This document shows positions 1 to 64,000 of a DNA stretch of 64,000 bases, one piece after another. Both the position numbers and the translations under genes were made by a program. Position 1 is the first letter of the stretch. Each line of letters begins with the position of its first letter. This DNA is from Bacteroidales bacterium (GTDB lineage: Bacteria; Bacteroidota; Bacteroidia; Bacteroidales; PUMT01): assembly GCA_007125955.1 (NCBI GenBank), contig SLCF01000031.1, forward strand, positions 31,637 to 95,636, given 5' to 3'. The notes beneath the pieces were generated by a model. That model made no database searches, had not been told where the DNA came from, and saw only the letters and a list, made by a program, of their open reading frames with translations.

Positions 1-693
1 ATAAAAAGGGATCCTGAAGAGGGAGACAGGCTGAGGTACCAGACGGTTTATTCATCAAAGGAGGGTTCTGTTGCTGCTCCGACTGCAGGGCTCCATTTTA
101 CGCCACCGCTTATCAGGGAGCTTGGCGAAAAAGGGATGGAAACCGGCGAGATAACCCTGCATGTTGGTGCAGGAACATTCACACCTGTTAAATCACCCAG
201 AATAGAAGAACATGAGATGCATGCGGAAAATTTTTCCGTAACTCCCGGAACCATAAAAATGTTAAGGAAATATTCGGGCAACATCATTGCAGTGGGTACC
301 ACTTCAGTTCGTGTACTTGAATCACTCCATCTTCTTGGGGAAAAGATATCAACCGAAGGAACAAAGGCAGGGAGGCTCTGTGCCGGACAATGGGAATGGT
401 GCAAGTACGGGGGAAAGCTTTCATTCGGCGAATCACTGGATGCTCTCGAATGGTACATGAAGAAAAACAAGCTGCAGGAGCTGAATGCAACAACCCGTAT
501 AATGATTGTCCCGGGTTACAACTTCAGGTCAGTCAGGGGCATGATAACCAACTTTCATCAGCCGGGCAGCACACTGCTTCTGCTTGTGGCTGCATTTGCC
601 GGAAATGAGTGGAAAAAGATTTACAGTTACGCACTAGAAAATGATTACCGTTTCCTCAGTTATGGTGACAGTTCGCTCCTTCTGAAAGTGTAA
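1..693 (+). CDS. queA: S-adenosylmethionine:tRNA ribosyltransferase-isomerase, 5'-truncated by window edge
   Basis: Frame 1 is open from base 1 (IKRDPEEGDRLRYQTVYSSKEGSVAAPTAGLHFT...) and continues into the 136..693 ORF. QueA motifs: AAPTAGLHF, TLHVGAGTF, AVGTT, TNFHQPGSTLLLL, FLSYGDS. Confidence 0.95.
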   Translation: MKRDPEEGDRLRYQTVYSSKEGSVAAPTAGLHFTPPLIRELGEKGMETGEITLHVGAGTFTPVKSPRIEEHEMHAENFSVTPGTIKMLRKYSGNIIAVGTTSVRVLESLHLLGEKISTEGTKAGRLCAGQWEWCKYGGKLSFGESLDALEWYMKKNKLQELNATTRIMIVPGYNFRSVRGMITNFHQPGSTLLLLVAAFAGNEWKKIYSYALENDYRFLSYGDSSLLLKV

Positions 694-698
694 GACGG

Positions 699-728
699 AA
701 AAAAACCGGCACCCGCTGGGAGTACCGG
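699..728 (-). terminator. Intrinsic terminator of the M28 peptidase gene
   Basis: Minus strand CCGGTAC-TCCCAGCGG-GTGCCGG stem-loop followed by T7, about 20 nt after the stop. Confidence 0.65.
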
Positions 729-747
729 TATATTGCATTCCGGGTCT

Positions 748-2865
748 TTAAATAAATTCAACCACCCCGGCAACTCTTAATCTCTCGACATAATTGAGTA
801 TGTCATTCAGCTCAGATTTACCCTCCTGCTGTGCATCTATCATCTTCTTTATTGTATATACAGAATTTTCGCCATTAATAAGTCTGGCGATTTCCGTCAT
901 ATCAATCCTTGTGGCAATGGGGTATTTTTCCAGCTCCTCTTCAGGTGCATCAGACATATACTGGCTCAATCCGGCCGGACCCATTTTTACAGCTTCCGGA
1001 ACAAGTGCGGGAATTATCGCGTCAGCCTTCTCTTCCAGTTCGGTCAACGCAATTGTAACAGGATCTGTCCCGAGTCTCGCAGCCATTGAAGTCATATAAA
1101 CTTCAAGAGCGTCCAGATGAGCTTCTCCGACCCTTTCAACAGTCAGCTTGAGCGATTCCACCTGATCGGCTACTCTTCTTCTTTCAGAAGCAAGTTCATA
1201 TACCGACTCAAGTGTGGCCTTTTCATTTATCACGTGTGCTTCAACAAGGGAAACAGCATCCTTGTACCTCCCGGCCAGGCTGCCTGCATTGGCACTGTTT
1301 ATCTTTTCCATGGCTATCACCAACTGATGGCCAAGCCTCCTTGTTGCGTTGCTGGATATCTCCCCTGCTATTTTCAATGCCATCCCGTCATCCGCATTTG
1401 CAATGGTGTAGGCAGCTGCCGCACCTATCACAGCTGTTCTTTTAAGCTGAGTGGGATCGGATTTGTCAACAAGGTCACCCGAAGTGTGATACCACTGGTC
1501 CGGCCAGGCTATCATCATTACACCAGGGATCTGAACTCCAAAATTATTGAAGACTACATGATCCGAAGCACCGTAGTGGGTTTCAATGCTGTAATGAAAC
1601 GGCTCATCAGCCCCAAACGGTGCAACTATACGGTGCGGGACCTTGTCAAAATCCCTTCTGTTCTGTATTCTTTCCCTGTTTCCTTCTCCAACAAACCTGT
1701 AATAATTCTCCACCACATCGTTTACATAGTGGGCATTGCCGAATGTCGTTCTCATCAGGCAGAAGTAGGCGTTGTTAAGGCTTAGCCATTCCCCGACCAT
1801 ATCCATATTGATGTTGCAGTAAGCACCTTTTATATCCTCAAAATTTTCCGCTACCCATGGACGGGAACCTGAAAATTCCGGACCCCACCAGAACATAATA
1901 CTTCTTTCTGGCCTGGGAAGCCTTCCGTCTTCTATAAGCCTGTTCAGAACACGGGCAACTTCAAGAATCGCTGCGCCACCCGACTTATTGTCGTTTGCAC
2001 CCTGCTTGACCAGTCCCTCAAAAATATGAGCGGAAAAGATAACGCCGATTTCATCGGGGTTTTTCCCCGGTATGAGTGCTTCAACGTTTTGCAGTTCATA
2101 GGGTTCCATACTTGTCTCGACCTGTGCATGAGCAATTATTTTCTCTCCCCGAAGCAGGCGCGATCTCAGGTACTGGCCTTCCCTTATATTCATCTGAAAG
2201 GCAAATGCCGGCTCAATCCGTTCTCCTGTGTCAGGATCTGTAAAACTTCTAATCCTCCCCTGTGGTATCTGCAACGGATCAAAATAGTTCCTGGAGGTGC
2301 TGATAGCCAGCACTCCTTCTGCTCCCGAAAGAACCGCATTGTTATGTATCTGCGTTACATTTCCGTGACCAACTGCAATTTTCCCTTCTACATCCGCTTC
2401 CCTTACCTCTTCAGTAGAGCCGCTGCCTACCCATACCAGCTCAGCAATTACATCTGCACTATTGCTTCCCTGAGTAAGCTGAAAAACATTATCTGTATAG
2501 GAAACTATCTTCTGGCGCCCTGGTGTTACCTCCCAGAGGTCTCCCCTGATCCCGTTCCATGTTGAATCGGAAGCTGCCGGCATTCTTACTATTTTGGCTC
2601 CGGGCACACCATACTGCTGAAGTTTATCGTGAATATATTCCGATTCCCGGAATGTGGTGCGATACTCTTCCAACGGCCTGTTCCTTGTATAACCGCCTGT
2701 TTCCATTATTGTACTGTAGGCGGTTTCACCTGATGCTTCCCCTATGATCTCATGCATCTGATCTTTTGGCAAAAAAGTCCAGTAATACCAGGGTGTATAC
2801 TGGGCACTGATAAACAAGGGCACTGCAATGAATGCCAACAAAATAGAGAATGCTTTTTTTCTCAT
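748..2865 (-). CDS. Secreted M28-family (DUF4910-like) metallopeptidase
   Basis: Signal peptide and PA-like middle region. Zn-ligand motifs SAH, GANDN.SG, GPEF, NMDMVG, GASDH, YHTSGD. Confidence 0.75.
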   Translation of the reverse strand: MRKKAFSILLAFIAVPLFISAQYTPWYYWTFLPKDQMHEIIGEASGETAYSTIMETGGYTRNRPLEEYRTTFRESEYIHDKLQQYGVPGAKIVRMPAASDSTWNGIRGDLWEVTPGRQKIVSYTDNVFQLTQGSNSADVIAELVWVGSGSTEEVREADVEGKIAVGHGNVTQIHNNAVLSGAEGVLAISTSRNYFDPLQIPQGRIRSFTDPDTGERIEPAFAFQMNIREGQYLRSRLLRGEKIIAHAQVETSMEPYELQNVEALIPGKNPDEIGVIFSAHIFEGLVKQGANDNKSGGAAILEVARVLNRLIEDGRLPRPERSIMFWWGPEFSGSRPWVAENFEDIKGAYCNINMDMVGEWLSLNNAYFCLMRTTFGNAHYVNDVVENYYRFVGEGNRERIQNRRDFDKVPHRIVAPFGADEPFHYSIETHYGASDHVVFNNFGVQIPGVMMIAWPDQWYHTSGDLVDKSDPTQLKRTAVIGAAAAYTIANADDGMALKIAGEISSNATRRLGHQLVIAMEKINSANAGSLAGRYKDAVSLVEAHVINEKATLESVYELASERRRVADQVESLKLTVERVGEAHLDALEVYMTSMAARLGTDPVTIALTELEEKADAIIPALVPEAVKMGPAGLSQYMSDAPEEELEKYPIATRIDMTEIARLINGENSVYTIKKMIDAQQEGKSELNDILNYVERLRVAGVVEFI

Positions 2866-3265
2866 GTTAAATGGTTTTGATTAATAAAAGGTTGTTACTG
2901 GCAGTTTATTTCTAAACGGGCAGGAATAAAAGCGTGCCTGATAATATAGTAACCTGACATATTCTTCTGATCCGTTCCGGGTAAATACCGGCCAACTGAT
3001 AAATTTCATACAGCTTGCTGAATTTTTCAAACTGCATATTAACAAAAATTTGTCAATTTTCCATCTCATTGGAATTTCTAAAAATAAAAAAGGGCGCCCT
3101 ATCGGGGACAAAAATACTTCCCCTTCTCATTTCCGGCCATTTTTCACTTAAGCAACCGAATAACTCCTGTTTAACAAATCGGGGCTGAATATTCATCAAA
3201 ATGAGAGCCTATTAAATTATCAGGAATCATAATAATTTATAATAATTTTTATTTTATTAAAATTT

Positions 3266-3304
3266 ATTGCATATATTTACAGCTTCAATGCATACATATA
3301 CATA
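3266..3304. promoter_or_regulatory. Tandem ARG boxes (putative ArgR operator)
   Basis: TGCATATATTTACA (3268-3281) and TGCATACATATACA (3289-3302) have the 21-bp periodicity of paired ARG boxes and lie upstream of argR. Confidence 0.65.
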
Positions 3305-3651
3305 GACTCTATGCATTATATCGGTTATGTTTTTGATCTTGTGAATATAAAGTGTTACAAACAATAACATAACATTTGTTTTAAAACATATTTATACAAC
3401 ATATTCCATTCAGATGAAAGCCCCTTCAGCTTTGTCAGACAAAAAAAATAAACTTAGTTTAGTCAATCAGTGGTCTGGAAATGGGTAGTACTTCTAACAT
3501 GGGGGTTTGACCTTTGGTCGATTTCAAATGTAAACAAATGCTCTTTGAGTTTCTAAATCAGATTTGAAATTCATCAGTTGAAACACATTATTTGATTTGC
3601 TTACAATATATAAATTATTGATATTTAGATTAATTAAACTAGCTTGTTCTG

Positions 3652-4134
3652 ATGAAAGCAAAAACAACGAGACTACTTGCCATAAAGAAGATTATAAGCA
3701 GTGAAAAGATCGGGAGGCAGGAAGAGCTCCTGACCAAGCTGAAAGAGGAAGGTTTCATTATTACCCAGGCAACTTTGTCAAGAGATCTTAAAAATCTGCA
3801 GGCCAGCCGTTTTCCTGATCCTGAAATGGGATACATTTATGTATTGACCCCTCCCACAGACCAGTCGAAAGACAAAAACTCCCCCGGGCAAGACAAAATG
3901 CTTCTAGCCGGTTTTCTTTCAATCGGATTTTCCTCCAACCTGGCTGTTATAAGAACTCTCCCGGGTTATGCACACGGGATTGCCATAATGATAGACAAGC
4001 ATAACAGGCATGAGATACTAGGAACAGTTGCCGGAGACGATACAGTCCTGGTCATTCCCGCAGAAGGCGCAACCAGGATGGACATAATCAATGCTCTCTC
4101 TGTTATGGAACCAAAACTTTCCCGGTTGATTTAA
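3652..4134 (+). CDS. argR: Arginine repressor
   Basis: Winged helix QEEL...TQATLSRDL and C-terminal GTVAGDDT motif; directly upstream of argG and argH. Confidence 0.95.
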   Translation: MKAKTTRLLAIKKIISSEKIGRQEELLTKLKEEGFIITQATLSRDLKNLQASRFPDPEMGYIYVLTPPTDQSKDKNSPGQDKMLLAGFLSIGFSSNLAVIRTLPGYAHGIAIMIDKHNRHEILGTVAGDDTVLVIPAEGATRMDIINALSVMEPKLSRLI

Positions 4135-4349
4135 GGTACATCTGAAGAGAGGTTTCAGGCATTTATGCTAATACAACGGCAAGTACCGGTCTTACACGCA
4201 CTGGTAATATCAATATTACAAAATCCTCAAACTGTTTACCCAAAAATCTGAACTTAATGCAATACTTGTCAATAAACATTTACAAAACAGACTATTAACA
4301 TTAACAATATATTCTATCAGTTATTAGCTAATTAAAAATCAATCTTTAA

Positions 4350-5582
4350 ATGAAAAAGGAAAAAATTGTACTTGCTTACAGCGGTGGACTGGACACTTCC
4401 ATCATACTTAAATGGCTTATCGGTAAAAACTTCGAGGTGATTGCCTACATTGCGGATGTGGGCCAGGAGGATGATTTTGAGGAGGCAAGGAATAAAGCTC
4501 TTGAGATAGGCGCCTCTAAAGTTTACATTGAAGACCTGAAATATGAGCTCGTAAAAGAATATATATTCCCTGCAATCCAGGCCAATGCGGTTTATGAAAG
4601 CCGTTATCTGCTCGGTACGGCACTGGCCAGACCTGCAATTGCAAAGCGGCAGATTGAAATTGCAAAGGAAGAAGGGGCTTCTTATGTTTCCCACGGCTCT
4701 ACAGGAAAAGGAAACGACCAGGTGAGATTTGAACTTGCATACTATGCACTTAATCCTTCTATAAAAGTATTTGCCCCATGGAAAGAGCAGGAGTTCCTGA
4801 ATGAATTCAAAGGAAGGCCGGATATGCTGACTTATGCGAAAAAACATAATATCCCGGTTAAAGCTTCCACAAAAAAACCCTTCAGTGAAGACGACAACCT
4901 TATGCACATCAGTCACGAGGCAGGTATACTGGAAGATCCATCATATTCCCCCGGTGAAGAGATATTTTCCAGGATAGTGTTGCCGAAAAATGCACCCGAC
5001 CGTGAAACTGCAATTGAAATAGATTTCAGGGACGGCATTCCTGTGAAAGTGACTAATAGTTCTGAAAAAACAATAAAAACAGACCCTGTGGAACTTTTTA
5101 CCTACCTTAACAAAATTGGTTCGGAAAACGGTATAGGTATTCTTGACATGGTTGAAAACCGGTATGTTGGGATTAAGTCGAGAGGAGTCTACGAAACACC
5201 CGGAGCTACTATTCTTCATCTTGCACACCTTGATATTGAAGGGATTGCAATGGACAGGGAAGTCATGAGATTGAGGAACATGCTCTCACCACAATTTGCA
5301 GAGATTGTTTACAACGGTTACTGGTTCAGCCCTGAAATGGAATTTTTGATGGCTGCTGTCAAAAAAAGCCAGGAACTGATCAACGGCAAAGTGTTTCTCT
5401 CTCTTTACAAGGGAAATGTATTTGTGAAAGGCCGTGTCTCGCCAAGTTCACTTTATGATGAAGATCTCTCCAGTATGGATATTGAGGGGGGATTTGACCA
5501 GAAAGACAGTGAAGGATTTATTAAGATAAATGCAATAAGGCTGATGGCTCATAACGCTATTGCCCGCAAAAAATCTAACTAA
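4350..5582 (+). CDS. argG: Argininosuccinate synthase
   Basis: [51 protein letters not shown]. Confidence 0.97.
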
Positions 5583-5583
5583 C

Positions 5584-6918
5584 ATGAAACTCTGGGATAA
5601 AGGTATTGTAACTGACAGGCAGGCAGTAGAATTCACGACCGGCAATGATAGCAAGCTTGATTTGATGCTTGCCCGTTTTGATGTGATCGGATCTCTTGCC
5701 CATACAGAAATGCTTAAAGAGATAGGCTTGCTCGCTCCTGCTGAACATTCTTCACTAAAGGGTGAACTCCTGGGAATATTAAAAAAAATCGACAGGGGGT
5801 CATTCTTTATTGAAGAGGGTGTTGAGGATATACATTCCCAGGTTGAAAAAGAGCTTACAGATGCTCTCGGAACTGCAGGGAAAAAAGTACATGCCGGCAG
5901 GTCGAGGAACGACCAGGTGGCTTTGGATATCAAAATGTTTGTAAGGTCAGGGATTGAAAGAACCTCCGGTAAGATCAATACTCTTTTCAGGTTGCTGATC
6001 GACCTGAGTGATAAGAACAAATCAAAACTTATCCCCGGGTTCACTCACACACAGGAAGCTATGCCCTCATCATGGGGATTACTTTTGGGTTCTTATGCAG
6101 AAAGTCTGACGGAAGACATGATGTTATTTGATTCAGCTTTCCGTATCTCCAATCTGAGTCCGCTAGGCTCCGGGGCAGGCTACGGGTCATCTTTCCCACT
6201 CAAAAGGGAGATGACTGCAAAGCTTATGGGATTTGCGGGAGTGAACTACAATTCTATAAACGCGCAGGAAAGCCGTTGCAAAACCTTACTTGCAGCTTCA
6301 TTTGCAATCTCTTCCGCAGCAACCACCCTTGTGCGAATGGCAACAGACATGTGTCTCTTCATGAACCGTAGCTTTGGTTATGTCTCTTTTCCTGAAGAAC
6401 TCACAACAGGCTCAAGCATTATGCCCCACAAAAAAAACCCGGACGTTTTTGAGATAATAAGGGGCAAGTGCAATCAATTAAAGTCGCTTCCAAACGAGTG
6501 CATGCTATTATCGGGTAACCTGATAAGCGGATATCACAGGGATTTACAGCTGATCAAGGAGAATATGCTACCTGCTTTTGAAAAGCTTGACTCATGCATT
6601 GAAATGTCGGTTAAAATGCTCCGGAATGCTCAATTTAAGCAGGGTATAAAGAATGATGAAAGGTTTTCGCCAATATTCAGCGTGGAAGAAGTAAACAAGC
6701 TTGTAATGAAAGGAGTCCCTTTCCGTGATGCATATATAAAAGTTGCTGAAAAGATACGAAAAGGAGAATTCAGACCGGTAATGGATATCAGTCACACTCA
6801 TGAAGGCAGCACAGGGAACCTTTGCAACAGTGAAATCAGGGAAAGAATGGATAAAATAATGAAAGGCTTTCCGTTTGATGATATAAACAGTGCCATAATC
6901 TCTTTGTTGAAAAAATAG
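5584..6918 (+). CDS. argH: Argininosuccinate lyase
   Basis: GRSRNDQ, PGFTHTQ.AMP, TGSSIMPHKKNPD. ATG at 5584 (MKLWDKG) lies 1 nt after the argG stop. Confidence 0.95.
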   Translation: MKLWDKGIVTDRQAVEFTTGNDSKLDLMLARFDVIGSLAHTEMLKEIGLLAPAEHSSLKGELLGILKKIDRGSFFIEEGVEDIHSQVEKELTDALGTAGKKVHAGRSRNDQVALDIKMFVRSGIERTSGKINTLFRLLIDLSDKNKSKLIPGFTHTQEAMPSSWGLLLGSYAESLTEDMMLFDSAFRISNLSPLGSGAGYGSSFPLKREMTAKLMGFAGVNYNSINAQESRCKTLLAASFAISSAATTLVRMATDMCLFMNRSFGYVSFPEELTTGSSIMPHKKNPDVFEIIRGKCNQLKSLPNECMLLSGNLISGYHRDLQLIKENMLPAFEKLDSCIEMSVKMLRNAQFKQGIKNDERFSPIFSVEEVNKLVMKGVPFRDAYIKVAEKIRKGEFRPVMDISHTHEGSTGNLCNSEIRERMDKIMKGFPFDDINSAIISLLKK

Positions 6919-7064
6919 GATGACAGGATTATGCAGGTTCAGGGGAGGCTCAGTATTTCAATAGCGGCAATAACGGATCACCCGAAACCGTCCAACGGCA
7001 CAACAACATTATACCTGATTTACAGAAGAGCATCCCGGAGATTTTTTTAGATGGAAAATTCATG

Positions 7065-7072
7065 TACATTTG
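7065..7072 (+). promoter_or_regulatory. Bacteroidetes sigmaA -7 element (TACATTTG) for the usp gene
   Basis: Exact TAnnTTTG about 60 nt upstream of the start. Confidence 0.55.
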
Positions 7073-7133
7073 CAATTGCAATAGCAGAAATACACATAAT
7101 CAGGTTTTAACATACAACAAAACTGTTTGTTCA

Positions 7134-8051
7134 ATGAACAAAATAGTAGTCCCGGTCGATTTTCGCGAACAATCACTTTTGGCACTTGACCAAACAATCA
7201 GCGTTGCCAAATTCATAAAAGCTGAAATTATCATTCTTTATATAATCGAATCCGGAATCATCACCTCACTCGTAAGAAGGGGCAAGAGCCAGGAGAAGCT
7301 CAGGGAAATAGCAGCCGAAAGGCTTCAGAACATTTCTGAAAATGTCTGTTCCAAAGCCGGAATCAAGGCATCTGTGATAATAGAAAGCGGCAGGGTGGCC
7401 CACAAAATTATCGAAGTGGCAAACAACCTTAATGCACGTTTCATAATAATGGGAAAAAATGATTCTGATGCAAAACTTGAAAAATATATCGGCACAAACA
7501 CATCCCAGGTAATAAGCCGCTCGAACTGTCCGGTTATTTCAATAAAGGGAAAGGAACAAAAAATAGTATTTGAAGATATTGTCCTTCCGCTTGACCTGAC
7601 TAAAAAAACACGTGAAAAGGTATTCAATGCAGTGTCATTCGGACTGCATTTCAATTCGGTAATCTGGATGGTTTCGGTGCTGACCGGCGGCATTGCAAAA
7701 AGGCAAAGCAGGATCTATGCGAAGATGAAAAAGGCACAGCAAATGATCCAGGAAAACGGGGTGCCTTGCAAAATAAAGCTGTTTGAGAAAAGCGATAAAC
7801 CCGACTATGAGGTTGTAATAAATTATGCAAAAGAAACCGGTGCTGACCTGATAATGGTTATGACACGCCAGGAGGCAAGCTGGAGGGAGCAATATATAGG
7901 CAGATTTGCAAACGAGATCATCAACCGTTCTGATATACCCGTTATGACAATGATACCTTCAGATCCGAAAAAACACAAAAAAAGGCTGGTGAAAGCCTTT
8001 ATGGATCCTTTTGGTATTTTTTCAAAAAAAAGATTAAATAAGAAGCGTTAG
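7134..8051 (+). CDS. Tandem-domain universal stress protein
   Basis: IVVPVDF, IIMG...G.NT.QVI..SNCPV; second domain IVLPLD, ADLIMVM, IINRSDIPVM. Start moved to ATG 7134. Confidence 0.85.
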   Translation: MNKIVVPVDFREQSLLALDQTISVAKFIKAEIIILYIIESGIITSLVRRGKSQEKLREIAAERLQNISENVCSKAGIKASVIIESGRVAHKIIEVANNLNARFIIMGKNDSDAKLEKYIGTNTSQVISRSNCPVISIKGKEQKIVFEDIVLPLDLTKKTREKVFNAVSFGLHFNSVIWMVSVLTGGIAKRQSRIYAKMKKAQQMIQENGVPCKIKLFEKSDKPDYEVVINYAKETGADLIMVMTRQEASWREQYIGRFANEIINRSDIPVMTMIPSDPKKHKKRLVKAFMDPFGIFSKKRLNKKR

Positions 8052-8065
8052 CCGGCAGGAAATCA

Positions 8066-8668
8066 TTACTTCCCCTTTCGCCACCTCCTGTATTTCAGTC
8101 CATCTGGAGTTTTACCAAGTCTTGAAAGCTGGGAAGGCAAAACCCCTTCGCTTACAAATTTTACATCTTCAACAGAATAGAAAGCTTTTGGATTATATTT
8201 TTTTATTATCTCAACAACCTTTTTTAATTCCGTGCGCTGAATTATTGTATAAATTACATTAACATCCTGCTTGCTGCCCCTGGCCTCCACACTGGTGGTG
8301 CCGTAATTTGCAGCCTGCAGCCTGCATATCAGTTCGTCTGCAGGCTTGGAGGTGATAACCCTCACAATCATAACCCCAAGTGCCATTTTTTCTTCAAGAA
8401 TTATACCTATATAGTTTCCAATGGCAAACCCTCCGGCATAGGCAATATATGTGACGTAATTGTCAAGGTTTTGCATAATTTTGGTGATAGCAACAATCCA
8501 AATCAGCACTTCTATAAAACCAAGCACCGGAGGCAGAAATCTTTTGCTTTTGGAAAGCATGATGATCCTGACAGTCCCTATGCTGACATCAATTATTCTT
8601 GCCACCATTATCAGGAAAGGCAAAACAACATAGTCAAAAAATGACGATTCCAGAAAAAATGTTTCCAT
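8066..8668 (-). CDS. DUF2179/DUF5698 (UPF0316) membrane protein
   Basis: ARIIDVSIGTVR, LGFIEVLIW, YAGGFAIGNYIG, C-terminal PKAFYSVEDV. Confidence 0.8.
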   Translation of the reverse strand: METFFLESSFFDYVVLPFLIMVARIIDVSIGTVRIIMLSKSKRFLPPVLGFIEVLIWIVAITKIMQNLDNYVTYIAYAGGFAIGNYIGIILEEKMALGVMIVRVITSKPADELICRLQAANYGTTSVEARGSKQDVNVIYTIIQRTELKKVVEIIKKYNPKAFYSVEDVKFVSEGVLPSQLSRLGKTPDGLKYRRWRKGK

Positions 8669-8704
8669 ACACAATCACTTATTACATTGCAATTGTATTA
8701 AGCA

Positions 8705-11233
8705 CTAAAAAAAGAGCATGTTGGCAAAGAGCATCCTGCCGCTGTACCAGTAACCTCTGAAAAGTGGTGAATCGGACAGGTATATTATATCTCCCCTACC
8801 GATGTTTTCGGTTCCGATAACAAGTGAATGTTCTAACTCCTCCAGCAGGTCTTCACCTGCAAAACCGGCTACATAGCTGCTTTCCCTCAGGGTGCCCACA
8901 TTCCAGCCACCCCGTGGTAAATATGGATAAACCGTGCTGCTGCGTTTCTGGACAAACCATTTATCACCAATACCATATGCAAGAGGGTGCGTCGGATCCA
9001 GGGATACCCTGAATATACTTCCGCTCGTCCTGTTCCTTAATGCCTCAACCCTCCTGTCTTCATATCTTAAAAGCATATCCTCCGGTTCCTTTTCCATTTG
9101 TGCTTCTTCCCTCTGCTTTCTTTCATTCATTTCGGAGACGGCTTTTCCAAGAAGAAGGTCCGTATTCCCTGCAAAAGGTCTCACAGCGCTTTCAAGTGCT
9201 ATGAGCCTGCCTCCTCCCCTTGCAAAACCGAGTAGGCTTTCCATTACTCCCGATCTTATATAGCTGCCTCCGGGAAGGATTACCACATCGAAATCGTCAA
9301 GGTCAACCGACTGAAGATTGTCAGTATCGACAAGGGTAACAGGGTATTTCAGCACCTGCTCAAAATAATACCACAAATCGCCTACTGCCGTAGAGGAGGT
9401 TCCGCTTCCGGCTACAACCATAATATCCGGTTTTCCGATATATCTTACACTCCTAGACCCCAGGTCCCTGCCTTCATCTGACATTCCTGTGGTTGTGGTA
9501 AAAAGCTTTACTGAATGCTCATTGGATGCCCCGGTTATCTTTGTGTCAAAACCGGTAATATGGGTGTTGTCCGGGCGGGTGATCACCAGGGTTCCCCTTT
9601 CAAATTCTCTGCCGGAAATTGAGAAACGTTCGGTTGCATTCCTTACTCTGAAATTCTCCTTAAGGACTTGTGCAAGAAACCCGGCACTTTCCATTCCTTT
9701 CCACTCTACAAGATATGCATAAGGAGGATCGGCAGTCATAATATTTGGCTCGAAAGGGAATTCAACTTTACTTGTGCCGGTTTCAATCCTTTCTCTTACA
9801 GCATATGCCTCCGTTAAGTAAACATAGGGAAGAGACCAGGCAGTAATATCGTATGAAATAGTGTCGCTTGATTCGGTTTCCGGTTCCATAAAAACCTGGA
9901 CAAGGTGAGAATGGGGCTGGTAAGCGCTTATAACAATATCATTCTCATGCAGCTCAAACCGGGTTGAGCTGTTTTCAAGATAGGAGAACCCGCTGTAACT
10001 TCTTCCCGGGTTGAGCGGGTATGCATACTCTATATTGTTTTTAACAAGAAGTTCTGTAAAAGCCCTCAATTTAGAAGGGTTTTCTGAACCCCTGATAACA
10101 TAGCTTTTGTATTCTCCCGGAGGATCCTTGCTGCCCCTGGCAAAAAAAGAGTTGAAGCCTTCCAGAAGCCTTTCCCTCTGCTCATAAGCTGTTCTTATTG
10201 TTGTAATTCCGGCATGGTACTGGTTTTTTACCCTGTCAGCCAGTGTCAGAGTATCACCGGTTGCGAGCTCTACTGCAAGTCCGGCTCTGCCGGATCCTCC
10301 CTGTTCATAAGTAAATCCCATAGCTCCGTTGAAAGTTGGCCATGTATCTCCGTAGGAAGGACTGAAAAGATCAAACGATTCACCTGTCCAGTAAAGCTGG
10401 TTACGGCTGTCAAAATCCTCTGCAAGGTTTCTTCCGAGAATATCCTGAAACTCCCTTTGCCACGCGGATATTACTTCATGCTGGGGCTCGGCTGCAGGAG
10501 GGAAGAAATAGTAGCTGTCTGCTCCCATTTCATGAAAATCTATATGGACATGGGGCATCCACTGACTGTAAAAGCTCAGGCGCTGAACTGTTTCAGTCTG
10601 GGTTTGCCATGGCCAGTCGCGGTTGAGATCATACAAATAGTGATTCGAACGTGTCCCCGGCCAGGGCTGGTTCCTTTGCCATGAATACGGGTGGAGGTTT
10701 ATATCCTTCCCCGCTCTTGAATGATACTGAACAGCATATTTTTCGCGTCCGTCAGGATTAAGGGAGGGGTCAATAACTATTATACAACTGTCAAGCCAGT
10801 TTTCTGTTCCGTCATGTTTCCCCGAAACCAGGGAATAAAGTGTTACCAGGGCAGCTTCAGTAGCTGAAGCCTCATTGCCGTGAATATTGTAACTCAGCCA
10901 TATAACAGGTATCTGAAGGCCGATGTTGCCGTTATCGTCTATTCCTGCAGCAGCAAGATTCGCCAGGCGGATATCTTCCAGACGTTTCATATTATCTTCG
11001 GACGTGACAATAGCTGCAAGCAGGGGTCTTTTTTCCCATGTTTCACCATAGTAGTGCAACTTCACAAGATCAGACCCTGCTGCTGCATGTTCAAAGTATG
11101 AAACCACACTGTTGTGATATGTAAATCTTTCTCCTGGATCGTAGCCCATAAAAGTTGAAGGCGACTGAACTGATTGTGCAAAAAAAGGAGAGAAAATAAA
11201 AAGAAGAGCTGTTTTAAAAATAAATGATTTCAT
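8705..11233 (-). CDS. Secreted M14 zinc carboxypeptidase with C-terminal GATase-like domain
   Basis: IHGNE, NPDG, DLNRDW, DFHEMG motifs. Signal peptide starts at ATG 11233 (alternative start 11266). Confidence 0.85.
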   Translation of the reverse strand: MKSFIFKTALLFIFSPFFAQSVQSPSTFMGYDPGERFTYHNSVVSYFEHAAAGSDLVKLHYYGETWEKRPLLAAIVTSEDNMKRLEDIRLANLAAAGIDDNGNIGLQIPVIWLSYNIHGNEASATEAALVTLYSLVSGKHDGTENWLDSCIIVIDPSLNPDGREKYAVQYHSRAGKDINLHPYSWQRNQPWPGTRSNHYLYDLNRDWPWQTQTETVQRLSFYSQWMPHVHIDFHEMGADSYYFFPPAAEPQHEVISAWQREFQDILGRNLAEDFDSRNQLYWTGESFDLFSPSYGDTWPTFNGAMGFTYEQGGSGRAGLAVELATGDTLTLADRVKNQYHAGITTIRTAYEQRERLLEGFNSFFARGSKDPPGEYKSYVIRGSENPSKLRAFTELLVKNNIEYAYPLNPGRSYSGFSYLENSSTRFELHENDIVISAYQPHSHLVQVFMEPETESSDTISYDITAWSLPYVYLTEAYAVRERIETGTSKVEFPFEPNIMTADPPYAYLVEWKGMESAGFLAQVLKENFRVRNATERFSISGREFERGTLVITRPDNTHITGFDTKITGASNEHSVKLFTTTTGMSDEGRDLGSRSVRYIGKPDIMVVAGSGTSSTAVGDLWYYFEQVLKYPVTLVDTDNLQSVDLDDFDVVILPGGSYIRSGVMESLLGFARGGGRLIALESAVRPFAGNTDLLLGKAVSEMNERKQREEAQMEKEPEDMLLRYEDRRVEALRNRTSGSIFRVSLDPTHPLAYGIGDKWFVQKRSSTVYPYLPRGGWNVGTLRESSYVAGFAGEDLLEELEHSLVIGTENIGRGDIIYLSDSPLFRGYWYSGRMLFANMLFF

Positions 11234-11373
11234 GGTTTTCTGAATATTAACTGACTCAAACCTCATAGTCCCGTCATTAAATTATCAGGGGGTTGAAGCA
11301 CGGCCGTATTAGACAATTGTTCCAATGCAGTGTAAAAATATTTTTTTATTTGATTTCCTGCTAAAAAAATCGT

Positions 11374-14300
11374 CTATTTTTCATCTTCTGAATTAACGGA
11401 GGTGTGTTGCGACTTAGCGCTGCGGATAAGAAAATGGAGCCTGTTCATAACATTAACTCTTGTTGTCCCGGCATCAAAATCAAGATAAAGCAGATTCATT
11501 GAGGGATAAAGATCCCTTATCCTTTTTTCCACACCTTTGGCAATTATGTGATTCGCAATGCATCCAAAAGGCTGCATGCACACAACATGGTTGATTTCCT
11601 CCATTGCAAAACCTGATATTTCAGCCGGTATAAGCCATCCTTCACCAAACTGGTTTGCCAGGTCAACTATACGGGAGGCCTTTTCGGCCTCATCACGAAT
11701 ACTGTACAGCGGACGGTAAAACCTGTAATTCCGCATTACTTTTTCACTTGATTTAATCATTCTGTTTGCAAGCCACTCGGTGAATTCAGCAGAAATATCA
11801 AAATACCTGCCGTAGATCAGGTTCTTTTTAATATTAACCTTTCTGTTGACAAAACCCTGTATCATGAAATCCATCAGCGGAGGAACAACCACCTCAATAC
11901 CGTTTTCTGTGAGCCACCTTACAAGGTCATAATGGCCGTAGGAGTTATATTTCACATATATTTCACCAACAATACCTATTTTTGGCAAAGGGGAAGTATC
12001 GACCGGCAAACTGTTGAATGCATTAACAGCTTCTTTTTGTAAAACAAGCAATCCCTTGTGGTTTTCAGATTCAATTAAAGGAATAGCGGAGTCAATGAAA
12101 CTGTTTACCAGTTGCCGGGCAGCCCCCTTCTCCTTTTCCCTTGATACTGTTGAGTAATACATGGAAGAAAGAGAGTCGGCATAAAGAAGTGAAGCAAAAG
12201 TGATCCTTGCAAGTTTTTTCCAGTCAATTTCAAAGCCGGGCTGCTGATTGAGTGCATCATCTGATCCGGAGATTGAAACAACAGGCACCTCAGCAAAACC
12301 TGCCTCCTTAATTGCCCTTTTTATTAAATTTATATAACTGGTTGCCCTGCACTGGCCTCCGGTCTGCGTTATCCCCACAGCAATCCTGTTCCTGTCGTAT
12401 TTACCCGACTTAAGGGCTTTTACAATATCTCCCACAACAAGCGTAGCAGGATAACATATCTCATTGTTGGCATATGTGAGTCCGATATCTGCTGAAACGT
12501 GGTCTGACGGCGGAAGATTCACAAATCGGTAACCTGCAACCTTTGCCAGAGGGGGAATAAAGGGTGAATAAAAATCGGAAAACCATGGTGCCAGGATTGT
12601 CCTGTCCCGGTCATTTACAGTAAAGGGTTTGTTTTTTAAGTTGTCGCCAGCAACTGCTTTGCTTTGCCTTCCCTGAAGCCTGATTGATTCGACAAGCGAG
12701 CGAATCCTGAGGCGCAGAGATCCCGGGCTTGTAATGTCGTCTATACGGAGAAGAGTGTAGTTCTTCCCTTTTTTCCTGAGGATCTCCGATATCTTTTCGG
12801 TCACAAAGCTGTCAGGTCCGCAACCAAAACTGTTCAGCTGCACAAAGTGTGCATTTGAAGGCATTTCTGCCACTGCAGCGGCAGCCGAAATTATCCTGTT
12901 TGTATAAGCCCATTGACAAACACCATAACCGGCTGAAAAAACCGGATCTGCCGGGTCTGCCAAATGCTCTTCGCTTATTATATCCACATCCATTGAAGAA
13001 AAGATCCCGGAAATTTTGTGCTGAATATAGGGATCGGCATGATAAGGCCTGCCCGCGAGAACAACAATCATCCTGCCTTTTTTCATCGCAGAAAAAAGAG
13101 CCTCCCTGCCAGCAGTGAGGAGCTTCTCATTTACTTTTCTGCTCTCTCTCAAAGCCCTTTCAAAAGCAGTGGCAAACATGCTGCCCTTAACACCCAGTGA
13201 TCTTAAATATTCACGGCACGCCTTTCTGAGCAGTGGAATATCCCTGAATGAGACAACCGGTGCATCAAGCGGTATCGCATGGTTAAGATATGGATTTACT
13301 GAGCTTTTGAGGACTTCAGCGTAACCTGATACGACCGGACAGTTGAAACTATTATCAGCACTGCCGAACTGCTCCTCTTCATATACCACCACAGGAAAGA
13401 ATATCCTGTCAACCTTTCTTTCTGCTAGGCTCACCACATGACCATGCGCCATTTTTGCAGGAAAGCATATATTGTCTGACATCACGGTAACCGCCCCTTT
13501 CCTGTACATATCGTATGTTGAATGCCCTGAGAGTACCACCCTGAACCCGCACCCTTCTAACAATGACTTCCAGAATGGGAAGTTGGAGTACATATTGAGA
13601 ACCCTCGGAACACCAATTGATAAAGCTTTTTGGGCACCTTCATCAACTCTTCGTTCCGTTTTCACTGAGTCCGGAAGAGGTTTCCGCCGCCCCTGTGAAG
13701 TTTCTCCGGCACCATCTTGACTCCCGAAGAGAGTCCGGTATTTATACTCATAATAATTGAAACCGGTTTCCCCTGATGTTCCCTTGTTGTGAAATATCTT
13801 TTCACATTTGTTGCCGGAAAAGTACCTGTTCCCGTTGCGAAACAAAAATTGGGTCACCACACAATGGTTTGTGCATCCCTTACAGCTTATCCTTTTTTCA
13901 GCTTCAAGGTCAATGCCGGTGTCAGGCAAACTGAAAACCTTTCCCGTTCCGTCTTTCATATAACGTTCCCTGGCGTATAAAGCAGCGCCAAAAGAACCCA
14001 TAAGCTCCGGCTGTGCCGGACATGTAACCTTTTTCCCGGTCAGCTGCTGAAGAGCCCTCAATATTGCGGGATTACGGAATGCTCCGCCCTGGGCCACAAT
14101 ATTGGGCCCGAGGTCATCCATTCTGCTTAATTTAAGCACTTTGAAAAGGCAGTTCCGGATAACCGAATATGCAAGTCCTGCAGAAATATCACCGGGAGAG
14201 GCACCTTCCCTGAATGCCTGCTTAACACGTGAATTCATGAAAACCGTGCATCTTGTTCCAAGTTCGGAAGGCTCTGAGGAGTAACAGGCAAGACCGGCAA

Positions 14301-15720
14301 AATCACTTACATTATAACCCAGCGCTGTGGCGAATCCTTCAATAAATGAACCGCAACCTGATGAACAAGCTTCATTTATCTCAATTTTACTAATCCTGCC
14401 CTCTTCAACAAATATAGCTTTCATATCCTGGCCCCCTATATCAAGAACAAATGAGACCTTTTCATCCATACTTATTGCAGCCCTGTAATGAGCAAGTGTT
14501 TCAACTATCCCGTGATCAACATCAAGTGCGGCTTTTAAGAGCTCTTCCCCGTAGCCCGTAACAGCACTACCCCTGATTGAAACATCTGCACCTTTTTCCC
14601 TTATCAGACTGTGGAACTCCGATAGTCCGCGTACAACAGTGTTGAGCGGACTGCCGTTGTTATTGCTGTAAAAATCAAACAGCAACTCATCTTTTTCAGT
14701 AACAACCGTTATTTTTGTAGTGGAGGAACCGGAATCTATACCGAGAAATGCATTAACGGCTTTTCCCTTTTCAAATCCGTACTTTTTAAACGATGATGTG
14801 TAATTTCTCCTTTTCCACTCTTCAAACTCCCCACTCTCTGCAAAAAGAGGTGTGAGACTGCTGTTTTCTTTGTCTGATAAATTATGCGGACGGACAAGCA
14901 ATTCGGCAAGTTGTGACAACTTCATGCAAACATTGCCTCCGGCATTTAAGGCGGCGCCAATAGCAGGAATGAACTGTGCATTTGGCGGAACTGTCATATC
15001 TGACTGCTCTTGTTTCAGTACTTCGGCAAAAACAGCCGGAAGTGACTTTATGAATGTCATTGGCCCACCGGTAAGAAGATAAGGAGGTTTTGCAGTTTTT
15101 CCCCTTGAAAGGGATGTGACAGACTGCAAAGCGACTGCATGAAAAACTGACGCGGCAATGTCGGTCAGCGGTATACGGCGGCTTATAAGGTTCTGAACAT
15201 CGGTCTTTGCAAATACCCCGCATCTTGATGCAATCGGGTAAACAGTTGTGGATTTTTGTGCAAGCTCATCCATCTCTTCAATTGAAACCCCGAGCAGTGA
15301 AGCCATCTGGTCTATGAATGAGCCTGTGCCTCCAGCACAGTTTCCGTTCATCCGAATATCAGGGCCTCTCCTGGAGTGGAAAAATATCATTTTTGAATCC
15401 TCTCCTCCCAAATCCAGTAAAACAGATGTCCCGGGGTAATACTTCTCACAATATGAGGCAGAAGCAACAACTTCCTGCATAAAAGGGATGTTGAAAGTTT
15501 CAGACAATCCCATTCCGGCAGATCCTGTCATATTGGGCCGGATTTTCATGTCACCCAATATTGAAACTGCTTCATGAAGAAGCGACACCAGGGTCTCCCT
15601 TATCAGTGAATTATGCCTTCTGTAACCCTTGTAAACAATATCACCGTTATTACCGGTAACAACCAGCTTAACAGTGGTTGATCCGGCATCAATTCCGGCC
15701 TTTAGATGATGATTATTCAT
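11374..15720 (-). CDS. Four-domain ASKHA activase/reductase fusion, PlsA/Ger-like (acyl-CoA dehydratase activase family)
   Basis: Two activase domains (DAGSTT/DLGGEDSK/NGNCAGGTG/SRCGVF; DSGSSTTK/DIGGQDMK/NEACSSGCG/TRCTVF), a CKGCTNHC linker, and two reductase-like domains (ICFPAK, SFGCGPD; EICYPA, GGQCRA, QPFGCIANH). Confidence 0.85.
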   Translation of the reverse strand: MNNHHLKAGIDAGSTTVKLVVTGNNGDIVYKGYRRHNSLIRETLVSLLHEAVSILGDMKIRPNMTGSAGMGLSETFNIPFMQEVVASASYCEKYYPGTSVLLDLGGEDSKMIFFHSRRGPDIRMNGNCAGGTGSFIDQMASLLGVSIEEMDELAQKSTTVYPIASRCGVFAKTDVQNLISRRIPLTDIAASVFHAVALQSVTSLSRGKTAKPPYLLTGGPMTFIKSLPAVFAEVLKQEQSDMTVPPNAQFIPAIGAALNAGGNVCMKLSQLAELLVRPHNLSDKENSSLTPLFAESGEFEEWKRRNYTSSFKKYGFEKGKAVNAFLGIDSGSSTTKITVVTEKDELLFDFYSNNNGSPLNTVVRGLSEFHSLIREKGADVSIRGSAVTGYGEELLKAALDVDHGIVETLAHYRAAISMDEKVSFVLDIGGQDMKAIFVEEGRISKIEINEACSSGCGSFIEGFATALGYNVSDFAGLACYSSEPSELGTRCTVFMNSRVKQAFREGASPGDISAGLAYSVIRNCLFKVLKLSRMDDLGPNIVAQGGAFRNPAILRALQQLTGKKVTCPAQPELMGSFGAALYARERYMKDGTGKVFSLPDTGIDLEAEKRISCKGCTNHCVVTQFLFRNGNRYFSGNKCEKIFHNKGTSGETGFNYYEYKYRTLFGSQDGAGETSQGRRKPLPDSVKTERRVDEGAQKALSIGVPRVLNMYSNFPFWKSLLEGCGFRVVLSGHSTYDMYRKGAVTVMSDNICFPAKMAHGHVVSLAERKVDRIFFPVVVYEEEQFGSADNSFNCPVVSGYAEVLKSSVNPYLNHAIPLDAPVVSFRDIPLLRKACREYLRSLGVKGSMFATAFERALRESRKVNEKLLTAGREALFSAMKKGRMIVVLAGRPYHADPYIQHKISGIFSSMDVDIISEEHLADPADPVFSAGYGVCQWAYTNRIISAAAAVAEMPSNAHFVQLNSFGCGPDSFVTEKISEILRKKGKNYTLLRIDDITSPGSLRLRIRSLVESIRLQGRQSKAVAGDNLKNKPFTVNDRDRTILAPWFSDFYSPFIPPLAKVAGYRFVNLPPSDHVSADIGLTYANNEICYPATLVVGDIVKALKSGKYDRNRIAVGITQTGGQCRATSYINLIKRAIKEAGFAEVPVVSISGSDDALNQQPGFEIDWKKLARITFASLLYADSLSSMYYSTVSREKEKGAARQLVNSFIDSAIPLIESENHKGLLVLQKEAVNAFNSLPVDTSPLPKIGIVGEIYVKYNSYGHYDLVRWLTENGIEVVVPPLMDFMIQGFVNRKVNIKKNLIYGRYFDISAEFTEWLANRMIKSSEKVMRNYRFYRPLYSIRDEAEKASRIVDLANQFGEGWLIPAEISGFAMEEINHVVCMQPFGCIANHIIAKGVEKRIRDLYPSMNLLYLDFDAGTTRVNVMNRLHFLIRSAKSQHTSVNSEDEK

Positions 15721-15815
15721 TGAAATGAGCTGTTTTTACCTCCGGGTCTGAAACCTGCTCTGAAAAAAAAATTGTCAGTTCGAAGCACCGGAACAACGAA
15801 TAAATGTTATTTTTA

Positions 15816-15823
15816 CAAAATTA
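15816..15823 (-). promoter_or_regulatory. -7 element (TAATTTTG) for the PlsA-like gene
   Basis: Exact TAnnTTTG on the minus strand about 95 nt upstream of the ATG. Confidence 0.45.
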
Positions 15824-15891
15824 TTTTAATTTACTGTATTTATACAGTTAGTATTGAAAAAAAAAGCCTTTTTGCTATTTTTAACTCGTTT

Positions 15892-16170
15892 ATGAACTCA
15901 GTAAAACGCTACAGGATCAAAATAGAAGGAGTGGTTCAGGGAGTTGCTTTCCGCTATTCAGCCCAGAAAGTAGCCGGCAATCTTGGGGTGAGCGGTTTTA
16001 TAAGAAATATGGCTGACGGTTCCGTTTATGCAGAAGCCGAGGCAGAAGAGAAAAAACTCAAAGAATTTACCTTGTGGTGCCGTAAAGGCCCCCGGGCAGC
16101 CAGTGTTGAAAAAACAGATATTGAAGAAATGGAAATTCAGAACAGTAACGGTTTCCATATAGCCGGATAA
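15892..16170 (+). CDS. acyP: Acylphosphatase
   Basis: GVVQGVAFR and GFIRNMADGSV signatures; 92 aa from ATG 15892. Confidence 0.9.
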   Translation: MNSVKRYRIKIEGVVQGVAFRYSAQKVAGNLGVSGFIRNMADGSVYAEAEAEEKKLKEFTLWCRKGPRAASVEKTDIEEMEIQNSNGFHIAG

Positions 16171-16252
16171 GCTGTTAATATCTGATCCGGGTGAAATGCT
16201 CATTAATAAACAGCTATTTCTACTGTAGAAACAGAAACCAACAAATTAAAAC

Positions 16253-17107
16253 ATGAATAGAAATTTAAGATTCCATACCCTTTTTATAACCGCCCTTTTT
16301 CTGCTGGTTTTTCAGGGATGCAGCGAAGCTGCTCCCGACAAACCGTTTTACGGACCTGATAACGGAACACTTGTCATTGCAGGGGGCGGCAAGCTTCCTC
16401 CTGTCATTTTTGAAAGGTTTGCAGAACTGGCAGGTGGTTTTGATGCCGGAATAGTTATCATCCCCACTGCAGGTAGTCCTGACAATATCGACACTTCCCG
16501 GGTGAGGGAAAAATGGGAAAATGCAGGTTTCACAAATATTACAGTACTACATACAACCGATCCTGAAGAGGCAGGCAAAACAGATTTTTACGGCAAGATT
16601 GCAGAGGCTTCCGGTGTATGGTTTGAAGGAGGCAGGCAATGGAGGCTTGTGGATGCCTACTATGGCACTGAAACCTACAACAAACTGCATGAACTGCTTG
16701 ACCGCGGAGGGGTAATAGGGGGTTCTTCAGCCGGTGCCAGTATTCAGGGCTCTTTCCTTGCAAGAGGTGATATGTCCGGCAACACCATCATGATATCAAC
16801 TGATGAAAGGCATCAGAAAGGCTTCGGGTTCATGAAAAACACCGCTATTGACCAGCATATTGATACAAGGGACAGATGGACTGATATTCAGGAAATAATA
16901 CTTGAGCATCCGGAACTTCTCGGGATAGGTATTTCGGAATCAACTGCAATTGTAGTTAAAGGAGATGAATTTGAAGTTATTGGAGCGGGCGATGTAGCCA
17001 TTACAACAGAGGATATCATTACAGGCAGCGATAATGATAATTTATACCTCGTTCTGTCGCCGGGGGAAAACTTCAATATCAAACTGCTCAGTAATATTTA
17101 CCCCTGA
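16253..17107 (+). CDS. Exported cyanophycinase-like S51 peptidase (probable lipoprotein)
   Basis: Hydrophobic leader ending FQGC; IAGGG, IPTA, FEGGRQ, GGSSAGA (Ser), IDQH (His), GISESTA (Glu). Confidence 0.8.
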   Translation: MNRNLRFHTLFITALFLLVFQGCSEAAPDKPFYGPDNGTLVIAGGGKLPPVIFERFAELAGGFDAGIVIIPTAGSPDNIDTSRVREKWENAGFTNITVLHTTDPEEAGKTDFYGKIAEASGVWFEGGRQWRLVDAYYGTETYNKLHELLDRGGVIGGSSAGASIQGSFLARGDMSGNTIMISTDERHQKGFGFMKNTAIDQHIDTRDRWTDIQEIILEHPELLGIGISESTAIVVKGDEFEVIGAGDVAITTEDIITGSDNDNLYLVLSPGENFNIKLLSNIYP

Positions 17108-17128
17108 TTATATCCTCACTCAGGATAA

Positions 17129-17136
17129 TATATTTG
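17129..17136 (+). promoter_or_regulatory. -7 element (TATATTTG) for the cold-shock gene
   Basis: Exact TAnnTTTG about 130 nt upstream of the csp ATG. Confidence 0.45.
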
Positions 17137-17263
17137 TGCAGAAAAGGTATGTGGCTTTTATCCGGAAGGTGTTATTCCTGTCTTTTTCAATTTTTTTTTA
17201 AAAAAAAGTTGTTAATTTGTAATAACATATATAAATATTTTTTTTAATCTTAATTTTTTTACC

Positions 17264-17464
17264 ATGAAAGGCAAAGTTAAATGGTTTGATTCAGCCAAAG
17301 GTTATGGTTTTATCCATTCAGAAGAAGGGGATGATGTATTTGTCCACTATACGGGAATTGAACATGAAGGCTTCAGGTCTCTTGAAGAGGGTCAGGAAGT
17401 TACGTTTGAAATAATTGATGGCAAGAGAGGCCCTCAGGCAACTGAGGTTAAGCTTGTTGAATAG
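17264..17464 (+). CDS. Cold-shock protein (CspA family)
   Basis: GKVKWFD..KGYGFI and DVFVHY RNP motifs; 66 aa. Confidence 0.97.
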
Positions 17465-17469
17465 AAAAT

Positions 17470-17534
17470 AAAGTTTGGATAAACTTTTTTAGTTTCTTCA
17501 TAATTAAAAGCTTTGGGTAAACCAAAGCTTTTTT
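17470..17534. terminator. Two consecutive terminator hairpins; the second is probably bidirectional
   Basis: AAAGTTT-GGAT-AAACTTT plus T run (17470-17490). Perfect AAAAGCTTTGG-GTAAA-CCAAAGCTTTT (17506-17532) between convergent genes. Confidence 0.75.
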
Positions 17535-17578
17535 ATTTTAATACCCTTATAATTTTGGGAGTTGCGGTTTGAAATTCA

Positions 17579-18148
17579 TCAGAAAAACAGCCCTATCCGG
17601 AACACAGTCGGAGGATAAAGCGATACACCGTTAATATCCAGCTCAAACAATACAGCCAGGTTCACAAAGCTATTCTCCCCCGTTTGATACCTGAATCCGC
17701 CACCTGCCAGATATACAGGATGCCAGAAACGTCCCCCTTCATCATCACCGCTCCCGAAATGCCGACGCTCAAGGCTGATAAGTTCCGTTTCGGCATGCAG
17801 AAACAGGCCTCCTTGCATACGGAAGGGCAGCAGTTCATCCAGGTTCTCAACCAGAAAGTAATCAACCAGCAACCCTGTACCGTATATGTGTGTGTCGAAC
17901 ATATTAAGAAGTCGCTTGTTCCTGTAAAACTGATATTTTCCGGTCAGGGCAACCCTCAGTTTCGGTGTAAAAACATATCCGGCCATCGGAGTAATGTCGA
18001 ACTGGTTAATATCTCCCATATGAATCCCGATATAACTACCAAAAAAATGTTTTCTGCCGGCTGTTTCATTTCCGGAAGCAACATTGAAGAAAAAGGTTAA
18101 AAAAAGGAAAGAAAGCAATATTTTGCATTTACCGGACACAGTTTTCAT
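17579..18148 (-). CDS. Hypothetical outer-membrane beta-barrel protein
   Basis: Signal peptide, alternating amphipathic strands, C-terminal Phe (FRIGLFF). Confidence 0.55.
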   Translation of the reverse strand: MKTVSGKCKILLSFLFLTFFFNVASGNETAGRKHFFGSYIGIHMGDINQFDITPMAGYVFTPKLRVALTGKYQFYRNKRLLNMFDTHIYGTGLLVDYFLVENLDELLPFRMQGGLFLHAETELISLERRHFGSGDDEGGRFWHPVYLAGGGFRYQTGENSFVNLAVLFELDINGVSLYPPTVFRIGLFF

Positions 18149-18185
18149 TATTGAATCTTTAATTAATTTTTGGTTTATTCCATAC

Positions 18186-19262
18186 CTATTTATAGGTTTT
18201 GCTCTCTACTTTCCCGGTTAACACCATATAACCGTTCATTGCAAGTGACTTCATCTCATCTTCACCCGGATAAACAACTACGGGTGCAATGAAAGAAACC
18301 ATATCCCTTACATATTTTACAAGCATATCATTGTATGCTATTCCGCCGGTCAGAATAATAGCGTCAACCTTGCCTTTAAGCACGGCTGACATTGAGCCGA
18401 TCTCTTTTGAAACCTGGTATGACAATGCATCCTGGATGAGCGCTGCTTTTTCATCACCTTCTTTTGCACTTATTTCAACGTCATGTGCATTATTGGTATC
18501 AAGATAAGCCATGTAACCACCCTTTCCTGTTATCATTCTTTTTACCTCTTCCATTGTATAATCCCCACTGAAACAAGTGCTTACAAGAGCGCCGACAGGA
18601 AGTGTCCCCGACCTTTCAGGAGAAAAAGGCCCTTCCCCGTCAAGTGCATTGTTAACATCGATAACCCTGCCCCTGTTATGGGCGCCGACGGATATGCCCC
18701 CGCCCAGATGAACTACAATAAGGCTTAACTCTTCATATTCTCTGTTTGTTGTTTCTGAATAGGCACGTGCAACCGCTTTCTGGTTGAGGGCGTGAAATAT
18801 GCTCATCCTCTTGAATTTCGGATGGCCGCTTATCCTTGCCACTTCCTGCATCTCATCCACAACTACCGGGTCGGCTATAAAAGCCCTTGCACCATCCGTT
18901 CTGGAAGCAATTTCATAAGCAATCAATCCTCCCAGATTGCTCGCATGCTGACCGAGAAACCCTATTCTGAGATCCTCCATCATTTTCTGATTGACCTCGT
19001 ATACCCCTGATTCAATTGGTTTGACCAGTCCGCCTCTTCCGACTACAGCTGAAATATCATTTATGTCTGTACTGGCATTTTCAAGCTCTTTGAGGATAAT
19101 TTCCATCCTGAATTCATACTGATCGGATATATTTTTAAAAGGCTTGAGGTCTTCTGCGGAATGCTTTATATTCTTGAGAAAAACCGACTTGTTATTATTG
19201 TATAAGGCAATCTTAGTAGATGTGGAACCTGGATTGACAGCCAGAATTAACAGATCTTCCAT
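18186..19262 (-). CDS. buk: Butyrate kinase
   Basis: NPGSTSTK, GRGG, HASNLG, FHALNQKA, HLGGGISVG, PERSG, PGEDE. Confidence 0.95.
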   Translation of the reverse strand: MEDLLILAVNPGSTSTKIALYNNNKSVFLKNIKHSAEDLKPFKNISDQYEFRMEIILKELENASTDINDISAVVGRGGLVKPIESGVYEVNQKMMEDLRIGFLGQHASNLGGLIAYEIASRTDGARAFIADPVVVDEMQEVARISGHPKFKRMSIFHALNQKAVARAYSETTNREYEELSLIVVHLGGGISVGAHNRGRVIDVNNALDGEGPFSPERSGTLPVGALVSTCFSGDYTMEEVKRMITGKGGYMAYLDTNNAHDVEISAKEGDEKAALIQDALSYQVSKEIGSMSAVLKGKVDAIILTGGIAYNDMLVKYVRDMVSFIAPVVVYPGEDEMKSLAMNGYMVLTGKVESKTYK

Positions 19263-19427
19263 TGTAAAAAATTTGCTTTATGAATTTTAAAATTTTCTTT
19301 CTCTATTAAGATAAAAAACGATCGTTAACGCTTATAAGTATTCATTAAAACATTGGTCTTATTTATACTGCCGTAACAATATCTCATTCTGTTCTGCGAA
19401 GATATTGAAAATATCTTCCTGAACGAT

Positions 19428-20330
19428 TTATGCTGTTATCGCTGCAAGTGCAATTGAGTAAAGCTTGGTTTTTGATGTGTCTCCTCTTGAAGATAAAACC
19501 ACCGGAACCTTTGCTCCTACAACTATGGCTCCCTGTTCACCTGCTGCCAGCTTTGAATTAGTCTTGTAAAAAATATTACCCGATTCGATATTCGGAAACA
19601 AAAGGCAGTCAGCATCCCCTGCCACCTCACTTTTAATACCTTTGATATCAGCAGAAACCTTATCAACGGCAAGATCAAGCGCCAGCGGGCCCTCTACAAA
19701 TGCATTACCAAACCTTCCCCTCTCAGCCATTTTTGAAATGACAGCCGCATCTGTGCTGGCAGGCATATTGGGTGAAGGCTGCTCTGTTGCCGCTATCAGG
19801 GCTACCTTTGGCTTTTCTAAACCAATTGCCTTTGCGGTGTTTATAAGATGACATGTTTGTGCAATTTTCTGTTTCAGGTCGGGTAGAGGTATAATTGCCG
19901 CATCCGAGATTATCATCAATTTGTGATATACCGGGTTTTCTACAACAGCAACGTGACTAAGTATTTCGTTTGGCACCATCAGTCCGCTCTCCTTGTTGAG
20001 AATCGCTTTCATATATTTCTCCGTTCCAAGATTGCCCTTCATAATCATGTTGCCTTTCCCTTCATTGATGAGTGAAACAGACCTTTCAGCAGCTTCACTG
20101 TCCGATGATACCTGGTCAATGACAAACTTACCTGCATCTATATTAAGTTCTTCACACCTCTTCATTATAGTCTGCCGGTCACCAACCAGAGTTGCATAGA
20201 CAAGACCCAGATCAACCGCTTCATTTACTGCCTCTATAGTGTGGGCATCAACCGCCCAGGCAACAATAAGCCTCTTTTTTTCCTTATCCTTCAGAATACC
20301 AAATAGTTGTTCAAGTTTTTCAATAAGCAT
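19428..20330 (-). CDS. ptb: Phosphate butyryltransferase / phosphate acyltransferase
   Basis: MKG, SDAAI..P, EGPLALDLA, PNIESGN, SRGD; directly upstream of buk. Confidence 0.9.
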   Translation of the reverse strand: MLIEKLEQLFGILKDKEKKRLIVAWAVDAHTIEAVNEAVDLGLVYATLVGDRQTIMKRCEELNIDAGKFVIDQVSSDSEAAERSVSLINEGKGNMIMKGNLGTEKYMKAILNKESGLMVPNEILSHVAVVENPVYHKLMIISDAAIIPLPDLKQKIAQTCHLINTAKAIGLEKPKVALIAATEQPSPNMPASTDAAVISKMAERGRFGNAFVEGPLALDLAVDKVSADIKGIKSEVAGDADCLLFPNIESGNIFYKTNSKLAAGEQGAIVVGAKVPVVLSSRGDTSKTKLYSIALAAITA

Positions 20331-20394
20331 GCCCGTGTAAACTTTTAATTAAACAATTATACTGAATTATTTTGTTCGTTTCTCCTCTTAATGC

Positions 20395-20444
20395 AGTGAT
20401 AAAAAAAAATTACCAAAAGCTTACCTTTGGTAATTTTCTATCAC
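20395..20444 (-). terminator. Terminator after ackA
   Basis: 12-bp stem AAAATTACCAAA/TTTGGTAATTTT (20406-20437) with a T run on the minus strand. Confidence 0.7.
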
Positions 20445-20510
20445 GGGCTTCAAAAAGGCTGCCCGGTTAATAGTGCTATGTATAATTCCCAGTAGAGCAA
20501 AATCCTGATT

Positions 20511-21713
20511 TTACATTTTTGAAATGATCCTCTGTGTATCTTCGGCAATAACAAGCTCCTCATTTGTGGGAACAACCATTATTGTACCCTTTGAGTTATC
20601 CTTGCTTATTATTGCAGTTTCCCCCCGGAGGCCCTTGTTTATATCTTCATCCAGCTCCAGATTGAGGAATCCGAGATTTTCACATATCCCCCTTCTTGTA
20701 TTGCAGGCATTTTCTCCTATACCACCTGTGAATATAAGCAGATCGATTCCTCCCATTGCAGCGGAGTAGGCGCCTATATACTTTTTAACACGGTAATCAT
20801 ACATTTTCAGTCCCATTATTGCCCTTTTATTTTCTTTTTCTGCCTCAATCTCAATTTCCCGCATATCTGAAGATATACCGGTAACTCCGAGCATACCTGA
20901 CTGTTTGTTGATCAGGTTATTCACCGAGCCCAGATCGATCTTTTCCTTAGCCATTAAAAAGGTAAGAACACCCAGGTCAAGATCACCGGTACGGGTACCC
21001 ATTATCAAACCTTCCACAGGAGTAAACCCCATTGAAGTATCAACCGATTTGCCCCGGTCAATTGCTGCAAGTGAAGCACCGTTGCCAAGGTGACACGTAA
21101 TTATTTTCATCCCTTCAATATCCTTGCCAAGGAACTCACACGCCTTTTTTGCAACGAATTTGTGACTTGTCCCGTGAAAACCGTATCTGCGTACTGCGTA
21201 TTTTGTATAAAGCGAATAAGGAATGCCGTACATGTAGGCATAATCCGGCATAGTCTGGTGAAATGACGTGTCAAATACAGCCACCTGCCTTACACCGGGC
21301 AGAAGTGTACGCATTGCATTTATGCCTTTCAGGTTTGCAGGGTTGTGCAGCGGCGCCAGTTCACAACACTTCTCTATCTCACTGTAAGCGTAATCATCTA
21401 TGTAAGTGCTGTCACTGAACTTCTCTCCTCCGTGAGCCACCCTGTGACCAACAGCTTCTATTTCAGACAGGTTTTCAATGCATCCGTGTTTTTTGCTTGT
21501 AAGCACCCCCAGAACAAACTCTATGCCTATCTGGTGGTCTACTATTTCACCGTCAAACTGTACTTTTTCTCCCCCGGGTTTTTCCAGCTTCAGGAATGAT
21601 CCTTTAAGTCCTATCTTCTCAACAATCCCCTTCGCCAGCACATCCTTGGTTACCATGTTGAAAAGCTGATATTTAATTGATGAGCTTCCGCAGTTCAGAA
21701 CCAATATTTTCAT
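20511..21713 (-). CDS. ackA: Acetate kinase
   Basis: NCGSSS, GHRVAHGG, APLHNP, FDTSFH, YGFHGTSH, HLGNGAS, GGIGEN, PTNEE. Confidence 0.97.
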   Translation of the reverse strand: MKILVLNCGSSSIKYQLFNMVTKDVLAKGIVEKIGLKGSFLKLEKPGGEKVQFDGEIVDHQIGIEFVLGVLTSKKHGCIENLSEIEAVGHRVAHGGEKFSDSTYIDDYAYSEIEKCCELAPLHNPANLKGINAMRTLLPGVRQVAVFDTSFHQTMPDYAYMYGIPYSLYTKYAVRRYGFHGTSHKFVAKKACEFLGKDIEGMKIITCHLGNGASLAAIDRGKSVDTSMGFTPVEGLIMGTRTGDLDLGVLTFLMAKEKIDLGSVNNLINKQSGMLGVTGISSDMREIEIEAEKENKRAIMGLKMYDYRVKKYIGAYSAAMGGIDLLIFTGGIGENACNTRRGICENLGFLNLELDEDINKGLRGETAIISKDNSKGTIMVVPTNEELVIAEDTQRIISKM

Positions 21714-21748
21714 TGTATTGTATATTTTTTATCCTTGTTTTAAATCGT

Positions 21749-22720
21749 TTATTTGCAACCTTTAACCTTTTCTTCAATCTTTTTGCCATCCTTGTCGTAT
21801 TCATAAAAACCCCTGGAGGTTTTCATGCCCAGATGGTTTGCCCGCATGTACCTTTTTATTAGAGGATTGGGTTTGTAACGAACGTCTCCAAACTCTTTGT
21901 AAAGGCTCTCCATCCATTGCACTACTTTGTCAAGCCCGATCTTGTCAGCCATTTCAAAAGGTCCGTAATGTGTCCCGATACTTCTTTTGAGAACAGTATC
22001 CACATCCTCTTTTGAAGTAAGGTTTTCCATTACAACCTGGCACGCCTCATTGATTATTACAACGAAAAGCCTTACGCTCACCAGTCCGGGTGATTCGGTA
22101 ACCGTTATAACTTTTTTGTCGAGCATTTCTGCAAAAAGCAGGATTTTTTCATAAACCTCGTCAGAAGTATTAGGCCCGCGTGCCACTTCCAGTATCTTTG
22201 AATCGGGAGTAGTTGTGGAAAAATGTACTGTCAGGCACCTCCCTTTATGCTGAATATCCTCTGAAAGGTCTGTTATCGGAAGTGTTGCAGAATTGGTGAC
22301 AATAATTGTTTCCGGACCGACATGCTTTTCTATCTCACTAAACACTTCTTTTCTTGCTGTAATATTGTCTTTCTGATTTTTAGAAAGGATAGCATCGATC
22401 ACAAGGTCGCAATCCTTAAGGTCTTTATAGGAAACACTGCCTTTTATCCTTGAAAGTATACCCCTCTTCTCCCCTGCGGTCATTTTCCACTGTTCTATCA
22501 ACTGGTCAAGCTCCCTGCCCAACTCATCATATGCTTTTTTTACCAGGTGTTCGCTTTTTTCTACAAACACAACCTCAATGCCGCGGCGACTTATAATTCT
22601 TGCAATTGCCCTGCCTACAGTGCCACATCCTGCAAGACCAATTTTTGAGAACATTGATTTGGGTCTGTTATCCTTTGATAAACCATACTGTTCAATTGAT
22701 TCCTTTAATATATCTGCCAT
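21749..22720 (-). CDS. 3-hydroxyacyl-CoA dehydrogenase family protein with degenerate active site
   Basis: Rossmann GCGTVG and C-terminal GPFEMADKIGLD are present; the HFFNP motif reads HFSTT. Confidence 0.8.
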   Translation of the reverse strand: MADILKESIEQYGLSKDNRPKSMFSKIGLAGCGTVGRAIARIISRRGIEVVFVEKSEHLVKKAYDELGRELDQLIEQWKMTAGEKRGILSRIKGSVSYKDLKDCDLVIDAILSKNQKDNITARKEVFSEIEKHVGPETIIVTNSATLPITDLSEDIQHKGRCLTVHFSTTTPDSKILEVARGPNTSDEVYEKILLFAEMLDKKVITVTESPGLVSVRLFVVIINEACQVVMENLTSKEDVDTVLKRSIGTHYGPFEMADKIGLDKVVQWMESLYKEFGDVRYKPNPLIKRYMRANHLGMKTSRGFYEYDKDGKKIEEKVKGCK

Positions 22721-22754
22721 TGATTCGATTTATTTTTTTGATTTATATAAGATC

Positions 22755-23756
22755 TTAACTGTTTGCTGCCTGGTTCGCAGTGATGGCTGCCAGGTTTACT
22801 ATATCACTTACCGAACAGCCCCTGGAAAGATCGTTTATGGGAGCTGCCATTCCCTGCAGGACAGGTCCTATCGCTTCTGCACCTGCAAGTCTTTGTACAA
22901 GTTTGTATGCAATATTGCCCGACTCAAGACTTGGGAATATCAGCACATTTGCTTTCCCGGCAATTTCACTTCCGGGTGCTTTGCTGTTGCCCACCTTCTC
23001 CACAATGGCGGCATCAGCCTGAAGCTCTCCGTCAATCTTAAGATCCGGAGCCATCTCTTTTGCAATGCGTGTTGCATTAATCACTTTGTCAACCATCTCG
23101 TGTTTTGCACTTCCTTTGGTAGAAAAACTCAGCATGGCCACCCTGGGTTCAAATCCTGCAATAGCCTTTGCGGTACGGGCGGTAGCAACAGCTATTTCAG
23201 CCAACTCCTTTTCGTTGGGATCAGGATGAACCGCACAATCGGCAAATACAAGCATGCCGTCTTCACCATACCCGCCATTCTTGAGTATCATTATGAAAGC
23301 TCCTGAAACAACAGTGATGCCGGGCATAGTCTTTACATATTGAAATGCAGGCCTTAACACATCACCGGTTGCATTCATAGCACCTGCAACTTCACCGTCA
23401 GCATCACCCGCCTTTATCATAAGCGTTGAAAGATAAAGAGGGTTCTCTATCAGTTTTCCTGCTTCTTCACGTGTGAGACCTTTCTTTTTGCGTATCTCAA
23501 CCATCATATCTATATACTTCTCCTTGTTTGGATGATCTGCAGGATTTACAATTTCTGCTGCTGATATATTTGACAAACCAAGTTTTTTTGCCTCCTCTTC
23601 TATTTCCGGACGGTTTCCGATGAGTATTATTTTGGCTATCTTCTCACCAAGTAATACGTCGGCTGCTTTCAAAGTACGCTCCTCAAATGATTCCGGCAAC
23701 ACAATCCGTTTGGAATGCTGTTTGGCACTTATTTTGATTTTTTCCAGTAAATCCAT
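22755..23756 (-). CDS. pta: Phosphate acetyltransferase
   Basis: IVLPES, FADCAV.PDP, MLSFSTKGS, DGELQADAA, GNIAYKL, DLSRGC. Confidence 0.97.
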   Translation of the reverse strand: MDLLEKIKISAKQHSKRIVLPESFEERTLKAADVLLGEKIAKIILIGNRPEIEEEAKKLGLSNISAAEIVNPADHPNKEKYIDMMVEIRKKKGLTREEAGKLIENPLYLSTLMIKAGDADGEVAGAMNATGDVLRPAFQYVKTMPGITVVSGAFIMILKNGGYGEDGMLVFADCAVHPDPNEKELAEIAVATARTAKAIAGFEPRVAMLSFSTKGSAKHEMVDKVINATRIAKEMAPDLKIDGELQADAAIVEKVGNSKAPGSEIAGKANVLIFPSLESGNIAYKLVQRLAGAEAIGPVLQGMAAPINDLSRGCSVSDIVNLAAITANQAANS

Positions 23757-23885
23757 ATCTGTAAGGCATTTAAGAATTTAAAAAATATTATTTTAGGGTA
23801 ACGTAAAATTGCTGTTTTTAATGAAAAATAGTTATGATATATATCATTATTTTTCACTGGCTCTATTGTTGTACACCCAAAATAT

Positions 23886-24656
23886 CTAACCTGTGTCAAT
23901 TCTTAATCCGTCCCATGCCAGGCTGATGCCTTCGGGAAGTTCCCGCGAAACCTCCGAATGGAGACCCATTTGATGGCTTATGTGGGTAATATAACCCGAC
24001 TCCGGGTTCATCTCTTTAATCAGCTGAACCGCTTCTGACAGGGTAAAATGAGATATATGGGTCTCTTTTCGAAGCGCATTTACTACAATTAACCTTGAAC
24101 CGTGTATCTTCTCCTTTTCTTCCCCGGGAATATAATTTGCATCGGTAATATAGGTAAAATCACCTATCCTGAACCCGAAAACAGGAAGGTTGTAATGAAA
24201 AGCCCTTATAGGGGTTATCACCATTCCGTTTACCATGAATCTCCTGTTCTCAATAATATTAATGTTTATTCGCGGGACTCCCGGGTATTTATTTTCTTCT
24301 TCTTCAAAAACATAGGCGAATTCCCTTTCAATGGCAGACCTGACCTTCTTCTCCATAAAAACGTCAATCGGTTTGCTCATAACGAAATTGAATGCCCGTA
24401 CATCGTCGAGCCCTGCAATATGATCCTTGTGCTCGTGGGTAAACAATATGGCGTCAAGCTTGCCGACATTTTCGCGAAGCATTTGCTGACGGAAATCGGG
24501 GCCAGAATCTATTGCAAATGTGAGACCTTCAATTTCCACCAGGACTGATGTCCGCAGTCTTTTATCCTTAGAGTCAGAAGATTTGCAAACCCTGCATTTG
24601 CATGCTATTACAGGTACTCCCTGTGATGTGCCTGTGCCCAGAAATGTAACTTTCAA
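23886..24656 (-). CDS. MBL-fold metallohydrolase (PhnP/YycJ-like)
   Basis: LGTGTSQGVP..C.C..C, THEHKDHI, HISH; TTG start. Confidence 0.85.
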   Translation of the reverse strand: MKVTFLGTGTSQGVPVIACKCRVCKSSDSKDKRLRTSVLVEIEGLTFAIDSGPDFRQQMLRENVGKLDAILFTHEHKDHIAGLDDVRAFNFVMSKPIDVFMEKKVRSAIEREFAYVFEEEENKYPGVPRININIIENRRFMVNGMVITPIRAFHYNLPVFGFRIGDFTYITDANYIPGEEKEKIHGSRLIVVNALRKETHISHFTLSEAVQLIKEMNPESGYITHISHQMGLHSEVSRELPEGISLAWDGLRIDTG

Positions 24657-24671
24657 AACAATTTTTTAATT

Positions 24672-24679
24672 CAAATGTA
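24672..24679 (-). promoter_or_regulatory. -7 element (TACATTTG) for the MBL hydrolase gene
   Basis: Exact TAnnTTTG 16 nt upstream of the start. Confidence 0.5.
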
Positions 24680-24837
24680 CATGAATTTCCCATCTAAAAA
24701 AACTTCCAAAATGCTCTTCTATATAAATGGAAATCGACGAAGTCAATCTTTTATCCTAAAATACACACAGAATGATGTAAAAAAACAGACAATCGGATAT
24801 TAAATTTTATTTACTTTTACTGATTAATTCCAAAGGT

Positions 24838-25578
24838 ATGCGCGGTAAATTATATCTTATTCCAACACTCCTGGGCGAATCTGAACCTCAAATGGTGCTC
24901 CCGGGCAAAGTGTTCAATGTACTTCCGGGAATATCCCACTTCATTGTTGAAAACCTCAGGACTGCACGGCGTTTTCTTGTAAAAACAGGGGTTGCAAAAC
25001 CGGTTGACCAACTAAGCTTTTCAATGCTCAATAAACATACACCCCGCAATGAAACTGAAAACCTTATCTCGCCCGCAATGAAAGGACATGACATGGGATT
25101 GCTGTCGGAAGCGGGAATTCCTTGTGTAGCAGACCCGGGCGCCGAAATTGTAATGGCTGCCCACCGTAAAGGCATAACTGTTTCACCACTTACAGGTCCG
25201 TCTTCAATAACACTGGCACTGATGTCTTCCGGGCTTAACGGACAGGAGTTTGCTTTCAACGGATACCTGCCTGTAAAAAAAAGCGAAAGGAAGAAGGCGA
25301 TTAAAGTCCTTGAAAAAAGATTTGAAAGTATGGGGCAAACGCAGATCTTTATGGAGACACCCTACAGGAACCTGCAGCTGATGACCGACCTGTTAAGTAC
25401 CTGCAAGGATGACACCTATTTGTGCGTGGCTTGTGACCTCACACTTCCGTCTGAATTTATTGCAACAAAAACCATAAAACTTTGGAAAAAGGAGATTCCC
25501 TCCCTGAACAAAAGACCGGCCATCTTTATTATCGGCACCGCTTACAGTGCTGCAAAAGGTAAAAGCACTTCCATCTGA
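24838..25578 (+). CDS. SAM-dependent methyltransferase, tetrapyrrole-methylase/RsmI-like family
   Basis: LLSEAGIPCVADPG, GPSSI.LALM.SGL, F.GYLP, IFMETPYRN. Confidence 0.8.
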   Translation: MRGKLYLIPTLLGESEPQMVLPGKVFNVLPGISHFIVENLRTARRFLVKTGVAKPVDQLSFSMLNKHTPRNETENLISPAMKGHDMGLLSEAGIPCVADPGAEIVMAAHRKGITVSPLTGPSSITLALMSSGLNGQEFAFNGYLPVKKSERKKAIKVLEKRFESMGQTQIFMETPYRNLQLMTDLLSTCKDDTYLCVACDLTLPSEFIATKTIKLWKKEIPSLNKRPAIFIIGTAYSAAKGKSTSI

Positions 25579-25640
25579 AATGAAAGTGCTTTTTGTATGC
25601 CAACCCATATTATAAGGTTATTAAAATATCACACATCATC

Positions 25641-26570
25641 TTAATACAACTCCAGGAGCTCAACCTCATAAATTATAGTCATCCAGGGAGGTATTCTCCC
25701 GTCGGCAGTTCCATCCGGACCGTAACCTCTCCATGAGGGCACTATCAATTTGGCTTTTCCGCCCGGTTTCATCATCTTGATCCCCGCCTCAAATCCCGGG
25801 GTTGCTGCATGTTCTCCGAGAACAAACTCAAAGGGCTGCGTATCTTTAGTGGTATTGTACATCCTGCCGTCAATAAACCAGCCTGTGTAATGTACAAGAA
25901 CATTCATATGTATGTCGGGATGATCACCGGTCCCTTCCTCAATTTCAATGTAGTAGATATCAAAATCTGTCGGATCTTCCACAATATTATTATCTTCAAC
26001 ATATTGCGTTATAAGCTGTCTTTCATGTCTTTCCGGGTCATCAATAACCGTATGCAGCTTAATATCAAATATAAGGGTAGAGTATTTGGGGATTTCCCCA
26101 ACCGAGCTGGATCCGTATGCAAGATGGGAAGGAATGATCAGGCGCGCCCTTCCGCCTTCCTTCATCATAAGCAACCCCTCTTTGACACCTTCAAGCGGGG
26201 TATTGTCTATTCTGAACTTGTAGGGTCCGTAAACTATATCAGGATTATAAAGATCATTATCCTTTGCCTCCTGCTCATATGTGGTTTCAACAATCTTTCC
26301 GGTTATAAGCCTTACCCTGTATTCAATTATAAGGTAATTACCCATGGCAGGAGAAACCCCGTCACCTTCCTCCATTTCTATGTAATATAGCCCGCTTTCA
26401 GTAGGCTCCTCATCAATATTGTTGTCTATCAGGTACTGTTCCAGCAGGCGCTGTTCCCTGTCTATGTATTTTTGATCATCACTATCGGTGCATGAAACAG
26501 CTCCGAACAGAAATACCGTTACCAATAATACAGCCGCAAAAAAAATTCCGGGTTTCATCACTTCTCTCAT
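25641..26570 (-). CDS. Two-domain FKBP-type PPIase lipoprotein
   Basis: Lipobox AVSC; two FKBP domains, each preceded by T.SG/D..Y....EG.G. Confidence 0.85.
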   Translation of the reverse strand: MREVMKPGIFFAAVLLVTVFLFGAVSCTDSDDQKYIDREQRLLEQYLIDNNIDEEPTESGLYYIEMEEGDGVSPAMGNYLIIEYRVRLITGKIVETTYEQEAKDNDLYNPDIVYGPYKFRIDNTPLEGVKEGLLMMKEGGRARLIIPSHLAYGSSSVGEIPKYSTLIFDIKLHTVIDDPERHERQLITQYVEDNNIVEDPTDFDIYYIEIEEGTGDHPDIHMNVLVHYTGWFIDGRMYNTTKDTQPFEFVLGEHAATPGFEAGIKMMKPGGKAKLIVPSWRGYGPDGTADGRIPPWMTIIYEVELLELY

Positions 26571-26609
26571 TTGTTAATTAATTTATAATCAATTGATAAA
26601 CTTTCAGGT

Positions 26610-27518
26610 TTATTTTACGCTCAATATTTCAATCTCAAAAAATAACGGAGTTGAGGGGGGAATTATTCCTGTAGAAGAACCTTTTTCTCCAAAGGCCAGT
26701 GCAGGGGGCAAATATACAAGTGCCTTCCCTCCCTCACTCATCAATCCCGCAACCACTTCCAGACCTCTTATAAGTTGCCCCTCATGTCCGTATACATATT
26801 CAAACGGCTCATTTCTCATCCTGGTTGAATCAAATATCGTGCCGTCAATGAACTTTCCTTCATAATGAATTGTTACAGTATCGCCGGCACTTATCCTTTT
26901 CCCCTCTCCTTCCTGCAAGCGGTAATAAAGTATGCCGCTGCTTCCGGATCCGGGATGAAGATCACCTTCTTCAAGCAACTTTTCAAAATCCGTATCCCCT
27001 TTCTTTGAGCCCCGCAAATGATCCTTAAATATATCCAGTTCCTGCATGTATTCTTCCTCACTCATAATATCGATCATATCAACAGCAATGATCATTTTAT
27101 CATCGCTGTCTATAAAACCCGGTAATGCGGCTTCAATAGTGCGATTGAAAAAATCATTTGCAGGTACTATAAATTCTGCACTGTCACCTTTTGACATCAT
27201 CATAAAACACTCTTCCACGGAACCTTTAAATGCCGGTTCGGAAAGTCTGAATCTTCTCAAAGCACTGAAAAAAACAGAGTCATCAATTGTCCTGTATTCA
27301 AGTGCAACAGTAATGTAATCTCCCGCAGAGGGCTTTACAGTATTTTCGCCTATCCTGCATAGCTTATAGTAATATCCTGTTCCTGAAGATGTAAACCCGG
27401 TGTATGGCGATTTGTCAGCACAGTTATAAAACAATAAGAGTAACAGCGGCAAAAACAGGAGATGAACCCTGTTCCCCCTTTTTTTCTTTTTTTCTGTATT
27501 TATAATATATCCCGTCAT
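26610..27518 (-). CDS. FKBP-type PPIase lipoprotein (degenerate N-domain plus canonical C-domain)
   Basis: Lipobox-like FYNC; C-domain HYEGKFIDGTIFDS...AFG...IPP. Confidence 0.8.
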   Translation of the reverse strand: MTGYIINTEKKKKRGNRVHLLFLPLLLLLFYNCADKSPYTGFTSSGTGYYYKLCRIGENTVKPSAGDYITVALEYRTIDDSVFFSALRRFRLSEPAFKGSVEECFMMMSKGDSAEFIVPANDFFNRTIEAALPGFIDSDDKMIIAVDMIDIMSEEEYMQELDIFKDHLRGSKKGDTDFEKLLEEGDLHPGSGSSGILYYRLQEGEGKRISAGDTVTIHYEGKFIDGTIFDSTRMRNEPFEYVYGHEGQLIRGLEVVAGLMSEGGKALVYLPPALAFGEKGSSTGIIPPSTPLFFEIEILSVK

Positions 27519-27532
27519 TAAACGGCAACAGA

Positions 27533-28087
27533 TTAATTTACATTTATAACTTCCAGTTCATAAACAATAATCGCACGGGGCGGGATCCTGTTCTGGTCGC
27601 CGATAAGTCCATGCGCCAGGTAAGAGGGTATTACCAAACGGGCCTTATCACCCTGTCTGAGCAAAAGGATACCCTCTTCAAGTCCGGCTTCTGCCTCCCC
27701 CTGCCCCGGCCTGAATACCTTGTTCCCGTCACTTCCCGAACTGTAGCAAACGGTGCCGTCAAGCAGGCTTACAGTGTAAGCGATTTCAACCCTGCTGCCT
27801 GTTTTCACCCTTTCACCACTGCCTTTCTCATATATCTGATAACGAAGTCCGCTTCCTGTTTTTTCCACATCCCAGCCGCGTCTCCGGGAATAAGACTCAA
27901 TCAGGTCTGCTTCCCTTGCTGCCAGTTGCCTGTTTACATTCACAAGCTCCTCCCTGTTTATTGCAGCCGGACTTCTTTGTTCTTCCGGAGCCCTGCCCCG
28001 GGAGCATGAAAAAGCCACCGGCAAAAGAAAAACAGCAACGATCAATGCCCTGAATAGCTGACAGTTGTATTTATAAGGGATTTTCAT
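27533..28087 (-). CDS. Single-domain FKBP-type lipoprotein (GldI-like)
   Basis: Lipobox AFSC, helical N-region, TGSGLRY, IPP.A...YELE. Confidence 0.8.
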   Translation of the reverse strand: MKIPYKYNCQLFRALIVAVFLLPVAFSCSRGRAPEEQRSPAAINREELVNVNRQLAAREADLIESYSRRRGWDVEKTGSGLRYQIYEKGSGERVKTGSRVEIAYTVSLLDGTVCYSSGSDGNKVFRPGQGEAEAGLEEGILLLRQGDKARLVIPSYLAHGLIGDQNRIPPRAIIVYELEVINVN

Positions 28088-28189
28088 ATTGTGCCATTTG
28101 AACTATTTTCATATTGTGCCATTTGAACTATTTTCATATTGTGCCATTTGAACTATTTTCATATTGTGCCATTTGAACTATTTCCATAT
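28081..28189. repeat. Perfect 25-bp tandem repeat x4 plus a degenerate partial copy
   Basis: TTTTCATATTGTGCCATTTGAACTA at 28081, 28106, 28131 and 28156, then TTTCCATAT. The first copy contains the FKBP start codon. Confidence 0.97.
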
Positions 28190-28209
28190 CGAACCGTTAT
28201 AAGGTTTTT

Positions 28210-29223
28210 TCAGTCGCCTTCAAAATATAGCGGGAGGAGGCTGCGAAATTTCTCAATAGTATCGTCAAGTGAAAGCTCCGATTCACCTCCGGCTGCATTA
28301 TGATGCCCTCCCCCGCTGAAATGTTTTCTTGAAAATTCGTTAACACTGAAACTGCCTTTCGAACGGAAGGAAAGCTTAACATTCTCCTCATTTTCCATAA
28401 AAAAGGCTGCAAATTTTATACCCTTAATGGAAAGGGGATAATTAACAAAACCTTCGGAATCGCCAATTGCAAAACTGTACTTTTCCTTCTCTTTTTTAGT
28501 AAGACTTATATATGCAGTTTGGTATTCCTGCATAACAACCATCTTCTTGTCGAGGCAATAGCCAAGCAGGCGAATCCTCTTCTCGGAAAAGTTATCGTAA
28601 ACATTGTCGTAGATCTTATCCTTGTCAATTCCTTGTTCCAGCAGCTTTGACAGAACACGGTAAGTTCCCGGCTGTGACGAGTTGTAGCTGAAACAGCCGG
28701 TGTCAGTCATTATTCCGGTATACAAGCACTCTGCAACAACCGGACTTACCATGTCAGCCCTGCCGAGCCATTCAATGAAAAGGTATACAAGTTCGGCTGT
28801 TGAGCTTACACTGATATCTGACATCACAAAATCGGCTTTAACGCCGGGATCAGGATGATGGTCTATAAGTATCCGGAAAGCTCCGGCCGGGGAAAGATAT
28901 TCTTTCATTTTGCCTGTCCTGTCGGATGAATTGAAGTCAAGAAAAAAAATTATTTCTGCACCGCGAATTATCTCCTTCGCTTTTCCGGTGTTATGTGTAA
29001 ACACCTTGATTATGGAACTTTCAGGTATCCATTTGAGAAATCCCGGCATCTTGTTTGGTATGATCACTTCGGGATGTGCGCCAAGACTTTTAAGAAAATG
29101 ATACAGCCCCATTGACGAACCTATCGCATCCCCGTCCGGGTTCATATGGGTTACAATAAGCACCCTTTTATCACCCGATATTGTCTTTAATATATTTTGC
29201 GCAGAATAGCTCAAATCACTCAA
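28210..29223 (-). CDS. nrnA: DHH/DHHA1 phosphoesterase (bifunctional oligoribonuclease/pAp phosphatase)
   Basis: THMNPDGDAIGS, IDHH, GIMTDTG.F, SFRSKG, GGGHHNAAG. Confidence 0.88.
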   Translation of the reverse strand: MSDLSYSAQNILKTISGDKRVLIVTHMNPDGDAIGSSMGLYHFLKSLGAHPEVIIPNKMPGFLKWIPESSIIKVFTHNTGKAKEIIRGAEIIFFLDFNSSDRTGKMKEYLSPAGAFRILIDHHPDPGVKADFVMSDISVSSTAELVYLFIEWLGRADMVSPVVAECLYTGIMTDTGCFSYNSSQPGTYRVLSKLLEQGIDKDKIYDNVYDNFSEKRIRLLGYCLDKKMVVMQEYQTAYISLTKKEKEKYSFAIGDSEGFVNYPLSIKGIKFAAFFMENEENVKLSFRSKGSFSVNEFSRKHFSGGGHHNAAGGESELSLDDTIEKFRSLLPLYFEGD

Positions 29224-29269
29224 TCAAAATTGTTTATCCGGTTGAAGGCAACAGTAATGAAAATTTCCC

Positions 29270-29367
29270 CAAAGATATAAATAGTTTATGTAATACAATA
29301 GAGGTGCAATAAGAGGGCGATTGATTCAAATTGTTAATACAGCAGATGGAAAATTGACTTATCTTTG
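29270..29367. promoter_or_regulatory. Divergent pair of -7 elements (TATCTTTG) for nrnA (minus, 29270-29277) and dnaX (plus, 29360-29367)
   Basis: Two exact TAnnTTTG motifs pointing away from each other in the intergenic region. Confidence 0.6.
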
Positions 29368-29395
29368 CAGGGAAGTCTTAACTTTTATAAAAATC

Positions 29396-31159
29396 ATGGA
29401 AAATTTCATCGTTTCTGCAAGAAAATACCGTCCCGACACTTTCGCAACAGTTATAGGACAGCAATCCATAACCAAAACCCTGGCAAATGCAATTAAAAAC
29501 GGTCAGCTTGCCCATGCATACCTGTTTTGCGGTCCGCGGGGAGTAGGAAAAACAACCTGTGCAAGAATATTCGCAAAAACGATCAACTGCCATAATATCT
29601 CCGAAACCGGAGAAGCTTGTGAATCATGCGATTCATGCAAATCGTTCAACTCATCAAGATCATTCAATATCCATGAGCTTGATGCAGCATCCAACAATTC
29701 TGTTGACGATATTAGAAACCTGATAGATCAGGTAAGGATACCCCCGCAGACCGCGAAGTACAGCATTTATATAATTGACGAGGTGCACATGCTCTCGGCT
29801 CAGGCTTTCAACGCATTTCTGAAAACACTGGAAGAGCCTCCTGCCCACGCAGTTTTCATTCTTGCCACAACTGAAAAACACAAGATTATCCCAACCATTC
29901 TCTCCCGTTGTCAGATATATGATTTCAACCGCATAAAAGTGGATGATATTGTTGCGCAGCTTGAAATTATTGCTAAAAAGGAAAGTATAGCCGCCGAAAA
30001 GGAGGGGCTCAATATCATTGCCCAGAAAGCCGACGGGTCAATGCGGGATGCTTTGTCTATTTTTGACCAGATTGTGAGTTTTTCCGGCAGCAACGTCACT
30101 TACCGGGATGTTATAGGCACACTGAACGTAATAGATTACGATTACTATTTCAGAATAACCGAAGCCCTGCTGAAGGATGATATGGTAGAAAGCCTGTTGA
30201 TCTTCAACGAAGTGCTTGAGAAAGGTTTTGAAGGGCAAAATTTTATCGGGGGACTAAGCAGCCATTTCCGCGATCTTATGGTTTGCAAGGACACTGACAC
30301 ATTAAGCCTTCTTGAAGTTGGTGCTTCCATTCGCGAGAATTACATGAAGCAGTCCGAATCGTGTCCGGTCGAATTCCTTTTCAGTGCCCTGGAAATAACC
30401 AACCAGTGCAGCCTTGGCTTCAAAACAAGTCTTAACCAGCGGCTTCATGCAGAGCTTGCCCTCATAAAAATCTGCAATACCGGCAGTGAAGTAAAAAAAA
30501 AAAGTGACACACTTCCGGTAAGCGGAAGCAAACAGAAACCCGAAAAAAAGGGTGGTGAGCATAAATCCTCCCCGCCCGTTACGGACAAACCTGAAAAGAC
30601 AATCCCGGAGGCGGATAAGCCTGATAAAAATATTTCTCTACAAGCGGGGGGATTTTCCGGAAAAGGATCTGCACCTACTGTATCAATAAAAAATGTAATG
30701 CAAAAAACCTGCAATCAGGAAGATTCAGAAAATACCGGTCCGGATGAAAAGCAGTCTGATAACGATGATGATGTTCCTGATCCCCGGGAATTTGCAGAAG
30801 AATTCTCTGAAGAGGATCTCGTTTTAAAATGGAAAAAATTTGCCGGTATTATAAAAGAGAAACAGCCCCGGCTCTACAATACCTTAATGGCTAATAAACC
30901 CGGACTGGGGAAAAACAATCGCGTGGAATTTGAATTAAACAACCCCCTGCAGGATGATATTATAAAAAAAGTAAAGAAAGAACTGATTGAATTCCTCAAA
31001 GAAGAACTAAACAATTACAGTATAACACTAAACACCATAATTTCAGGCAACGAACAGGGAAGCAGGCTTTATCTGCCGGAAGACAGGTACAAACATATGG
31101 CAGAAAAAAACCCGGATCTTGAAAAGCTGAAGCAGCAATTCAACCTTGATTTTGATTAG
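29396..31159 (+). CDS. dnaX: DNA polymerase III subunit gamma/tau
   Basis: ARKYRP, GPRGVGKT, Zn-binding CESCDSC, ELDAAS, IDEVHML, SRC. Start at ATG 29396. Confidence 0.97.
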   Translation: MENFIVSARKYRPDTFATVIGQQSITKTLANAIKNGQLAHAYLFCGPRGVGKTTCARIFAKTINCHNISETGEACESCDSCKSFNSSRSFNIHELDAASNNSVDDIRNLIDQVRIPPQTAKYSIYIIDEVHMLSAQAFNAFLKTLEEPPAHAVFILATTEKHKIIPTILSRCQIYDFNRIKVDDIVAQLEIIAKKESIAAEKEGLNIIAQKADGSMRDALSIFDQIVSFSGSNVTYRDVIGTLNVIDYDYYFRITEALLKDDMVESLLIFNEVLEKGFEGQNFIGGLSSHFRDLMVCKDTDTLSLLEVGASIRENYMKQSESCPVEFLFSALEITNQCSLGFKTSLNQRLHAELALIKICNTGSEVKKKSDTLPVSGSKQKPEKKGGEHKSSPPVTDKPEKTIPEADKPDKNISLQAGGFSGKGSAPTVSIKNVMQKTCNQEDSENTGPDEKQSDNDDDVPDPREFAEEFSEEDLVLKWKKFAGIIKEKQPRLYNTLMANKPGLGKNNRVEFELNNPLQDDIIKKVKKELIEFLKEELNNYSITLNTIISGNEQGSRLYLPEDRYKHMAEKNPDLEKLKQQFNLDFD

Positions 31160-31207
31160 GGACTGGCATAAACGGCAATCCGCAACATATCGAAGCAAAG
31201 ACTGTCG

Positions 31208-31426
31208 TCAGTCCTTATCCGGCGTCTTTTTCTCTCTGTCGTTTTTTCTCATTTTATGCACATTATACCTCCAGATAAAATAAAGTATTACCACAACTGC
31301 AGGTAAAACAACATAAAATATGATATTTTCAGGAGTGTCAAAAAACCTGAGAGGCTCATCATGAACCGGAGGTACATGCCTTGGTTGCTGGGCAAATAAT
31401 CTGGTTACCAAAATAAGAGTCTGCAT
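31208..31426 (-). CDS. Small single-pass membrane protein
   Basis: 72 aa with P.HVP, one TM segment (IIFYVVLPAVVVILYFIW) and a basic tail; occupies an otherwise empty gap. Confidence 0.65.
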   Translation of the reverse strand: MQTLILVTRLFAQQPRHVPPVHDEPLRFFDTPENIIFYVVLPAVVVILYFIWRYNVHKMRKNDREKKTPDKD

Positions 31427-31658
31427 TTGAGAAGTTTCTGTTTAACATTTACACTAACAATATTTAAACAAATTAATGACGCATCTGTTCAATTTATTTA
31501 TATCCTTAACGTTATTAAACCTTAACGTAACCTCTTATTATAATACGTATTAATATCCCGGTTATTTCTGTTGTCTCGCCGTTAAATATTAATTAACAGA
31601 TCTATAATCTTACCAAAATAATATAACGGACCGAATCGGAAAATTACCTCAAAAAAAT

Positions 31659-31666
31659 TAACTTTG
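31659..31666 (+). promoter_or_regulatory. -7 element (TAACTTTG) for secA
   Basis: Exact TAnnTTTG about 47 nt upstream of the ATG. Confidence 0.55.
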
Positions 31667-31712
31667 CAATCATACCACCCGAATCTTGTGGTGTTAAAAA
31701 AAAGAACATAAA

Positions 31713-34700
31713 ATGAGTCTTGTAAATAAATTGCTGAAACAGTTTCTGGGTGACAAATCCACCAGGGATATAAAAAAGATCCAGCCGGTTTTTTTGAGAG
31801 TCAGGGAAGAGTATGAAAAAGCACAAAACCTGACAAACGATGAGTTGCGTTCAAAAGCTCAGGATCTCAGGAAAATGATCAGGGAATCAGTTGCAGATGA
31901 AGAATCACAAATCTCCTCTCTCAGGGAGAAAGCAGACGACGATACCATAAGTCTGGATGAAAAGGAAAAGCTTTACGCCCGGATTGACAAATTAGATAAA
32001 GACATAACCGAAAAACTCTCGGAAGTACTTATGGAATTACTGCCCGAAGCTTTTGCGGTAATGCGCGATACTGCCCGCAGGTTCAAGGAAAACGATGAGG
32101 TGGAAGTTACTTCAAACGATTTTGACCGCAATCTTGCTGCTTCAAGAGACAGCATAAGTATAAAGGGAGACAAAGCTGTCTGGAAAAACCGCTGGATGGC
32201 GGGCGGAAATGAAACAACCTGGGACATGGTGCATTACGATGTTCAGCTTATTGGCGGCATTGTGCTTCACCAGGGTAAAATAGCAGAGATGGCAACAGGA
32301 GAAGGAAAAACACTTGTAGCCACATTGCCCGTTTTCCTGAATGCTCTCACCGGGCGGGGAGTCCATATTGTAACGGTAAACGACTATCTGGCTCGCCGTG
32401 ACTCAGAGTGGATGGGGCCGTTATATGAGTTTCACGGACTGAAAGTTGACTGCATCGACAAGCACCAACCCAACTCGCAGGCACGCAGGAATGCTTACCT
32501 TGCCGATATTACATTTGGAACAAACAACGAGTTCGGATTCGATTACCTGCGCGACAATATGGCGATCAACCAGGACGACCTTGTGCAAAGGTGGCACAAT
32601 TATACAATAGTTGATGAGGTTGACTCAGTTTTGATTGACGACGCAAGGACACCGCTGATTATTTCCGGGCCTGTTGCCAAAGGGGAAAACCAGCTTTTCG
32701 AGGAGCTGAAACCCAGGGTGGAATCAATTGTAAGTGCTCAGAGGAAGCTGGTAACCGATATTCTTGTGAAGGCAAGAAAAGCGCTGGCCGAGAAAGACAA
32801 CGAAAATGCAGGCTTTTTTCTCCTGCAGGCATATAAGGGATTGCCCAAGAACAAGAGTCTCATAAAGCTGCTTAGTGAAGAGGGCAACAAATCTCTTATG
32901 GTGAAAACCGAAAACTTCTACATGCAGGATAAAAGTAAGAATATGTGGAAGGTGACCGACGAACTCTTTTTTGTGATAGATGAAAAGGTCAACTCAATAG
33001 AGCTGACTGACAAAGGCATAGACCTTTTAACAAAAGCTTCGGAGGATTCCGGGTTTTTCATCCTTCCCGACATCGGGACAGAAATTGCTGATATTGAAAA
33101 ATCTGAAATTGCTGATGATAAAAAAATTGAGAAAAAAGATGCCCTTCTGAGAGATTACGCCATTAAATCGGAAAGGGTACATACCATCAACCAGCTGTTG
33201 AAAGCCTATACACTCTTTGAAAAAGATGTGGAGTATGTCGTAATGGATAACAAGGTCAAGATCGTTGATGTCCAGACCGGCCGGATAATGGAAGGGAGAA
33301 GGTATTCCGACGGACTTCACCAGGCTATAGAGGCAAAGGAGAGAGTTAAAATTGAAGCTGCAACCCAGACATTTGCCACCATTACACTTCAGAACTATTT
33401 CCGCATGTACAATAAGCTGGCGGGTATGACAGGTACAGCGGAAACAGAAGCAGGTGAATTCTGGAATATTTACAAGCTGGATGTAGTGGTAATTCCCACA
33501 CACAGAGCGGTTATACGAAGTGACTACGAAGATCTGGTATATAAAACAAAACGCGAAAAATACAATGCATCAATTGACGAAATAGTCGATCTTGTCAATG
33601 AAAACAGGCCGGTGCTGGTTGGTACCACATCAGTGGAAATATCCGAGCTGCTTAGCCGTATGCTCAAACTGAAAAATATCAAGCATAATGTTCTGAATGC
33701 CAAGCTTCACCAAAAGGAGGCAGATATAGTAGCCGAGGCCGGTAAGGCACGCACGGTTACAATTGCAACCAATATGGCAGGCCGGGGAACTGATATAAAG
33801 CTTACCCAGGAGGTTCGGGAGGCAGGTGGTCTTGCAATAGTGGGTACAGAAAGGCACGAATCCAGGCGAATAGACAGGCAGCTGCGCGGAAGGGCCGGAA
33901 GGCAGGGGGACCCGGGAAGCTCCCAGTTCTTTGTTTCCCTTGAAGACGATCTGATGCGACTGTTCGGATCGGGGCGCATAGCAAATATGATGGACAAGCT
34001 TGGAGTCAAGGAGGGTGAAGTGATACAGCACTCCATGATCACAAAATCAATTGAGCGTGCCCAAAAGAAAGTTGAAGAGAACAATTTCGGCATACGAAAA
34101 AGGCTGCTTGAATACGATGATGTTATGAACTCCCAGCGGGAAGTTATCTATTCGAGGCGTAAGAACGCACTTAAGGGTGAAAGGATCGATGTTGAAATAG
34201 CCAACATGATGTACGATGTGAGCGAATCGATTGTTCAGGAGTATCATGAAAGCGGGGACTTTGAAGGTTTCAATATGGAGCTCCTGAGATATTTTTCAGT
34301 AGAATCACCTGTCAGCCAGGAAGAGTTTTCAAGAGTTGCTCCCGGGGAGATCACTGAAAAGATGCGTGAGCTGATAAATGAAACATTCAGAAGAAAATCG
34401 GATGTTGTTGCAGGTCAGGCCTATCCTGTAATAAAGGATGTGTACGAAAAGAGCAAGCACCAGTATGAAAACATTGTAGTTCCGATTTCCGACGGTACCA
34501 AGGTTTTCCAGGTGGTTACCAACCTTGAAAGAACATATGAAACTGAAGGGAGGCATCTTGTCAAATCGTACCAGAAGCTGATCATCCTGCTTACCATTGA
34601 TGAGATGTGGAAAGAGCACCTCAGGGAGATGGACGACCTGAAGCAGTCGGTTCAAACCGCTACATACGAGCAGAAAGACCCCCTGCTGATTTACAAATTT

Positions 34701-35000
34701 GAGTCTTTCCAGCTTTTCAAGTCAATGCTTGTAAGGGTCAACAAAGAGATAGTGGGCACACTTATGAAAGCTCACATACCCGTAAAAGATCCTTCCCAGA
34801 TAAAAGAAGCCGAGCAACGGCGCCGGCTTGATCTGAGCAGGTACGAAACCAGCAGGAAAAACGAAATGCTCTCCACAAAAGACAGGCAAAAACCGCAACC
34901 GGTGAAAGCCGAGAAAAAAGTGGGCAGAAATGAACCCTGTCCATGCGGCAGCGGGAAAAAATACAAGCACTGCCACGGCAAGGTTGGAGCAGATGTTTAG
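31713..35000 (+). CDS. secA: Preprotein translocase ATPase SecA (long Bacteroidetes type)
   Basis: [34 protein letters not shown]-terminal SEC-C motif [13 protein letters not shown]. Confidence 0.98.
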
Positions 35001-35040
35001 CAGTTTACCCCGCTGATCGAAGCATTGCTCCATAAGCGTT

Positions 35041-35069
35041 AAAAATCTCCTTGCATGGGGGCTCTTTTT
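35041..35069 (+). terminator. Possible terminator after secA
   Basis: TCTCC-TTGCAT-GGGGG stem (two G-U pairs) followed by CTCTTTTT. Confidence 0.35.
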
Positions 35070-35090
35070 AACTTTAACAGCAATATCAGG

Positions 35091-36356
35091 TCAGGCCTGA
35101 ATCTTTTCCTTTATCTTGTCAAGCGGCATCTTCGCCGCCATTCCGCTCTCTTCTATAGTCATGAATATTGCTTCAGTATCTACCAGTTTGGTATGCATGG
35201 CAAAGTAAAAAACAGCATAAAGACAGGCGGAGCGGGCACCGACAGAACGAAAATCCCTTTTTATTACCTCGGCTCCTGTTGACGGGGCATCCAGACTATC
35301 GTCCAGGAACAGCATCCCCCCCTTCATACCCTCGATACGTTTTTTGCTGTGAGTCAGTCCGTCTTCCGAAGTAATTATTGCCACATCGGGTACTCCTATA
35401 CCGTGAAAATTTATCGGTTCGGTTGAAATATTTACCTCTGCCGTTGAGAATCCTACACCAACAGTAACAGGATAGCTTCCCTTCTGTGTAACGTGGCATC
35501 CTGAACGCATAGCTGCTTTTGCAAGCAGTGTGGCGGCTGACTGTATGCCTTCCCCCGCAGAACCGCTTAAGACAAGCGAAAGGTTTCCCTTCAGGCGCGC
35601 AGGAAAGTCATTTTCCACCTCCTTCAACTCTTCCATCAGGTCGTTGCACTTTTTCCCCTGCTCAAGGACAAATCCTGTTCGCTCATTTTTCCATACTCCG
35701 GTCTTTCTCCCCGAAGATTCAACTATTTCAGCAAGCTTGCGGCGGGGATTGAGCTTCACTCCGTAGCTCGGACAAATCTCCATTATCTCTGTCAATGAAA
35801 ACCCTTCCACCGAAAAGGCTTCTGTTAGTTCCCCGGAAATATCTCCTACTCCCATAATCCTCGATGAATAGGCAGCTCCGGCAGTATGGGCAAGTTCACA
35901 AATATCGTATCCGGCAAAGGGATTCCCGTCAGCTGAGGTTGTTGTACAGAACCCTCTTGGGGTCAGTCCGCTTGTCTGTCCCCCGGTCATTCCGTAAAGC
36001 ATATTGTTGTGAACAACAACGCTCATATTCAGGTTAAGCCGGGCAGCTTCCATAATATGCTGCAAGCCTATTGTGGAACCGCCGTCGCCGATAAATACCA
36101 GCACTTTTTTACCGGGGTTTTCTATTCCGAAAGAGATGCCTGCGCCAAGTGCGACCGATCTTCCGTGCAAACCATGGACTGTGTGAGTGTTCAGGCATTT
36201 ATCAATTATACCGTGACAACCTATATCGGTTACAACTATAACGTCCAGCGGCGCGTATTCAAGCTTTTCAAGTGCTTCCGCACTCTTCTTTGCTATCAGG
36301 TCATGACCGCATCCCTTGCAGTAGGGTAATTGTGAAGTTTTTAAAAAACCGTTCAT
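35091..36356 (-). CDS. 2-oxoacid:ferredoxin oxidoreductase, fused beta (TPP-binding) and gamma subunit
   Basis: CKGCG, DIGC, HGR, GDGG, NN..YGMTGGQ and EICP, followed by a gamma-type domain (SGSAGEGIQSAA). ATG 36356 overlaps the alpha stop (ATGA). Confidence 0.85.
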   Translation of the reverse strand: MNGFLKTSQLPYCKGCGHDLIAKKSAEALEKLEYAPLDVIVVTDIGCHGIIDKCLNTHTVHGLHGRSVALGAGISFGIENPGKKVLVFIGDGGSTIGLQHIMEAARLNLNMSVVVHNNMLYGMTGGQTSGLTPRGFCTTTSADGNPFAGYDICELAHTAGAAYSSRIMGVGDISGELTEAFSVEGFSLTEIMEICPSYGVKLNPRRKLAEIVESSGRKTGVWKNERTGFVLEQGKKCNDLMEELKEVENDFPARLKGNLSLVLSGSAGEGIQSAATLLAKAAMRSGCHVTQKGSYPVTVGVGFSTAEVNISTEPINFHGIGVPDVAIITSEDGLTHSKKRIEGMKGGMLFLDDSLDAPSTGAEVIKRDFRSVGARSACLYAVFYFAMHTKLVDTEAIFMTIEESGMAAKMPLDKIKEKIQA

Positions 36357-37480
36357 ACACATTCCTCCTCGTTTAATATTTCCGGTGGTGTGATCATCCT
36401 GCCTGCTGAACCGACTATTGAAATACTGGAAGGTATCCTTGTACCAAACAGAAGGTCGGCAAACTGGGCATTGATATTCTCCTCGGCAATAACAACCTTT
36501 TTGTATTTGCCGATAATTTCTGAGTAAATAGCAGGTGCAGGGAGTATTGTCTTCGGAACAAGAAGTGATACCTTCTTACCCTTTTCACGCATCCGCTTCA
36601 CTGCATCCCTGGCTGCTGAAGCGGTTATGCCGTAGGATACCAGGAGTGTTCCGGCTCCTTCCTGCTCATCCAGCTCATAAAATGTGTATCCGGAAAGTGT
36701 TTCACGCGCTTTCCTTTCAAGACGCACTGTATTGCCAATCGCTTCATCATTTGAATGCTGCAGAATACCGTTTTTATCATGAGTGGAAGCATTCAGTCTG
36801 ACCTGCCATTTACCGGCTGTAACCGGCAGAAATGGAGGAACAAGCTCATCCCTTTCAACGTTATATGAACGGTAAGGCTCTTTTCCTCTGTAAAAAGATC
36901 TGCTTACAGGCTCAATGGCATCAAGCACTCCGGTACTGAAGCTTTTCTGTGTCATTACCTCCTCCTTTGAAGTAAGCAGAACAACGGGAGTTCTCAGCTC
37001 AACTGCCAGGTGCACGGCTTTCGCCGACAACTTCCAGCAATCATTGAAATCGGATGTGCAGAGAACGGGAAGCTGGTGTCCTCCCGATATCATCCCCTTC
37101 AAAAGGGGTATGTCACCCTGTGCTCCGCATGTTGCGGTACCGGTAGCCGGGCCAAGTCTCTGAACGAGGACTATAACCATTGGCAGCTCCATCATAAAAG
37201 CCATATTGACAGATTCGATCATTAATGCGAATCCCGGGAATGATGTGGCTGTTACAGGTATTTTTCCGGTAGCTGACAGCCCTGACATCCACTGCAAGGT
37301 GGTTATTTCATCAGGGGCAGACAACATAAGAGGCATCCTGCGGCTTGCGTACAAGTAGAGAAGGTTCGCCGGAGTGATAGGATACCCTATGAATGAATCG
37401 GCTCCTGCCCGGGCCATTGACTCTGTAATCAGCCTCGACCCGTCAATCAGCACCTTTCTTTCATTACTGGTCTTTTGCAT
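36353..37480 (-). CDS. 2-oxoacid:ferredoxin oxidoreductase alpha subunit
   Basis: GYPITP, DEI, ATS.PG, E.P, QR.GP.TG...QGD, and a C-terminal transketolase-like domain. Confidence 0.85.
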   Translation of the reverse strand: MQKTSNERKVLIDGSRLITESMARAGADSFIGYPITPANLLYLYASRRMPLMLSAPDEITTLQWMSGLSATGKIPVTATSFPGFALMIESVNMAFMMELPMVIVLVQRLGPATGTATCGAQGDIPLLKGMISGGHQLPVLCTSDFNDCWKLSAKAVHLAVELRTPVVLLTSKEEVMTQKSFSTGVLDAIEPVSRSFYRGKEPYRSYNVERDELVPPFLPVTAGKWQVRLNASTHDKNGILQHSNDEAIGNTVRLERKARETLSGYTFYELDEQEGAGTLLVSYGITASAARDAVKRMREKGKKVSLLVPKTILPAPAIYSEIIGKYKKVVIAEENINAQFADLLFGTRIPSSISIVGSAGRMITPPEILNEEECV

Positions 37481-38687
37481 ATATCACTTCTTTATTGATG
37501 AGTTGTTCAATTTGTTCATTTTTAATATTTAGCATACCCGACAATATACCTCTTGTATGTTCCCCGTAGTGGGGAGGACGCGGCAACTGCTCCCTGACGG
37601 AAATTTTATTGCAGCTGAAAGAGACGGAACGCACACCTTTTATTGTTCCTGATTTAGTCGGTGCTTCAAACAGCATCCCTTTTGCCTCAGGCGTCTCAAA
37701 AACCTCCTTCATATTATATACACCTCCCGCAGGCACTGCTTTCTCCCTCATCATTTCAAGTATCTCGCTTCTTCTGTATTTGCCTATCAGTTCCTGCAGT
37801 ATGGATTTGATCTCATCACCGTTCCGTACCCTGTCCTGGTTTTTCCTGAACCTGCTGTCATCTGCCAGGCCGGCTCTCCCGAGCAGCTTGCAAAGCTCCC
37901 TGAACTGCTTGTCAGTTCCTACAGCAATCACTATCTCCTTATCATCCGCCGTTCTGAAAATGGTTCCATACGGCACTATATTGGGATGATCGGAACCTAT
38001 CCTTTTGGGAATCGACCCTCCCACCAGCCAGTTTGTTGCCTGATTGGCAAGGGATGCTAAACCTGACTTGTAAAGGGACGATTCGATATACTGCCCCTCT
38101 CCATGCAGCTCACGGGAAAGAAGTCCGAGAAGTATAGCCTCCTTCAGCTGGTGTGCCGCCAGCACATCCATCAGTGCAACAGGCATCTTTGTCGGGTTGC
38201 CCCCGGGTTCGCCATTCATATATGTAAATCCGCTTTCAGCCTGAATAATGGCATCGTATCCCGCCCTTTTGTTATTCACTCCGTATCCGGTGATATGTGC
38301 AAAAATGATACGGGGGTTCAGCTTACTGAGAACCGGATAGTCCACTTTAAGCTTTTCCGCATCTCCCGGCTTGTAGCTTACAAGTACAATATCACACTTC
38401 TGCACCAGACTGTAAATAATATCCAGTCCTTCATCCTTTGTCAGATCTACTGCAAGCGAACGCTTTCCCCAGTTTACACAAGAGAAATAACCGGAGATGT
38501 CTGTTTCCGGATCCTCAGAAGAGAGTTTCCAGTGGCGGGTCACATCGCCGCAGCTTTTTATATTTTCGATTTTCAGAACATCTGCTCCCAGCTCTGCAAG
38601 GAACATCCCGACACTCGGGCCGGCCAGTACGTTTGCCAGTTCAAGTACGGTGATTCCTTCAAGGGGTAGTTTGGATCTTTTATCCAT
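37464..38687 (-). CDS. Family III (CaiB/BaiF) CoA-transferase
   Basis: LAGP...LAELGADVLKIE, NWGKRSL.VDL, GYDAIIQAESG, catalytic-Asp region ALMDVLAA, PP.YGEHT. Confidence 0.92.
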   Translation of the reverse strand: MDKRSKLPLEGITVLELANVLAGPSVGMFLAELGADVLKIENIKSCGDVTRHWKLSSEDPETDISGYFSCVNWGKRSLAVDLTKDEGLDIIYSLVQKCDIVLVSYKPGDAEKLKVDYPVLSKLNPRIIFAHITGYGVNNKRAGYDAIIQAESGFTYMNGEPGGNPTKMPVALMDVLAAHQLKEAILLGLLSRELHGEGQYIESSLYKSGLASLANQATNWLVGGSIPKRIGSDHPNIVPYGTIFRTADDKEIVIAVGTDKQFRELCKLLGRAGLADDSRFRKNQDRVRNGDEIKSILQELIGKYRRSEILEMMREKAVPAGGVYNMKEVFETPEAKGMLFEAPTKSGTIKGVRSVSFSCNKISVREQLPRPPHYGEHTRGILSGMLNIKNEQIEQLINKEVIYAKDQ

Positions 38688-38723
38688 AAGTTTAAATACT
38701 AATGATTATACAAATTTCCTCTT

Positions 38724-40187
38724 TTACACGCTGCTGTTTTTCCTTTTCAGGCGTGACCATAAGTTGCCCAGTATGATAAGTACTATTGCCGACCCTACTC
38801 CCACAAATGTGTCTTCTACGTCAAACCATCCCGCACCTTTGCCTATAATACTTATCAGAATTGCAACCGTTCCTCCGGCAAATGCAAACCGCACACCGTC
38901 AGAGGAAATCCAGCCTTTGAAATAGATGCCCATAATGATCACTATAGCTCCTATAGCCCTTATGGCATAGGAGATATATGCCGCATCCAGAACCTCCCTC
39001 TGGACGAATATGGCAAGGGGAATAACCACGAAATTTACCAGTATAACCAGTCTCCTGGCAGTCGTTATCACTTTCTGGTCAACCGCACTCTTGTTAATGA
39101 GCCCATGGTAGATATCCTTTGTGGCAATTGTAACAACGGCAAAGTTAACAGGTCCCACAGTAGAGAGGATGGCTGCCAAAACTCCTGCCAGTGCAAGCCC
39201 CCCAAGCACCGGGTGAATAAACTCCGGGGTGGTCATTAGAGTGGGAAGCACCATTTTTGCGTTCAGGGATTGTGTCAGCTCGTTCCAGAGCGGACTTGCG
39301 GGTCCTTCAACCGAAAAGAATATTCCGGTGCGCCCTATCAGTCCCAGTATTGCAACCATTATACCGAACGGTGCTATTATAAGGCTTGAGAGGATAGCAG
39401 CCTTTCTTGCTGTAGCGGCATTTCTTGCTGCAAATATGGGCTGAATACTTGCCTGACCTGCCATACCGCCAAGCACGCCTCCAATTACCAGACTGATTGC
39501 ATATGACATGTCCCCGCTGAACGGATTGTACCAGTTCTGAGGTGAACCAAGGTCAACGAGCTTTTCCGAAAGCGATCCGAAGCCACTTACCTTGTCAAGT
39601 CCGATTATAAGCGCAATACCTATTCCGGTGAACATTGCCACAACATGTATTATACCGGTAATGGCAAGTGCATGCATCCCGCCCACATATGTGTAGGCTG
39701 TAATGATAAGAGACGATATTAGCACCGCATTGACCCAGCTTATTTCAAACAGCGGACCAAGTACCGAAGCACAGGTCTGCAGCTGAACATATGAAAGGGC
39801 TATATATGCCAGTAAAAAAGCTACCGCCGAAACACTTTTGGTTCTGCGGCCAAACAGATGCTCAAGCATTTCGCTTACTGTATGAACGTTCTTTTCACGG
39901 TATTTTTTTGCAACTGTGAAGCCGATTATGATCATCCCCAGGGCCGTGGAAATATTATACAAAATGGGCTGCATGGTTCCCGAATTGAAAGAGTTTTCGC
40001 TTACTCCTATTGTGCTCATACCTCCAAGCCATTCGGATGCCACTACAACAGCACATGCAATAATTCCAAGGTTTCTTCCCGCAATCAGGTAATCAACGGA
40101 TGACCGGCTGGCTATTCTTTTGGTAAACAATGAAACAATTATAACAAAAAGAAAATAGCCCAGTATAACGGTAAGATATGTGTTCAT
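38724..40187 (-). CDS. Sodium:solute symporter (SSS family)
   Basis: About 13 TM segments; DYLIAGR, SEWLGGMSTIG, YVGGM, LAAILST. Start at ATG 40187. Confidence 0.9.
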   Translation of the reverse strand: MNTYLTVILGYFLFVIIVSLFTKRIASRSSVDYLIAGRNLGIIACAVVVASEWLGGMSTIGVSENSFNSGTMQPILYNISTALGMIIIGFTVAKKYREKNVHTVSEMLEHLFGRRTKSVSAVAFLLAYIALSYVQLQTCASVLGPLFEISWVNAVLISSLIITAYTYVGGMHALAITGIIHVVAMFTGIGIALIIGLDKVSGFGSLSEKLVDLGSPQNWYNPFSGDMSYAISLVIGGVLGGMAGQASIQPIFAARNAATARKAAILSSLIIAPFGIMVAILGLIGRTGIFFSVEGPASPLWNELTQSLNAKMVLPTLMTTPEFIHPVLGGLALAGVLAAILSTVGPVNFAVVTIATKDIYHGLINKSAVDQKVITTARRLVILVNFVVIPLAIFVQREVLDAAYISYAIRAIGAIVIIMGIYFKGWISSDGVRFAFAGGTVAILISIIGKGAGWFDVEDTFVGVGSAIVLIILGNLWSRLKRKNSSV

Positions 40188-40211
40188 TTTACACTGTTTA
40201 AATGCGCAATG

Positions 40212-40219
40212 CAAATCTA
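40212..40219 (-). promoter_or_regulatory. -7 element (TAGATTTG) for the SSS-CaiB-OFOR unit
   Basis: Exact TAnnTTTG 25 nt upstream of ATG 40187. Confidence 0.5.
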
Positions 40220-40284
40220 ATATTTAGGGTCATAAAAGCAAATAATATTTATCATCGCCTTTTTGTTGAATTATACTTTTAATT

Positions 40285-43227
40285 CTATTCACTTAACAGT
40301 GCGTCGAAGAGGATCTCAACAGGGTGCAATGCCTTCCTTCCGGTACCGTCAAGAATATGCACACGGCAGCTTGTACCGTTTGCGGCAATAATTGCACTGC
40401 CGGATGCGGAACGTATTTCCGGAAAAAGTACCGTTTCACCAATTTTCATTGAAAGATCATAATGCTCTTTTTCATAACCGAAAGAGCCTGCCATACCGCA
40501 GCATCCCGAAGGAATCTCTTCAGCGGTGTAATTTTCCGGACAGGAGAGCATTTTTAAGGTATCAGCTGTAGATGAGAGGGCTTTCTGCTGGCAATGGCCG
40601 TGCAGCAATATTCCTGCCCGGGCAGTTGTAAAAACCTCCTTTGTAATATTACCCCTGTCAATTTCCCTGCTTATGAACTCATCTATCAGCATTGCCGACC
40701 CAGCAAGTTTTTTCGCCTTCTCTTTCAGCTCCACACCTGCAAGATCGGGATACTCATCACGAAGTGAAAGTATTGCCGAGGGTTCAATACCCACTAAAGG
40801 TATATTCTCATATTCATCATCACTCAAAATACGAATGTTTTCCCTTGCTATGCCGGCAGCCCTCCTTAGCAGTCCCTTTGATATCAAAGCCCTTCCGCTC
40901 TGATGGTGGCGTGGCATCTCCACACTGTACCCGAGCGATGAAAGCAGTCTGATGGCGGCTATACCTACATGAACGTCGTTGTAACAGGTGAATTCGTCTG
41001 TAAAAATTCTGACCCTGCCCTTTTCCCCCGGCACAACCGGTCCGGAAAGGTTCCTTTCAGCCCATTTCCACATTGTGGTCTCCCCTATCAAAGGGAGGCT
41101 GCGTTCAGGGGCAAAACCTGCAATCCTCTTGACCAGTAGGGATGAAAGGCGGTTTCTCAGAAAAAAATTGAATGGTGCAGGCCAGAGTGAGCCCATACGG
41201 TTAAAGATTGTCAATCCGGCAATCAGCCTTACCCGGAAAGGTATGCCTTCTTTATCGTAGTAATGCTGCAGGAACTCAGTTTTAAGTTTTGCCATATCTA
41301 CCCCGGAAGGGCACTCCGATTTGCAACCTTTGCAAAGAATGCACAAGTCCATTACCTTCAGAACATCATTCCTTTCCACCATAGCTCCTTCCGGCCCGCC
41401 TGTCAGGTACTCCCTCAAAATATTTGCCCTTGCACGGGTGGTATCGGTTTCTTCGCGTGTAGCCATGTAGCTGGGACACATAACCCCGCCTGAACCTTCA
41501 GTTTTTCTGCAGTCACCTGAACCGTTACACTTTTCCGCGGCACGAAGGAATCCGGCGGTTGCAGAAAAATTGTAAACTGTTTGCGGTTCCCGGTGCTCTT
41601 TTCCCGGCTCATACCTCAGGTGTGTATCCATGGGTGGCGTGGAAGTTATCTTTCCGGGATTAAAAACGTTACCGGGATCCCAGCACTCCTTCACACGGCA
41701 AAGCAGTTCATGGTTTTTACTGCCCAGCACAACAGGGATAAACTCACCTCTCAGCCTGCCGTCACCATGTTCTCCGCTCAGCGATCCCCGGTGCTTCTTA
41801 ACCAGCAGTGCCACTTCATATGCCAGTTTTCTGAAAATCTTTACATCTTCCGGATCCTTCAGGTTAAGGACAGGACGGAGATGCAGCTCACCCGAGCCTA
41901 TATGGGCATGGTAGACACATTCTTTCCCGTAACGTGAAAGTATCCTGCGGAAACCGGAAATGTAAGCGGGGATTTCCCTCACATCCACGGCGGTATCCTC
42001 TATAACCGAAACAGGACGGGCATCCCCTTTCATATTTGAGAGAACACCAAGGGCGGCTTTCCGGAGATTCCAGACACGGTTAATATCTTCTCCCGTAATA
42101 ACCGGAAAATAGTAGCCGTAACCTTCATCGCGCATCTCTTTTTCAATGTTACCGGCTTTTTCCTTAACTTCTTCCGTTGAATTCCCTGCCAGTTCCACAA
42201 TTAGGATTGCCCCGGGATCTCCCTTTATAAAAAAACGATTTGCCGCCTGCTCCCTGTTCTCTTTGGTGAAGTGAAGAACCGTCCTGTCCATCAACTCTAC
42301 AGCATACGGATTGTGGCGAAGCACCGTCAGATTGGCACTGAACACATTTTCAAGCTTCTCCATATGTATGCATACCAGTGCCTTTACCGGCGGTGGAAGC
42401 GGCACAAGTGCAACCTTCAGCTCAGTGGTAAACGCCAGTGTTCCTTCGGAACCTGCAAGAAGTGAACAAAAATTGAACTGTTTACCGCCCCCGGTAAAGG
42501 GGACGGTATCCAGCAACATATCAAGCGCATATCCGGTATTCCTTCTTTTAACTTCGGGCGCCGGAAACTCCCTTCTGATCTCCTCCCTTATAACCGGATT
42601 GGATAAAATTTCCCCTGCTTGACGATATATGCGTCCCTCCAGTGTGCCGGGAATACACTTTTCCTCAAAACCTTCCTTATCAAGGGGCATAAACTGAGCC
42701 TCCGTCCCGTCACTCAATACTACATTCATCCCGATAAGATGGTCGCGGGTACTTCCATAAACAAGCGAACGGGAGCCGCACGAATTGTTTCCCGCCATCC
42801 CTCCTATTACACAACGGTTGGATGTAGATGTATCGGGGGCAAAAAACAGTCCGTATCTGTGCAGATATCTGTTAAGGTCGTCCAGAACAACACCGGGCTG
42901 CACCCTCACCCATTTTTCGTCTTCATTTACCTCAAGGATCCTGTTCATATGACGGGATATATCTGCAACTATACCGTTACCGACAACCTGTCCGGCCAGC
43001 GAAGTGCCACCACCTCTTGGTATAACCGTGAGTCTTCTCAGAGAAGCAAAGCGTATAAGATGCACTACATCAGCAGCATCAACAGGAGTACATACTGCCA
43101 GCGGGATCTCCCTGTAAACAGAAGCATCTGTAGCATACATCAATCTTGCTGAGGCAGAAGTATCAATTTCTCCCCTGAACCTGCTTTTCAGCTCTGAAAA
43201 ATCCTCATATATCAGTTTATCCGACAT
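40285..43227 (-). CDS. FAD- and Fe-S-binding oxidoreductase (YdiJ/D-2-hydroxyacid dehydrogenase-like)
   Basis: PRGGGTSLAGQ, GSEGTL, GEHGDG, CNGSGDC, CILCKGCKSECP, HGHC, CCGMAGSFG. Confidence 0.88.
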   Translation of the reverse strand: MSDKLIYEDFSELKSRFRGEIDTSASARLMYATDASVYREIPLAVCTPVDAADVVHLIRFASLRRLTVIPRGGGTSLAGQVVGNGIVADISRHMNRILEVNEDEKWVRVQPGVVLDDLNRYLHRYGLFFAPDTSTSNRCVIGGMAGNNSCGSRSLVYGSTRDHLIGMNVVLSDGTEAQFMPLDKEGFEEKCIPGTLEGRIYRQAGEILSNPVIREEIRREFPAPEVKRRNTGYALDMLLDTVPFTGGGKQFNFCSLLAGSEGTLAFTTELKVALVPLPPPVKALVCIHMEKLENVFSANLTVLRHNPYAVELMDRTVLHFTKENREQAANRFFIKGDPGAILIVELAGNSTEEVKEKAGNIEKEMRDEGYGYYFPVITGEDINRVWNLRKAALGVLSNMKGDARPVSVIEDTAVDVREIPAYISGFRRILSRYGKECVYHAHIGSGELHLRPVLNLKDPEDVKIFRKLAYEVALLVKKHRGSLSGEHGDGRLRGEFIPVVLGSKNHELLCRVKECWDPGNVFNPGKITSTPPMDTHLRYEPGKEHREPQTVYNFSATAGFLRAAEKCNGSGDCRKTEGSGGVMCPSYMATREETDTTRARANILREYLTGGPEGAMVERNDVLKVMDLCILCKGCKSECPSGVDMAKLKTEFLQHYYDKEGIPFRVRLIAGLTIFNRMGSLWPAPFNFFLRNRLSSLLVKRIAGFAPERSLPLIGETTMWKWAERNLSGPVVPGEKGRVRIFTDEFTCYNDVHVGIAAIRLLSSLGYSVEMPRHHQSGRALISKGLLRRAAGIARENIRILSDDEYENIPLVGIEPSAILSLRDEYPDLAGVELKEKAKKLAGSAMLIDEFISREIDRGNITKEVFTTARAGILLHGHCQQKALSSTADTLKMLSCPENYTAEEIPSGCCGMAGSFGYEKEHYDLSMKIGETVLFPEIRSASGSAIIAANGTSCRVHILDGTGRKALHPVEILFDALLSE

Positions 43228-43246
43228 CCTTTTCTTTTGTGCCCGT

Positions 43247-43292
43247 AAAAAACAGACCTGCAGCCTTCACTTTCAGTGTGAGGACTGCAGGT
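43247..43292 (-). terminator. Terminator of the V/A-type ATPase operon
   Basis: Long GC-rich stem with ACCTGCAG.../...CTGCAGGT arms, followed by CTGTTTTTT on the minus strand. Confidence 0.7.
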
Positions 43293-43320
43293 TCAGAAAT
43301 ATAGTATTAAACCGTACGGT

Positions 43321-43788
<468 letters not shown>

Positions 43789-43799
43789 TTAGATTAAAG

Positions 43800-45623
43800 T
43801 TAAATTAATTTTCTGTAAGGATTATATTGTTTACCGCCACCGGAAAAACCGGCATTCTTGTAAAACTCAACAAAAGTAAGACGGAGCGGATGGACGAATG
43901 ATCCGAGTCCAGACATGAATATATTGATACTGTGGCCAATAATAAGTATTATAACCATAATAAGTATGTTCAGAACGGGTATACTTCCGCTCATGGCTAC
44001 TGCAAGGCTGTTGAACACATAGCCCAGAATAGCGCTCGATACCCCGAGTGCAAAAAGCCTTATATAGGAAAGCAGGTCTCCGAGAACACCGGTAACCATG
44101 TTGTATGTGTTCCACAGTCCGATCCCGAAATTCATTGCAATATTCCTGTTGAGGTTATTTAAAAAGAGGATCAGTAACCCGCCAACAGCCAGAACGACAT
44201 AATAGGCAATTTTGAGAGCTTCCTGGGAGAGTGATGTAACCTCGCCGGTAATATACACTGTAACAAGTCCGGTAAGCAGAAAAATCCACCCGATTGTCCC
44301 GACTGCCTGCTTCCACCCAAACTGCATCGATTCATTGACAGCCTTCAGCACCAGTCCAAACAGTATCTGTATGCCGCCTAGCATAAGTGACAAATAGAAA
44401 AGCACACTGTTAATGTCGGTTCCCTGTGCATCAAAATACTGCTGCATTGACGAATAGAAAGGAAGGTTGGTTTCATAAAGGGGTATTCCGAAAAACGTAC
44501 CGCTTATAATTCCGAAAAAGATTGTTGCCAGTCCGAGATAAAAAACAAGCGTCATAACCTGCTTTAATTCCTTGCCCACCCTGCCTTTGGCAATCTGGGC
44601 ACCGACAGCCATCAGTATTCCGTACCCCGCATCTCCAAGGCAAAAACCAAAAAAGAGGGCGTAAAAAGGTGCAAAAAACGGGGTCATATCCAGTTCGGTA
44701 TATTTAGGCAATGAGTAAAGCTCGCTAAGCACCTCGAACTTCGCGGGGAACTTTTTGTTTTTGAGCTGAATAGGCACTTTTTCAACCTCCTTGTCTGAGG
44801 GAGTGGAAGTAAAATAAACAGCACCGGTTTCATCGAGGTACTTGTTAATCTCTTCAACCTTTACCTCAGGTACCCATCCTTCCAGCACCATAAGCTTTTC
44901 ATCCGCCTCCCTTTCCGTATTGAGCACGGTTTTTTCATCCTCAAGCTTCTCTATAAGAGATGCTTTGTAATGCTCCAGAGCGGGTATCGCGCTTTTTGCA
45001 AGACTTTCAAACCTCTTTTCAATCTTTTCAATCTCTTTTTCCGTTTCATCATTGACCTTGAGAACTTCAGAAAGAGATTTTTTTGGCTTCCTTATCTCTT
45101 CGGCCTCAATTTCAACTTTTTCACCCTCCCTTTCTATGGCAACAAAGTAAATAGTGCCTGCCTCGGAACTTATCTCCTCAATATTGTATTTCTCTTTCCA
45201 TTGCGGATCAAACAGCCTTGCCTGTGATAGAAAAAACCTGATCCTGATACCGTTCTCCTCCAGTTTGTTTACCAGGTCAAGCGAAAAGTCACCCCAGTGC
45301 CTCAGTTCGTTGATCTCTTTGCGCATAGCCTTCAGCATATGCTTTTTCTGCTCCTGCTCCTGCTGAAGAGATTTTATCTCTTCGAACAACTCCCCGCCTT
45401 CCTTCTTTGGCTTTGGATTTCCGGGTTCAACCTCCCTTCTCCTGAGAAACTTTATACTTTTTTCAACACTGTCAATCTCCTGGTACTGTTCTCTTAACTC
45501 CTCCGGCACTTCCGGCTCCTTTTCAATTATATGGAGTACTCCTACATCCTTGATCTTCTCAAGGAACTCTTCATATTCCTGGTGATATACAAGGAATGAA
45601 TATTTTTTCATGGGGGTTATCAT
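43800..45623 (-). CDS. ntpI: V/A-type ATPase subunit I (a)
   Basis: LP.Y.E.D.TP, GDAGYG, SYIRLFALG, H.LRL.FVEF. Confidence 0.93.
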   Translation of the reverse strand: MITPMKKYSFLVYHQEYEEFLEKIKDVGVLHIIEKEPEVPEELREQYQEIDSVEKSIKFLRRREVEPGNPKPKKEGGELFEEIKSLQQEQEQKKHMLKAMRKEINELRHWGDFSLDLVNKLEENGIRIRFFLSQARLFDPQWKEKYNIEEISSEAGTIYFVAIEREGEKVEIEAEEIRKPKKSLSEVLKVNDETEKEIEKIEKRFESLAKSAIPALEHYKASLIEKLEDEKTVLNTEREADEKLMVLEGWVPEVKVEEINKYLDETGAVYFTSTPSDKEVEKVPIQLKNKKFPAKFEVLSELYSLPKYTELDMTPFFAPFYALFFGFCLGDAGYGILMAVGAQIAKGRVGKELKQVMTLVFYLGLATIFFGIISGTFFGIPLYETNLPFYSSMQQYFDAQGTDINSVLFYLSLMLGGIQILFGLVLKAVNESMQFGWKQAVGTIGWIFLLTGLVTVYITGEVTSLSQEALKIAYYVVLAVGGLLILFLNNLNRNIAMNFGIGLWNTYNMVTGVLGDLLSYIRLFALGVSSAILGYVFNSLAVAMSGSIPVLNILIMVIILIIGHSINIFMSGLGSFVHPLRLTFVEFYKNAGFSGGGKQYNPYRKLI

Positions 45624-46216
45624 AGCGCCACCTCCTGTTGTCTGCTTTTTACAATTTTCTGTGCCGATTTGGAAAGGTTCTCCTCGTCTTCGAGAAAACG
45701 TTTCACCTTGAGAATGGCATCCTCGTAACCGGGTATCTGTACTTTTTCATACAGGTTCACCTTCTGTGTTGTCTTTTTCCTCGCATAATCAAGCAGCTTC
45801 ATTTTGCGGTAAAAGAAATCACGCTCCATTACCAGCTTTGAAAGGCTTTTAAGTATTTCTATCCCGTCCAGGAACCAGTCGGGTTCACTGAAAAGGCTGA
45901 AGTCACTAACCTCAAAATGAATATCTTCCAGAACAGGCGTTAAAACTCCCGCTATCTTCTTAATTGACGAGTCCACTTTCTTGATCTTAACTATTTCAGG
46001 GTCAAACTCGCACCAAAGACGCATCATGTATTCATACTCCCTGATTTTTTTCTCCAGCTTAGCATCAAGCGCTTCCGCCTGGTCTTTCGCCTTTTTAACC
46101 TCCATGCGCAGTGCCGATTCCTTATTCTTGATGGTCGGCAGTGCTTTAACCCTCATATTGAGCTGTTTGTTCAGCTCCTGCAGGGAGGTCTTGTTATATT
46201 GAAACTTGATAGCCAT
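45620..46216 (-). CDS. ntpD: V/A-type ATPase subunit D
   Basis: LPTIKNKE.ALR, KKTTQKVNLYEKVQIP; position within the operon. Confidence 0.93.
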   Translation of the reverse strand: MAIKFQYNKTSLQELNKQLNMRVKALPTIKNKESALRMEVKKAKDQAEALDAKLEKKIREYEYMMRLWCEFDPEIVKIKKVDSSIKKIAGVLTPVLEDIHFEVSDFSLFSEPDWFLDGIEILKSLSKLVMERDFFYRKMKLLDYARKKTTQKVNLYEKVQIPGYEDAILKVKRFLEDEENLSKSAQKIVKSRQQEVAL

Positions 46217-46269
46217 TGTTCGTCATTTTTTTTATCATCTCTTTCATATCCCTGTAAAAATCCGGGATA

Positions 46270-47598
46270 TCAGTCATCTTTACCGGGCCAGTACTTTTTT
46301 GTCATATCCTCCTTTATACCAACCTCGGCCTTCTCGAAATACTTCCCGAAAAGTTTCCATCCAGTATCAAGCATTGCATCAACATCAATATTCACGTCAA
46401 TTGCAAGCAGCTCCCTTGAATACTCCTTTGCAAAACCGAGAGTCCGTTCATCATAATCCGTAAGATCAAACCCGTTCTCAAGTTTGGTGCGGGCATTTAC
46501 CGCATCAGCATTGAGCCTTACGGCCGCATTCATCACCTGCGGATGGTCTTCACGGGTCTTCTTGCCAATTACAAGCTGCTTAAGCCTTGACAAGCTGCGG
46601 AAGGGGTCTACTATAACCTTCCCGATATCTGTATCCCTTCTCAGGAACAGCTGTCCTTCCGTAATATATCCTGTATTATCGGGTATGGCATGGGTAATAT
46701 CACCGCCTGAAAGGGTTGTAACCGCAACAATGGTGATCGACCCTCCTTCCGGGAACTGTACAGCCTTCTCATAGATCTTTGCCAGGTCGGAATAGAGAGA
46801 CCCGGGCATACTGTCTTTTGACGGTATCTGGTCCATCCGGTTTGAGACAATGCTCAGTGCATCGGCAAAGAGAGTCATATCTGTCAGCAGTACAAGTACA
46901 CTCTCGTTCTTGTCAACCGCAAAATATTCTGCCGCGGTGAGTGCCATATCGGGCACCAGCAGGCGCTCCACCGGGGGGTCCTCGGTTGTGTTTACAAAAC
47001 TGACTATCCTGTCAAGGGCACCTGCATTGTCAAACACATTCTTGTAATAAAGGTAGTCGTCATTGGTAAGGCCCATGCCGCCCAGAATGATCTTGTCAGC
47101 TTTTGCCCGCAATGCAACCATTGCCATAACCTGGTTGTAAGGCTGGTCAGGGTCGGCGAAAAAAGGTATTTTCTGTCCGGATACCAGTGTGTTGTTCAGG
47201 TCTATCCCGGCAATACCTGTTGCAATAAGCTCCGAGGGCTGCATGCGGCGAACAGGGTTTACGGAAGGGCCGCCAATTTCGCGTTCCTCACCTTCAACTT
47301 CCGGTCCGCCATCTATCGGCTCACCGAAAGCATTGAAAAAACGCCCGGCAAGATCTTCGCCTACCTTAATTGTCGGGGGTCTGCCGAAAAAAACCACTTC
47401 CGCATTCGTAGGAATATCTTCAGTTCCTCCGAACACCTGAAGGGTGACATTTTCTCCCTGGATTTTCACTACCTGAGCAAGACGGCCGTTGACCGAAGCC
47501 AGTTCTTCATAGCCCACCCCTTCGGCATTCAGTGAGCATGTAGCCTTGGTGATCTGGGTTATTTTTGTGTATATTTTCTGAAAAGCTTTTGTTTCCAT
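46270..47598 (-). CDS. ntpB: V/A-type ATPase subunit B
   Basis: TGIAGID..NTL..GQKIP, PGSLYSDLA.IYE, PDNTGYITEGQ, SLSRL. Confidence 0.96.
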   Translation of the reverse strand: METKAFQKIYTKITQITKATCSLNAEGVGYEELASVNGRLAQVVKIQGENVTLQVFGGTEDIPTNAEVVFFGRPPTIKVGEDLAGRFFNAFGEPIDGGPEVEGEEREIGGPSVNPVRRMQPSELIATGIAGIDLNNTLVSGQKIPFFADPDQPYNQVMAMVALRAKADKIILGGMGLTNDDYLYYKNVFDNAGALDRIVSFVNTTEDPPVERLLVPDMALTAAEYFAVDKNESVLVLLTDMTLFADALSIVSNRMDQIPSKDSMPGSLYSDLAKIYEKAVQFPEGGSITIVAVTTLSGGDITHAIPDNTGYITEGQLFLRRDTDIGKVIVDPFRSLSRLKQLVIGKKTREDHPQVMNAAVRLNADAVNARTKLENGFDLTDYDERTLGFAKEYSRELLAIDVNIDVDAMLDTGWKLFGKYFEKAEVGIKEDMTKKYWPGKDD

Positions 47599-47635
47599 CG
47601 GTTAATTTTCTTGGTTTTTAATTCCCTTTGATCTG

Positions 47636-49438
47636 TTAATTTGATTCTTCCTGTTCAGCAACCTCTTCTTCCTTGACTTTCCTCTCTTTAATTATCTTTT
47701 TAAGCTCTTTCTCGTGCTTTTTGAAATTGTCGGATTCAAAATCGGAAAAGTTCATCTGCTTGAACTCATTTATCACCTTTTTAAAATAGGGGTTAACATC
47801 CTCAAAGGAGTCGAAACTGAATTCTGTATGATACACTTCAAGTACCTTGTCAAGCATATATTTTTGTCTCTTAATGGGACTTGACCTGTCAACCTCGTCA
47901 AAGGCATCCTGTTGCAGTATTACGAAGTCAATCACCTCTCCTTTCCAGAATGTTATATGGTAATCGATCGGAACCCCGTCATCACCGAGGATATTGATCT
48001 GCTCGTAAGCTTCCTTTCCCTTGATCAGATGGTTCTTTATTTCCATAACCTTTTCAACCCAATCTTCGCTTATATGTTTCTTCAGGTAATCCTGCAACTC
48101 GGGATACTCAATATATTTTGAGTAACTGTCAATCGGGTCGATAGCAGGATAACGCTTGCTGTCAGCCCTGTTCTGGGACAATGCATAGAAGCAGCGTGCA
48201 GCTTTTTTGGTTGACTCCGTAACCGGTTCCTTCAGGTTACCTCCCGCCGGTGAAACGGTACCTATAAAAGTTATAGAACCAGTTTTACCGTTATTCAGGT
48301 AAACAAAACCTGCACGTGAATAGAAGTTGGAGATAATTGCCGGCAAGTCCATTGGGAATGCGTCAGGCCCGGGCAGCTCCTCCATCCGGTTGGACATCTC
48401 CCTCAGGGCCTGTGCCCAGCGGGAAGTAGAATCGGCCAGAAGAAGTATCTTCAGTCCCATAGCCCGGTAATACTCCGCTATGGTCATTGCAGTGTAAACC
48501 GATGCTTCCCTTGCGGCAACGGGCATATTGGACGTATTGGCAATAATGGTGGTTCGTTCCATAAGCTTCCTGCCCGTACGCGGGTCTTCCAGCTCCGGGA
48601 ATTCGGTAAAGATCTCAACCACCTCATTTGCCCTTTCCCCGCAGGCCGCTATAACAACTATATCTGCTTCAGCTTCCTTTGATATTGCGTGCTGAAGAAC
48701 GGTCTTACCGCTTCCGAATGGTCCGGGAATAAAGCCTGTGCCTCCTTCAACAATGGGATTAAGCGTATCTATGGTACGGATCCCGGTTTCCATCAGCTTG
48801 AATGGCCTTGGCTTGTTTTTGAAGCTGGTGATGGCAATCTTTACAGGCCATTTCTGCACCATGGTAACCGGCACCTCCTTATCCTTATCATCAAGAAGCA
48901 CGGCAATGGTATCTTTTGCCTTGTAAGTCCCTTTTTTGACAACACTCTTTACCTTGTAAGTTCCTTTGAATTTGAACGGGACCATTATCCGGTGAGGCAT
49001 GGTGTTCTCCTCCACCTGGCCAAGCCAGTCACCCGCCACAACAGTATCACCTTTTTTGGCAACAGGTTCGAACTCCCATTCTTTTTCCAGGTCAAGAGGT
49101 TCGGTGTAATCGCCGCTTTTAAGGAACACCCCCTCCATCTTGTTAAGGTCATGCTGCAGTCCGTCATAGTTCTTTGACAGAACTCCGGGCCCCAGGGTCA
49201 CTTCCAGCATACTTCCGGTGAATTCTACATCGCTGCCAATCCTTATGCCACGGGTACTCTCAAACACCTGTATAAAGGCCTGGGTACCGTTTACCTTAAT
49301 GACCTCGGCCATAAGTTTGACACCATCCTTGTCAACATAACATATCTCGTTCTGTGAAACAGGTCCGTCCGCTTCCACTACCACGAGGTTGGCAATTATA
49401 CTTCTTACCTTACCTTTAGTTAACTTTTTTTCTTTCAT
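47636..49438 (-). CDS. ntpA: V/A-type ATPase catalytic subunit A
   Basis: P-loop GPFGSGKT, GERANE, NTSNMPVAAREAS, DSTSRWAQALRE. Confidence 0.97.
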   Translation of the reverse strand: MKEKKLTKGKVRSIIANLVVVEADGPVSQNEICYVDKDGVKLMAEVIKVNGTQAFIQVFESTRGIRIGSDVEFTGSMLEVTLGPGVLSKNYDGLQHDLNKMEGVFLKSGDYTEPLDLEKEWEFEPVAKKGDTVVAGDWLGQVEENTMPHRIMVPFKFKGTYKVKSVVKKGTYKAKDTIAVLLDDKDKEVPVTMVQKWPVKIAITSFKNKPRPFKLMETGIRTIDTLNPIVEGGTGFIPGPFGSGKTVLQHAISKEAEADIVVIAACGERANEVVEIFTEFPELEDPRTGRKLMERTTIIANTSNMPVAAREASVYTAMTIAEYYRAMGLKILLLADSTSRWAQALREMSNRMEELPGPDAFPMDLPAIISNFYSRAGFVYLNNGKTGSITFIGTVSPAGGNLKEPVTESTKKAARCFYALSQNRADSKRYPAIDPIDSYSKYIEYPELQDYLKKHISEDWVEKVMEIKNHLIKGKEAYEQINILGDDGVPIDYHITFWKGEVIDFVILQQDAFDEVDRSSPIKRQKYMLDKVLEVYHTEFSFDSFEDVNPYFKKVINEFKQMNFSDFESDNFKKHEKELKKIIKERKVKEEEVAEQEESN

Positions 49439-50264
49439 TTATCATAAATTCTTTAGGAAATTCATAACTCATTTCTAATTCTTTCAGCAGTTTCCTGAAC
49501 AGTTCCCTGCCTTTATCTTCATCAAGTTTCGTCCATCTTTCAACCATCTGCATTTTTATAACATATCCCAGGATAACCTCTATAGTGAAATAATTGAAGG
49601 TGTTGATCTCATTTATAAAATCCCACCTGAGCATATCCATGTCGTGTTCCCTTTCCTGCAGATTGTCATTTTCCTGGATACTCATAAGCCTGTCCATCCA
49701 CTGGAACTCTGCCGATATGCCAAAATCCTTCAGGGTGCTTTTTTTAAGGGCATCCACCATTTCATTCTCCCCTATAAGGACGTGCTCTCTTGACATTTTG
49801 TGGTTCCTGGCATTCATGGCAGCCACAATATTCCTCAGGTTCATGTCAAATTCAAACCATTGCCTCAGGAAATCATTCTTCTGCAACAAGGCATATTCAA
49901 AAAAGAGCCATGTGATCTGATCTTCCCATGACCTTTCGGGGAAAACCGGCTCTTCATTCTTAAATGCTGTTATTATCCTTTGAATATACCCCCCGTTCTC
50001 AGCTGGTTCCTTTATTTCGCTTTCCAGTTCCTCCCTGCTGTATATTCCCATTTCATCGAACTCCTCAAGATCCTTTTGAAGCAGTCCGATAAGGTTTGCA
50101 TTGTCATGAGGCAAAAAAAGGAATTCCACCAGCGAATAATCATCGGGATGCAGGTGGTACTGCAATTCATCCCTGAACTCGCCAAGGGGAATTGTAAGCT
50201 TTTTCTGGTCGAGAACAATATCGGGCAGGCCTGCTACCAAATAGTAATAGTTTCGTTTAAACAT
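49416..50264 (-). CDS. V/A-type ATPase subunit C-like protein (DUF2764)
   Basis: YYYLVAGLP N-terminus; lies between E and A. ATG 50264 overlaps the E stop (TGATG). Confidence 0.8.
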   Translation of the reverse strand: MFKRNYYYLVAGLPDIVLDQKKLTIPLGEFRDELQYHLHPDDYSLVEFLFLPHDNANLIGLLQKDLEEFDEMGIYSREELESEIKEPAENGGYIQRIITAFKNEEPVFPERSWEDQITWLFFEYALLQKNDFLRQWFEFDMNLRNIVAAMNARNHKMSREHVLIGENEMVDALKKSTLKDFGISAEFQWMDRLMSIQENDNLQEREHDMDMLRWDFINEINTFNYFTIEVILGYVIKMQMVERWTKLDEDKGRELFRKLLKELEMSYEFPKEFMINERKKVN

Positions 50265-50881
50265 CACTTACCTCCATAAAGTAATTCTATTGTCCTTGGT
50301 CGCAGGTAATTTCTAAAAAGATTTTCAAAATCCTTGTCGGTAAAGCTAATCTGGTAACTGCCGTCTTTCGGCCCGATCTTAAAACCGGCGTCGATGGAAT
50401 CCTCAAACCTCACTTCCAGTCCGGCATCCAGCAACTTTTTCTGCTTAGATTCGAAATACTTCTTCATCTCCTTCTCCTGCTTTTCGGGAAGTATAACCGA
50501 CAAGTCAAGTGATCCGCTTTCACCCGGATTCCAGTTTTTCACAAGTGTCTCGATTATCTCTTTAATGAACTCATCATCTTTAAAGGCTTCCTTAACCGGT
50601 TCTTTCACGGCTTTAGAAGTAATAAGAGACGTTATCTTTTGCTTTATTGAGCTTATAACCTGTTTTGAAGACAATTCTATCTCCGACTCCACATTCTTTT
50701 TCATTTCAGCCGAATCCTTTTCGGCCTTTTGTAATATGCGGTCTGACTCTTTTTTGGCCTTTTTGATCATTTCATCTGCCTCCTTTTTAGCCTTTTTCCT
50801 GATCTCTTCAGCCTCCTCATTAGCCTTTTCCACACCTTCGGAATATATCTTCCTGGTCAATTCCTGCAGTTTCTTTTCCAT
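50264..50881 (-). CDS. ntpE: V/A-type ATPase subunit E
   Basis: Coiled-coil N-half, GFKIGPKDG.Y.ISF; first gene of the operon. Confidence 0.9.
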   Translation of the reverse strand: MEKKLQELTRKIYSEGVEKANEEAEEIRKKAKKEADEMIKKAKKESDRILQKAEKDSAEMKKNVESEIELSSKQVISSIKQKITSLITSKAVKEPVKEAFKDDEFIKEIIETLVKNWNPGESGSLDLSVILPEKQEKEMKKYFESKQKKLLDAGLEVRFEDSIDAGFKIGPKDGSYQISFTDKDFENLFRNYLRPRTIELLYGGK

Positions 50882-50942
50882 ATTATTCAGTAATTTCTGT
50901 TATTATTTTATATAGTATTTATCATCCGTAAAACCGGCACCT

Positions 50943-50950
50943 CAAATTTA
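50943..50950 (-). promoter_or_regulatory. -7 element (TAAATTTG) for the V-ATPase operon
   Basis: Exact TAnnTTTG about 60 nt upstream of the subunit E start. Confidence 0.5.
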
Positions 50951-51266
50951 GTAAACATCCTGGCGCCCGGGAAAATTAAGTTGTGTTTTACATGTGTCTG
51001 AAAAACAGGATTTTGCCCTCGTTTCCATTTAAAAGCGATTAACAAAAGTATTAAATGTTAGACAAAAAATTATGACAAGAATCAACCTTTCCGGAAAAGA
51101 ACAATGAAAAAAATCACTTTTTTCCAAATCAACATTCTGTTTTTGAGCAAATTTTAAATATAATAAAAATTCATGCAAAATGTTTTACAACATTTTACAT
51201 AAATATGTTGAAATTTAACACGGTAAAAAACCAGTCCGATTATTTGCTATTTTTGCGAAAAACGAT

Positions 51267-52034
51267 TTGACCTGCCGTTACTTCATAGAATTAAGCTTCA
51301 GGGGAACGAACTACCACGGCTGGCAGATACAGCCCAATGCCCTGACGGTTCAGAGTCTCTTAAACGATGCTCTTTCTGTACTGTTGAGGGAGCCAGTATT
51401 CACAACAGGTGCCGGCAGGACAGATGCAGGAGTTCACGCAGTCCATTTCGTTGCCCATTTTGATTCAGTTCAAAAAGGGATTGAATCCGACCCTGACATT
51501 CTTTTCAGGCTAAACCGGATACTTCCCGAAGACATAGCCGTTCAGAGGATAATAGCTGTTCATCCCGGGGCGCACTGCCGTTTCGATGCCGTTTCCCGCA
51601 CTTATATTTACCGTATCTCGAGGGAGAAGGACCCTTTTATCACAGGCCTTTCCTGGCATATTTACGGTAATATGGACACGGAAAGCATGAACCGGGTTTC
51701 TGCAACTCTGAAAGAGCTGAGCGATTTTACCAGCTTCAGCAGACTCCACTCGGCAGCCAAAACAAACAACTGCAGGATTATGCATGCAAAATGGGAAGAG
51801 AAGGAGAATTTGCTGCTGTTCACTGTTAAAGCAGACCGTTTTTTGAGAAATATGGTCAGGGCCCTCGTGGGAACAATGGTTGAGGTGGGACTGGGAAAGC
51901 TTTCGGAAAAGGAGTTCCGGAAAATTACAGAGAGAAGGGACCGCTCTGCCGCCGGTGTATCAGCACCGGCAAGAGGTTTGTTCCTCACCTCCGTTGAATA
52001 TCCGGAAGGATATTTTGATATATATAAAAAGTGA
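51267..52034 (+). CDS. truA: tRNA pseudouridine(38-40) synthase
   Basis: YHGWQ.QP, GAGRTDAGVHA, DFTSFS, ADRFLRNMVR, APARGL. TTG start just after TATTTTTG (51248-51255). Confidence 0.95.
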   Translation: MTCRYFIELSFRGTNYHGWQIQPNALTVQSLLNDALSVLLREPVFTTGAGRTDAGVHAVHFVAHFDSVQKGIESDPDILFRLNRILPEDIAVQRIIAVHPGAHCRFDAVSRTYIYRISREKDPFITGLSWHIYGNMDTESMNRVSATLKELSDFTSFSRLHSAAKTNNCRIMHAKWEEKENLLLFTVKADRFLRNMVRALVGTMVEVGLGKLSEKEFRKITERRDRSAAGVSAPARGLFLTSVEYPEGYFDIYKK

Positions 52035-52153
52035 AATAACTATTTTTACGGAATATGCAAAACCTGTTCCCGAAAATGAGTCAGAATTATTATTTATAAA
52101 AACCGGCAATACTGTCCAGTCAAAATAATTAATTATTAACTAAATCCTTTCAT

Positions 52154-54913
52154 ATGCAAAAGCAATACAATAAAAAAAAGGGATCACTGATATACTTGTT
52201 TGCATTAATGCTGCTGGCAATAATAGCATCAACAGGTAACGGGATTTCACAAAACCGCGCCATGACACTTGAAGATGTTATGAACTTCATGCACATGGGC
52301 AGCTCTGTTCTCTCTGAAGACGGCAAATGGGTGGCATATGATGCTTCACCTGACCGGGGAGACGGATACGGTGTAATTGTTTCTTCCGATAAAAGTGTTG
52401 AACACCGGATTGAAAGAGGGCAGCGCCCTTCATTTTCTGCTTCCGGTGAGTGGGGACTTTTCACGGTTATCCCTCCTTTTGCTGAAACTGAAAACAGAAG
52501 GGGAAACCAGAGGCCCAACAACGGCGCTGTTCTGATTGAAACCTCAACAGGAGACTTTCAACATTTTGATAATGTGAGGCGTTCAGAGTTCAGTAACAGC
52601 GGAAACTTCCTTTTTATTCACCATCAATATGTAGTTGACACCACCCTGGACAAAAGCGTCCAGGATAAAATGAAAGAGGCCGGCACCGGCCTTACAGTAA
52701 AAGACCTCCGGTCGGGCACTGAAATTACGGTGCCCTTTGTTGACTCATACACAGTTGACAGCCTTTCAACAGTGCTTGTCTACACACTAAACGACACAGC
52801 TAAAGCTAATAACGGACTATATTACCTCTCCCTCCAGGATATAACCCCTCCGGGAAATGTAATAGACACAACGGGAAACGCGGAGTTCAGAAACTTCACA
52901 TGGCATGAAAAATCATCTCTCCTTGCTTATATGAGACAGGACAGTGAAGAAAAAGAAGAGTCCGAAAATGCAGAGCTTTTTATATGGGAAAAAGGAGTCG
53001 CCAGTCCGGTAAAAATTGCCTGCAACGATTCTGCATCTGACGATATGTTCCTCCCTTTCAATAACAGACTTAGCTGGTCGAATGACGGAAACCGCCTCTT
53101 CTTCGGCTTCAGGCCTGCACGCTATTCAACAGTTGAGGAAGAGTCTGTTTACGAAAGCGTTCTGGACTCAATTCAGCAGCAGGCCGGCATAGATGTGTGG
53201 CATGGTGAAGACCCGCTGATCAAAACCAATGAAAAATCGTCATGGAACAGGATTAGAAACCAGAACCTTTTATCTGTTTACCACATGGAGAGCGGGAGGA
53301 TTGTTTACCTGGCAGATGAGGATATACCTGACCTGCAGCCGCACAGGAACGGTATGCACGCCCTTGCTACAAGCAGTGTCCCGTACATGAAAAGGATCAC
53401 ATGGGAAGGCAGTTTTCGTGATGTTTACCTTTTCAATCTTGAAACAGGCAACAGAAAGCTTATTGCAGAAAAGAGCCAGGATGTGGCAAACATTTCACCC
53501 TGCGGCAGGTTTGTGCTCTTTTTCAAGGAAAGGAACTGGTATGTTTACGATATTGAAAGAGACCGGCTGACCAATCTGACGGAAGATATTGATGTGCCGT
53601 TTTATGATGAAGACATGGACAGGCCGGCCGAACCTTCAAGTTACAGGATGACAGGCTGGATAGACGACAACGAGTCAGTACTGCTCTATGACAAGTACGA
53701 CATATGGCGCTTCAACCTTCTGAATGGCAATGCTGAAAATATCACAGGAGGTGTAGGAAGAGACACACGCACCATTTTCAGGATAAGAAACCTGGAAAGA
53801 GAGCCCCTTTACGGCCACCGCCAGCAGATTTACCTGGAAGCATTCAATGAAGAAACAAAGGTGCGTTCCGTTTACACGGCACGGGTTAACAGAAGCGGTG
53901 TGAATGAGCTGTTTTGTCAGGACAGGAATATACGCCTCCGCTCGGCTTCAGATAACGGAAATACAATTATGTTCACAAGGGAGACTTACAATGAGTATCC
54001 GGACCTGTGGATAACCGGCAACCGTTTCCGCAACCCGGTTAAAGTATCAGACCTTGGGAATCAGCTGAATCAGTTCGCATGGGGCACTTCCGAGCTTGTG
54101 TCATGGCTGAGTGCTGACGGAGTTCCGCTTCAGGGCGCGTTGATAAAACCGGACGACTTTGATCCTGATAAAAGGTACCCGGTATTTGTCTATTACTATA
54201 ACAAATTCTCCCAAAGGGTTCATGAATTCAACCAGACAGTCATAAATCACAGGCCCTGCTTTGCTTATTATGCAAGTAACGGGTATGTGGTGTTCCTGCC
54301 CGATGTACATTTTGATGAAGGAAGGCCGGGCATGTCAGCCGTGAAAAGTCTTGTACCCGCCATGCACAAAATAATTGATATGGGTGTGGCTGATCCGGAT
54401 GCAATAGGCCTGCACGGACACTCATGGAGCGGTTACCAGACCGCCTATGTTGTAACTCAAACCGACCTCTTTGCAGCTGCCATAGCTGGAGCCCCTGTGT
54501 CGAACATGACCAGCGCATACGGTGGTATAAGGTGGGGTAGCGGACTGGCGCGCCAGTTCCAGTATGAAACAGGGCAAAGCCGTATCGGCTACTCCATTTT
54601 CGAGGCGCGCGACCTTTACATAGAAAACTCACCACTTTTCTATGCAAACGAGATAAACACCCCCCTTCTGCTGATGCATGGCGATGTGGACGATGCAGTT
54701 CCCTGGGAACAGTCCATCGAACTCTACCTGGCTATGAGACGTGCAGGAAAGGATGTCGTTTTCCTTCAGTACCGCGACGAGCCCCACCACCCGCAAAAGT
54801 ATCCCAACAAGCTTGACTACACGATCAAAATGAAGGAGTATTTTGACTATTATCTGAGGGGTATGGAGCCTGCTGAATGGATTATAAAAGGAGTACCCTA
54901 TACGGGTAACTAA
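52154..54913 (+). CDS. Secreted S9-family serine peptidase (beta-propeller plus hydrolase)
   Basis: GHSWSGY nucleophile, HGD.DDAV (Asp), EPHH (His); N-terminal signal. Confidence 0.88.
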   Translation: MQKQYNKKKGSLIYLFALMLLAIIASTGNGISQNRAMTLEDVMNFMHMGSSVLSEDGKWVAYDASPDRGDGYGVIVSSDKSVEHRIERGQRPSFSASGEWGLFTVIPPFAETENRRGNQRPNNGAVLIETSTGDFQHFDNVRRSEFSNSGNFLFIHHQYVVDTTLDKSVQDKMKEAGTGLTVKDLRSGTEITVPFVDSYTVDSLSTVLVYTLNDTAKANNGLYYLSLQDITPPGNVIDTTGNAEFRNFTWHEKSSLLAYMRQDSEEKEESENAELFIWEKGVASPVKIACNDSASDDMFLPFNNRLSWSNDGNRLFFGFRPARYSTVEEESVYESVLDSIQQQAGIDVWHGEDPLIKTNEKSSWNRIRNQNLLSVYHMESGRIVYLADEDIPDLQPHRNGMHALATSSVPYMKRITWEGSFRDVYLFNLETGNRKLIAEKSQDVANISPCGRFVLFFKERNWYVYDIERDRLTNLTEDIDVPFYDEDMDRPAEPSSYRMTGWIDDNESVLLYDKYDIWRFNLLNGNAENITGGVGRDTRTIFRIRNLEREPLYGHRQQIYLEAFNEETKVRSVYTARVNRSGVNELFCQDRNIRLRSASDNGNTIMFTRETYNEYPDLWITGNRFRNPVKVSDLGNQLNQFAWGTSELVSWLSADGVPLQGALIKPDDFDPDKRYPVFVYYYNKFSQRVHEFNQTVINHRPCFAYYASNGYVVFLPDVHFDEGRPGMSAVKSLVPAMHKIIDMGVADPDAIGLHGHSWSGYQTAYVVTQTDLFAAAIAGAPVSNMTSAYGGIRWGSGLARQFQYETGQSRIGYSIFEARDLYIENSPLFYANEINTPLLLMHGDVDDAVPWEQSIELYLAMRRAGKDVVFLQYRDEPHHPQKYPNKLDYTIKMKEYFDYYLRGMEPAEWIIKGVPYTGN

Positions 54914-54975
54914 TACCGTACACTGTATATCCAACAAATCAAGAATCCAGATAAGTTAAACTAAAACAGACCATT

Positions 54976-57006
54976 ATGAAAAAAATAACTTTGTTGATCA
55001 CGGTTGTTCTCTTTTTTGCAGTCCATTTAAACTCAAACGGACATGAAAAAAAGAATTTTACTGCAACAGACTTGTGGGAGATGGAGAGGATAGGCTCACC
55101 CTCCGTGTCTCCTGACGGAAAGTTCAGCCTTTTCACCATCACAACCTACGATATTGAGAGCAACACCTCGTCAACGCACATTCACCTGCTTAACAATGAA
55201 AGAGGGGAAATGAAACAGTTAACTTTTACAGGAAGGGAATCTTCCCCCTTCTGGAGTCCTCACGGTGATAAGATTGGTTTTATAAGCCGCAGGGAAGGCG
55301 GTACTGCACAGTTGTATATTATGGAGTCCGGCTGGAGCGAGGCAAAAAGGATCACAGATCTTCCGGTAGGTGTTTTTGGCCCCAAATGGTTCCCCTGCGG
55401 GGAAAGAATAGCCTTTGCAGCCAATATTCACCCCGATTATAACGGGGATTTCGAAAAGCTCGAAAATATTCTGAAGGAGCAGAAGGAAAGCAAGGTTACT
55501 GCCAAAGTAACTGAAAAAGTGATGTACAGGTTTTGGGACAGGTGGCTGACCGACGGATTTTTCCCAAGGCTTTTTTCTGTTGAAACCTCTACGGGTGAAG
55601 TAACCGATTTGATGCCGGGTACATCTAACTATTTTGAAATGATGGGCGGGGTATCGTATGATATTTCACCTGACGGGGAAGAGATAGCCGTATCAATGAA
55701 CAACACCCCTCCCCCTTTTGAAAAGCTGAACTATGACATATTCCTTCTGAAAACCGACGGCAGCGGGGATATGAAGAATATTACCGAACACAACCCTGCT
55801 GACGATATCAATCCGGTATACAGTCCCGACGGCAACTACATTCTTTACGGAGAAAAAGAAATTGCAGATTTTTATGCCGACAGGGTAGAGATGGTGGTAT
55901 ACGACAAAAGAAGACGAACCGGGAACAATATAACTTCGGGCATTGACCTCTCCTGCGAGCAGTGGCAATGGTCACCCGACGGAAGGACAATATTCTTCCA
56001 TGCACAGCATGAAGCAAAAAAGGCGATCTTTTCCGTACCAGTCAACGGAGGCAGGCATACAATGATTTTTGGCGAAGGCAACAACAACAACCTCAAACCT
56101 TCCGGAAACAACAGACTGTTGTTTACACACGACAATCTCAACAAACCCGCAGATATCTATTCAATAGATACAAGAGGCAGGGATCTCAGACAGCTTACAT
56201 CTGTTAACAATGAAATACTTGACGGCCTTCAGCTAGGCAACATTGAGAATGTCACCTATAAAGGGGCTAATGGTGTTGATATACAGATGTATATTGTTTA
56301 TCCGCCCGGTTTTGACCCCGGGAAAAAATACCCGCTTGTCCTCATGATACATGGAGGCCCGCACAGTATTTTCGGCGACCAGTGGCATTACAGGTGGAAC
56401 TCCCATCTCTTTTCTGAACCGGGATATGTTGTGGCAATGCCCAATTTTCACGGATCAACCAGCTTCGGACAGGAGTTTGCAAAGTCAATTCACGGTTCAC
56501 ATGCCGACCTGCCCTTCAGGGACATCATGAAAGCAACAGATTATATGATAAACAGAGGCTTTATTGATGAAACAAGAATGGCCGCAACAGGCGGAAGCTA
56601 CGGGGGATACATGGTAAGCTGGATAGCCGGGCATACCGACAGGTACGCCTGTCTTGTGAACCATGCGGGTGTTTATAACATCCATATGCAGTTTTCTGCC
56701 GACTATACATGGTACAGGCCCCACCAGTACGGAGGTTCTCCGTGGGAAAACTTCGAAACCCTGCAATCAGCAAATCCTGCAATGTTTGCACACAATTTCA
56801 GCACTCCTATGCTGGTAATACACGGAGAAAAGGATTTCAGGGTACCGGTCGGACACGGTCTTCTGGTTTACGGAATTTACAAAAGAATGGGAATCGATGC
56901 CAGACTGGTTTATTATCCTGATGAAAACCACTGGATACTCTCTCCCCAGAACTCCATATTCTGGTACGGGGAGTTTCATGACTGGCTCGACAGGTACCTC
57001 CGGTAG
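54976..57006 (+). CDS. Secreted S9C peptidase (DPP5/acylaminoacyl-peptidase-like)
   Basis: IHGGP, GGSYGG, HGEKDFRV, DENHW. Confidence 0.9.
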   Translation: MKKITLLITVVLFFAVHLNSNGHEKKNFTATDLWEMERIGSPSVSPDGKFSLFTITTYDIESNTSSTHIHLLNNERGEMKQLTFTGRESSPFWSPHGDKIGFISRREGGTAQLYIMESGWSEAKRITDLPVGVFGPKWFPCGERIAFAANIHPDYNGDFEKLENILKEQKESKVTAKVTEKVMYRFWDRWLTDGFFPRLFSVETSTGEVTDLMPGTSNYFEMMGGVSYDISPDGEEIAVSMNNTPPPFEKLNYDIFLLKTDGSGDMKNITEHNPADDINPVYSPDGNYILYGEKEIADFYADRVEMVVYDKRRRTGNNITSGIDLSCEQWQWSPDGRTIFFHAQHEAKKAIFSVPVNGGRHTMIFGEGNNNNLKPSGNNRLLFTHDNLNKPADIYSIDTRGRDLRQLTSVNNEILDGLQLGNIENVTYKGANGVDIQMYIVYPPGFDPGKKYPLVLMIHGGPHSIFGDQWHYRWNSHLFSEPGYVVAMPNFHGSTSFGQEFAKSIHGSHADLPFRDIMKATDYMINRGFIDETRMAATGGSYGGYMVSWIAGHTDRYACLVNHAGVYNIHMQFSADYTWYRPHQYGGSPWENFETLQSANPAMFAHNFSTPMLVIHGEKDFRVPVGHGLLVYGIYKRMGIDARLVYYPDENHWILSPQNSIFWYGEFHDWLDRYLR

Positions 57007-57065
57007 AGAGTACAGGATAAAAGCTGAAAAACCTGCTGTACGGTATTGTTCCGGATTATAAGGGA

Positions 57066-57983
57066 CTAATCGAGCGGCAGGTTTTTTCTTTTGCCCTCAA
57101 GTTCCTCCATGAGAGCCTCCATCTTCTTAAATGTTTTTTCGGAAACATTGCGCAAGGGCAAACGAAGATTGTTTTCGGCAATACCTTTCAGGCAGAGGCT
57201 CGCCTTCACACCTGCAGGGTTGCCTTCAACAAAATGTGCATCCATCATGTCCAGCAAGGCATTTTGTATTAACTGCGCTTTGTCGAATTTGTGAGACAAG
57301 GCGTATTTCACCATCAGGGAAAACTCCTGCGGAAAAGTGTTTGCGGAAACGGAGATCACGCCCGATGCGCCGAGAGAGATCATCGGAACGGTAAGCGGAT
57401 CATCGCCCGAAATAACCAGGAAATCTTCAGGTTTATCCCTGAGTATGTGGTTTATCTGATTAAAATTGCCGGAAGCTTCCTTAATTCCGGCAATATTAAC
57501 AACCTCACCTGCAAGTTTAAGTGTAGTTTCAGCAGTCATGTTCACACCTGTTCGTCCCGGGACATTGTATAGTATTACCGGAAGGTCGCATGCATTGGCC
57601 ACCTCCCTGTAATGGAGGCACAAACCTTCCTGTGACGGTTTGTTATAATAGGGTGTAACCGATAGCACCCCGTCAATTGCCAGATTCTCATCACGCACCT
57701 CCTTAAGGTTATTTACGACATCCTGGGTGTTGTTTCCACCCACTCCCATTACAACAGGAATCCTGCCGTCAACTTCATCAACAACGAAGTTTATAACAGC
57801 AATTTTCTCATCATTCGAAAGGGTTACCGATTCCCCTGTGGTTCCAAGCGCTACTATATAGTCCACCCCCCCGTTGATGAGATGTTCAACGAGCTTCCTC
57901 ATGGAAAAGAAATCCACGCTGCCGTCTTTCCGGAAAGGAGTTACAATGGCAACTCCAGTGCCGCTGAATTTTGTTTTTGCCAT
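57066..57983 (-). CDS. dapA: 4-hydroxy-tetrahydrodipicolinate synthase
   Basis: GTTGE, PYYNKP.QEG, YNVPGRT, GIKEASG, NPAGVK. Confidence 0.95.
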   Translation of the reverse strand: MAKTKFSGTGVAIVTPFRKDGSVDFFSMRKLVEHLINGGVDYIVALGTTGESVTLSNDEKIAVINFVVDEVDGRIPVVMGVGGNNTQDVVNNLKEVRDENLAIDGVLSVTPYYNKPSQEGLCLHYREVANACDLPVILYNVPGRTGVNMTAETTLKLAGEVVNIAGIKEASGNFNQINHILRDKPEDFLVISGDDPLTVPMISLGASGVISVSANTFPQEFSLMVKYALSHKFDKAQLIQNALLDMMDAHFVEGNPAGVKASLCLKGIAENNLRLPLRNVSEKTFKKMEALMEELEGKRKNLPLD

Positions 57984-57988
57984 AAATG

Positions 57989-58549
57989 TCAGTTGCTTTT
58001 TAATATTTTAAGATAATAAACTATCTGCTGCAAAAGATAATTGGTATCACTGTTGTTACCTGTATCAATGCTCAAGTCGAGGTGTTCCGAATCATCTGTT
58101 CTCTTTCCGGCCCTGAACCCGGCATCCGAAAGAGAGACAATATAATCAACAGGATAAGAAGAGTTTATGCTCAGGTCAATAAGCAAATCGAACCTTTCAT
58201 TTATAAATAGCTCAACAAACGGTACAACCGGTTTATAATACCAGTTAAGGTCGGATAAACAGAAAAAATGAAGGCTTTTCCTGAGCAGGTAGTTTTCAGG
58301 CACTTTTTTTTCAGGCACATACCCTACGGCAAAAACATCTTTGCCCTCATCCCTGCATTCTTTAACAAAGTTATGTACAACCTCAAACATCTCATTGTTC
58401 TCACACTTAAAAACTATTCCAATCTTTCGGGCTGAAGAGAGACTGCAGACATTTCTTTGGCGGGATCTCTTTTTCAATTTCCATCTGAGAACGAGGCGGG
58501 CTGTTTTATTTTTTAAATTTTCAAGCAATTGAAATATGTTTTTATACAC
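57989..58549 (-). CDS. Conserved hypothetical protein (glycosyltransferase-9-like FDLLIDL segment)
   Basis: Fills the gap between ligA and dapA on the same strand; 5 nt from the dapA start. Confidence 0.65.
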   Translation of the reverse strand: MYKNIFQLLENLKNKTARLVLRWKLKKRSRQRNVCSLSSARKIGIVFKCENNEMFEVVHNFVKECRDEGKDVFAVGYVPEKKVPENYLLRKSLHFFCLSDLNWYYKPVVPFVELFINERFDLLIDLSINSSYPVDYIVSLSDAGFRAGKRTDDSEHLDLSIDTGNNSDTNYLLQQIVYYLKILKSN

Positions 58550-58601
58550 TAATTAAAATGCAATATTAATAAAAAATAGAGGGATTATCCCTTAGCAACA
58601 C

Positions 58602-60656
<2,055 letters not shown>

Positions 60657-60744
60657 TCATAAAATTAACAATAAACAGGAAAGTCGCACCGGTATGGTGC
60701 AAAAAATTTCAAACCCGTTATTTCATATGCCGTATAATTTTACT

Positions 60745-60752
60745 TATCTTTG
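60745..60752 (+). promoter_or_regulatory. -7 element (TATCTTTG) for the riboswitch-btuB leader
   Basis: Exact TAnnTTTG directly upstream of riboswitch P1. Confidence 0.65.
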
Positions 60753-60755
60753 CAA

Positions 60756-60981
60756 TTGATTTGGTTTCCCCCGGCCTAACCTGCCGGAGGGATGAAAAGG
60801 GAATCAGGTGCCCCGGATGTCCGGGAATTCCTGAGCAGTACCCGCTGCTGTAAGCTCTTTTAACTTACTGAACACACCTGCCACTGTTGGGTCCCAAACC
60901 CAAAACGGGAAGGCGTTCAGAAAGGGAGCAAGCCAGAAGACCTGCCAGATCAAAACTTTAGTAATGTTCGGGTTAAACATT
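60756..60981 (+). ncRNA. Cobalamin riboswitch (AdoCbl-type with accessory domain)
   Basis: AAAAGGGAA.CAGGTG, CCCGCTGCTGTAA, GCCACTG, GGGAAGG and AGCCAGAAGACCTGCC. P1 TTGATTTGG/CCAGATCAA; candidate P13 at 60963-60981; upstream of a TonB receptor gene. Confidence 0.95.
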
Positions 60982-60997
60982 TAAAATTTCTACAGTT

Positions 60998-62941
60998 TTG
61001 AAAATACATATTGCTTCACTTGCTCTTGCTTTTTTTGTTTTTCCGGTTATTTCAGCCGGCATGGCCGGCGACACACTGTCACTTTACCATATTGATGAAG
61101 TAACGGTCGTTCAGCCCCGTGTACGCTTCTTTCAGGAAGACAGGAAGGTTACCGAAGCCGATTCGCTGGCTCTCTCACTTTTTTATGATGACGACCTGGG
61201 TAACCTGCTCAGATACATTTCCCCGGCATATATAAATGTTAGGGGAGGAAACGGCTCTGCATCGGGACTGACTCTGAGGGGAACAAATTCTTACCAGACA
61301 ACTGTTAAATGGAACGGCTTCACTTTGAATTCCCTTACACTTGGTTCAGCCGACCTGTCGATTATCCCGGTAGAAAGCATGGAGTCGGTTGCTGTTGTGC
61401 ACGGTTCATCGGGAACAGTTTCAGGGAGCGGATCATTTGGCGGATCTGTGGAGTTAAGGAACAAGCCCGACTGGGACAACAGTCTCAGTATAAATGCAAC
61501 ATCCGGCTACGGGAGTTTCAGCTCCAAAAGGGCATCTGTTTCCGCCAGGGCGGGCAACAAAAAAATACAATACCACCTCAATTTTTTCCGGGTTAACGCT
61601 CTGAACGATTTCAGCTATACTGATGTGATGAAACCGGGAAACCCGGAAGAGACAATTGTCCACAATTCTCTGGAAAACACGGGTATAATACAGAATTTAT
61701 TCGTCCGCCTTTCACACAATCAAAATATTGAAGCCGGCTTATGGTACCAGTCAAAGACAAAAGAGATCCCTGCAATTATGGGGTCATATACAACAGGAAA
61801 TGCTGTGCAGCGCGACAGTGTTATAAGGGGTTATGTGAACTGGTCCTTACTGATGGAAAGATCCAGGCTGACACTCAGCTCTTCTGTAATGGATGAGTAT
61901 ATGTTCTACAGGGTGAAACAGCCGGATGACGAAACGGAATATTCTGTCAATTCATCGATCAGGGGCAGGAAGTTCATGAACGAGTTCGATTACCGGCTTT
62001 ACCTGAGCAACATGATAACGCTGGATGCCGGTGCTTCCTACAACAATATGGAGGCCGATGTGGAAAGCTACAACGGAACCGTTTCGGAATACCAGTCGGC
62101 TCTCTTCTCAGGTTTAAGGCTGAACTATAAGGGAATCGTCTCAAATATAACTTTAAGGAAGGAGTTCCATCCTGAAATATCCATACCTCTCCTTTTTTCT
62201 GCCGGTGTTCGTTACGCTCCGCAGGGAAAGGAATACGTGTTCAGGATGAGCTATTCCGACCAGTTCAGGTTGCCGACATTCAACGACAAGTACTGGCGCC
62301 CCGGCGGTAATCCCTCCCTTCTGCCCGAGTCAGGACAAACAATTGACGGGGGAATGGAATTCTCCCGAACTGTGACGGACGATCTGCATCTTAAAGGCGA
62401 AGCAGGTTTATACCATTCACGAATCAGAAACATGATACAATGGGTTCCGGCAGGAAGCTACTGGGCTCCCCGTAACAGCAAGGAGGTGCATATAAACGGA
62501 GCGGAGCTTTCCCTCTCGTCCACTTACAGTATAAGGGACTACCGGTTGAGGTTTGACGGAAGTTACAGTTACAGCATGCCTTCAATAAGGGATACATATG
62601 AAGAGGAGACCGGGCTGGAAGGGAATATGCCCGAATATGTGCCTGCACACTCTGGCAGCGGACGGCTCTCCCTGCTGAACGATAAGGGACACGCAGCTGT
62701 TTCGTTTAACTACACAGGCAGCCGTTATACCACAAGGGACAACAATCCCTTATACAAGATGCCCCCTTTTGCACTTATTAATCTGCATTTAGGATACAGC
62801 ATCGAACTTCAGCAGGATCTCGAAACCTCTCTTCAGTTCAGAATAATGAACCTTTTTGACCGGAAATACCAGGTTGTGCGAGCATATCCCATGCCGGGAA
62901 GGTCTTTGCAGGCTTCTCTCATTGTCCGGTTTTCCAGATAA
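60998..62941 (+). CDS. btuB: TonB-dependent receptor, vitamin B12 transporter-like
   Basis: Signal peptide, plug domain (LRGT...T.VKWNG..LNS, VVHG..G..SG.G..GG), barrel ending in MPGR...F; riboswitch-led; TTG start. Confidence 0.8.
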   Translation: MKIHIASLALAFFVFPVISAGMAGDTLSLYHIDEVTVVQPRVRFFQEDRKVTEADSLALSLFYDDDLGNLLRYISPAYINVRGGNGSASGLTLRGTNSYQTTVKWNGFTLNSLTLGSADLSIIPVESMESVAVVHGSSGTVSGSGSFGGSVELRNKPDWDNSLSINATSGYGSFSSKRASVSARAGNKKIQYHLNFFRVNALNDFSYTDVMKPGNPEETIVHNSLENTGIIQNLFVRLSHNQNIEAGLWYQSKTKEIPAIMGSYTTGNAVQRDSVIRGYVNWSLLMERSRLTLSSSVMDEYMFYRVKQPDDETEYSVNSSIRGRKFMNEFDYRLYLSNMITLDAGASYNNMEADVESYNGTVSEYQSALFSGLRLNYKGIVSNITLRKEFHPEISIPLLFSAGVRYAPQGKEYVFRMSYSDQFRLPTFNDKYWRPGGNPSLLPESGQTIDGGMEFSRTVTDDLHLKGEAGLYHSRIRNMIQWVPAGSYWAPRNSKEVHINGAELSLSSTYSIRDYRLRFDGSYSYSMPSIRDTYEEETGLEGNMPEYVPAHSGSGRLSLLNDKGHAAVSFNYTGSRYTTRDNNPLYKMPPFALINLHLGYSIELQQDLETSLQFRIMNLFDRKYQVVRAYPMPGRSLQASLIVRFSR

Positions 62942-62976
62942 TCTTTTTATTCATTTATAAAACATTTAAAGAAGTT

Positions 62977-64000
62977 ATGACAAAAAAAACTTACTTATCA
63001 CTTGTATTACTCTCATTTACATTGGTTTTTATCTCATGCGAAAAAGATGATGCCGGCCCTTCCCTGGGCGGTTATGCCGGGGGAATAATTATTACCAACG
63101 AAGGTGCTTTTGGCAACAGCAACTCCTCAATTAGCCATTATTCACCTGACTCAAACAAGGTTACAAACAATCTTTTTGAAATGGTGAACGGCCGGAATCC
63201 CGGTGATGTGTTGCATTCATTCGGTTTTGAAGGAGATATGGGAGTGATTGTGGTTAACAATTCACAGAAAATTGAAGTTGTAGATCCTGAAACATTTGAA
63301 TCAGCCGGTACTATAACCGGATTCAGTTATCCAAGGTATTTTAAGGGACTGGGCAACGGTACCGGTTACGTTTCCAACGGCAGCCTTGCCGGAGAGATTT
63401 ATCTTGTTGACCTGAACATTATGGAAGTTACCGACACAATTGGTGTTGGAATGGGGCCTGAACAGATGGCACGTTCGGGCAATTATGTTTTTGTGGCCAA
63501 CAGCGGCGGCTGGGATTTTGACAACACTGTTTCCGTGATAAATATAAACACCCATGAGGTTGAAAAGAGCATAGAGGTAGGTGACATACCCGTACAGGCG
63601 GTCACTGACGCCAACGGCGACATCTGGGTTCTTTGCCGAGGAAAGGTGGTTTATGATGATACATGGACTACCATAGTTGAGGAAACCGATTCTAGGCTGG
63701 TCAGAATTGACGGCACAACCCATGAAGTTGTAACCGATATTGTAATTGGCGAAACCGGGGATTATTTCAATCCCTCATATCTCTCCGTCTGCCCTGATGG
63801 ACTCGAGCTCTATTTCGGCGAATCGGACGGTCTCTATGTAATGGGGATTGATGAAAATCAGCAACCAGCTTCTCCGCTCATTGAAAAAGATTTTACGGCA
63901 GTGATTACAGATCCCGGCACAGGATATATAATGGGAGTTACACTAACCGATTACAGTTCTGCCGGCAAGCTTCATATTTACTCAGCTAACGGTACAGAGA
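62977..64000 (+). CDS. BtuG-like (YncE/DUF5074) beta-propeller surface lipoprotein, 3'-truncated; absent from the supplied ORF track
   Basis: My translation from ATG 62977 reads MTKKTYLSLVLLSFTLVFISCEKDD...NEGAFG...GDVLHS...VVNNSQKIEV...YPRY...GPEQM...ANSGG and is open to the window end. Lipobox ISC followed by acidic residues. Confidence 0.85.
   Translation, partial: MTKKTYLSLVLLSFTLVFISCEKDDAGPSLGGYAGGIIITNEGAFGNSNSSISHYSPDSNKVTNNLFEMVNGRNPGDVLHSFGFEGDMGVIVVNNSQKIEVVDPETFESAGTITGFSYPRYFKGLGNGTGYVSNGSLAGEIYLVDLNIMEVTDTIGVGMGPEQMARSGNYVFVANSGGWDFDNTVSVININTHEVEKSIEVGDIPVQAVTDANGDIWVLCRGKVVYDDTWTTIVEETDSRLVRIDGTTHEVVTDIVIGETGDYFNPSYLSVCPDGLELYFGESDGLYVMGIDENQQPASPLIEKDFTAVITDPGTGYIMGVTLTDYSSAGKLHIYSANGTE

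Follow-up and report, generated by a model that had tools for sequence, protein, structure and literature searches.

Which reaction is catalyzed by a protein that fuses two activase domains to a DUF2229-containing catalytic half, and would cells encoding it make ether-linked membrane lipids? We addressed this question for a gene in a 64,000-nt stretch of contig SLCF01000031.1 from a Bacteroidales bacterium (hereafter the window; all coordinates are positions within it), in which an earlier note had proposed a candidate PlsA/Ger-type synthase of plasmalogens or alkyl-ether lipids. This assignment is supported at the family level by two activase domains, DUF2229, a second HAD-like domain, and invariant cysteines, and the 1448-aa protein very likely belongs to the PlsA/Ger family, within the BCR/HAD superfamily. 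In this respect our reading is not new; earlier work has described the family, its occurrence in Bacteroidota, and the difficulty of separating PlsA from Ger: homologues have been reported in the FCB superphylum (PMC13159169) and, in a figure that PMC10191378 takes from Jackson 2021, in ~15% of sequenced Bacteroidota, and PlsA and Ger currently cannot be told apart from primary sequence (PMC13274423).

A single chain joins two activase domains to two HAD-like domains

The gene and its domains occupy the following positions.

11374..15720, minus strand: complete ORF with ATG start, 1448 aa; single-chain reductase, very likely of the PlsA/Ger family
14947..15702, minus strand: Act1, first BcrAD/BadFG (HgdC-type) ATPase domain (PF01869), residues 7–258
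13972..14745, minus strand: Act2, second BcrAD/BadFG ATPase domain (PF01869), residues 326–583
13804..13884, minus strand: Cys4 linker, CxxCxxxC...C (C613, C616, C620, C639)
12667..13617, minus strand: Red1, DUF2229/HAD-like catalytic domain, residues ~702–1018 (C752, C794, C967)
11401..12603, minus strand: Red2, second HAD-like domain, residues ~1040–1440 (C1089, C1124, C1387)

The reading frame is intact (no internal stops), and an identical protein is present in a public collection. A homologue search identified Bacteroidota proteins as its nearest relatives, backing the phylum part of the label 'Bacteroidales'. Act1 harbors the motifs GIDAGSTTVK and DLGGEDSK along with the predicted cluster ligands C128 and C167, and Act2 the motifs GIDSGSSTTK and DIGGQDMK along with C452, C456, and C491. 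The activase domains match HgdC and HadI (E 1e-24 to 1e-56), Act2 has sequence matches in the PDB to 1hux (E 4.8e-26) and 4eht, and TIGR00241 ('acyl-CoA dehydratase activase') likewise matches the protein. With PF09989 (DUF2229) at residues 702–919 (E 2.3e-68; 230 bits against a Pfam cut-off of 29.4), the chain matches the published PlsA/Ger layout of two PF01869 domains followed by PF09989 (PMC13159169, PMC12838417).

Residues 920–1448 gave no above-threshold Pfam match; a relaxed profile search detected a second, weak DUF2229 stretch in Red2, and the resulting domain string, B-B-D-(D), is the same for the Listeria protein. In the two-gene homologues of Fusobacterium and Subdoligranulum, a second gene of its own aligns with this part of the chain, and the first gene of the Fusobacterium version ends at residue 1018 of the window protein, that is, at the Red1/Red2 junction. 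Given the Pfam domains, the second-gene alignment, and the AlphaFold2 fold matches described below, the Act1-Act2-Red1-Red2 layout proposed earlier for the 1448 residues is real. Source names of the homologues show that annotation pipelines indeed label such genes merely as CoA activase or dehydratase. Judging from its sequence, we are confident that the gene should instead be annotated as a putative ether-lipid synthase, and not as 'CoA activase' or '2-hydroxyacyl-CoA dehydratase'.

Cysteine ligands and the fold of the catalytic half are conserved

We aligned 21 full-length homologues, which together span seven or more phyla; 16 cysteines proved invariant, which bears out the earlier statement that the Fe-S cysteines are in place. 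C128, C167, C452, C456, C491, C613, C616, C620, C639, C752, C794, C967, C1089, C1124, and C1387 are each retained in 21/21 proteins. C128/C167 and C452/C491 represent HgdC-type cluster cysteine pairs, one per activase domain, and in the catalytic half three invariant cysteines fall in Red1 and three in Red2. The Cys4 linker, for which AlphaFold2 predicts small beta hairpins at low confidence, is invariant even in two distant paralogue types (see below).

An AlphaFold2 model of residues 600–1448 (pLDDT 81.9, pTM 0.83) had HadB/HadC, BzdN/BzdO, and DCCP as the only proteins among its best 13 PDB matches (probability 1.0; E 4e-6 to 2e-3). At the sequence level, the catalytic half showed no significant match to PF06050 or to solved structures, and no PF06050 (HGD-D) match was reported for the entire protein up to an E-value of 10, in a search whose HMMER filters hide faint matches. 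In DCCP, all cysteine ligands of the double-cubane cluster reside on one catalytic subunit of ~420 aa. The window protein matches DCCP at the fold level only (7yyl, 6eno; E 9e-5 to 2e-3) and has three of the invariant cysteines of its catalytic half in Red1 and the other three in Red2, both of which speak against membership in DCCP/DCCP-R.

The enzyme is self-contained in its genome

Classical 2-hydroxyacyl-CoA dehydratase systems combine separate HgdA/HgdB-type (PF06050) subunits with a stand-alone activase of ~260 aa. Profile searches of the 90.7%-complete genome returned no PF06050 match, and no PF01869 or PF09989 domain beyond the 1448-aa protein; this does not fit a classical system, the two fused activase domains being the sole ones found. 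Together with the identity of the neighboring genes, this agrees with the earlier observation that no dehydratase partner lies nearby. Since the genome lacks any other BcrAD domain and any HGD-D dehydratase, the enzyme is self-contained, and—with no PF06050, other activase, or DUF2229 gene available—its activase domains can serve only their own C-terminal half.

The neighbors encode an M14 peptidase, an acylphosphatase, an S51 peptidase, and the products of buk, ptb, and ackA; together with pta, the latter three are the fermentation genes within the window. A candidate promoter element lies in the divergent intergenic region.

15816..15823, minus strand: TAATTTTG, match to the Bacteroidota –7 consensus TAnnTTTG

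The gene had been credited with its own –7 element. A match, TAATTTTG, does exist 96 nt upstream of the ATG; statistically, it is indistinguishable from chance, as the window contains the motif 51 times where chance alone predicts 56, and we therefore treat it as a plausible promoter only and not as evidence.

The gene sits beside peptidase, acylphosphatase, and fermentation genes instead of lipid-synthesis genes, which would suit another ATP-dependent radical enzyme of this superfamily, a reductase or dehydratase with a non-lipid or other substrate, the Bacteroidota clade being functionally distinct from PlsA/Ger. Likewise, the identity to the PlsA-type protein of Listeria monocytogenes amounts to only 37% (100% coverage, query residues 6–1447, E 0), and we found no genetic test of any Bacteroidota-clade member in the literature. 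However, homology is co-linear over the full length, the set of invariant cysteines is that of the Listeria, Collinsella, and Fusobacterium proteins, and stand-alone PlsA genes are common in other bacteria, Listeria included. Truly divergent paralogues—the type found in genome G022 (23–26% identity) and a two-gene version from Brevibacillus (21–29% across both genes)—are clearly more distant and have lost C456. We consequently regard a different substrate as quite improbable.

The protein belongs to a Bacteroidota clade and is retained in a soda-lake genus

The earlier note had suggested a phylogeny against characterized PlsA and Ger proteins. In our tree, a Listeria protein stood in for the references from Clostridium perfringens, Enterococcus faecalis, Thermotoga maritima, and Desulfatibacillum alkenivorans; relative to this stand-in, the phylogeny did recover a well-supported Bacteroidota clade of the family. 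The window protein falls inside this Bacteroidota/FCB clade (SH-aLRT 99), which is sister to homologues from Chloroflexota and Desulfohalobiaceae (SH-aLRT 100; 44–46% identity to the window protein) and stands apart from the Listeria/Collinsella/Fusobacterium clade. The latter, comprising Firmicutes, Actinobacteria, and Fusobacteria (34–40% identity), is the one that holds the plasmalogen producers.

This topology bears on the possibility that the protein is a Ger-type glycerol ester reductase, which would carry the same chemistry on to a saturated 1-O-alkyl ether, perhaps at sn-2 as well, and yield alkyl glycerol ethers instead of plasmalogens. One validated Ger stems from a Desulfobacterota species (PMC13159169), the two-activase architecture is common to the validated T. 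maritima and D. alkenivorans enzymes (PMC13159169, PMC13274423), and alkyl ethers are abundant in the membranes of those soda-lake anaerobes that have been studied (PMC8359318, PMC6295475). On the other hand, the sole Bacteroidota lipid phenotype that we found in the literature is a plasmalogen: Bacteroides thetaiotaomicron—whose genome, part of our control set, matches the DUF2229 and BcrAD profiles, and whose protein was left out of the tree and the clade assignment—makes phosphatidylethanolamine (PE) plasmalogens (PMC10056535). The PF06050 pieces of the Ger strings BBDHDDH and BBDHDHDH also went unreported up to E 10, for the Listeria protein as well; the Pfam string is a weak criterion, and its authors themselves call it unsettled (PMC13159169, PMC13274423). 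On balance, we consider a Ger-type enzyme unlikely.

Among relatives, 41 genomes were searched and 10 carry the gene, counting the one that the window comes from. Each of the three genomes of the genus keeps both gene and synteny (68–75% identity); outside this soda-lake genus, the gene has a patchy distribution in the order and is rare in the phylum as a whole. A patchy distribution, along with an in-frame TAA in one relative (G036), is what one might expect of an inactive relic whose frame is open but whose protein no longer works. Yet the 1448-codon frame is uninterrupted, all invariant cysteines and both ATPase motif sets are retained, the locus is conserved throughout the genus, and transcript fragments occur in situ, making a relic extremely improbable. 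The fragments are metatranscriptome contigs of at least 99% identity that cover parts of the gene; their depth resembles that over neighboring genes, and DNA carry-over may contribute.

Soda-lake and alkali sediment metagenomes contain the gene. It comes from an uncultured bacterium of soda-lake sediment, and both this habitat and the fermentation genes nearby fit an anaerobe. A more speculative extension, to which we assign a rather low probability, is that the Bacteroidota/Chloroflexota/Desulfobacterota branch is functionally Ger-like and not PlsA-like, and that this soda-lake Bacteroidota lineage makes base-stable phospholipids with saturated alkyl or mixed alkyl and vinyl ethers, possibly as an adaptation to pH ~10 brines, where esters are vulnerable. 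If the Ger-like reading were true, the gene would represent a habitat-selected trait, being kept in 3/3 genomes of the soda-lake genus and patchy or rare elsewhere, and Bacteroidota would join the bacterial producers of alkyl ethers.

Proposed function in ether-lipid synthesis

Our preferred reading, which we hold to be probable, is that the protein acts as a self-contained ATP-driven Fe-S reductase of the PlsA/Ger family, converting the sn-1 acyl ester of membrane glycerophospholipids into an ether under anoxic conditions. Its substrate is probably PE, which should be available since the genome encodes a phosphatidylserine decarboxylase. Architecture, fold, ligand conservation, the absence of a further client enzyme from the genome, and transcript fragments in situ come directly from the analyses above; cluster stoichiometry, lipid substrate, and product are what we infer in the following scheme. 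Act1 and Act2 would form an intramolecular HgdC-like pair, with one [4Fe-4S] cluster bridging C128 and C167 of Act1 and C452 and C491 of Act2. Reduced ferredoxin or flavodoxin may load this cluster, and ATP hydrolysis would push an electron of very low potential onto the clusters of a Red1/Red2 pseudo-heterodimer, to which each half could offer three invariant cysteines, like the alpha and beta subunits of HAD. Reduction of the ester carbonyl would then pass through a ketyl-type intermediate, and dehydration would give the 1-alk-1'-enyl (vinyl) ether.

Granted family membership, the main product is probably a plasmalogen, that is, a vinyl ether; formation of saturated alkyl ethers, alone or in a mixture, is possible but less likely. 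For Listeria, plasmalogen production under anaerobic conditions has been reported, and its orthologues are said to appear active in cells grown anaerobically (PMC9702350, citing Jackson 2021). The cells are predicted to carry plasmalogen or alkyl-ether phospholipids. An uncultured, haloalkaliphilic lineage of Bacteroidota thereby gains an ether-lipid synthase annotation, with a modest bearing on how lipid biomarkers in soda-lake sediments are read and on the proposal that anaerobes withstand high pH and salt with the help of ether lipids (PMC8359318, PMC6295475).

Comparison with known systems

Single-gene PlsA enzymes have been validated in E. coli for E. faecalis (EF1327/plsA K-4), L. cremoris, and B. 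longum subsp. suis (PMC12838417). The window protein resembles them in being one chain of ~1400–1600 aa with two PF01869 domains and PF09989 in Act1-Act2-Red1-Red2 order, in its invariant cysteines, in being encoded by a stand-alone gene, and in its full-length identity to the L. monocytogenes orthologue, through which the comparison was made. It differs in belonging to a separate, Bacteroidota-specific clade. Furthermore, a TetR-type regulator lies upstream of the gene in E. faecalis (PMC9702350) and Collinsella, whereas the window gene has none upstream, and the hosts of single-gene PlsA are facultative anaerobes, whereas the window host is an uncultured, presumably anaerobic bacterium of soda-lake sediment.

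The plasmalogen synthase of C. perfringens, PlsA/PlsR, is encoded by two genes (CPE1194–1195; Jackson 2021, as relayed by PMC9702350 and PMC8788747). It shares with the window protein its domain content and a proposed chemistry of two one-electron reductions, protonation, and dehydration at the sn-1 ester; the window protein, in contrast, fuses everything in one chain. Ger ('modified PlsA'), known from T. maritima (Tmari_0479) and D. alkenivorans (SHJ90043), requires anaerobic conditions for activity, targets the sn-1 ester, and yields saturated 1-O-alkyl ethers (PMC13159169). Compared by description, it likewise combines two activase domains and DUF2229 in one polypeptide, but its published Pfam string includes small PF06050 pieces unseen in the window protein.

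HadI+HadBC, HgdC+HgdAB, BzdNOPQ, MbdNOPQ, and DCCP/DCCP-R share with the window protein the activase sequence, the catalytic fold, and ATP-driven electron injection. Unlike the dehydratases, benzoyl-CoA reductases, and DCCP, the window protein is fully fused and possesses an extra Cys4 linker, and whereas dehydratases and benzoyl-CoA reductases act on a CoA thioester, its presumed substrate is a membrane lipid.

Domain organization of the window protein

The minus-strand frame at 11374..15720 is an uninterrupted ORF that opens with ATG and encodes 1448 aa. Pfam places two BcrAD/BadFG activase ATPase domains and a DUF2229 domain on it, and both ATPase modules (Act1 and Act2) have kept their ASKHA phosphate motifs.

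Domains, phosphate motifs and invariant cysteines of the window protein
BcrAD_BadFG, two copies: residues 7-258 and 326-583; Pfam, E 2.6e-72
DUF2229: residues 702-919; Pfam, E 2.3e-68
Act1 motifs: GIDAGSTTVK, DLGGEDSK
Act2 motifs: GIDSGSSTTK, DIGGQDMK
Act1 cysteines: C128, C167; 21/21 homologues
Act2 cysteines: C452, C456, C491; 21/21 homologues
Linker cysteines (Cys4): C613, C616, C620, C639; 21/21 homologues
Red1 cysteines: C752, C794, C967; 21/21 homologues
Red2 cysteines: C1089, C1124, C1387; 21/21 homologues

In single-sequence searches of the PDB both ATPase modules matched HgdC (1hux, E 4.8e-26) and HadI (4eht, E 3.4e-24), with E values of 1e-53 to 1e-56 when a family profile was used. 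From NCBIfam the only match is TIGR00241, a generic model named 'acyl-CoA dehydratase activase', which accounts for public names of homologues such as 'CoA-substrate-specific enzyme activase' or '2-hydroxyacyl-CoA dehydratase'.

The C-terminal half was less accessible by sequence. For residues 920-1448, neither Pfam nor sequence searches of the PDB found anything significant, and a family-alignment profile run against the PDB matched through the activase part alone, the best hit of the catalytic part being BzdN at a non-significant E of 2.4. We therefore turned to a fold search. Residues 600-1448 were modelled with AlphaFold2 from 35 sequences (pLDDT 81.9, pTM 0.83), and with Foldseek the model retrieved a top 13 of PDB entries made up exclusively of HadB/HadC, BzdN/BzdO and the double-cubane cluster protein (DCCP), all at probability 1.0 and E 3.7e-6 to 1.6e-3; matches ranked below these were weak and to unrelated proteins. 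HadB/HadC form 2-hydroxyisocaproyl-CoA dehydratase and BzdN/BzdO belong to benzoyl-CoA reductase.

A second view of the module boundaries came from an alignment of the window protein with its homologues (26 sequences). Fusobacterium animalis and Subdoligranulum variabile encode the family in two adjacent genes of ~975 and 404-458 aa, and a two-gene arrangement is also published for C. perfringens plsA/plsR. In Fusobacterium the upstream part of the pair stops at the position of window residue 1018, and its second gene aligns with the remainder. Pfam domains, this two-gene alignment and the fold matches together establish the Act1-Act2-Red1-Red2 layout proposed in the earlier note as real. In a complete Bacteroidota genome (G271:C8:1232467-1236697) the homologue is spread over two neighbouring frames, with the break at query residue 532/533, inside Act2, whereas the Fusobacterium break lies at the Red1/Red2 junction; a frameshift or a separate kind of gene fission would account for this split.

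Invariant cysteines

The putative Fe-S cysteines, likewise noted beforehand, are in place: every listed position is Cys in all 21 full-length homologues scored, which span Bacteroidota, Ignavibacteria, Chloroflexota, Desulfobacterota, Bacillota, Actinomycetota and Fusobacteriota. C128/C167 and C452/C491 fall inside the two HgdC-like modules, and we take them to be the counterparts of the HgdC bridging-cluster ligands C127 and C166. The three-plus-three pattern over Red1 and Red2 resembles that of the alpha and beta subunits of HAD. In DCCP, by contrast, the cluster cysteines all sit on one subunit. Although DCCP is among the fold matches, the three/three split of invariant cysteines, along with the lack of a sequence match, rules out a DCCP-type double-cubane enzyme.

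Partner genes and possible substrate

Activase domains raise the alternative that the protein serves a separate 2-hydroxyacyl-CoA dehydratase. Across the whole assembly (2.41 Mb, 165 contigs, 90.7% complete), DUF2229 has a single match, the only BcrAD domains are the two fused ones, and no HGD-D (PF06050) protein was found. This bears out the reported lack of dehydratase partners nearby; an activator of a separate dehydratase is ruled out, as the 90.7%-complete assembly holds no such enzyme, and the sole client of the activase modules is therefore their own C-terminal half. The genome encodes a PS decarboxylase, which makes PE a plausible substrate.

Phylogenetic placement and distribution

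The reference sequences in our tree were stand-ins (L. monocytogenes, Collinsella aerofaciens, Acetoanaerobium noterae, Fusobacterium, Subdoligranulum and Haliovirga), taken from PLSDB records of chromosomes mislabelled as plasmids. These 'plasmid' records (NZ_CP030101.1, NZ_CP154629.1, NZ_CP084075.1 and others) are 2-5 Mb long and evidently chromosomes. The characterised enzymes of C. perfringens (Q8XL48/Q8XL47), E. faecalis (Q835P9), T. maritima (AGL49404) and D. alkenivorans (SHJ90043; accessions from PMC8788747, PMC13159169 and a 2026 sponge preprint) were left out of the tree. The Listeria stand-in shares 37% identity with the window protein over residues 6-1447. Two far more distant paralogue types served as outgroup to the tree (LG+G4, 1423 columns): that of G022, a genome of the same order (23-26% identity), and a two-gene Brevibacillus version (21-29% across its two genes).

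The window protein and its genus-mate group together (SH-aLRT 100) within a Bacteroidota/FCB clade (SH-aLRT 99), which has a Chloroflexota pair as its sister and a Desulfohalobiaceae MAG as the next branch (SH-aLRT 100); Listeria, Collinsella, Acetoanaerobium, Fusobacterium and Subdoligranulum form a separate clade (SH-aLRT 100). Judged by this placement, with distant paralogues as outgroup, the predicted protein is a genuine core-family member, and its clade lies closer to sequences of Desulfobacterota and Chloroflexota than to those of the Gram-positive bacteria classically known for plasmalogens.

More than 7,700 of 8,000 candidates examined were homologues at E <= 0.001. Beyond an identical entry, the best reached 67% and then about 53% identity, with the bulk of Bacteroidota proteins at 48-50%. 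Among 41 genomes (the window's own and 40 close relatives), ten hold a full-length homologue: all three of the genus, 5/17 elsewhere in the family and 2/21 in other families of the order, where G022 has only a distant 26% paralogue. An even sample of other Bacteroidota yielded homologues in 4 of 300 genomes. This patchiness fits what is published: PMC10191378, citing Jackson 2021, gives homologues in about 15% of sequenced Bacteroidota, and PMC13159169 names the FCB superphylum as one of the groups with Ger homologues. Also consistent with it, the homologue in a 100%-complete genome of the same order (G036:C5:48464-52717) is interrupted by one in-frame TAA, which could mean a pseudogene or an error in sequencing. 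Seeded with a Bacteroides sp. MAG protein, the search had no B. thetaiotaomicron entry among the matches listed; with the Listeria protein as seed, Paenibacillus filled the matches listed, with no Enterococcus or Lactococcus among them.

Gene neighbourhood and transcription

Features near the plsA-like gene and elsewhere in the window
11267-11373: 107-nt gap to the downstream same-strand M14 carboxypeptidase gene
15816-15823: TAATTTTG, candidate -7 element
18186-23756 (-): compact fermentation block (pta, HBD-like 3-hydroxyacyl-CoA dehydrogenase, ackA, ptb, buk)
60745-60963 (+): cobalamin riboswitch RF00174, 104 bits

Genes for an acylphosphatase, an S51 peptidase and a small outer-membrane-like ORF lie divergently upstream, followed farther out by buk, ptb, ackA, the HBD-like gene and pta. 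Gene order around the plsA-like gene is retained in a same-genus MAG ('Bacteroidetes bacterium isolate B1Sed10_220R1'); the ackA-to-buk part of the fermentation block is conserved in the same-genus MAG locus L002. The window gene has no upstream TetR-like regulator, unlike the PlsA-type gene of Collinsella aerofaciens (L007:352-5133, with the regulator gene immediately upstream at 1-340) and E. faecalis EF1326/EF1327 (PMC9702350).

The -7 element noted for this gene is present, but its motif is no commoner in the window than chance would give (51 observed vs 56 expected). Neither a sigma-70 scan nor a terminator scan of the gene's surroundings gave anything above shuffles. Since the 107-nt gap holds no convincing terminator and no recognised -7 motif, the plsA-like and M14 peptidase genes may be co-transcribed.

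The exact gene sequence is present in metagenomes from salt lakes, soda lakes and alkali sediments, sampled over several years and studies. At >=99% identity, metatranscriptome contigs from one DNA-positive sediment sample match portions of the gene, and its neighbours as well, which suggests transcription in situ, though such contigs may include DNA carry-over. The literature searched contained no account of ether lipids from soda-lake Bacteroidetes; ether-rich membranes are described for cultured soda-lake anaerobes of other phyla (PMC8359318, PMC6295475).

Comparison with known ether-lipid synthases

Domains, cysteines, fold and tree all support the proposed PlsA/Ger-type ether-lipid synthase at the level of the family, whose members differ in product. 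PlsA/PlsR and single-gene PlsA are established plasmalogen synthases (PMC9702350, PMC12838417), whereas the Ger enzymes T. maritima Tmari_0479 and D. alkenivorans SHJ90043 yield 1-O-alkyl ethers (PMC13159169). According to PMC13274423, primary sequence does not at present suffice to assign a protein to PlsA or to Ger. PE plasmalogens occur in B. thetaiotaomicron and not in B. fragilis, B. vulgatus or B. ovatus (PMC10056535), and in our profile search the B. thetaiotaomicron control genome was positive for DUF2229 and BcrAD. Because of this pairing, and because Pfam reports in the window protein none of the HGD-D pieces listed for Ger and gives it a domain string identical to that of the Listeria protein, a vinyl-ether product is predicted, with only moderate preference over an alkyl ether. 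The window gene is a further member of a known, widely catalogued enzyme family, and the modestly new element is its host alone, an uncultured haloalkaliphilic lineage of Bacteroidota.

Follow-up and report, generated by a model that had tools for sequence, protein, structure and literature searches.

An acetate kinase-linked branch of the 3-hydroxyacyl-CoA dehydrogenase family in Bacteroidales and other bacteria

Introduction

Within a 64,000 nt stretch of DNA from a Bacteroidales bacterium (PUMT01; assembly GCA_007125955.1, contig SLCF01000031.1, positions 31,637–95,636 of the forward strand), hereafter the window, a gene resembling those for 3-hydroxybutyryl-CoA dehydrogenase (HBD) lies between pta and ackA. 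What does an HBD-like protein do beside acetate kinase? Acetate kinase is the main source of substrate-level ATP in fermenters, and acetyl phosphate serves as a global signal and an acetyl donor. We refer to the gene as hbdL, a name coined in this analysis. Source annotations assign members of the HbdL family as Hbd, in most cases as '3-hydroxybutyryl-CoA dehydrogenase'. The same arrangement appears in a gene table for Petrimonas mucosa under the consecutive locus tags ING2E5A_0730 (pta), ING2E5A_0729 ('hbd') and ING2E5A_0728 (ackA), in a study whose authors were unable to complete the butanoate pathway (PMC7768429); beyond this table, we found no literature on the HbdL family or an hbd–ackA module.

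Results

Organization of the hbdL locus

The minus strand carries, in order, pta, hbdL, ackA, a terminator hairpin, ptb and buk (Table 1). The spacers of 34 nt (pta–hbdL) and 35 nt (hbdL–ackA), as well as the shared strand and gene order described in an initial annotation of this DNA, were verified by the ORF coordinates. By Pfam and NCBIfam, the products of pta and ackA are canonical Pta and AckA, and this ackA encodes the sole true AckA in its genome. The terminator previously noted after ackA was borne out by folding, which revealed a hairpin of −21.2 kcal/mol (z −5.76; 0/200 shuffles folded equally well) and a U-run. A consensus terminator scan did not pick up this AT-rich hairpin 3' of ackA, and a sigma-70 promoter scan is uninformative for Bacteroidota. 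Directly 3' of the terminator lie ptb and buk, a pair overlooked in the initial annotation.

Table 1. Features of the hbdL locus, with positions numbered from the first nucleotide of the window
Feature	Position	Strand	Basis
pta, short (class I) phosphotransacetylase, 333 aa	22755..23756	-	PF01515 412 bits; TIGR00651 390 bits, above cut-off
hbdL, AckA-linked HBD-like protein, 323 aa	21749..22720	-	3HCDH_N and 3HCDH
HbdL N-terminal extension, residues 1–25 (MADILKESIEQYGLSKDNRPKSMFS)	22646..22720	-	alignment
NAD-binding G31-C-G-T-V-G36	22613..22630	-	alignment
Acidic NAD residue Glu54	22559-22561	-	alignment
Trp78, clade signature residue in the clamp-roof helix	22487..22489	-	clade alignment
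Five-residue insertion S113–K117, beside NAD ribose contacts	22370..22384	-	alignment to 4kug
N143-S-A145-T (canonical N-T-S-S; catalytic Ser to Ala)	22283..22294	-	alignment to 4kug
H166-F-S-T-T-T-P...E178, His–Glu dyad region	22187..22225	-	alignment to 4kug
P211-G-L-V-S-V216-R (canonical Asn to Val)	22070..22090	-	alignment to 4kug
ackA, acetate kinase, 400 aa, conserved partner	20511..21713	-	PF00871 507 bits
Intrinsic terminator hairpin and U-run, 3' of ackA	20401..20444 (about)	-	folding
ptb, phosphate butyryltransferase-like, 300 aa	19428..20330	-	NF004472 290 bits; PF01515 144 bits
buk, butyrate kinase, 358 aa	18186..19262	-	TIGR02707 526 bits, above cut-off

Family membership and predicted fold

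HbdL matches the Pfam families 3HCDH_N (132.2 bits) and 3HCDH (84.8 bits), both above the gathering score (cut-offs about 22), and is 34% identical to the HBD of C. butyricum (4KUG). Its AF2 model (pLDDT 83.9) superposes on HBD structures with TM values of 0.79–0.89, and the top Foldseek matches are to HBD/HAD throughout; as modelled, HbdL is a complete, two-domain HBD fold. A search of representative sequences also returned tandem double-HBD proteins of ~590 aa, both halves of which are canonical; these are unrelated to the question of hbdL.

The strong Pfam matches and the HBD fold speak for the label found in databases, namely that HbdL is an (S)-3-hydroxybutyryl-CoA or 3-hydroxyacyl-CoA dehydrogenase that neighbors ackA by chance, as do the source annotations, the ptb–buk pair downstream and a preserved His–Glu dyad (below). 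However, the best NCBIfam Hbd score, 240.4 bits, lies far from the cut-off of 408 (NF004474), and HbdL fell below the curated cut-off in all 17 NCBIfam HAD-type models. The genome, which is 90.7% complete, also argues against this label: no match to a crotonase (ECH_1) was found anywhere in it, and no true thiolase genome-wide, the Thiolase_N matches reaching at most 52 bits over ~60–110 of 260 model positions and probably representing condensing enzymes of the fatty-acid-synthase type. The absence of a nearby thiolase or crotonase, remarked on initially, therefore extends to the entire genome. One acyl-CoA dehydrogenase is encoded, and there is no second HAD-family gene; in the complete Gaoshiqia genome, hbdL is the sole HAD-family gene.

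Catalytic and substrate-cleft residues

Residue roles were transferred to HbdL by alignment to published HBD complexes, including that of C. butyricum (4kug), in which Ser117, His138, Glu150 and Asn188 correspond to Ala145, His166, Glu178 and Val216 of HbdL. In canonical HBD the acetoacetyl group is hydrogen-bonded by Ser117 and Asn186, and S117A has been used as a substrate-trapping mutant (PMC11476959). With Ala145 and Val216, HbdL has neither of the residues that donate hydrogen bonds to the 3-oxo group, the first of which (Ser137 in SCHAD) also bonds to NAD. The canonical signature HxFxPxxxMxLxE is broken as well (H-F-S-T-T-T-P-D-S-K-I-L-E, with Phe3, Pro5 and Met9 replaced), leaving only His, Glu and their spacing. 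Both changes count against a canonical Hbd activity. The initial annotation had correctly recognized the retained His158 and Glu170 (SCHAD numbering; His166 and Glu178 here), the change of HFFNP to HFSTT and the substitution of Val for Asn in GFIVNR; its Ser-to-Ala change holds for the window protein, but most orthologs have Thr at this position.

Among 120 family members, His166 and Glu178 are present in every ortholog, the position of Ala145 is occupied by Thr (110), Ser (6), Ala (3) or Pro (1), the Asn position of HFFNP is Thr in 113, and the position of Val216 is Val in 111 and Ile in 7 and never Asn, with Thr found in other sub-families. Across a wider clade of 67 rows, His138 is kept in 61, Glu150 in all 67 and a basic residue matching the CoA-binding Lys54 in 64; Ser117 drifts freely among Ser, Ala and Thr, with Ser/Ala swaps between close relatives, and Asn188 is never retained. 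Most members outside the Bacteroidales retain Ser, His, Glu and the Asn of HFLNP and are altered only by Asn188 to Thr; Thr or Ser at this position also occurs in some otherwise canonical Hbds. Trp78 is matched by Trp in 66/67 clade rows and in 0 canonical rows, and is kept in 120/120, 119/119 and 121/121 members of three HbdL sub-families.

The most conserved part of the HbdL family is the remodeled cleft itself (N-S-T/A-T, HFSTT, PGL-x-S-V-R and NEA). Because of this, and because nearly all members keep the NAD motif and the His–Glu dyad, HbdL would still bind something specific, and the cleft probably holds a CoA-linked or otherwise phosphorylated molecule. The initial description of HbdL as degenerate is thus apt insofar as HbdL departs from a standard Hbd, but overstated for a family whose cleft is so well conserved and whose NAD motif and dyad are nearly always present.

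The main rival to the role favored below, and only slightly less probable, is that HbdL is a working NAD(H)-dependent oxidoreductase that has exchanged acetoacetyl-CoA for a different CoA-linked or phosphorylated substrate, on which the His–Glu base would still carry out alcohol/ketone chemistry. In favor of this possibility, three large sub-families (about 360 sequences) show no variation in His138, Glu150, the NAD contacts or the NEA helix, the cleft residues form a new and fixed constellation, the Lys54-equivalent basic residue persists, and most non-Bacteroidales members have both Ser117 and the Asn of HFLNP, while their Thr at the position of Asn188 is still able to donate a hydrogen bond. 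The interchange of Ser and Ala in close relatives and the combination of Ala145 and Val216 in the window protein weigh against it. Conserved cysteines that might form a thioester or redox center were considered as well; since C32, C104 and C162 are invariant in the Bacteroidales branch alone and sister branches lack them, a GAPDH-type acyl-phosphate reductase was rejected.

NAD site and N-terminal extension

The three glycines of the NAD-binding motif (G31, G33 and G36) and Glu54 are kept in 120/120 HbdL family members, N143 and R123/K124 (equivalents of Asn115 and Lys95) are invariant, and the NAD site is conserved across all sub-families. The initial annotation held that the EAVxE..K motif had been replaced; alignment instead revealed D109-A-I-L, the S113–K117 insertion and then D118-N-x-x-x-R123-K124, a layout that probably preserves both the acidic and the basic contacts with NAD. 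Within the insertion region, S113, R123 and K124 are invariant, and the block has a low pLDDT of 65. From the conserved Rossmann motif, acidic ribose ligand, and Asn and Lys/Arg contacts, we infer that NAD(H) binding by HbdL persists.

The N-terminal extension noted initially amounts to 25 residues relative to 4kug. Conservation among 28 orthologs is complete at E7, L14 and F24 and almost so at Y12, G13, S15 and P20, and a similar (L/I)E-x-(L/Y/F) motif was seen in other classes. The segment has a pLDDT of about 50 in the AF2 model. This motif, conserved yet predicted to be disordered, is compatible with a docking peptide.

Distribution and linkage to ackA

The HbdL proteins form a well-supported clade apart from canonical Hbd (SH-aLRT 99; 67 rows), marked by Trp in the clamp-roof helix and by a Thr or Val in place of Asn188; the window protein, with W78 and V216, falls inside it. 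The HAD/Hbd sub-family to which HbdL belongs is distinct, ancient and widespread, spanning several bacterial phyla. Within the Bacteroidales, an ortholog was found in 130/301 sampled species (about 43%). Cultured carriers of hbdL include Paludibacter propionicigenes, Petrimonas mucosa, Draconibacterium orientale and Gaoshiqia.

Directly downstream of hbdL lies ackA in 77/78 Bacteroidales loci, in all 23 loci from other Bacteroidota classes and in 8/10 distant members, frequently with a 4-nt overlap; the remaining two distant members adjoin folD or fabI. By contrast, ackA followed none of 13 canonical Hbd paralogs, 10 of them from hbdL-bearing genomes. These paralogs, which belong to a separate clade and never stand beside ackA even in the same genomes, complete the case against the database label, and a canonical role for HbdL in butyrate metabolism or beta-oxidation is unlikely. 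The hbdL-linked AckA was the only AckA in 6 genomes: hbdL and ackA form a two-gene module with the cell's sole acetate kinase. Upstream, pta is present in 61/78 Bacteroidales loci; it is missing at many other hbdL loci and even from some genomes, several hbdL–ackA genomes having no canonical Pta. A ptb or buk gene occurs downstream in 46/62 informative loci. No pathway genes are conserved around the hbdL–ackA pair, all other neighbors changing across phyla, and no Rosetta-stone fusion of hbdL to AckA or Pta was found in the best 150 representatives. The conserved partner of hbdL is ackA rather than pta. Accordingly, the initial view of a gene inserted between pta and ackA describes the order here, but the arrangement is not specific to pta–ackA, and hbdL–ackA is the older, cross-phylum unit. 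The position of hbdL is kept in related genomes, contrary to the non-conservation that had been named as a possible refutation.

This linkage bears on the idea of a new substrate in both directions. Pathway enzymes are commoner than regulators as operon neighbors, and the constant company of ackA would make sense if metabolism of the substrate supplied, or drew on, the acetyl-phosphate/acetate node. However, there are no conserved pathway genes and no obvious redox substrate for a module in which AckA is the only constant partner, and two His-less lineages (P0168/P0392/P0393 and P0229) remain conserved and ackA-linked.

Selection and expression

The dN/dS of hbdL, a measure proposed in the initial annotation, is about 0.085, indicating purifying selection. 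Reading frames are intact, and metatranscriptome contigs span both the pta–hbdL and hbdL–ackA junctions. Given this dN/dS, the bridging RNA contigs and the orthologs across the Bacteroidales, hbdL is not a decaying gene. We therefore consider least probable of all the explanation that its adjacency to ackA is inherited gene order without functional meaning and that hbdL is a drifting paralog heading to loss. The gene does evolve about 2.4x faster than pta and ackA, 57% of the sampled Bacteroidales species are without it, and the two members beside folD or fabI would suit such drift; but distant members keep 4-nt overlaps with ackA, hbdL is transcribed in situ, and the linkage has held across several phyla while other neighbors changed.

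Discussion

Comparison with known systems

HbdL was compared with the Hbds of C. butyricum (4KUG), C. acetobutylicum (6AA8) and F. prausnitzii (9JHZ) and with human HAD/SCHAD (1F0Y). It shares with them the two-domain fold, GxGxxG and the acidic NAD residue, the NEA helix and a His–Glu dyad at the same 12-residue spacing. It differs in Ser117 (Ala, or Thr in most orthologs), Asn188 (Val), HFFNP (HFSTT), the clamp-roof Trp, the five-residue NAD-ribose insertion and the conserved 25-residue extension, as well as in its separate clade, its pairing with ackA and its occurrence in a genome without thiolase or crotonase. HAD-family members that act on non-CoA substrates—L-gulonate 3-dehydrogenase/lambda-crystallin (3ADO), L-carnitine dehydrogenase, diketoreductase (4DYD) and FHMPC dehydrogenase (4OM8)—have the fold of HbdL and illustrate that the substrate can change or that a member can gain a further function as a lens crystallin; they match HbdL far more weakly (E 1e-10 to 1e-18). 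These enzymes keep the Ser/His/Glu/Asn set, and we know of none that is linked to acetate kinase.

NmrA, Rex, CtBP and Gal80 are NAD(H) sensors with Rossmann folds derived from dehydrogenases, in which the dinucleotide site is kept, catalytic residues are altered and action is exerted through partners. Their fold families differ from that of HbdL (SDR, Rex, D-2-hydroxyacid dehydrogenase and GFO/IDH/MocA), and their partners are transcription factors, while the candidate partner of HbdL is a kinase. To our knowledge, no HAD-family protein has been shown to act as an NAD(H) sensor. The long (class II) Pta of E. coli and Salmonella bears an N-terminal regulatory domain that is reported to bring about its inhibition by NADH and its activation by pyruvate. 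The logic shared with HbdL would be redox control of the acetate/ATP branch; however, that domain has an unrelated fold and is fused in cis to Pta, whereas HbdL is a separate candidate sensor whose constant partner is AckA.

Proposed role of HbdL

The initial annotation had suggested either a regulator or channelling partner of Pta–AckA or an enzyme with a new substrate. Tentatively, we favor the view that HbdL, binding NAD(H) and a ligand, acts as a partner that assists or regulates acetate kinase or, in Bacteroidales, the Pta–AckA pair. Proteins of the HBD fold typically undergo a large domain closure that depends on NAD and ligand; HbdL could use this movement as a signal that informs the ATP-yielding acetate branch of redox state, acyl-CoA status or both. 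Such a role would be akin to the way NADH controls the long form of Pta in E. coli, a control absent from short Pta enzymes such as that of the window. This proposal would account for the coupling to ackA, the loss of catalytic residues with linkage kept, the conserved NAD site and the missing pathway partners, and it is consistent with the purifying selection, transcription and N-terminal motif. Viewed as a possible pseudoenzyme, HbdL has lost the Ser and Asn, has a dN/dS of 0.085 and keeps the His–Glu base, with His lost in side lineages only.

Several observations run counter to a role as an AckA partner. The His–Glu dyad and cleft are invariant in large sub-families, and the non-Bacteroidales pattern, in which only Asn188 is changed to Thr, looks like that of a working dehydrogenase. 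Pure regulators are usually without the catalytic base, which in HbdL has been lost by small side lineages only. We know of no regulatory subunit or dedicated protein partner of acetate kinase. In P. gingivalis, AckA and Pta are each active alone (PMC6461089). A docking insertion in AckA was considered and rejected: the window AckA aligns gap-free to P. gingivalis AckA (6IOY), which has no hbdL neighbor.

One further alternative is that HbdL is catalytically active and itself forms or uses up acetyl phosphate, for example through NAD+ oxidation of the hemiacetal of acetaldehyde and phosphate, a secondary alcohol that would suit the HBD fold, with the product passed to AckA and neither CoA nor Pta required. 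AckA as the only constant partner, the Pta-less genomes and the replacement of the residues that grip the 3-oxoacyl thioester would all be explained in this way. The His-less lineages speak against it, we know of no precedent for it, and we regard it as very improbable.

Implications

The HbdL branch of the 3-hydroxyacyl-CoA dehydrogenase family is large, conserved and previously uncharacterized. When hbdL is tallied as hbd, the capacity for butyrate formation or beta-oxidation is overestimated in metagenomes from gut, digesters and sediments; the 'incomplete butanoate pathway' of Petrimonas mucosa is an existing instance of this annotation problem. Were HbdL an active enzyme, it would extend the HAD fold to a new class of substrates. 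If the preferred role as an NAD(H)-binding partner of AckA is correct, HbdL would constitute a new control point through which redox state acts on the acetate branch.

Genomic organization and transcription of the hbdL locus

The genes pta, hbdL (the HBD-like gene between pta and ackA), ackA, ptb, and buk form a run of five in one orientation, and the spacers of 34 nt between pta and hbdL and 35 nt between hbdL and ackA are as the initial annotation described them. Folding recovered the terminator proposed after ackA: the ackA–ptb gap contains a hairpin (−21.2 kcal/mol, z −5.8) with a U-run behind it, which a consensus terminator scan did not pick up. The ptb–buk pair (18186–20330, minus strand) lies directly downstream of ackA, past the terminator, and its position beside pta–hbdL–ackA therefore clusters both acyl-phosphate/ATP branches.

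Features of the hbdL locus and other features of the window
Feature	Position	Strand	Properties
pta	22755–23756	minus	333 aa; exceeds curated cut-offs
hbdL	21749–22720	minus	323 aa; Pfam 3HCDH_N 132 bits, 3HCDH 85 bits
ackA	20511–21713	minus	400 aa; exceeds curated cut-offs
ptb	19428–20330	minus	300 aa
buk	18186–19262	minus	358 aa; exceeds curated cut-offs
ORF	17579–18148	minus	189 aa; N-terminal hydrophobic segment; no Pfam match; between cold-shock-domain gene (17264–17464) and buk
MBL-fold gene	23850–24785
Three consecutive FKBP-type peptidyl-prolyl isomerase genes	25641–28087	minus	309, 302, 184 aa; two FKBP_C matches in the first
Cobalamin riboswitch (Rfam RF00174)	60745–60963	plus	104 bits; just upstream of 647-aa ORF (60998–62941)

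Assembled soda-lake or alkali-sediment metatranscriptome data contain RNA contigs over pta, hbdL, and ackA, bridging both the pta–hbdL junction (22663–23782) and the hbdL–ackA junction (21685–22083); the flanking MBL-fold gene had zero coverage. Expression is poorly gauged by contig depth, but the uneven coverage across the locus argues for an RNA origin. hbdL is transcribed together with pta and ackA, with the proviso that DNA carry-over is not fully excludable in such contigs. Metagenomes of salt lakes, soda lakes, and alkali sediments dated 2012–2022 (runs X1–X9) contain near word-for-word matches to the region 18000–25000, so the source organism is a recurrent haloalkaline-sediment Bacteroidales.

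Active site and fold of hbdL

Residues were mapped by alignment to C. butyricum HBD (4KUG; E 2e-55) and a 94-sequence set, with codons checked. In complexes of F. prausnitzii HBD, NAD is held by Asp31, Glu90, Lys95, Asn115, and Ser117, the acetoacetyl group is hydrogen-bonded by Ser117, His136, and Asn186 (Ser117, His138, and Asn188 in 4KUG), and the CoA ribose and 3′-phosphate are held by Lys54 and Lys56; S117A was the mutant that trapped the ternary complex, and the fold undergoes a large ligand-driven domain closure (PMC11476959). hbdL retains the catalytic His138 and Glu150 as His166 and Glu178, and carries the previously noted changes of Ser117 to Ala (Ala145), Asn188 to Val (Val216), and HFFNP to HFSTT. 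The NAD-binding EAVxE..K segment had been considered replaced; it is not, and reads D109-A-I-L and D118-N-I-T-A-R123-K124, split by a five-residue insertion, S113–K117. The GxGxxG motif is G31-C-G-T-V-G36 and the acidic ribose ligand is Glu54. On these alignments the NAD site is intact. When the HBD ligand contacts are mapped on hbdL, the cofactor site and acid/base pair are therefore kept, whereas the two side chains that donate hydrogen bonds to the 3-oxo group are lost.

An AlphaFold2 model of hbdL was confident overall (mean pLDDT 83.9), except in the insertion loop and the first 20 residues, where confidence was low, and superposed on HBD structures with TM 0.79–0.89. The best NCBIfam Hbd model scores hbdL 240 bits against a cut-off of 408, and hbdL falls under the cut-off of each of the 17 HAD-type models. 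In fold and ancestry hbdL belongs to the HAD/Hbd family, but it departs from functional Hbd in five of the features tested: curated score, Ser, Asn, signature motif, and pathway context.

Regarding this context, the window's genome (2.41 Mb, 90.7% complete) has no real 3HCDH_N protein besides hbdL, and encodes one acyl-CoA dehydrogenase and no ECH_1 crotonase; its Thiolase_N matches are weak and partial, and probably represent condensing enzymes of the fatty-acid-synthase type, not true thiolases. The lack of thiolase and crotonase first noticed near the locus thus holds genome-wide. On the complete chromosome of Gaoshiqia hydrogeniformans, hbdL is likewise the sole strong HAD-family match. 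The gene table of Petrimonas mucosa lists consecutive tags ING2E5A_0730 (pta), ING2E5A_0729 ('hbd'), and ING2E5A_0728 (ackA), and its authors report being unable to complete the butanoate pathway (PMC7768429). A canonical Hbd role, for which the partner enzymes are absent, is unlikely.

Conservation and phylogeny

hbdL had been described as degenerate; it belongs instead to a conserved family. A word-indexed search gave 872 relatives, the best 120 of which (53–100% identity) come from Bacteroidales and Marinilabiliales genomes. Among these 120, the catalytic His and Glu occur in 120/120; the Ser position holds Thr (110), Ser (6), Ala (3; the window protein and its two closest relatives), or Pro (1), and the Asn position Val (111) or Ile (7). 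Across 28 aligned members, mean column identity is 73%, and invariant residues group in the NAD site and cleft (N143, H166, E178, P211-G-L-x-S-x-R217, N224-E-A, and F255). The N-terminal extension reported earlier comprises 25 conserved residues, with E7, L14, and F24 invariant. In a comparison with L001, the closest genome locus, hbdL has a dN/dS of 0.085, and pta and ackA have 0.036, values that are approximate at dS ~1.7. hbdL is under purifying selection and is no decaying gene; its cleft is remodeled yet strongly conserved.

In a maximum-likelihood tree, the proteins of the hbdL family, distant members included, all form one clade (67/94 rows; SH-aLRT 99; stem length 0.48), with canonical Hbds, including same-genome paralogs, outside it. 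The 67 rows are marked by Trp at the HBD Glu55 position (66/67), Thr at position 118, and the absence of Asn at position 188 (P0121 excepted). Within the HAD fold, hbdL represents a sub-family that is both distinct and ancient. Representative matches also included P0124–P0129 (~590 aa), each with two tandem, apparently canonical HBD units.

Linkage to acetate kinase

A one-genome-per-species scan found relatives in at least 523 species. Bacteroidales, broadly defined, account for all of the best 80 loci; Paludibacter, Odoribacter, Draconibacterium, Gaoshiqia, and Mangrovibacterium are among them. Of the 78 loci informative for the adjacent genes, 77 have ackA directly downstream of hbdL and 61 have pta directly upstream. 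Further along, ptb or buk follows in 46 of 62 informative loci, so that the window's order pta–hbdL–ackA–ptb–buk recurs among Bacteroidales; upstream genes at loci without adjacent pta are mutually unrelated. The proposed pta–X–ackA synteny is thus conserved in position but not in pta as a constant member, and the conserved unit is the two-gene pair hbdL–ackA. An even sample of Bacteroidales contained a single ortholog in 130/301 species (96/209 genera). When sampling was widened to the phylum, the remaining orders of the class that contains Bacteroidales gave canonical-type matches only; other classes gave a band of 200–247-bit matches. We fetched 23 loci of this band and 16 lower-scoring canonical-type loci, 10 of the latter from the same genomes. 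All 23 band loci have ackA downstream on the same strand (22 directly adjacent; ~2.5 kb away in L097), compared with none of 13 canonical-type loci with usable ORFs. An exhaustive representative search added distant members from sources named Eisenbacteria, Acidobacteriia, and Calditrichaeota. Their neighborhoods are completely different except for ackA, which immediately follows P0121, P0123, P0134, P0140, P0287, P0327, P0168, and P0229, often overlapping the preceding gene by 4 nt; P0130 is followed by folD and P0224 by a fabI-like gene.

Six genomes, of which four are single-contig, encode no acetate kinase other than the AckA linked to hbdL; hbdL is genomically coupled, across phyla, to the cell's only AckA, and a meaningless linkage is highly improbable. 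Several hbdL–ackA genomes without adjacent pta lack canonical Pta altogether and encode only Ptb-like or malic-enzyme-fused PTA domains: G304, G306, and G307 (loci L077, L016, and L069; one a complete 5.3-Mb chromosome) have only a ~312-aa Ptb-like protein, and G001 and G305 have malic-enzyme–PTA fusions. In P. gingivalis, pta and ack are adjacent with no intervening gene, and each enzyme is active alone (PMC6461089); the window's AckA aligns with P. gingivalis AckA without gaps.

Possible functions of hbdL

We tentatively propose that hbdL may bind NAD(H) and a further ligand and serve AckA as an accessory or regulatory partner, a reading slightly favored over that of an oxidoreductase with a new substrate. 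What stays constant across the clade is the link to AckA together with the dinucleotide site, whereas the catalytic set varies: close relatives carry either Ser or Ala (one group has 12 Ser and 7 Ala), and two small lineages with Arg for the catalytic His and neither Ser nor Asn (P0168/P0392/P0393 and P0229; loci L135 and L136) still abut ackA, one of them having three members at 75–87% identity. The N-terminal motif, conserved but predicted to be disordered, looks like a docking peptide, and no redox substrate is evident for a pair in which AckA, the sole partner, works on acetate, acetyl phosphate, and ATP. The N-terminal domain of E. coli Pta mediates NADH inhibition; the short Pta enzymes are without that domain, which also argues for a regulatory role. 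The domain closure of the fold offers a ready-made switch, which in hbdL would act on AckA upon ligand binding. Any likeness to the dehydrogenase-derived NAD(H) sensors NmrA and Rex is by analogy only.

The rival reading, an oxidoreductase that is active on a new substrate, is only slightly less likely. Consistent with it, His and Glu are invariant in ~360 sequences of the three large sub-families, no region is more conserved than the cleft, and for most non-Bacteroidales members the Asn188-to-Thr change and the Trp are essentially all that sets them apart from canonical Hbd, with Thr or Ser at 188 also occurring in some otherwise canonical Hbds.

No publication on the hbdL family or an hbd–ackA module was found in the literature searched; work in other journals is possible. 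Widespread mis-annotation of this family distorts butyrate-pathway inference, and hbdL is a candidate for the first protein partner of acetate kinase.

Follow-up and report, generated by a model that had tools for sequence, protein, structure and literature searches.

A candidate cassette of Na+ symporter, CoA-transferase and divergent ferredoxin oxidoreductase that may ferment a C6 2-oxoacid in a soda-lake Bacteroidales bacterium

Four adjacent genes of a soda-lake Bacteroidales bacterium, encoding an SSS-type Na+ symporter, a family III CoA-transferase and the two subunits of a divergent 2-oxoacid:ferredoxin oxidoreductase (OFOR), raise the question whether they form a dedicated route for an organic acid and, if so, for which one. 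The window that we analysed is the whole 64,000-nucleotide stretch of DNA carrying these genes (Table 1). The original prediction described four same-strand genes, and the open reading frames in the window confirm its layout: a 36-nt gap separates the stop of the SSS gene from the start of the CoA-transferase gene, the CoA-transferase and OFOR alpha genes overlap by 17 nt, and the OFOR alpha and beta-gamma genes overlap by the ATGA at 36353-36356. The SSS frame extends over 38724-40214 when read from the first TTG; because relatives align from the residue encoded by the ATG at 40187, we placed the start there. Similarly, the beta-gamma frame covers 35091-36362 from its first ATG and contains a second ATG at 36356, from which relatives align, giving the ATGA overlap with alpha. 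That this last gene is a beta-gamma fusion was missed in the original prediction. The Bacteroidetes-type -7 element that had been claimed as the operon's own was located upstream of the SSS gene. Its motif, TAnnTTTG, is not enriched across the window (51 matches versus 56 expected); it lies at most 120 nt upstream of the SSS gene in eight of ten family relatives, mostly as TTAG[ACT]TTTG, and at none of the three non-Bacteroidota loci.

Table 1 Positions of the four-gene unit, its -7 element and the upstream gene in the window.
Feature	Position	Strand	Length	Domains or remarks
YdiJ-like FAD/Fe-S D-2-hydroxyacid dehydrogenase gene	40285..43227	-	980 aa	PF01565, PF02913, Fer4 domains
Bacteroidetes-type -7 element, TAGATTTG (TAnnTTTG)	40212..40219	-		25 nt before SSS ATG 40187
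Four-gene unit	35091-40187	-		SSS symporter, family III CoA-transferase, OFOR alpha, OFOR beta-gamma fusion
SSS symporter gene	38724..40187	-	487 aa from ATG 40187	PF00474
Family III CoA-transferase gene, SUGCT/succinate:glutarate type	37464..38687	-	407 aa	PF02515
OFOR alpha gene	36353..37480	-	375 aa	Domains I and II; PF01855 + PF17147
OFOR beta-gamma fusion gene	35091..36356	-	421 aa	PF02775 + PF01558

The SSS, CoA-transferase and OFOR genes co-occur strictly among 41 relatives. Specifically, SSS orthologues were detected in 17 and CoA-transferase orthologues in 19 of these genomes, invariably together with this OFOR, and a sample of 400 genomes from the phylum yielded no SSS orthologue. 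The cassette, with flanks that vary, is kept in three genera of the family as well as in a second Bacteroidales family; the order SSS-CoA-transferase-alpha-beta-gamma recurs in a Brocadiia MAG and SSS-alpha-beta-gamma in four other lineages, and the SSS gene lies directly upstream of the OFOR in loci L030, L033, L036, L040 and L094. In genome G010, the cassette is missing as one block and the YdiJ-like gene is directly followed by the downstream flank. In addition, a soda-lake sediment metatranscriptome contained identical contigs over the OFOR and CoA-transferase genes. The genes thus do travel together elsewhere, and their restriction to OFOR-bearing genomes, together with the non-standard character of the OFOR described below, supports the predicted dedicated route of uptake, decarboxylation and CoA recycling.

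The OFOR alpha subunit has the features of superfamily alpha subunits, with YPITP at residues 32-36 (including Thr35) and Arg108 in QRLGPATG, and it matched PDB entries 1yd7 at 1.1e-40 and 8ys5_A at 3.3e-36. In the beta-gamma protein, PF02775 covers residues 46-192 and PF01558 residues 269-366. Its TPP-binding beta part contains Cys13, Cys16, Cys47 and Cys195, all invariant in an alignment of 33 sequences (A1), as well as GDGG at 90-93 and NN at 117-118, and its C-terminal part has the gamma/domain III fold; the TPP/Mg motif, the four cysteines and domain III are those of superfamily beta subunits, and a delta (ferredoxin) domain is absent. In an AF2 model of this protein (pLDDT 91.9), the N-terminal half matches H. 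pylori OorB (8ys5_C, TM 0.75) and the C-terminal half the gamma subunits 3on3 and 8ys5_B (TM 0.72-0.73). Based on family, fold and cofactor motifs, we predict an enzyme with bound TPP and a single [4Fe-4S] cluster that relies on an external ferredoxin as its partner.

At the same time, the OFOR reaches no curated NCBIfam cut-off for a KOR, POR or VOR. The alpha subunit scored 160 bits against a KorA cut-off of 579 (NF007206) and 228 against 483 (TIGR03710), and the beta part 137.5 bits against a KorB cut-off of 364 (NF007207); scores were also far below the cut-offs for VorB (137 versus 399), PorA (40 versus 550), IOR alpha (27 versus 651) and OOR beta (24 versus 590), and alpha keeps YPITP rather than the YPIRP of OOR. 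Because the same genome separately encodes a PFOR, a gamma-alpha/beta KOR-type enzyme and a VOR-like enzyme and all of these matches are far under cut-off, the OFOR is not a standard KOR, POR or VOR. The non-standard alpha motifs singled out in the original prediction, YPITPANL and QRLGPATGTATCGAQGD, are real but not specific to this locus, as they are conserved across a whole family with the alpha + beta-gamma architecture. By sequence, the OFOR belongs to this large, unstudied family, which spans Bacteroidota, Chloroflexota, Planctomycetota, Acidobacteriota, Desulfobacterota and other phyla.

What acid might the other two proteins handle? The CoA-transferase matched PF02515 at 1.8e-97 over residues 9-378, placing it in family III. 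Its top NCBIfam model is NF052585 (succinate--glutarate CoA-transferase) with 294.5 bits, below the equivalog cut-off of 750, followed by a runner-up with 203 bits; it matched its PDB homologue human SUGCT (9br7) at 2.5e-64, and its Asp174 falls, in the alignment with the PDB homologues, in the region of the catalytic Asp (PMC10871334). In these comparisons the protein is closest to the succinate:glutarate CoA-transferases (SUGCT type). The SSS protein is a sodium:solute symporter by its SSF domain (PF00474 at 3.9e-36, residues 42-433) and scored far under the equivalog cut-offs for PutP (84 bits versus 515), PanF (71 versus 328) and ActP (44 versus 1099); we propose a C6 acid as its substrate.

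The gene neighbourhoods of the OFOR family bear on the substrate. In 23 of 77 representative family loci, from many phyla, genes for lysine/aminoadipate or glutaryl-CoA metabolism lie within six genes of the OFOR, while the remaining 54 have no informative neighbour. Glutaryl-CoA dehydrogenase (GcdH) is among these neighbours in 11 loci, and the identity of these neighbours was checked against references: a GcdH matched PDB 3eom at 7.5e-137 (best other acyl-CoA dehydrogenase, 1e-75), an L-piperideine-6-carboxylate (P6C) dehydrogenase scored 804.7 bits (cut-off 730), and a homoaconitase, accompanied by a homoisocitrate-dehydrogenase-like gene, scored 880 bits (cut-off 530). Some family loci combine the latter two genes with an ADP-forming acyl-CoA synthetase gene, and in L105 GcdH is followed by Na+-decarboxylase subunits. 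In the family tree, the window clade is sister to L030 (SSS-CoA-transferase-OFOR-saccharopine dehydrogenase, the last gene being operonic) and, one step further out, to L032 (GcdH-alpha-beta-gamma); the clade beyond these, of six rows, consists of five GcdH-adjacent members and the SSS-CoA-transferase locus L023. In this tree the window clade is nested among GcdH-adjacent family members. Judged from gene neighbourhood alone, the likely chemistry of the OFOR is the conversion of 2-oxoadipate to glutaryl-CoA. The original prediction had left the acid unnamed, and this assignment goes beyond it. No paper describing a 2-oxoadipate:ferredoxin oxidoreductase activity was found in the literature.

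GcdH was not found in the genome that carries the cassette, an absence that is not certain because the genome is ~91% complete; GcdH is also absent from most of the 41 relatives, true orthologues being present in only three, all with this OFOR. The genome has neither a P6C dehydrogenase orthologue nor a clear route from lysine to 2-oxoadipate, and the saccharopine-dehydrogenase-like gene that it does carry is not confined to OFOR-bearing genomes. It also contains no homologue of the homoisocitrate-dehydrogenase-like gene, and its homoaconitase hits are weak and LeuCD-like.

In our working model, which we consider to have roughly an even chance of being correct, Na+-coupled uptake of a C6 acid is followed by oxidation of 2-oxoadipate to glutaryl-CoA with reduction of ferredoxin, and by a CoA transfer that releases glutarate. 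The SSS protein would bring in, together with Na+, either 2-oxoadipate or one of its near precursors, for instance 2-aminoadipate. The OFOR would then convert 2-oxoadipate and CoA to glutaryl-CoA, CO2 and reduced ferredoxin, taking under anaerobic conditions the role of the 2-oxoadipate dehydrogenase complex. Finally, the CoA-transferase, acting via Asp174, would transfer the CoA of glutaryl-CoA to succinate or acetate as the accepting acid. Because no glutaryl-CoA dehydrogenase was found in the genome, we propose that glutarate is released as the end product. The thioester energy would be kept in the acceptor-CoA; for example, acetyl-CoA could feed Pta-AckA, the genes for which are present in the same window. 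A point against this model is that we identified no pocket residue with a positive charge that could hold the distal carboxylate.

We also considered that the OFOR may use another 2-oxoacid, either 2-oxoglutarate as a second KOR, a broad range, or monocarboxylic or branched-chain acids, in which case the CoA-transferase would recycle CoA from succinyl-CoA or a different acyl-CoA. The OFOR does find its best matches, in sequence and in fold, among KOR/Oor-type subunits, and ptb-buk genes adjoin the close relatives L036, L094 and L033. Ptb and Buk usually act on monocarboxylic acyl-CoAs. Moreover, SUGCT-type transferases accept succinyl-CoA too (PMC10871334) and broad OFOR specificities are frequent (PMC5020499, PMC13768988). 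However, the genome already has canonical KOR-type and VOR-like enzymes, every KOR and VOR model scored far under cut-off, and the cross-phylum neighbours are specific to glutaryl-CoA/aminoadipate rather than to the TCA cycle or branched-chain acids. Also, the beta position after the GCSG motif equivalent to Lys49b of StOFOR1 is Ile50 here and Ile/Leu in 81/81 family members, whereas both OorB and the KorB of this genome have Arg there; the K49I mutation in StOFOR1 abolishes activity with 2-oxoglutarate (PMC5020499), so that the basic residue StOFOR1 needs for this substrate is lacking, an argument that crosses families. Taken together, we consider a different 2-oxoacid unlikely.

A same-strand gene for a 980-aa YdiJ-like protein, not mentioned in the original prediction, lies 66 nt upstream of the unit. 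If it were the first of five genes, its product might oxidise imported D-2-hydroxyadipate or D-2-hydroxyglutarate to the 2-oxoacid for the OFOR. We found no terminator-like site between this gene and the -7 box, the adjacency is kept in three genera despite differing outer flanks, and YdiJ and PP_4493 are D-2-hydroxyglutarate dehydrogenases, the latter in lysine catabolism (PMC9504171, PMC12297413, bioRxiv 10.1101/450254). Nonetheless, the orthologues of this gene are present in 31 of the 41 relatives, many without the OFOR; G010 keeps it while the cassette alone is missing; the conserved -7 box stands between it and the SSS gene; none of 80 OFOR loci of other lineages has a homologue nearby; and RNA contigs, a weak measure, cover it less than they do the OFOR and CoA-transferase genes. 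A five-gene unit therefore appears decidedly unlikely, and the YdiJ-like gene is probably a resident neighbour of doubtful membership; it would be a widespread Bacteroidales gene that the cassette happens to sit beside. A reverse route, in which the SSS protein would import glutarate, the CoA-transferase would form glutaryl-CoA and the OFOR would reductively carboxylate it to 2-oxoadipate, seems very improbable: OFORs are reversible, the CoA-transferase is of the type used in glutarate activation, and the family loci with homoaconitase, homoisocitrate-dehydrogenase-like and ADP-forming synthetase genes could link 2-oxoadipate to 2-oxoglutarate and acetyl-CoA, but without clear homologues of the first two genes in this genome 2-oxoadipate would have no onward route, the oxidative direction fits the GcdH-adjacent relatives, and Ptb and Buk beside relatives suggest ATP gain from the acyl-CoA.

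Returning to oxidation of 2-oxoadipate, it is about equally probable that the four genes do or do not represent one transcription unit with its own promoter, a self-contained module from which the cell gains energy by using a C6 dicarboxylic 2-oxoacid. With similarly balanced confidence, we suggest that the anaerobic 2-oxoadipate:ferredoxin oxidoreductase, so far missing, is to be sought in the alpha + beta-gamma OFOR family, and that this soda-lake lineage has it packaged with a dedicated Na+ symporter and a glutaryl-CoA CoA-transferase. If true, this would be a stand-alone module fermenting a C6 lysine-derived acid to glutarate with a yield of reduced ferredoxin and a conserved thioester.

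Compared with characterised enzymes, the OFOR shares with H. pylori OorDABC (8ys5), Magnetococcus OGOR (6n2n) and StOFOR1/2 (5b46-5b48) the TPP-dependent OFOR fold (PMC5020499), the YPITP Thr and carboxylate-binding Arg in alpha, the domain III/gamma fold, the four beta Cys ligands for one [4Fe-4S] cluster and the GDG...NN motif; as in StOFOR and OGOR, it has no internal ferredoxin domain. It differs in that gamma is fused to the beta C-terminus rather than located at the alpha N-terminus or free, in the family alpha motif QR[LQ]GP[AS]TGxAT (QRxGPSTGxPT in known two-/four-subunit OFORs), in TSFPG in place of TSGPG in the inner clade to which the window's OFOR belongs (34/81 family rows), in Ile/Leu where KOR and StOFOR have Arg/Lys, in scoring below all curated models, and in neighbours that point to a C6 substrate. 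The CoA-transferase has the family III fold and conserved catalytic Asp of SUGCT (C7orf10) and the bacterial succinyl-CoA:glutarate CoA-transferases (NF052585; PMC10871334), its best-scoring characterised subfamily; unlike SUGCT, it is proposed to convert glutaryl-CoA to glutarate in a terminal, energy-conserving step, and it remains well below the subfamily cut-off. The YdiJ-like protein has the full-length architecture of E. coli YdiJ and P. putida PP_4493, a GlcD-like FAD domain and a GlpC-like Fe-S/CCG domain, but scored 615.5 bits against the YdiJ cut-off of 1350 (NF049975), and it is doubtful that it has any link with the cassette. The net chemistry proposed here is that of the 2-oxoadipate dehydrogenase complex (E1a DHTKD1 with E2o/E3), which acts upstream of GcdH in aerobic lysine/tryptophan catabolism; this likeness would be a functional analogy only, as that complex comprises several lipoate-/NAD-dependent enzymes of an unrelated class, whereas the OFOR is ferredoxin-linked and of an oxygen-sensitive type. 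Lastly, the module would follow the logic of archaeal/clostridial amino-acid fermentation (IOR/VOR/KOR), in which a 2-oxoacid is converted to an acyl-CoA and then ATP while the acid is excreted, and some relatives of the OFOR occur with ptb-buk or an ADP-forming synthetase as in those modules; here, by contrast, a family III CoA-transferase replaces the synthetase/kinase pair, and the unit includes a dedicated Na+ symporter.

The four genes of the cassette belong together, and the original prediction survives its own condition for refutation, absence of co-occurrence in other genomes. Their open reading frames reproduce the junctions of the candidate operon in the original prediction, i.e. a 36-nt gap, a 17-nt overlap and an ATGA overlap, and the unit recurs elsewhere. 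The order symporter, CoA-transferase, OFOR alpha and OFOR beta-gamma is kept in three genera of the family, in which the outer flanks vary by genus (SecA and V-type ATPase genes flank the cassette only in the window's genus), and extends to a Brocadiia MAG and a second family of Bacteroidales; the order symporter, alpha and beta-gamma is found in four further lineages. Among 41 relatives, the beta-gamma OFOR gene is present in 21, CoA-transferase orthologues in 19 and symporter orthologues in 17; co-occurrence is strict in that all genomes with an orthologue of either the transferase or the symporter carry the OFOR, and the shortfalls fall at contig ends. In G010, a genus-mate within the sister genus, the four genes are gone as a block, leaving the upstream YdiJ-like gene immediately followed by the usual downstream flank. 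In G019, another of the relatives, the symporter orthologue (G019:C100:4990-6407) is interrupted by in-frame TGA and TAA stops and falls into two pieces, which could reflect cassette decay or an assembly error. A 400-genome sample from across the phylum, searched for hints of the symporter's substrate, contained a symporter orthologue in no other genome.

Genes of the cassette and its upstream neighbour
Feature	Coordinates	Strand	Domains
SSS-family symporter	38724-40187	-	PF00474 (Pfam)
Family III CoA-transferase	37464-38687	-	PF02515 (Pfam)
OFOR alpha subunit	36353-37480	-	PF01855 + PF17147 (Pfam)
OFOR beta subunit fused to gamma (domain III) module, 421 aa	35091-36356	-	PF02775 + PF01558 (Pfam)
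YdiJ-like FAD/Fe-S D-2-hydroxyacid dehydrogenase, 980 aa	40285-43227	-	GlcD-like FAD + GlpC-like Fe-S domains

The ORF finder placed the symporter start at TTG 40214, and the alignment of relatives begins at ATG 40187. This ATG is preceded, at a distance of 25 nt, by a Bacteroidetes-type -7 box (TAGATTTG, 40212-40219). The pattern is not enriched window-wide (51 matches versus 56 expected), and TAnnTTTG, mostly as TTAG[ACT]TTTG, is present within 120 nt upstream of the symporter gene in eight of ten family relatives and at none of three non-Bacteroidota loci. Scans for sigma-70 promoters and terminators gave weak consensus matches only, none of them between the YdiJ-like gene and the symporter gene. 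Because a terminator-like site was absent between the YdiJ-like gene and the -7 box in the scan of the locus, transcription may read through into the cassette. No riboswitch or other RNA element was found at the cassette locus, and a search of eight related loci returned two tRNAs and one unrelated SAM riboswitch, and nothing else. The source organism is from soda-lake or alkaline sediments. In a metatranscriptome of one such sediment, the OFOR and CoA-transferase genes are represented by identical contigs, and cover is patchier over the symporter and YdiJ-like genes; contig depth is a poor measure, and DNA carry-over is possible.

We also considered a five-gene D-2-hydroxyacid route that includes the YdiJ-like gene. 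Its product shares the GlcD-like FAD domain and the GlpC-like Fe-S domain with E. coli YdiJ, which like P. putida PP_4493 is a D-2-hydroxyglutarate dehydrogenase (PMC9504171, PMC12297413), but falls well short of the YdiJ equivalog (NF049975, 615 bits versus a cut-off of 1350). Orthologues with 51-61% identity are present in 31 of the 41 Bacteroidales relatives, many of them without the OFOR; G010 retains the gene in the absence of the cassette; and no YdiJ-like homologue lies near any of 80 OFOR loci from other lineages. We therefore downgraded its membership of the operon and consider it a resident neighbour for which a functional link to the cassette is unlikely. Directly upstream of it, a V-type ATPase operon (subunits K, I, D and others) occupies 43321-46216 and beyond on the minus strand, a flank common only to the window's genus. 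At L019, a locus from the sister genus g2, the second gene upstream of the YdiJ-like gene and the cassette encodes an NAD-dependent D-isomer-specific 2-hydroxyacid dehydrogenase (314-1312), a position that may be coincidence.

As predicted from its divergent sequence, the cassette OFOR is not a standard KOR, VOR, POR, IOR or OOR, all curated NCBIfam subunit models scoring far below their cut-offs. The genome has separate genes for a PFOR, a canonical KOR-type enzyme (gamma-alpha plus beta) and a VOR-like enzyme, which makes the cassette OFOR an additional paralogue rather than the housekeeping enzyme. The non-standard alpha-subunit motifs that first drew attention to the locus are real but not peculiar to it: all alpha subunits of the OFOR family have QR[LQ]GP[AS]TGxAT..[AG][QE][GD]D in place of QRxGPSTGxPT, and the window's inner clade has APDEITxLQWM and TATSFPG in addition. 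In the AlphaFold2 model of the beta-gamma protein (mean pLDDT 91.9), the N-terminal half resembles H. pylori OorB (8ys5_C, TM 0.75) and the C-terminal half the free gamma subunits 3on3 and 8ys5_B (TM 0.72-0.73). Across 33 diverse homologues, Cys 13, 16, 47 and 195 and a GDGG...NN motif show little or no variation, and the enzyme is without a ferredoxin-like delta domain; these features predict that it contains TPP and one [4Fe-4S] cluster and passes electrons to an external ferredoxin.

Mutation of Lys49b to Ile in StOFOR1 abolishes activity on 2-oxoglutarate (PMC5020499). The matching beta position is Ile or Leu in 81 of 81 family members and Arg in H. pylori OorB and the genome's own KorB, which, as a cross-family comparison, argues against 2-oxoglutarate as the substrate. 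By alignment alone, no basic residue for the distal carboxylate of the substrate was found in the OFOR.

The cassette is one among many instances of this alpha/beta-gamma OFOR family. A profile-free search against 1.8 billion representatives recovered roughly a hundred diverse clusters that share the beta-gamma layout, and a scan of GTDB representatives gave 80 loci across many phyla, whose neighbours were clustered and the recurrent ones annotated. One neighbour cluster is GcdH (Burkholderia GCDH 3eom, 7.5e-137; human GCDH, 1e-123; best other acyl-CoA dehydrogenase, 1e-75), another is L-piperideine-6-carboxylate (P6C) dehydrogenase (804.7 bits versus a cut-off of 730) with an adjoining class III aminotransferase, and a third comprises homoaconitase (TIGR00139, 880 bits versus 530) and a homoisocitrate-dehydrogenase-like gene. 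In the Brocadiia cassette, saccharopine dehydrogenase follows the OFOR after 14 nt. These neighbour enzymes all make 2-oxoadipate or consume glutaryl-CoA. At least one lysine/aminoadipate or glutaryl-CoA gene lies within six genes at 23 of 77 loci (GcdH at 11 of these), the other 54 being without an informative neighbour; by our own estimate, chance would account for well under one adjacency if the gene is single-copy and the genome holds a few thousand genes.

At L105, a locus from a Desulfobacterium MAG (8893-16352), OFOR alpha and beta-gamma are followed by GcdH, a small ORF, the beta subunit of a Na+-translocating decarboxylase and a carboxyltransferase, judging from which it would be a complete route from 2-oxoadipate to crotonyl-CoA with a sodium pump; a P6C dehydrogenase gene lies upstream. 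An Anaerolineales MAG has the order GcdH, 3-hydroxybutyryl-CoA dehydrogenase, CoA-transferase, OFOR, GcdH. In a maximum-likelihood tree (supports 95-98 SH-aLRT), the Brocadiia cassette is the sister of the window's clade, and a Bacteroidales operon of GcdH, alpha and beta-gamma branches next; the following clade out (six rows) comprises five GcdH-adjacent members and the symporter/CoA-transferase locus L023. True GcdH orthologues (at least 70% identity) are present in three of the 41 relatives, all three with a cassette-type OFOR. Saccharopine dehydrogenase was rejected as a co-occurring marker because homologues are present in 25 of the 41 relatives, some of which lack the OFOR.

Two other arrangements were seen. 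In Ignavibacteriota and other MAGs (L048, 8862-14886; L068, 4431-18180; L058; L070), the OFOR lies beside homoaconitase, a homoisocitrate-dehydrogenase-like gene, an ADP-forming acyl-CoA synthetase, a family I CoA-transferase and a SucC-like gene, a set that may join glutarate or glutaryl-CoA, 2-oxoadipate, and 2-oxoglutarate plus acetyl-CoA. In an alphaproteobacterial MAG (L063, 8829-13907), two OFORs are in tandem, alpha/beta-gamma and directly after it gamma-alpha (573 aa) plus beta (278 aa), with GcdH nearby.

The CoA-transferase has succinate--glutarate CoA-transferase as its top NCBIfam model (294 bits, the next scoring 203, with a cut-off of 750), matches human SUGCT at 2.5e-64 and keeps the catalytic Asp as Asp174. 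SUGCT transfers CoA between dicarboxyl-CoA and dicarboxylates, preferring succinate and glutarate (PMC10871334). GcdH was found neither in the window's genome nor in most of its family.

Based on gene neighbourhoods, the cassette OFOR probably converts 2-oxoadipate to glutaryl-CoA. Gene order, co-occurrence, folds and motifs, the pattern of neighbours and the identical metatranscriptome contigs are direct observations; the substrates of all three proteins, the direction of flux and the CoA acceptor we infer as follows: the symporter would import 2-oxoadipate or a precursor, driven by Na+; the OFOR would oxidatively decarboxylate 2-oxoadipate to glutaryl-CoA with reduction of ferredoxin; and the CoA-transferase would move CoA to succinate or acetate, releasing glutarate. 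The thioester would thereby be retained for ATP formation, with pta-ackA and ptb-buk at 18-24 kb of the window. There, pta, a 3-hydroxyacyl-CoA dehydrogenase-like gene, ackA, ptb and buk form a one-strand run (18186-23756, minus strand), and these substrate-level phosphorylation genes could take acyl-CoA from the transferase. Close relatives with ptb-buk or an ADP-forming acyl-CoA synthetase in place of the transferase follow the same logic; in some clades, ptb-buk neighbours could indicate monocarboxylic substrates. A clear route from lysine to 2-oxoadipate was not found in the organism's own genome, in which a saccharopine-dehydrogenase-like gene, not specific to OFOR-bearing genomes, lies on a contig of 5.3 kb that offers no informative neighbours.

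2-Oxoadipate is an intermediate of lysine and tryptophan breakdown. Among enzymes that turn it into glutaryl-CoA, the lipoate- and NAD-dependent dehydrogenase complex found in aerobes is, to our knowledge, the sole well-known one. An enzyme linked to ferredoxin, if true, would account for the formation or use of glutaryl-CoA by strict anaerobes, close a gap in how lysine and glutarate are metabolised without oxygen, and mean that the generic names 'KorA/KorB' and 'thiamine pyrophosphate-dependent enzyme' given to homologues in many phyla need correction. The prediction is sharp and cheaply testable, and the cassette form predicts glutarate as a fermentation product of alkaline, saline sediments. 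As a compact module of three functions (uptake, decarboxylation and CoA recycling), the cassette could serve glutarate or glutaryl-CoA production. A full-text literature search yielded no report of a ferredoxin-dependent oxidoreductase acting on 2-oxoadipate. The cassette is a conserved yet unnamed unit, and its OFOR is a variant within a known enzyme kind. Recent reviews list pyruvate, 2-oxoglutarate, 2-ketoisovalerate, indolepyruvate and oxalate as the only OFOR classes (PMC13768988); the cassette enzyme, if our assignment is correct, would represent a sixth substrate class, beyond pyruvate, 2-oxoglutarate, branched-chain, aromatic and oxalate.
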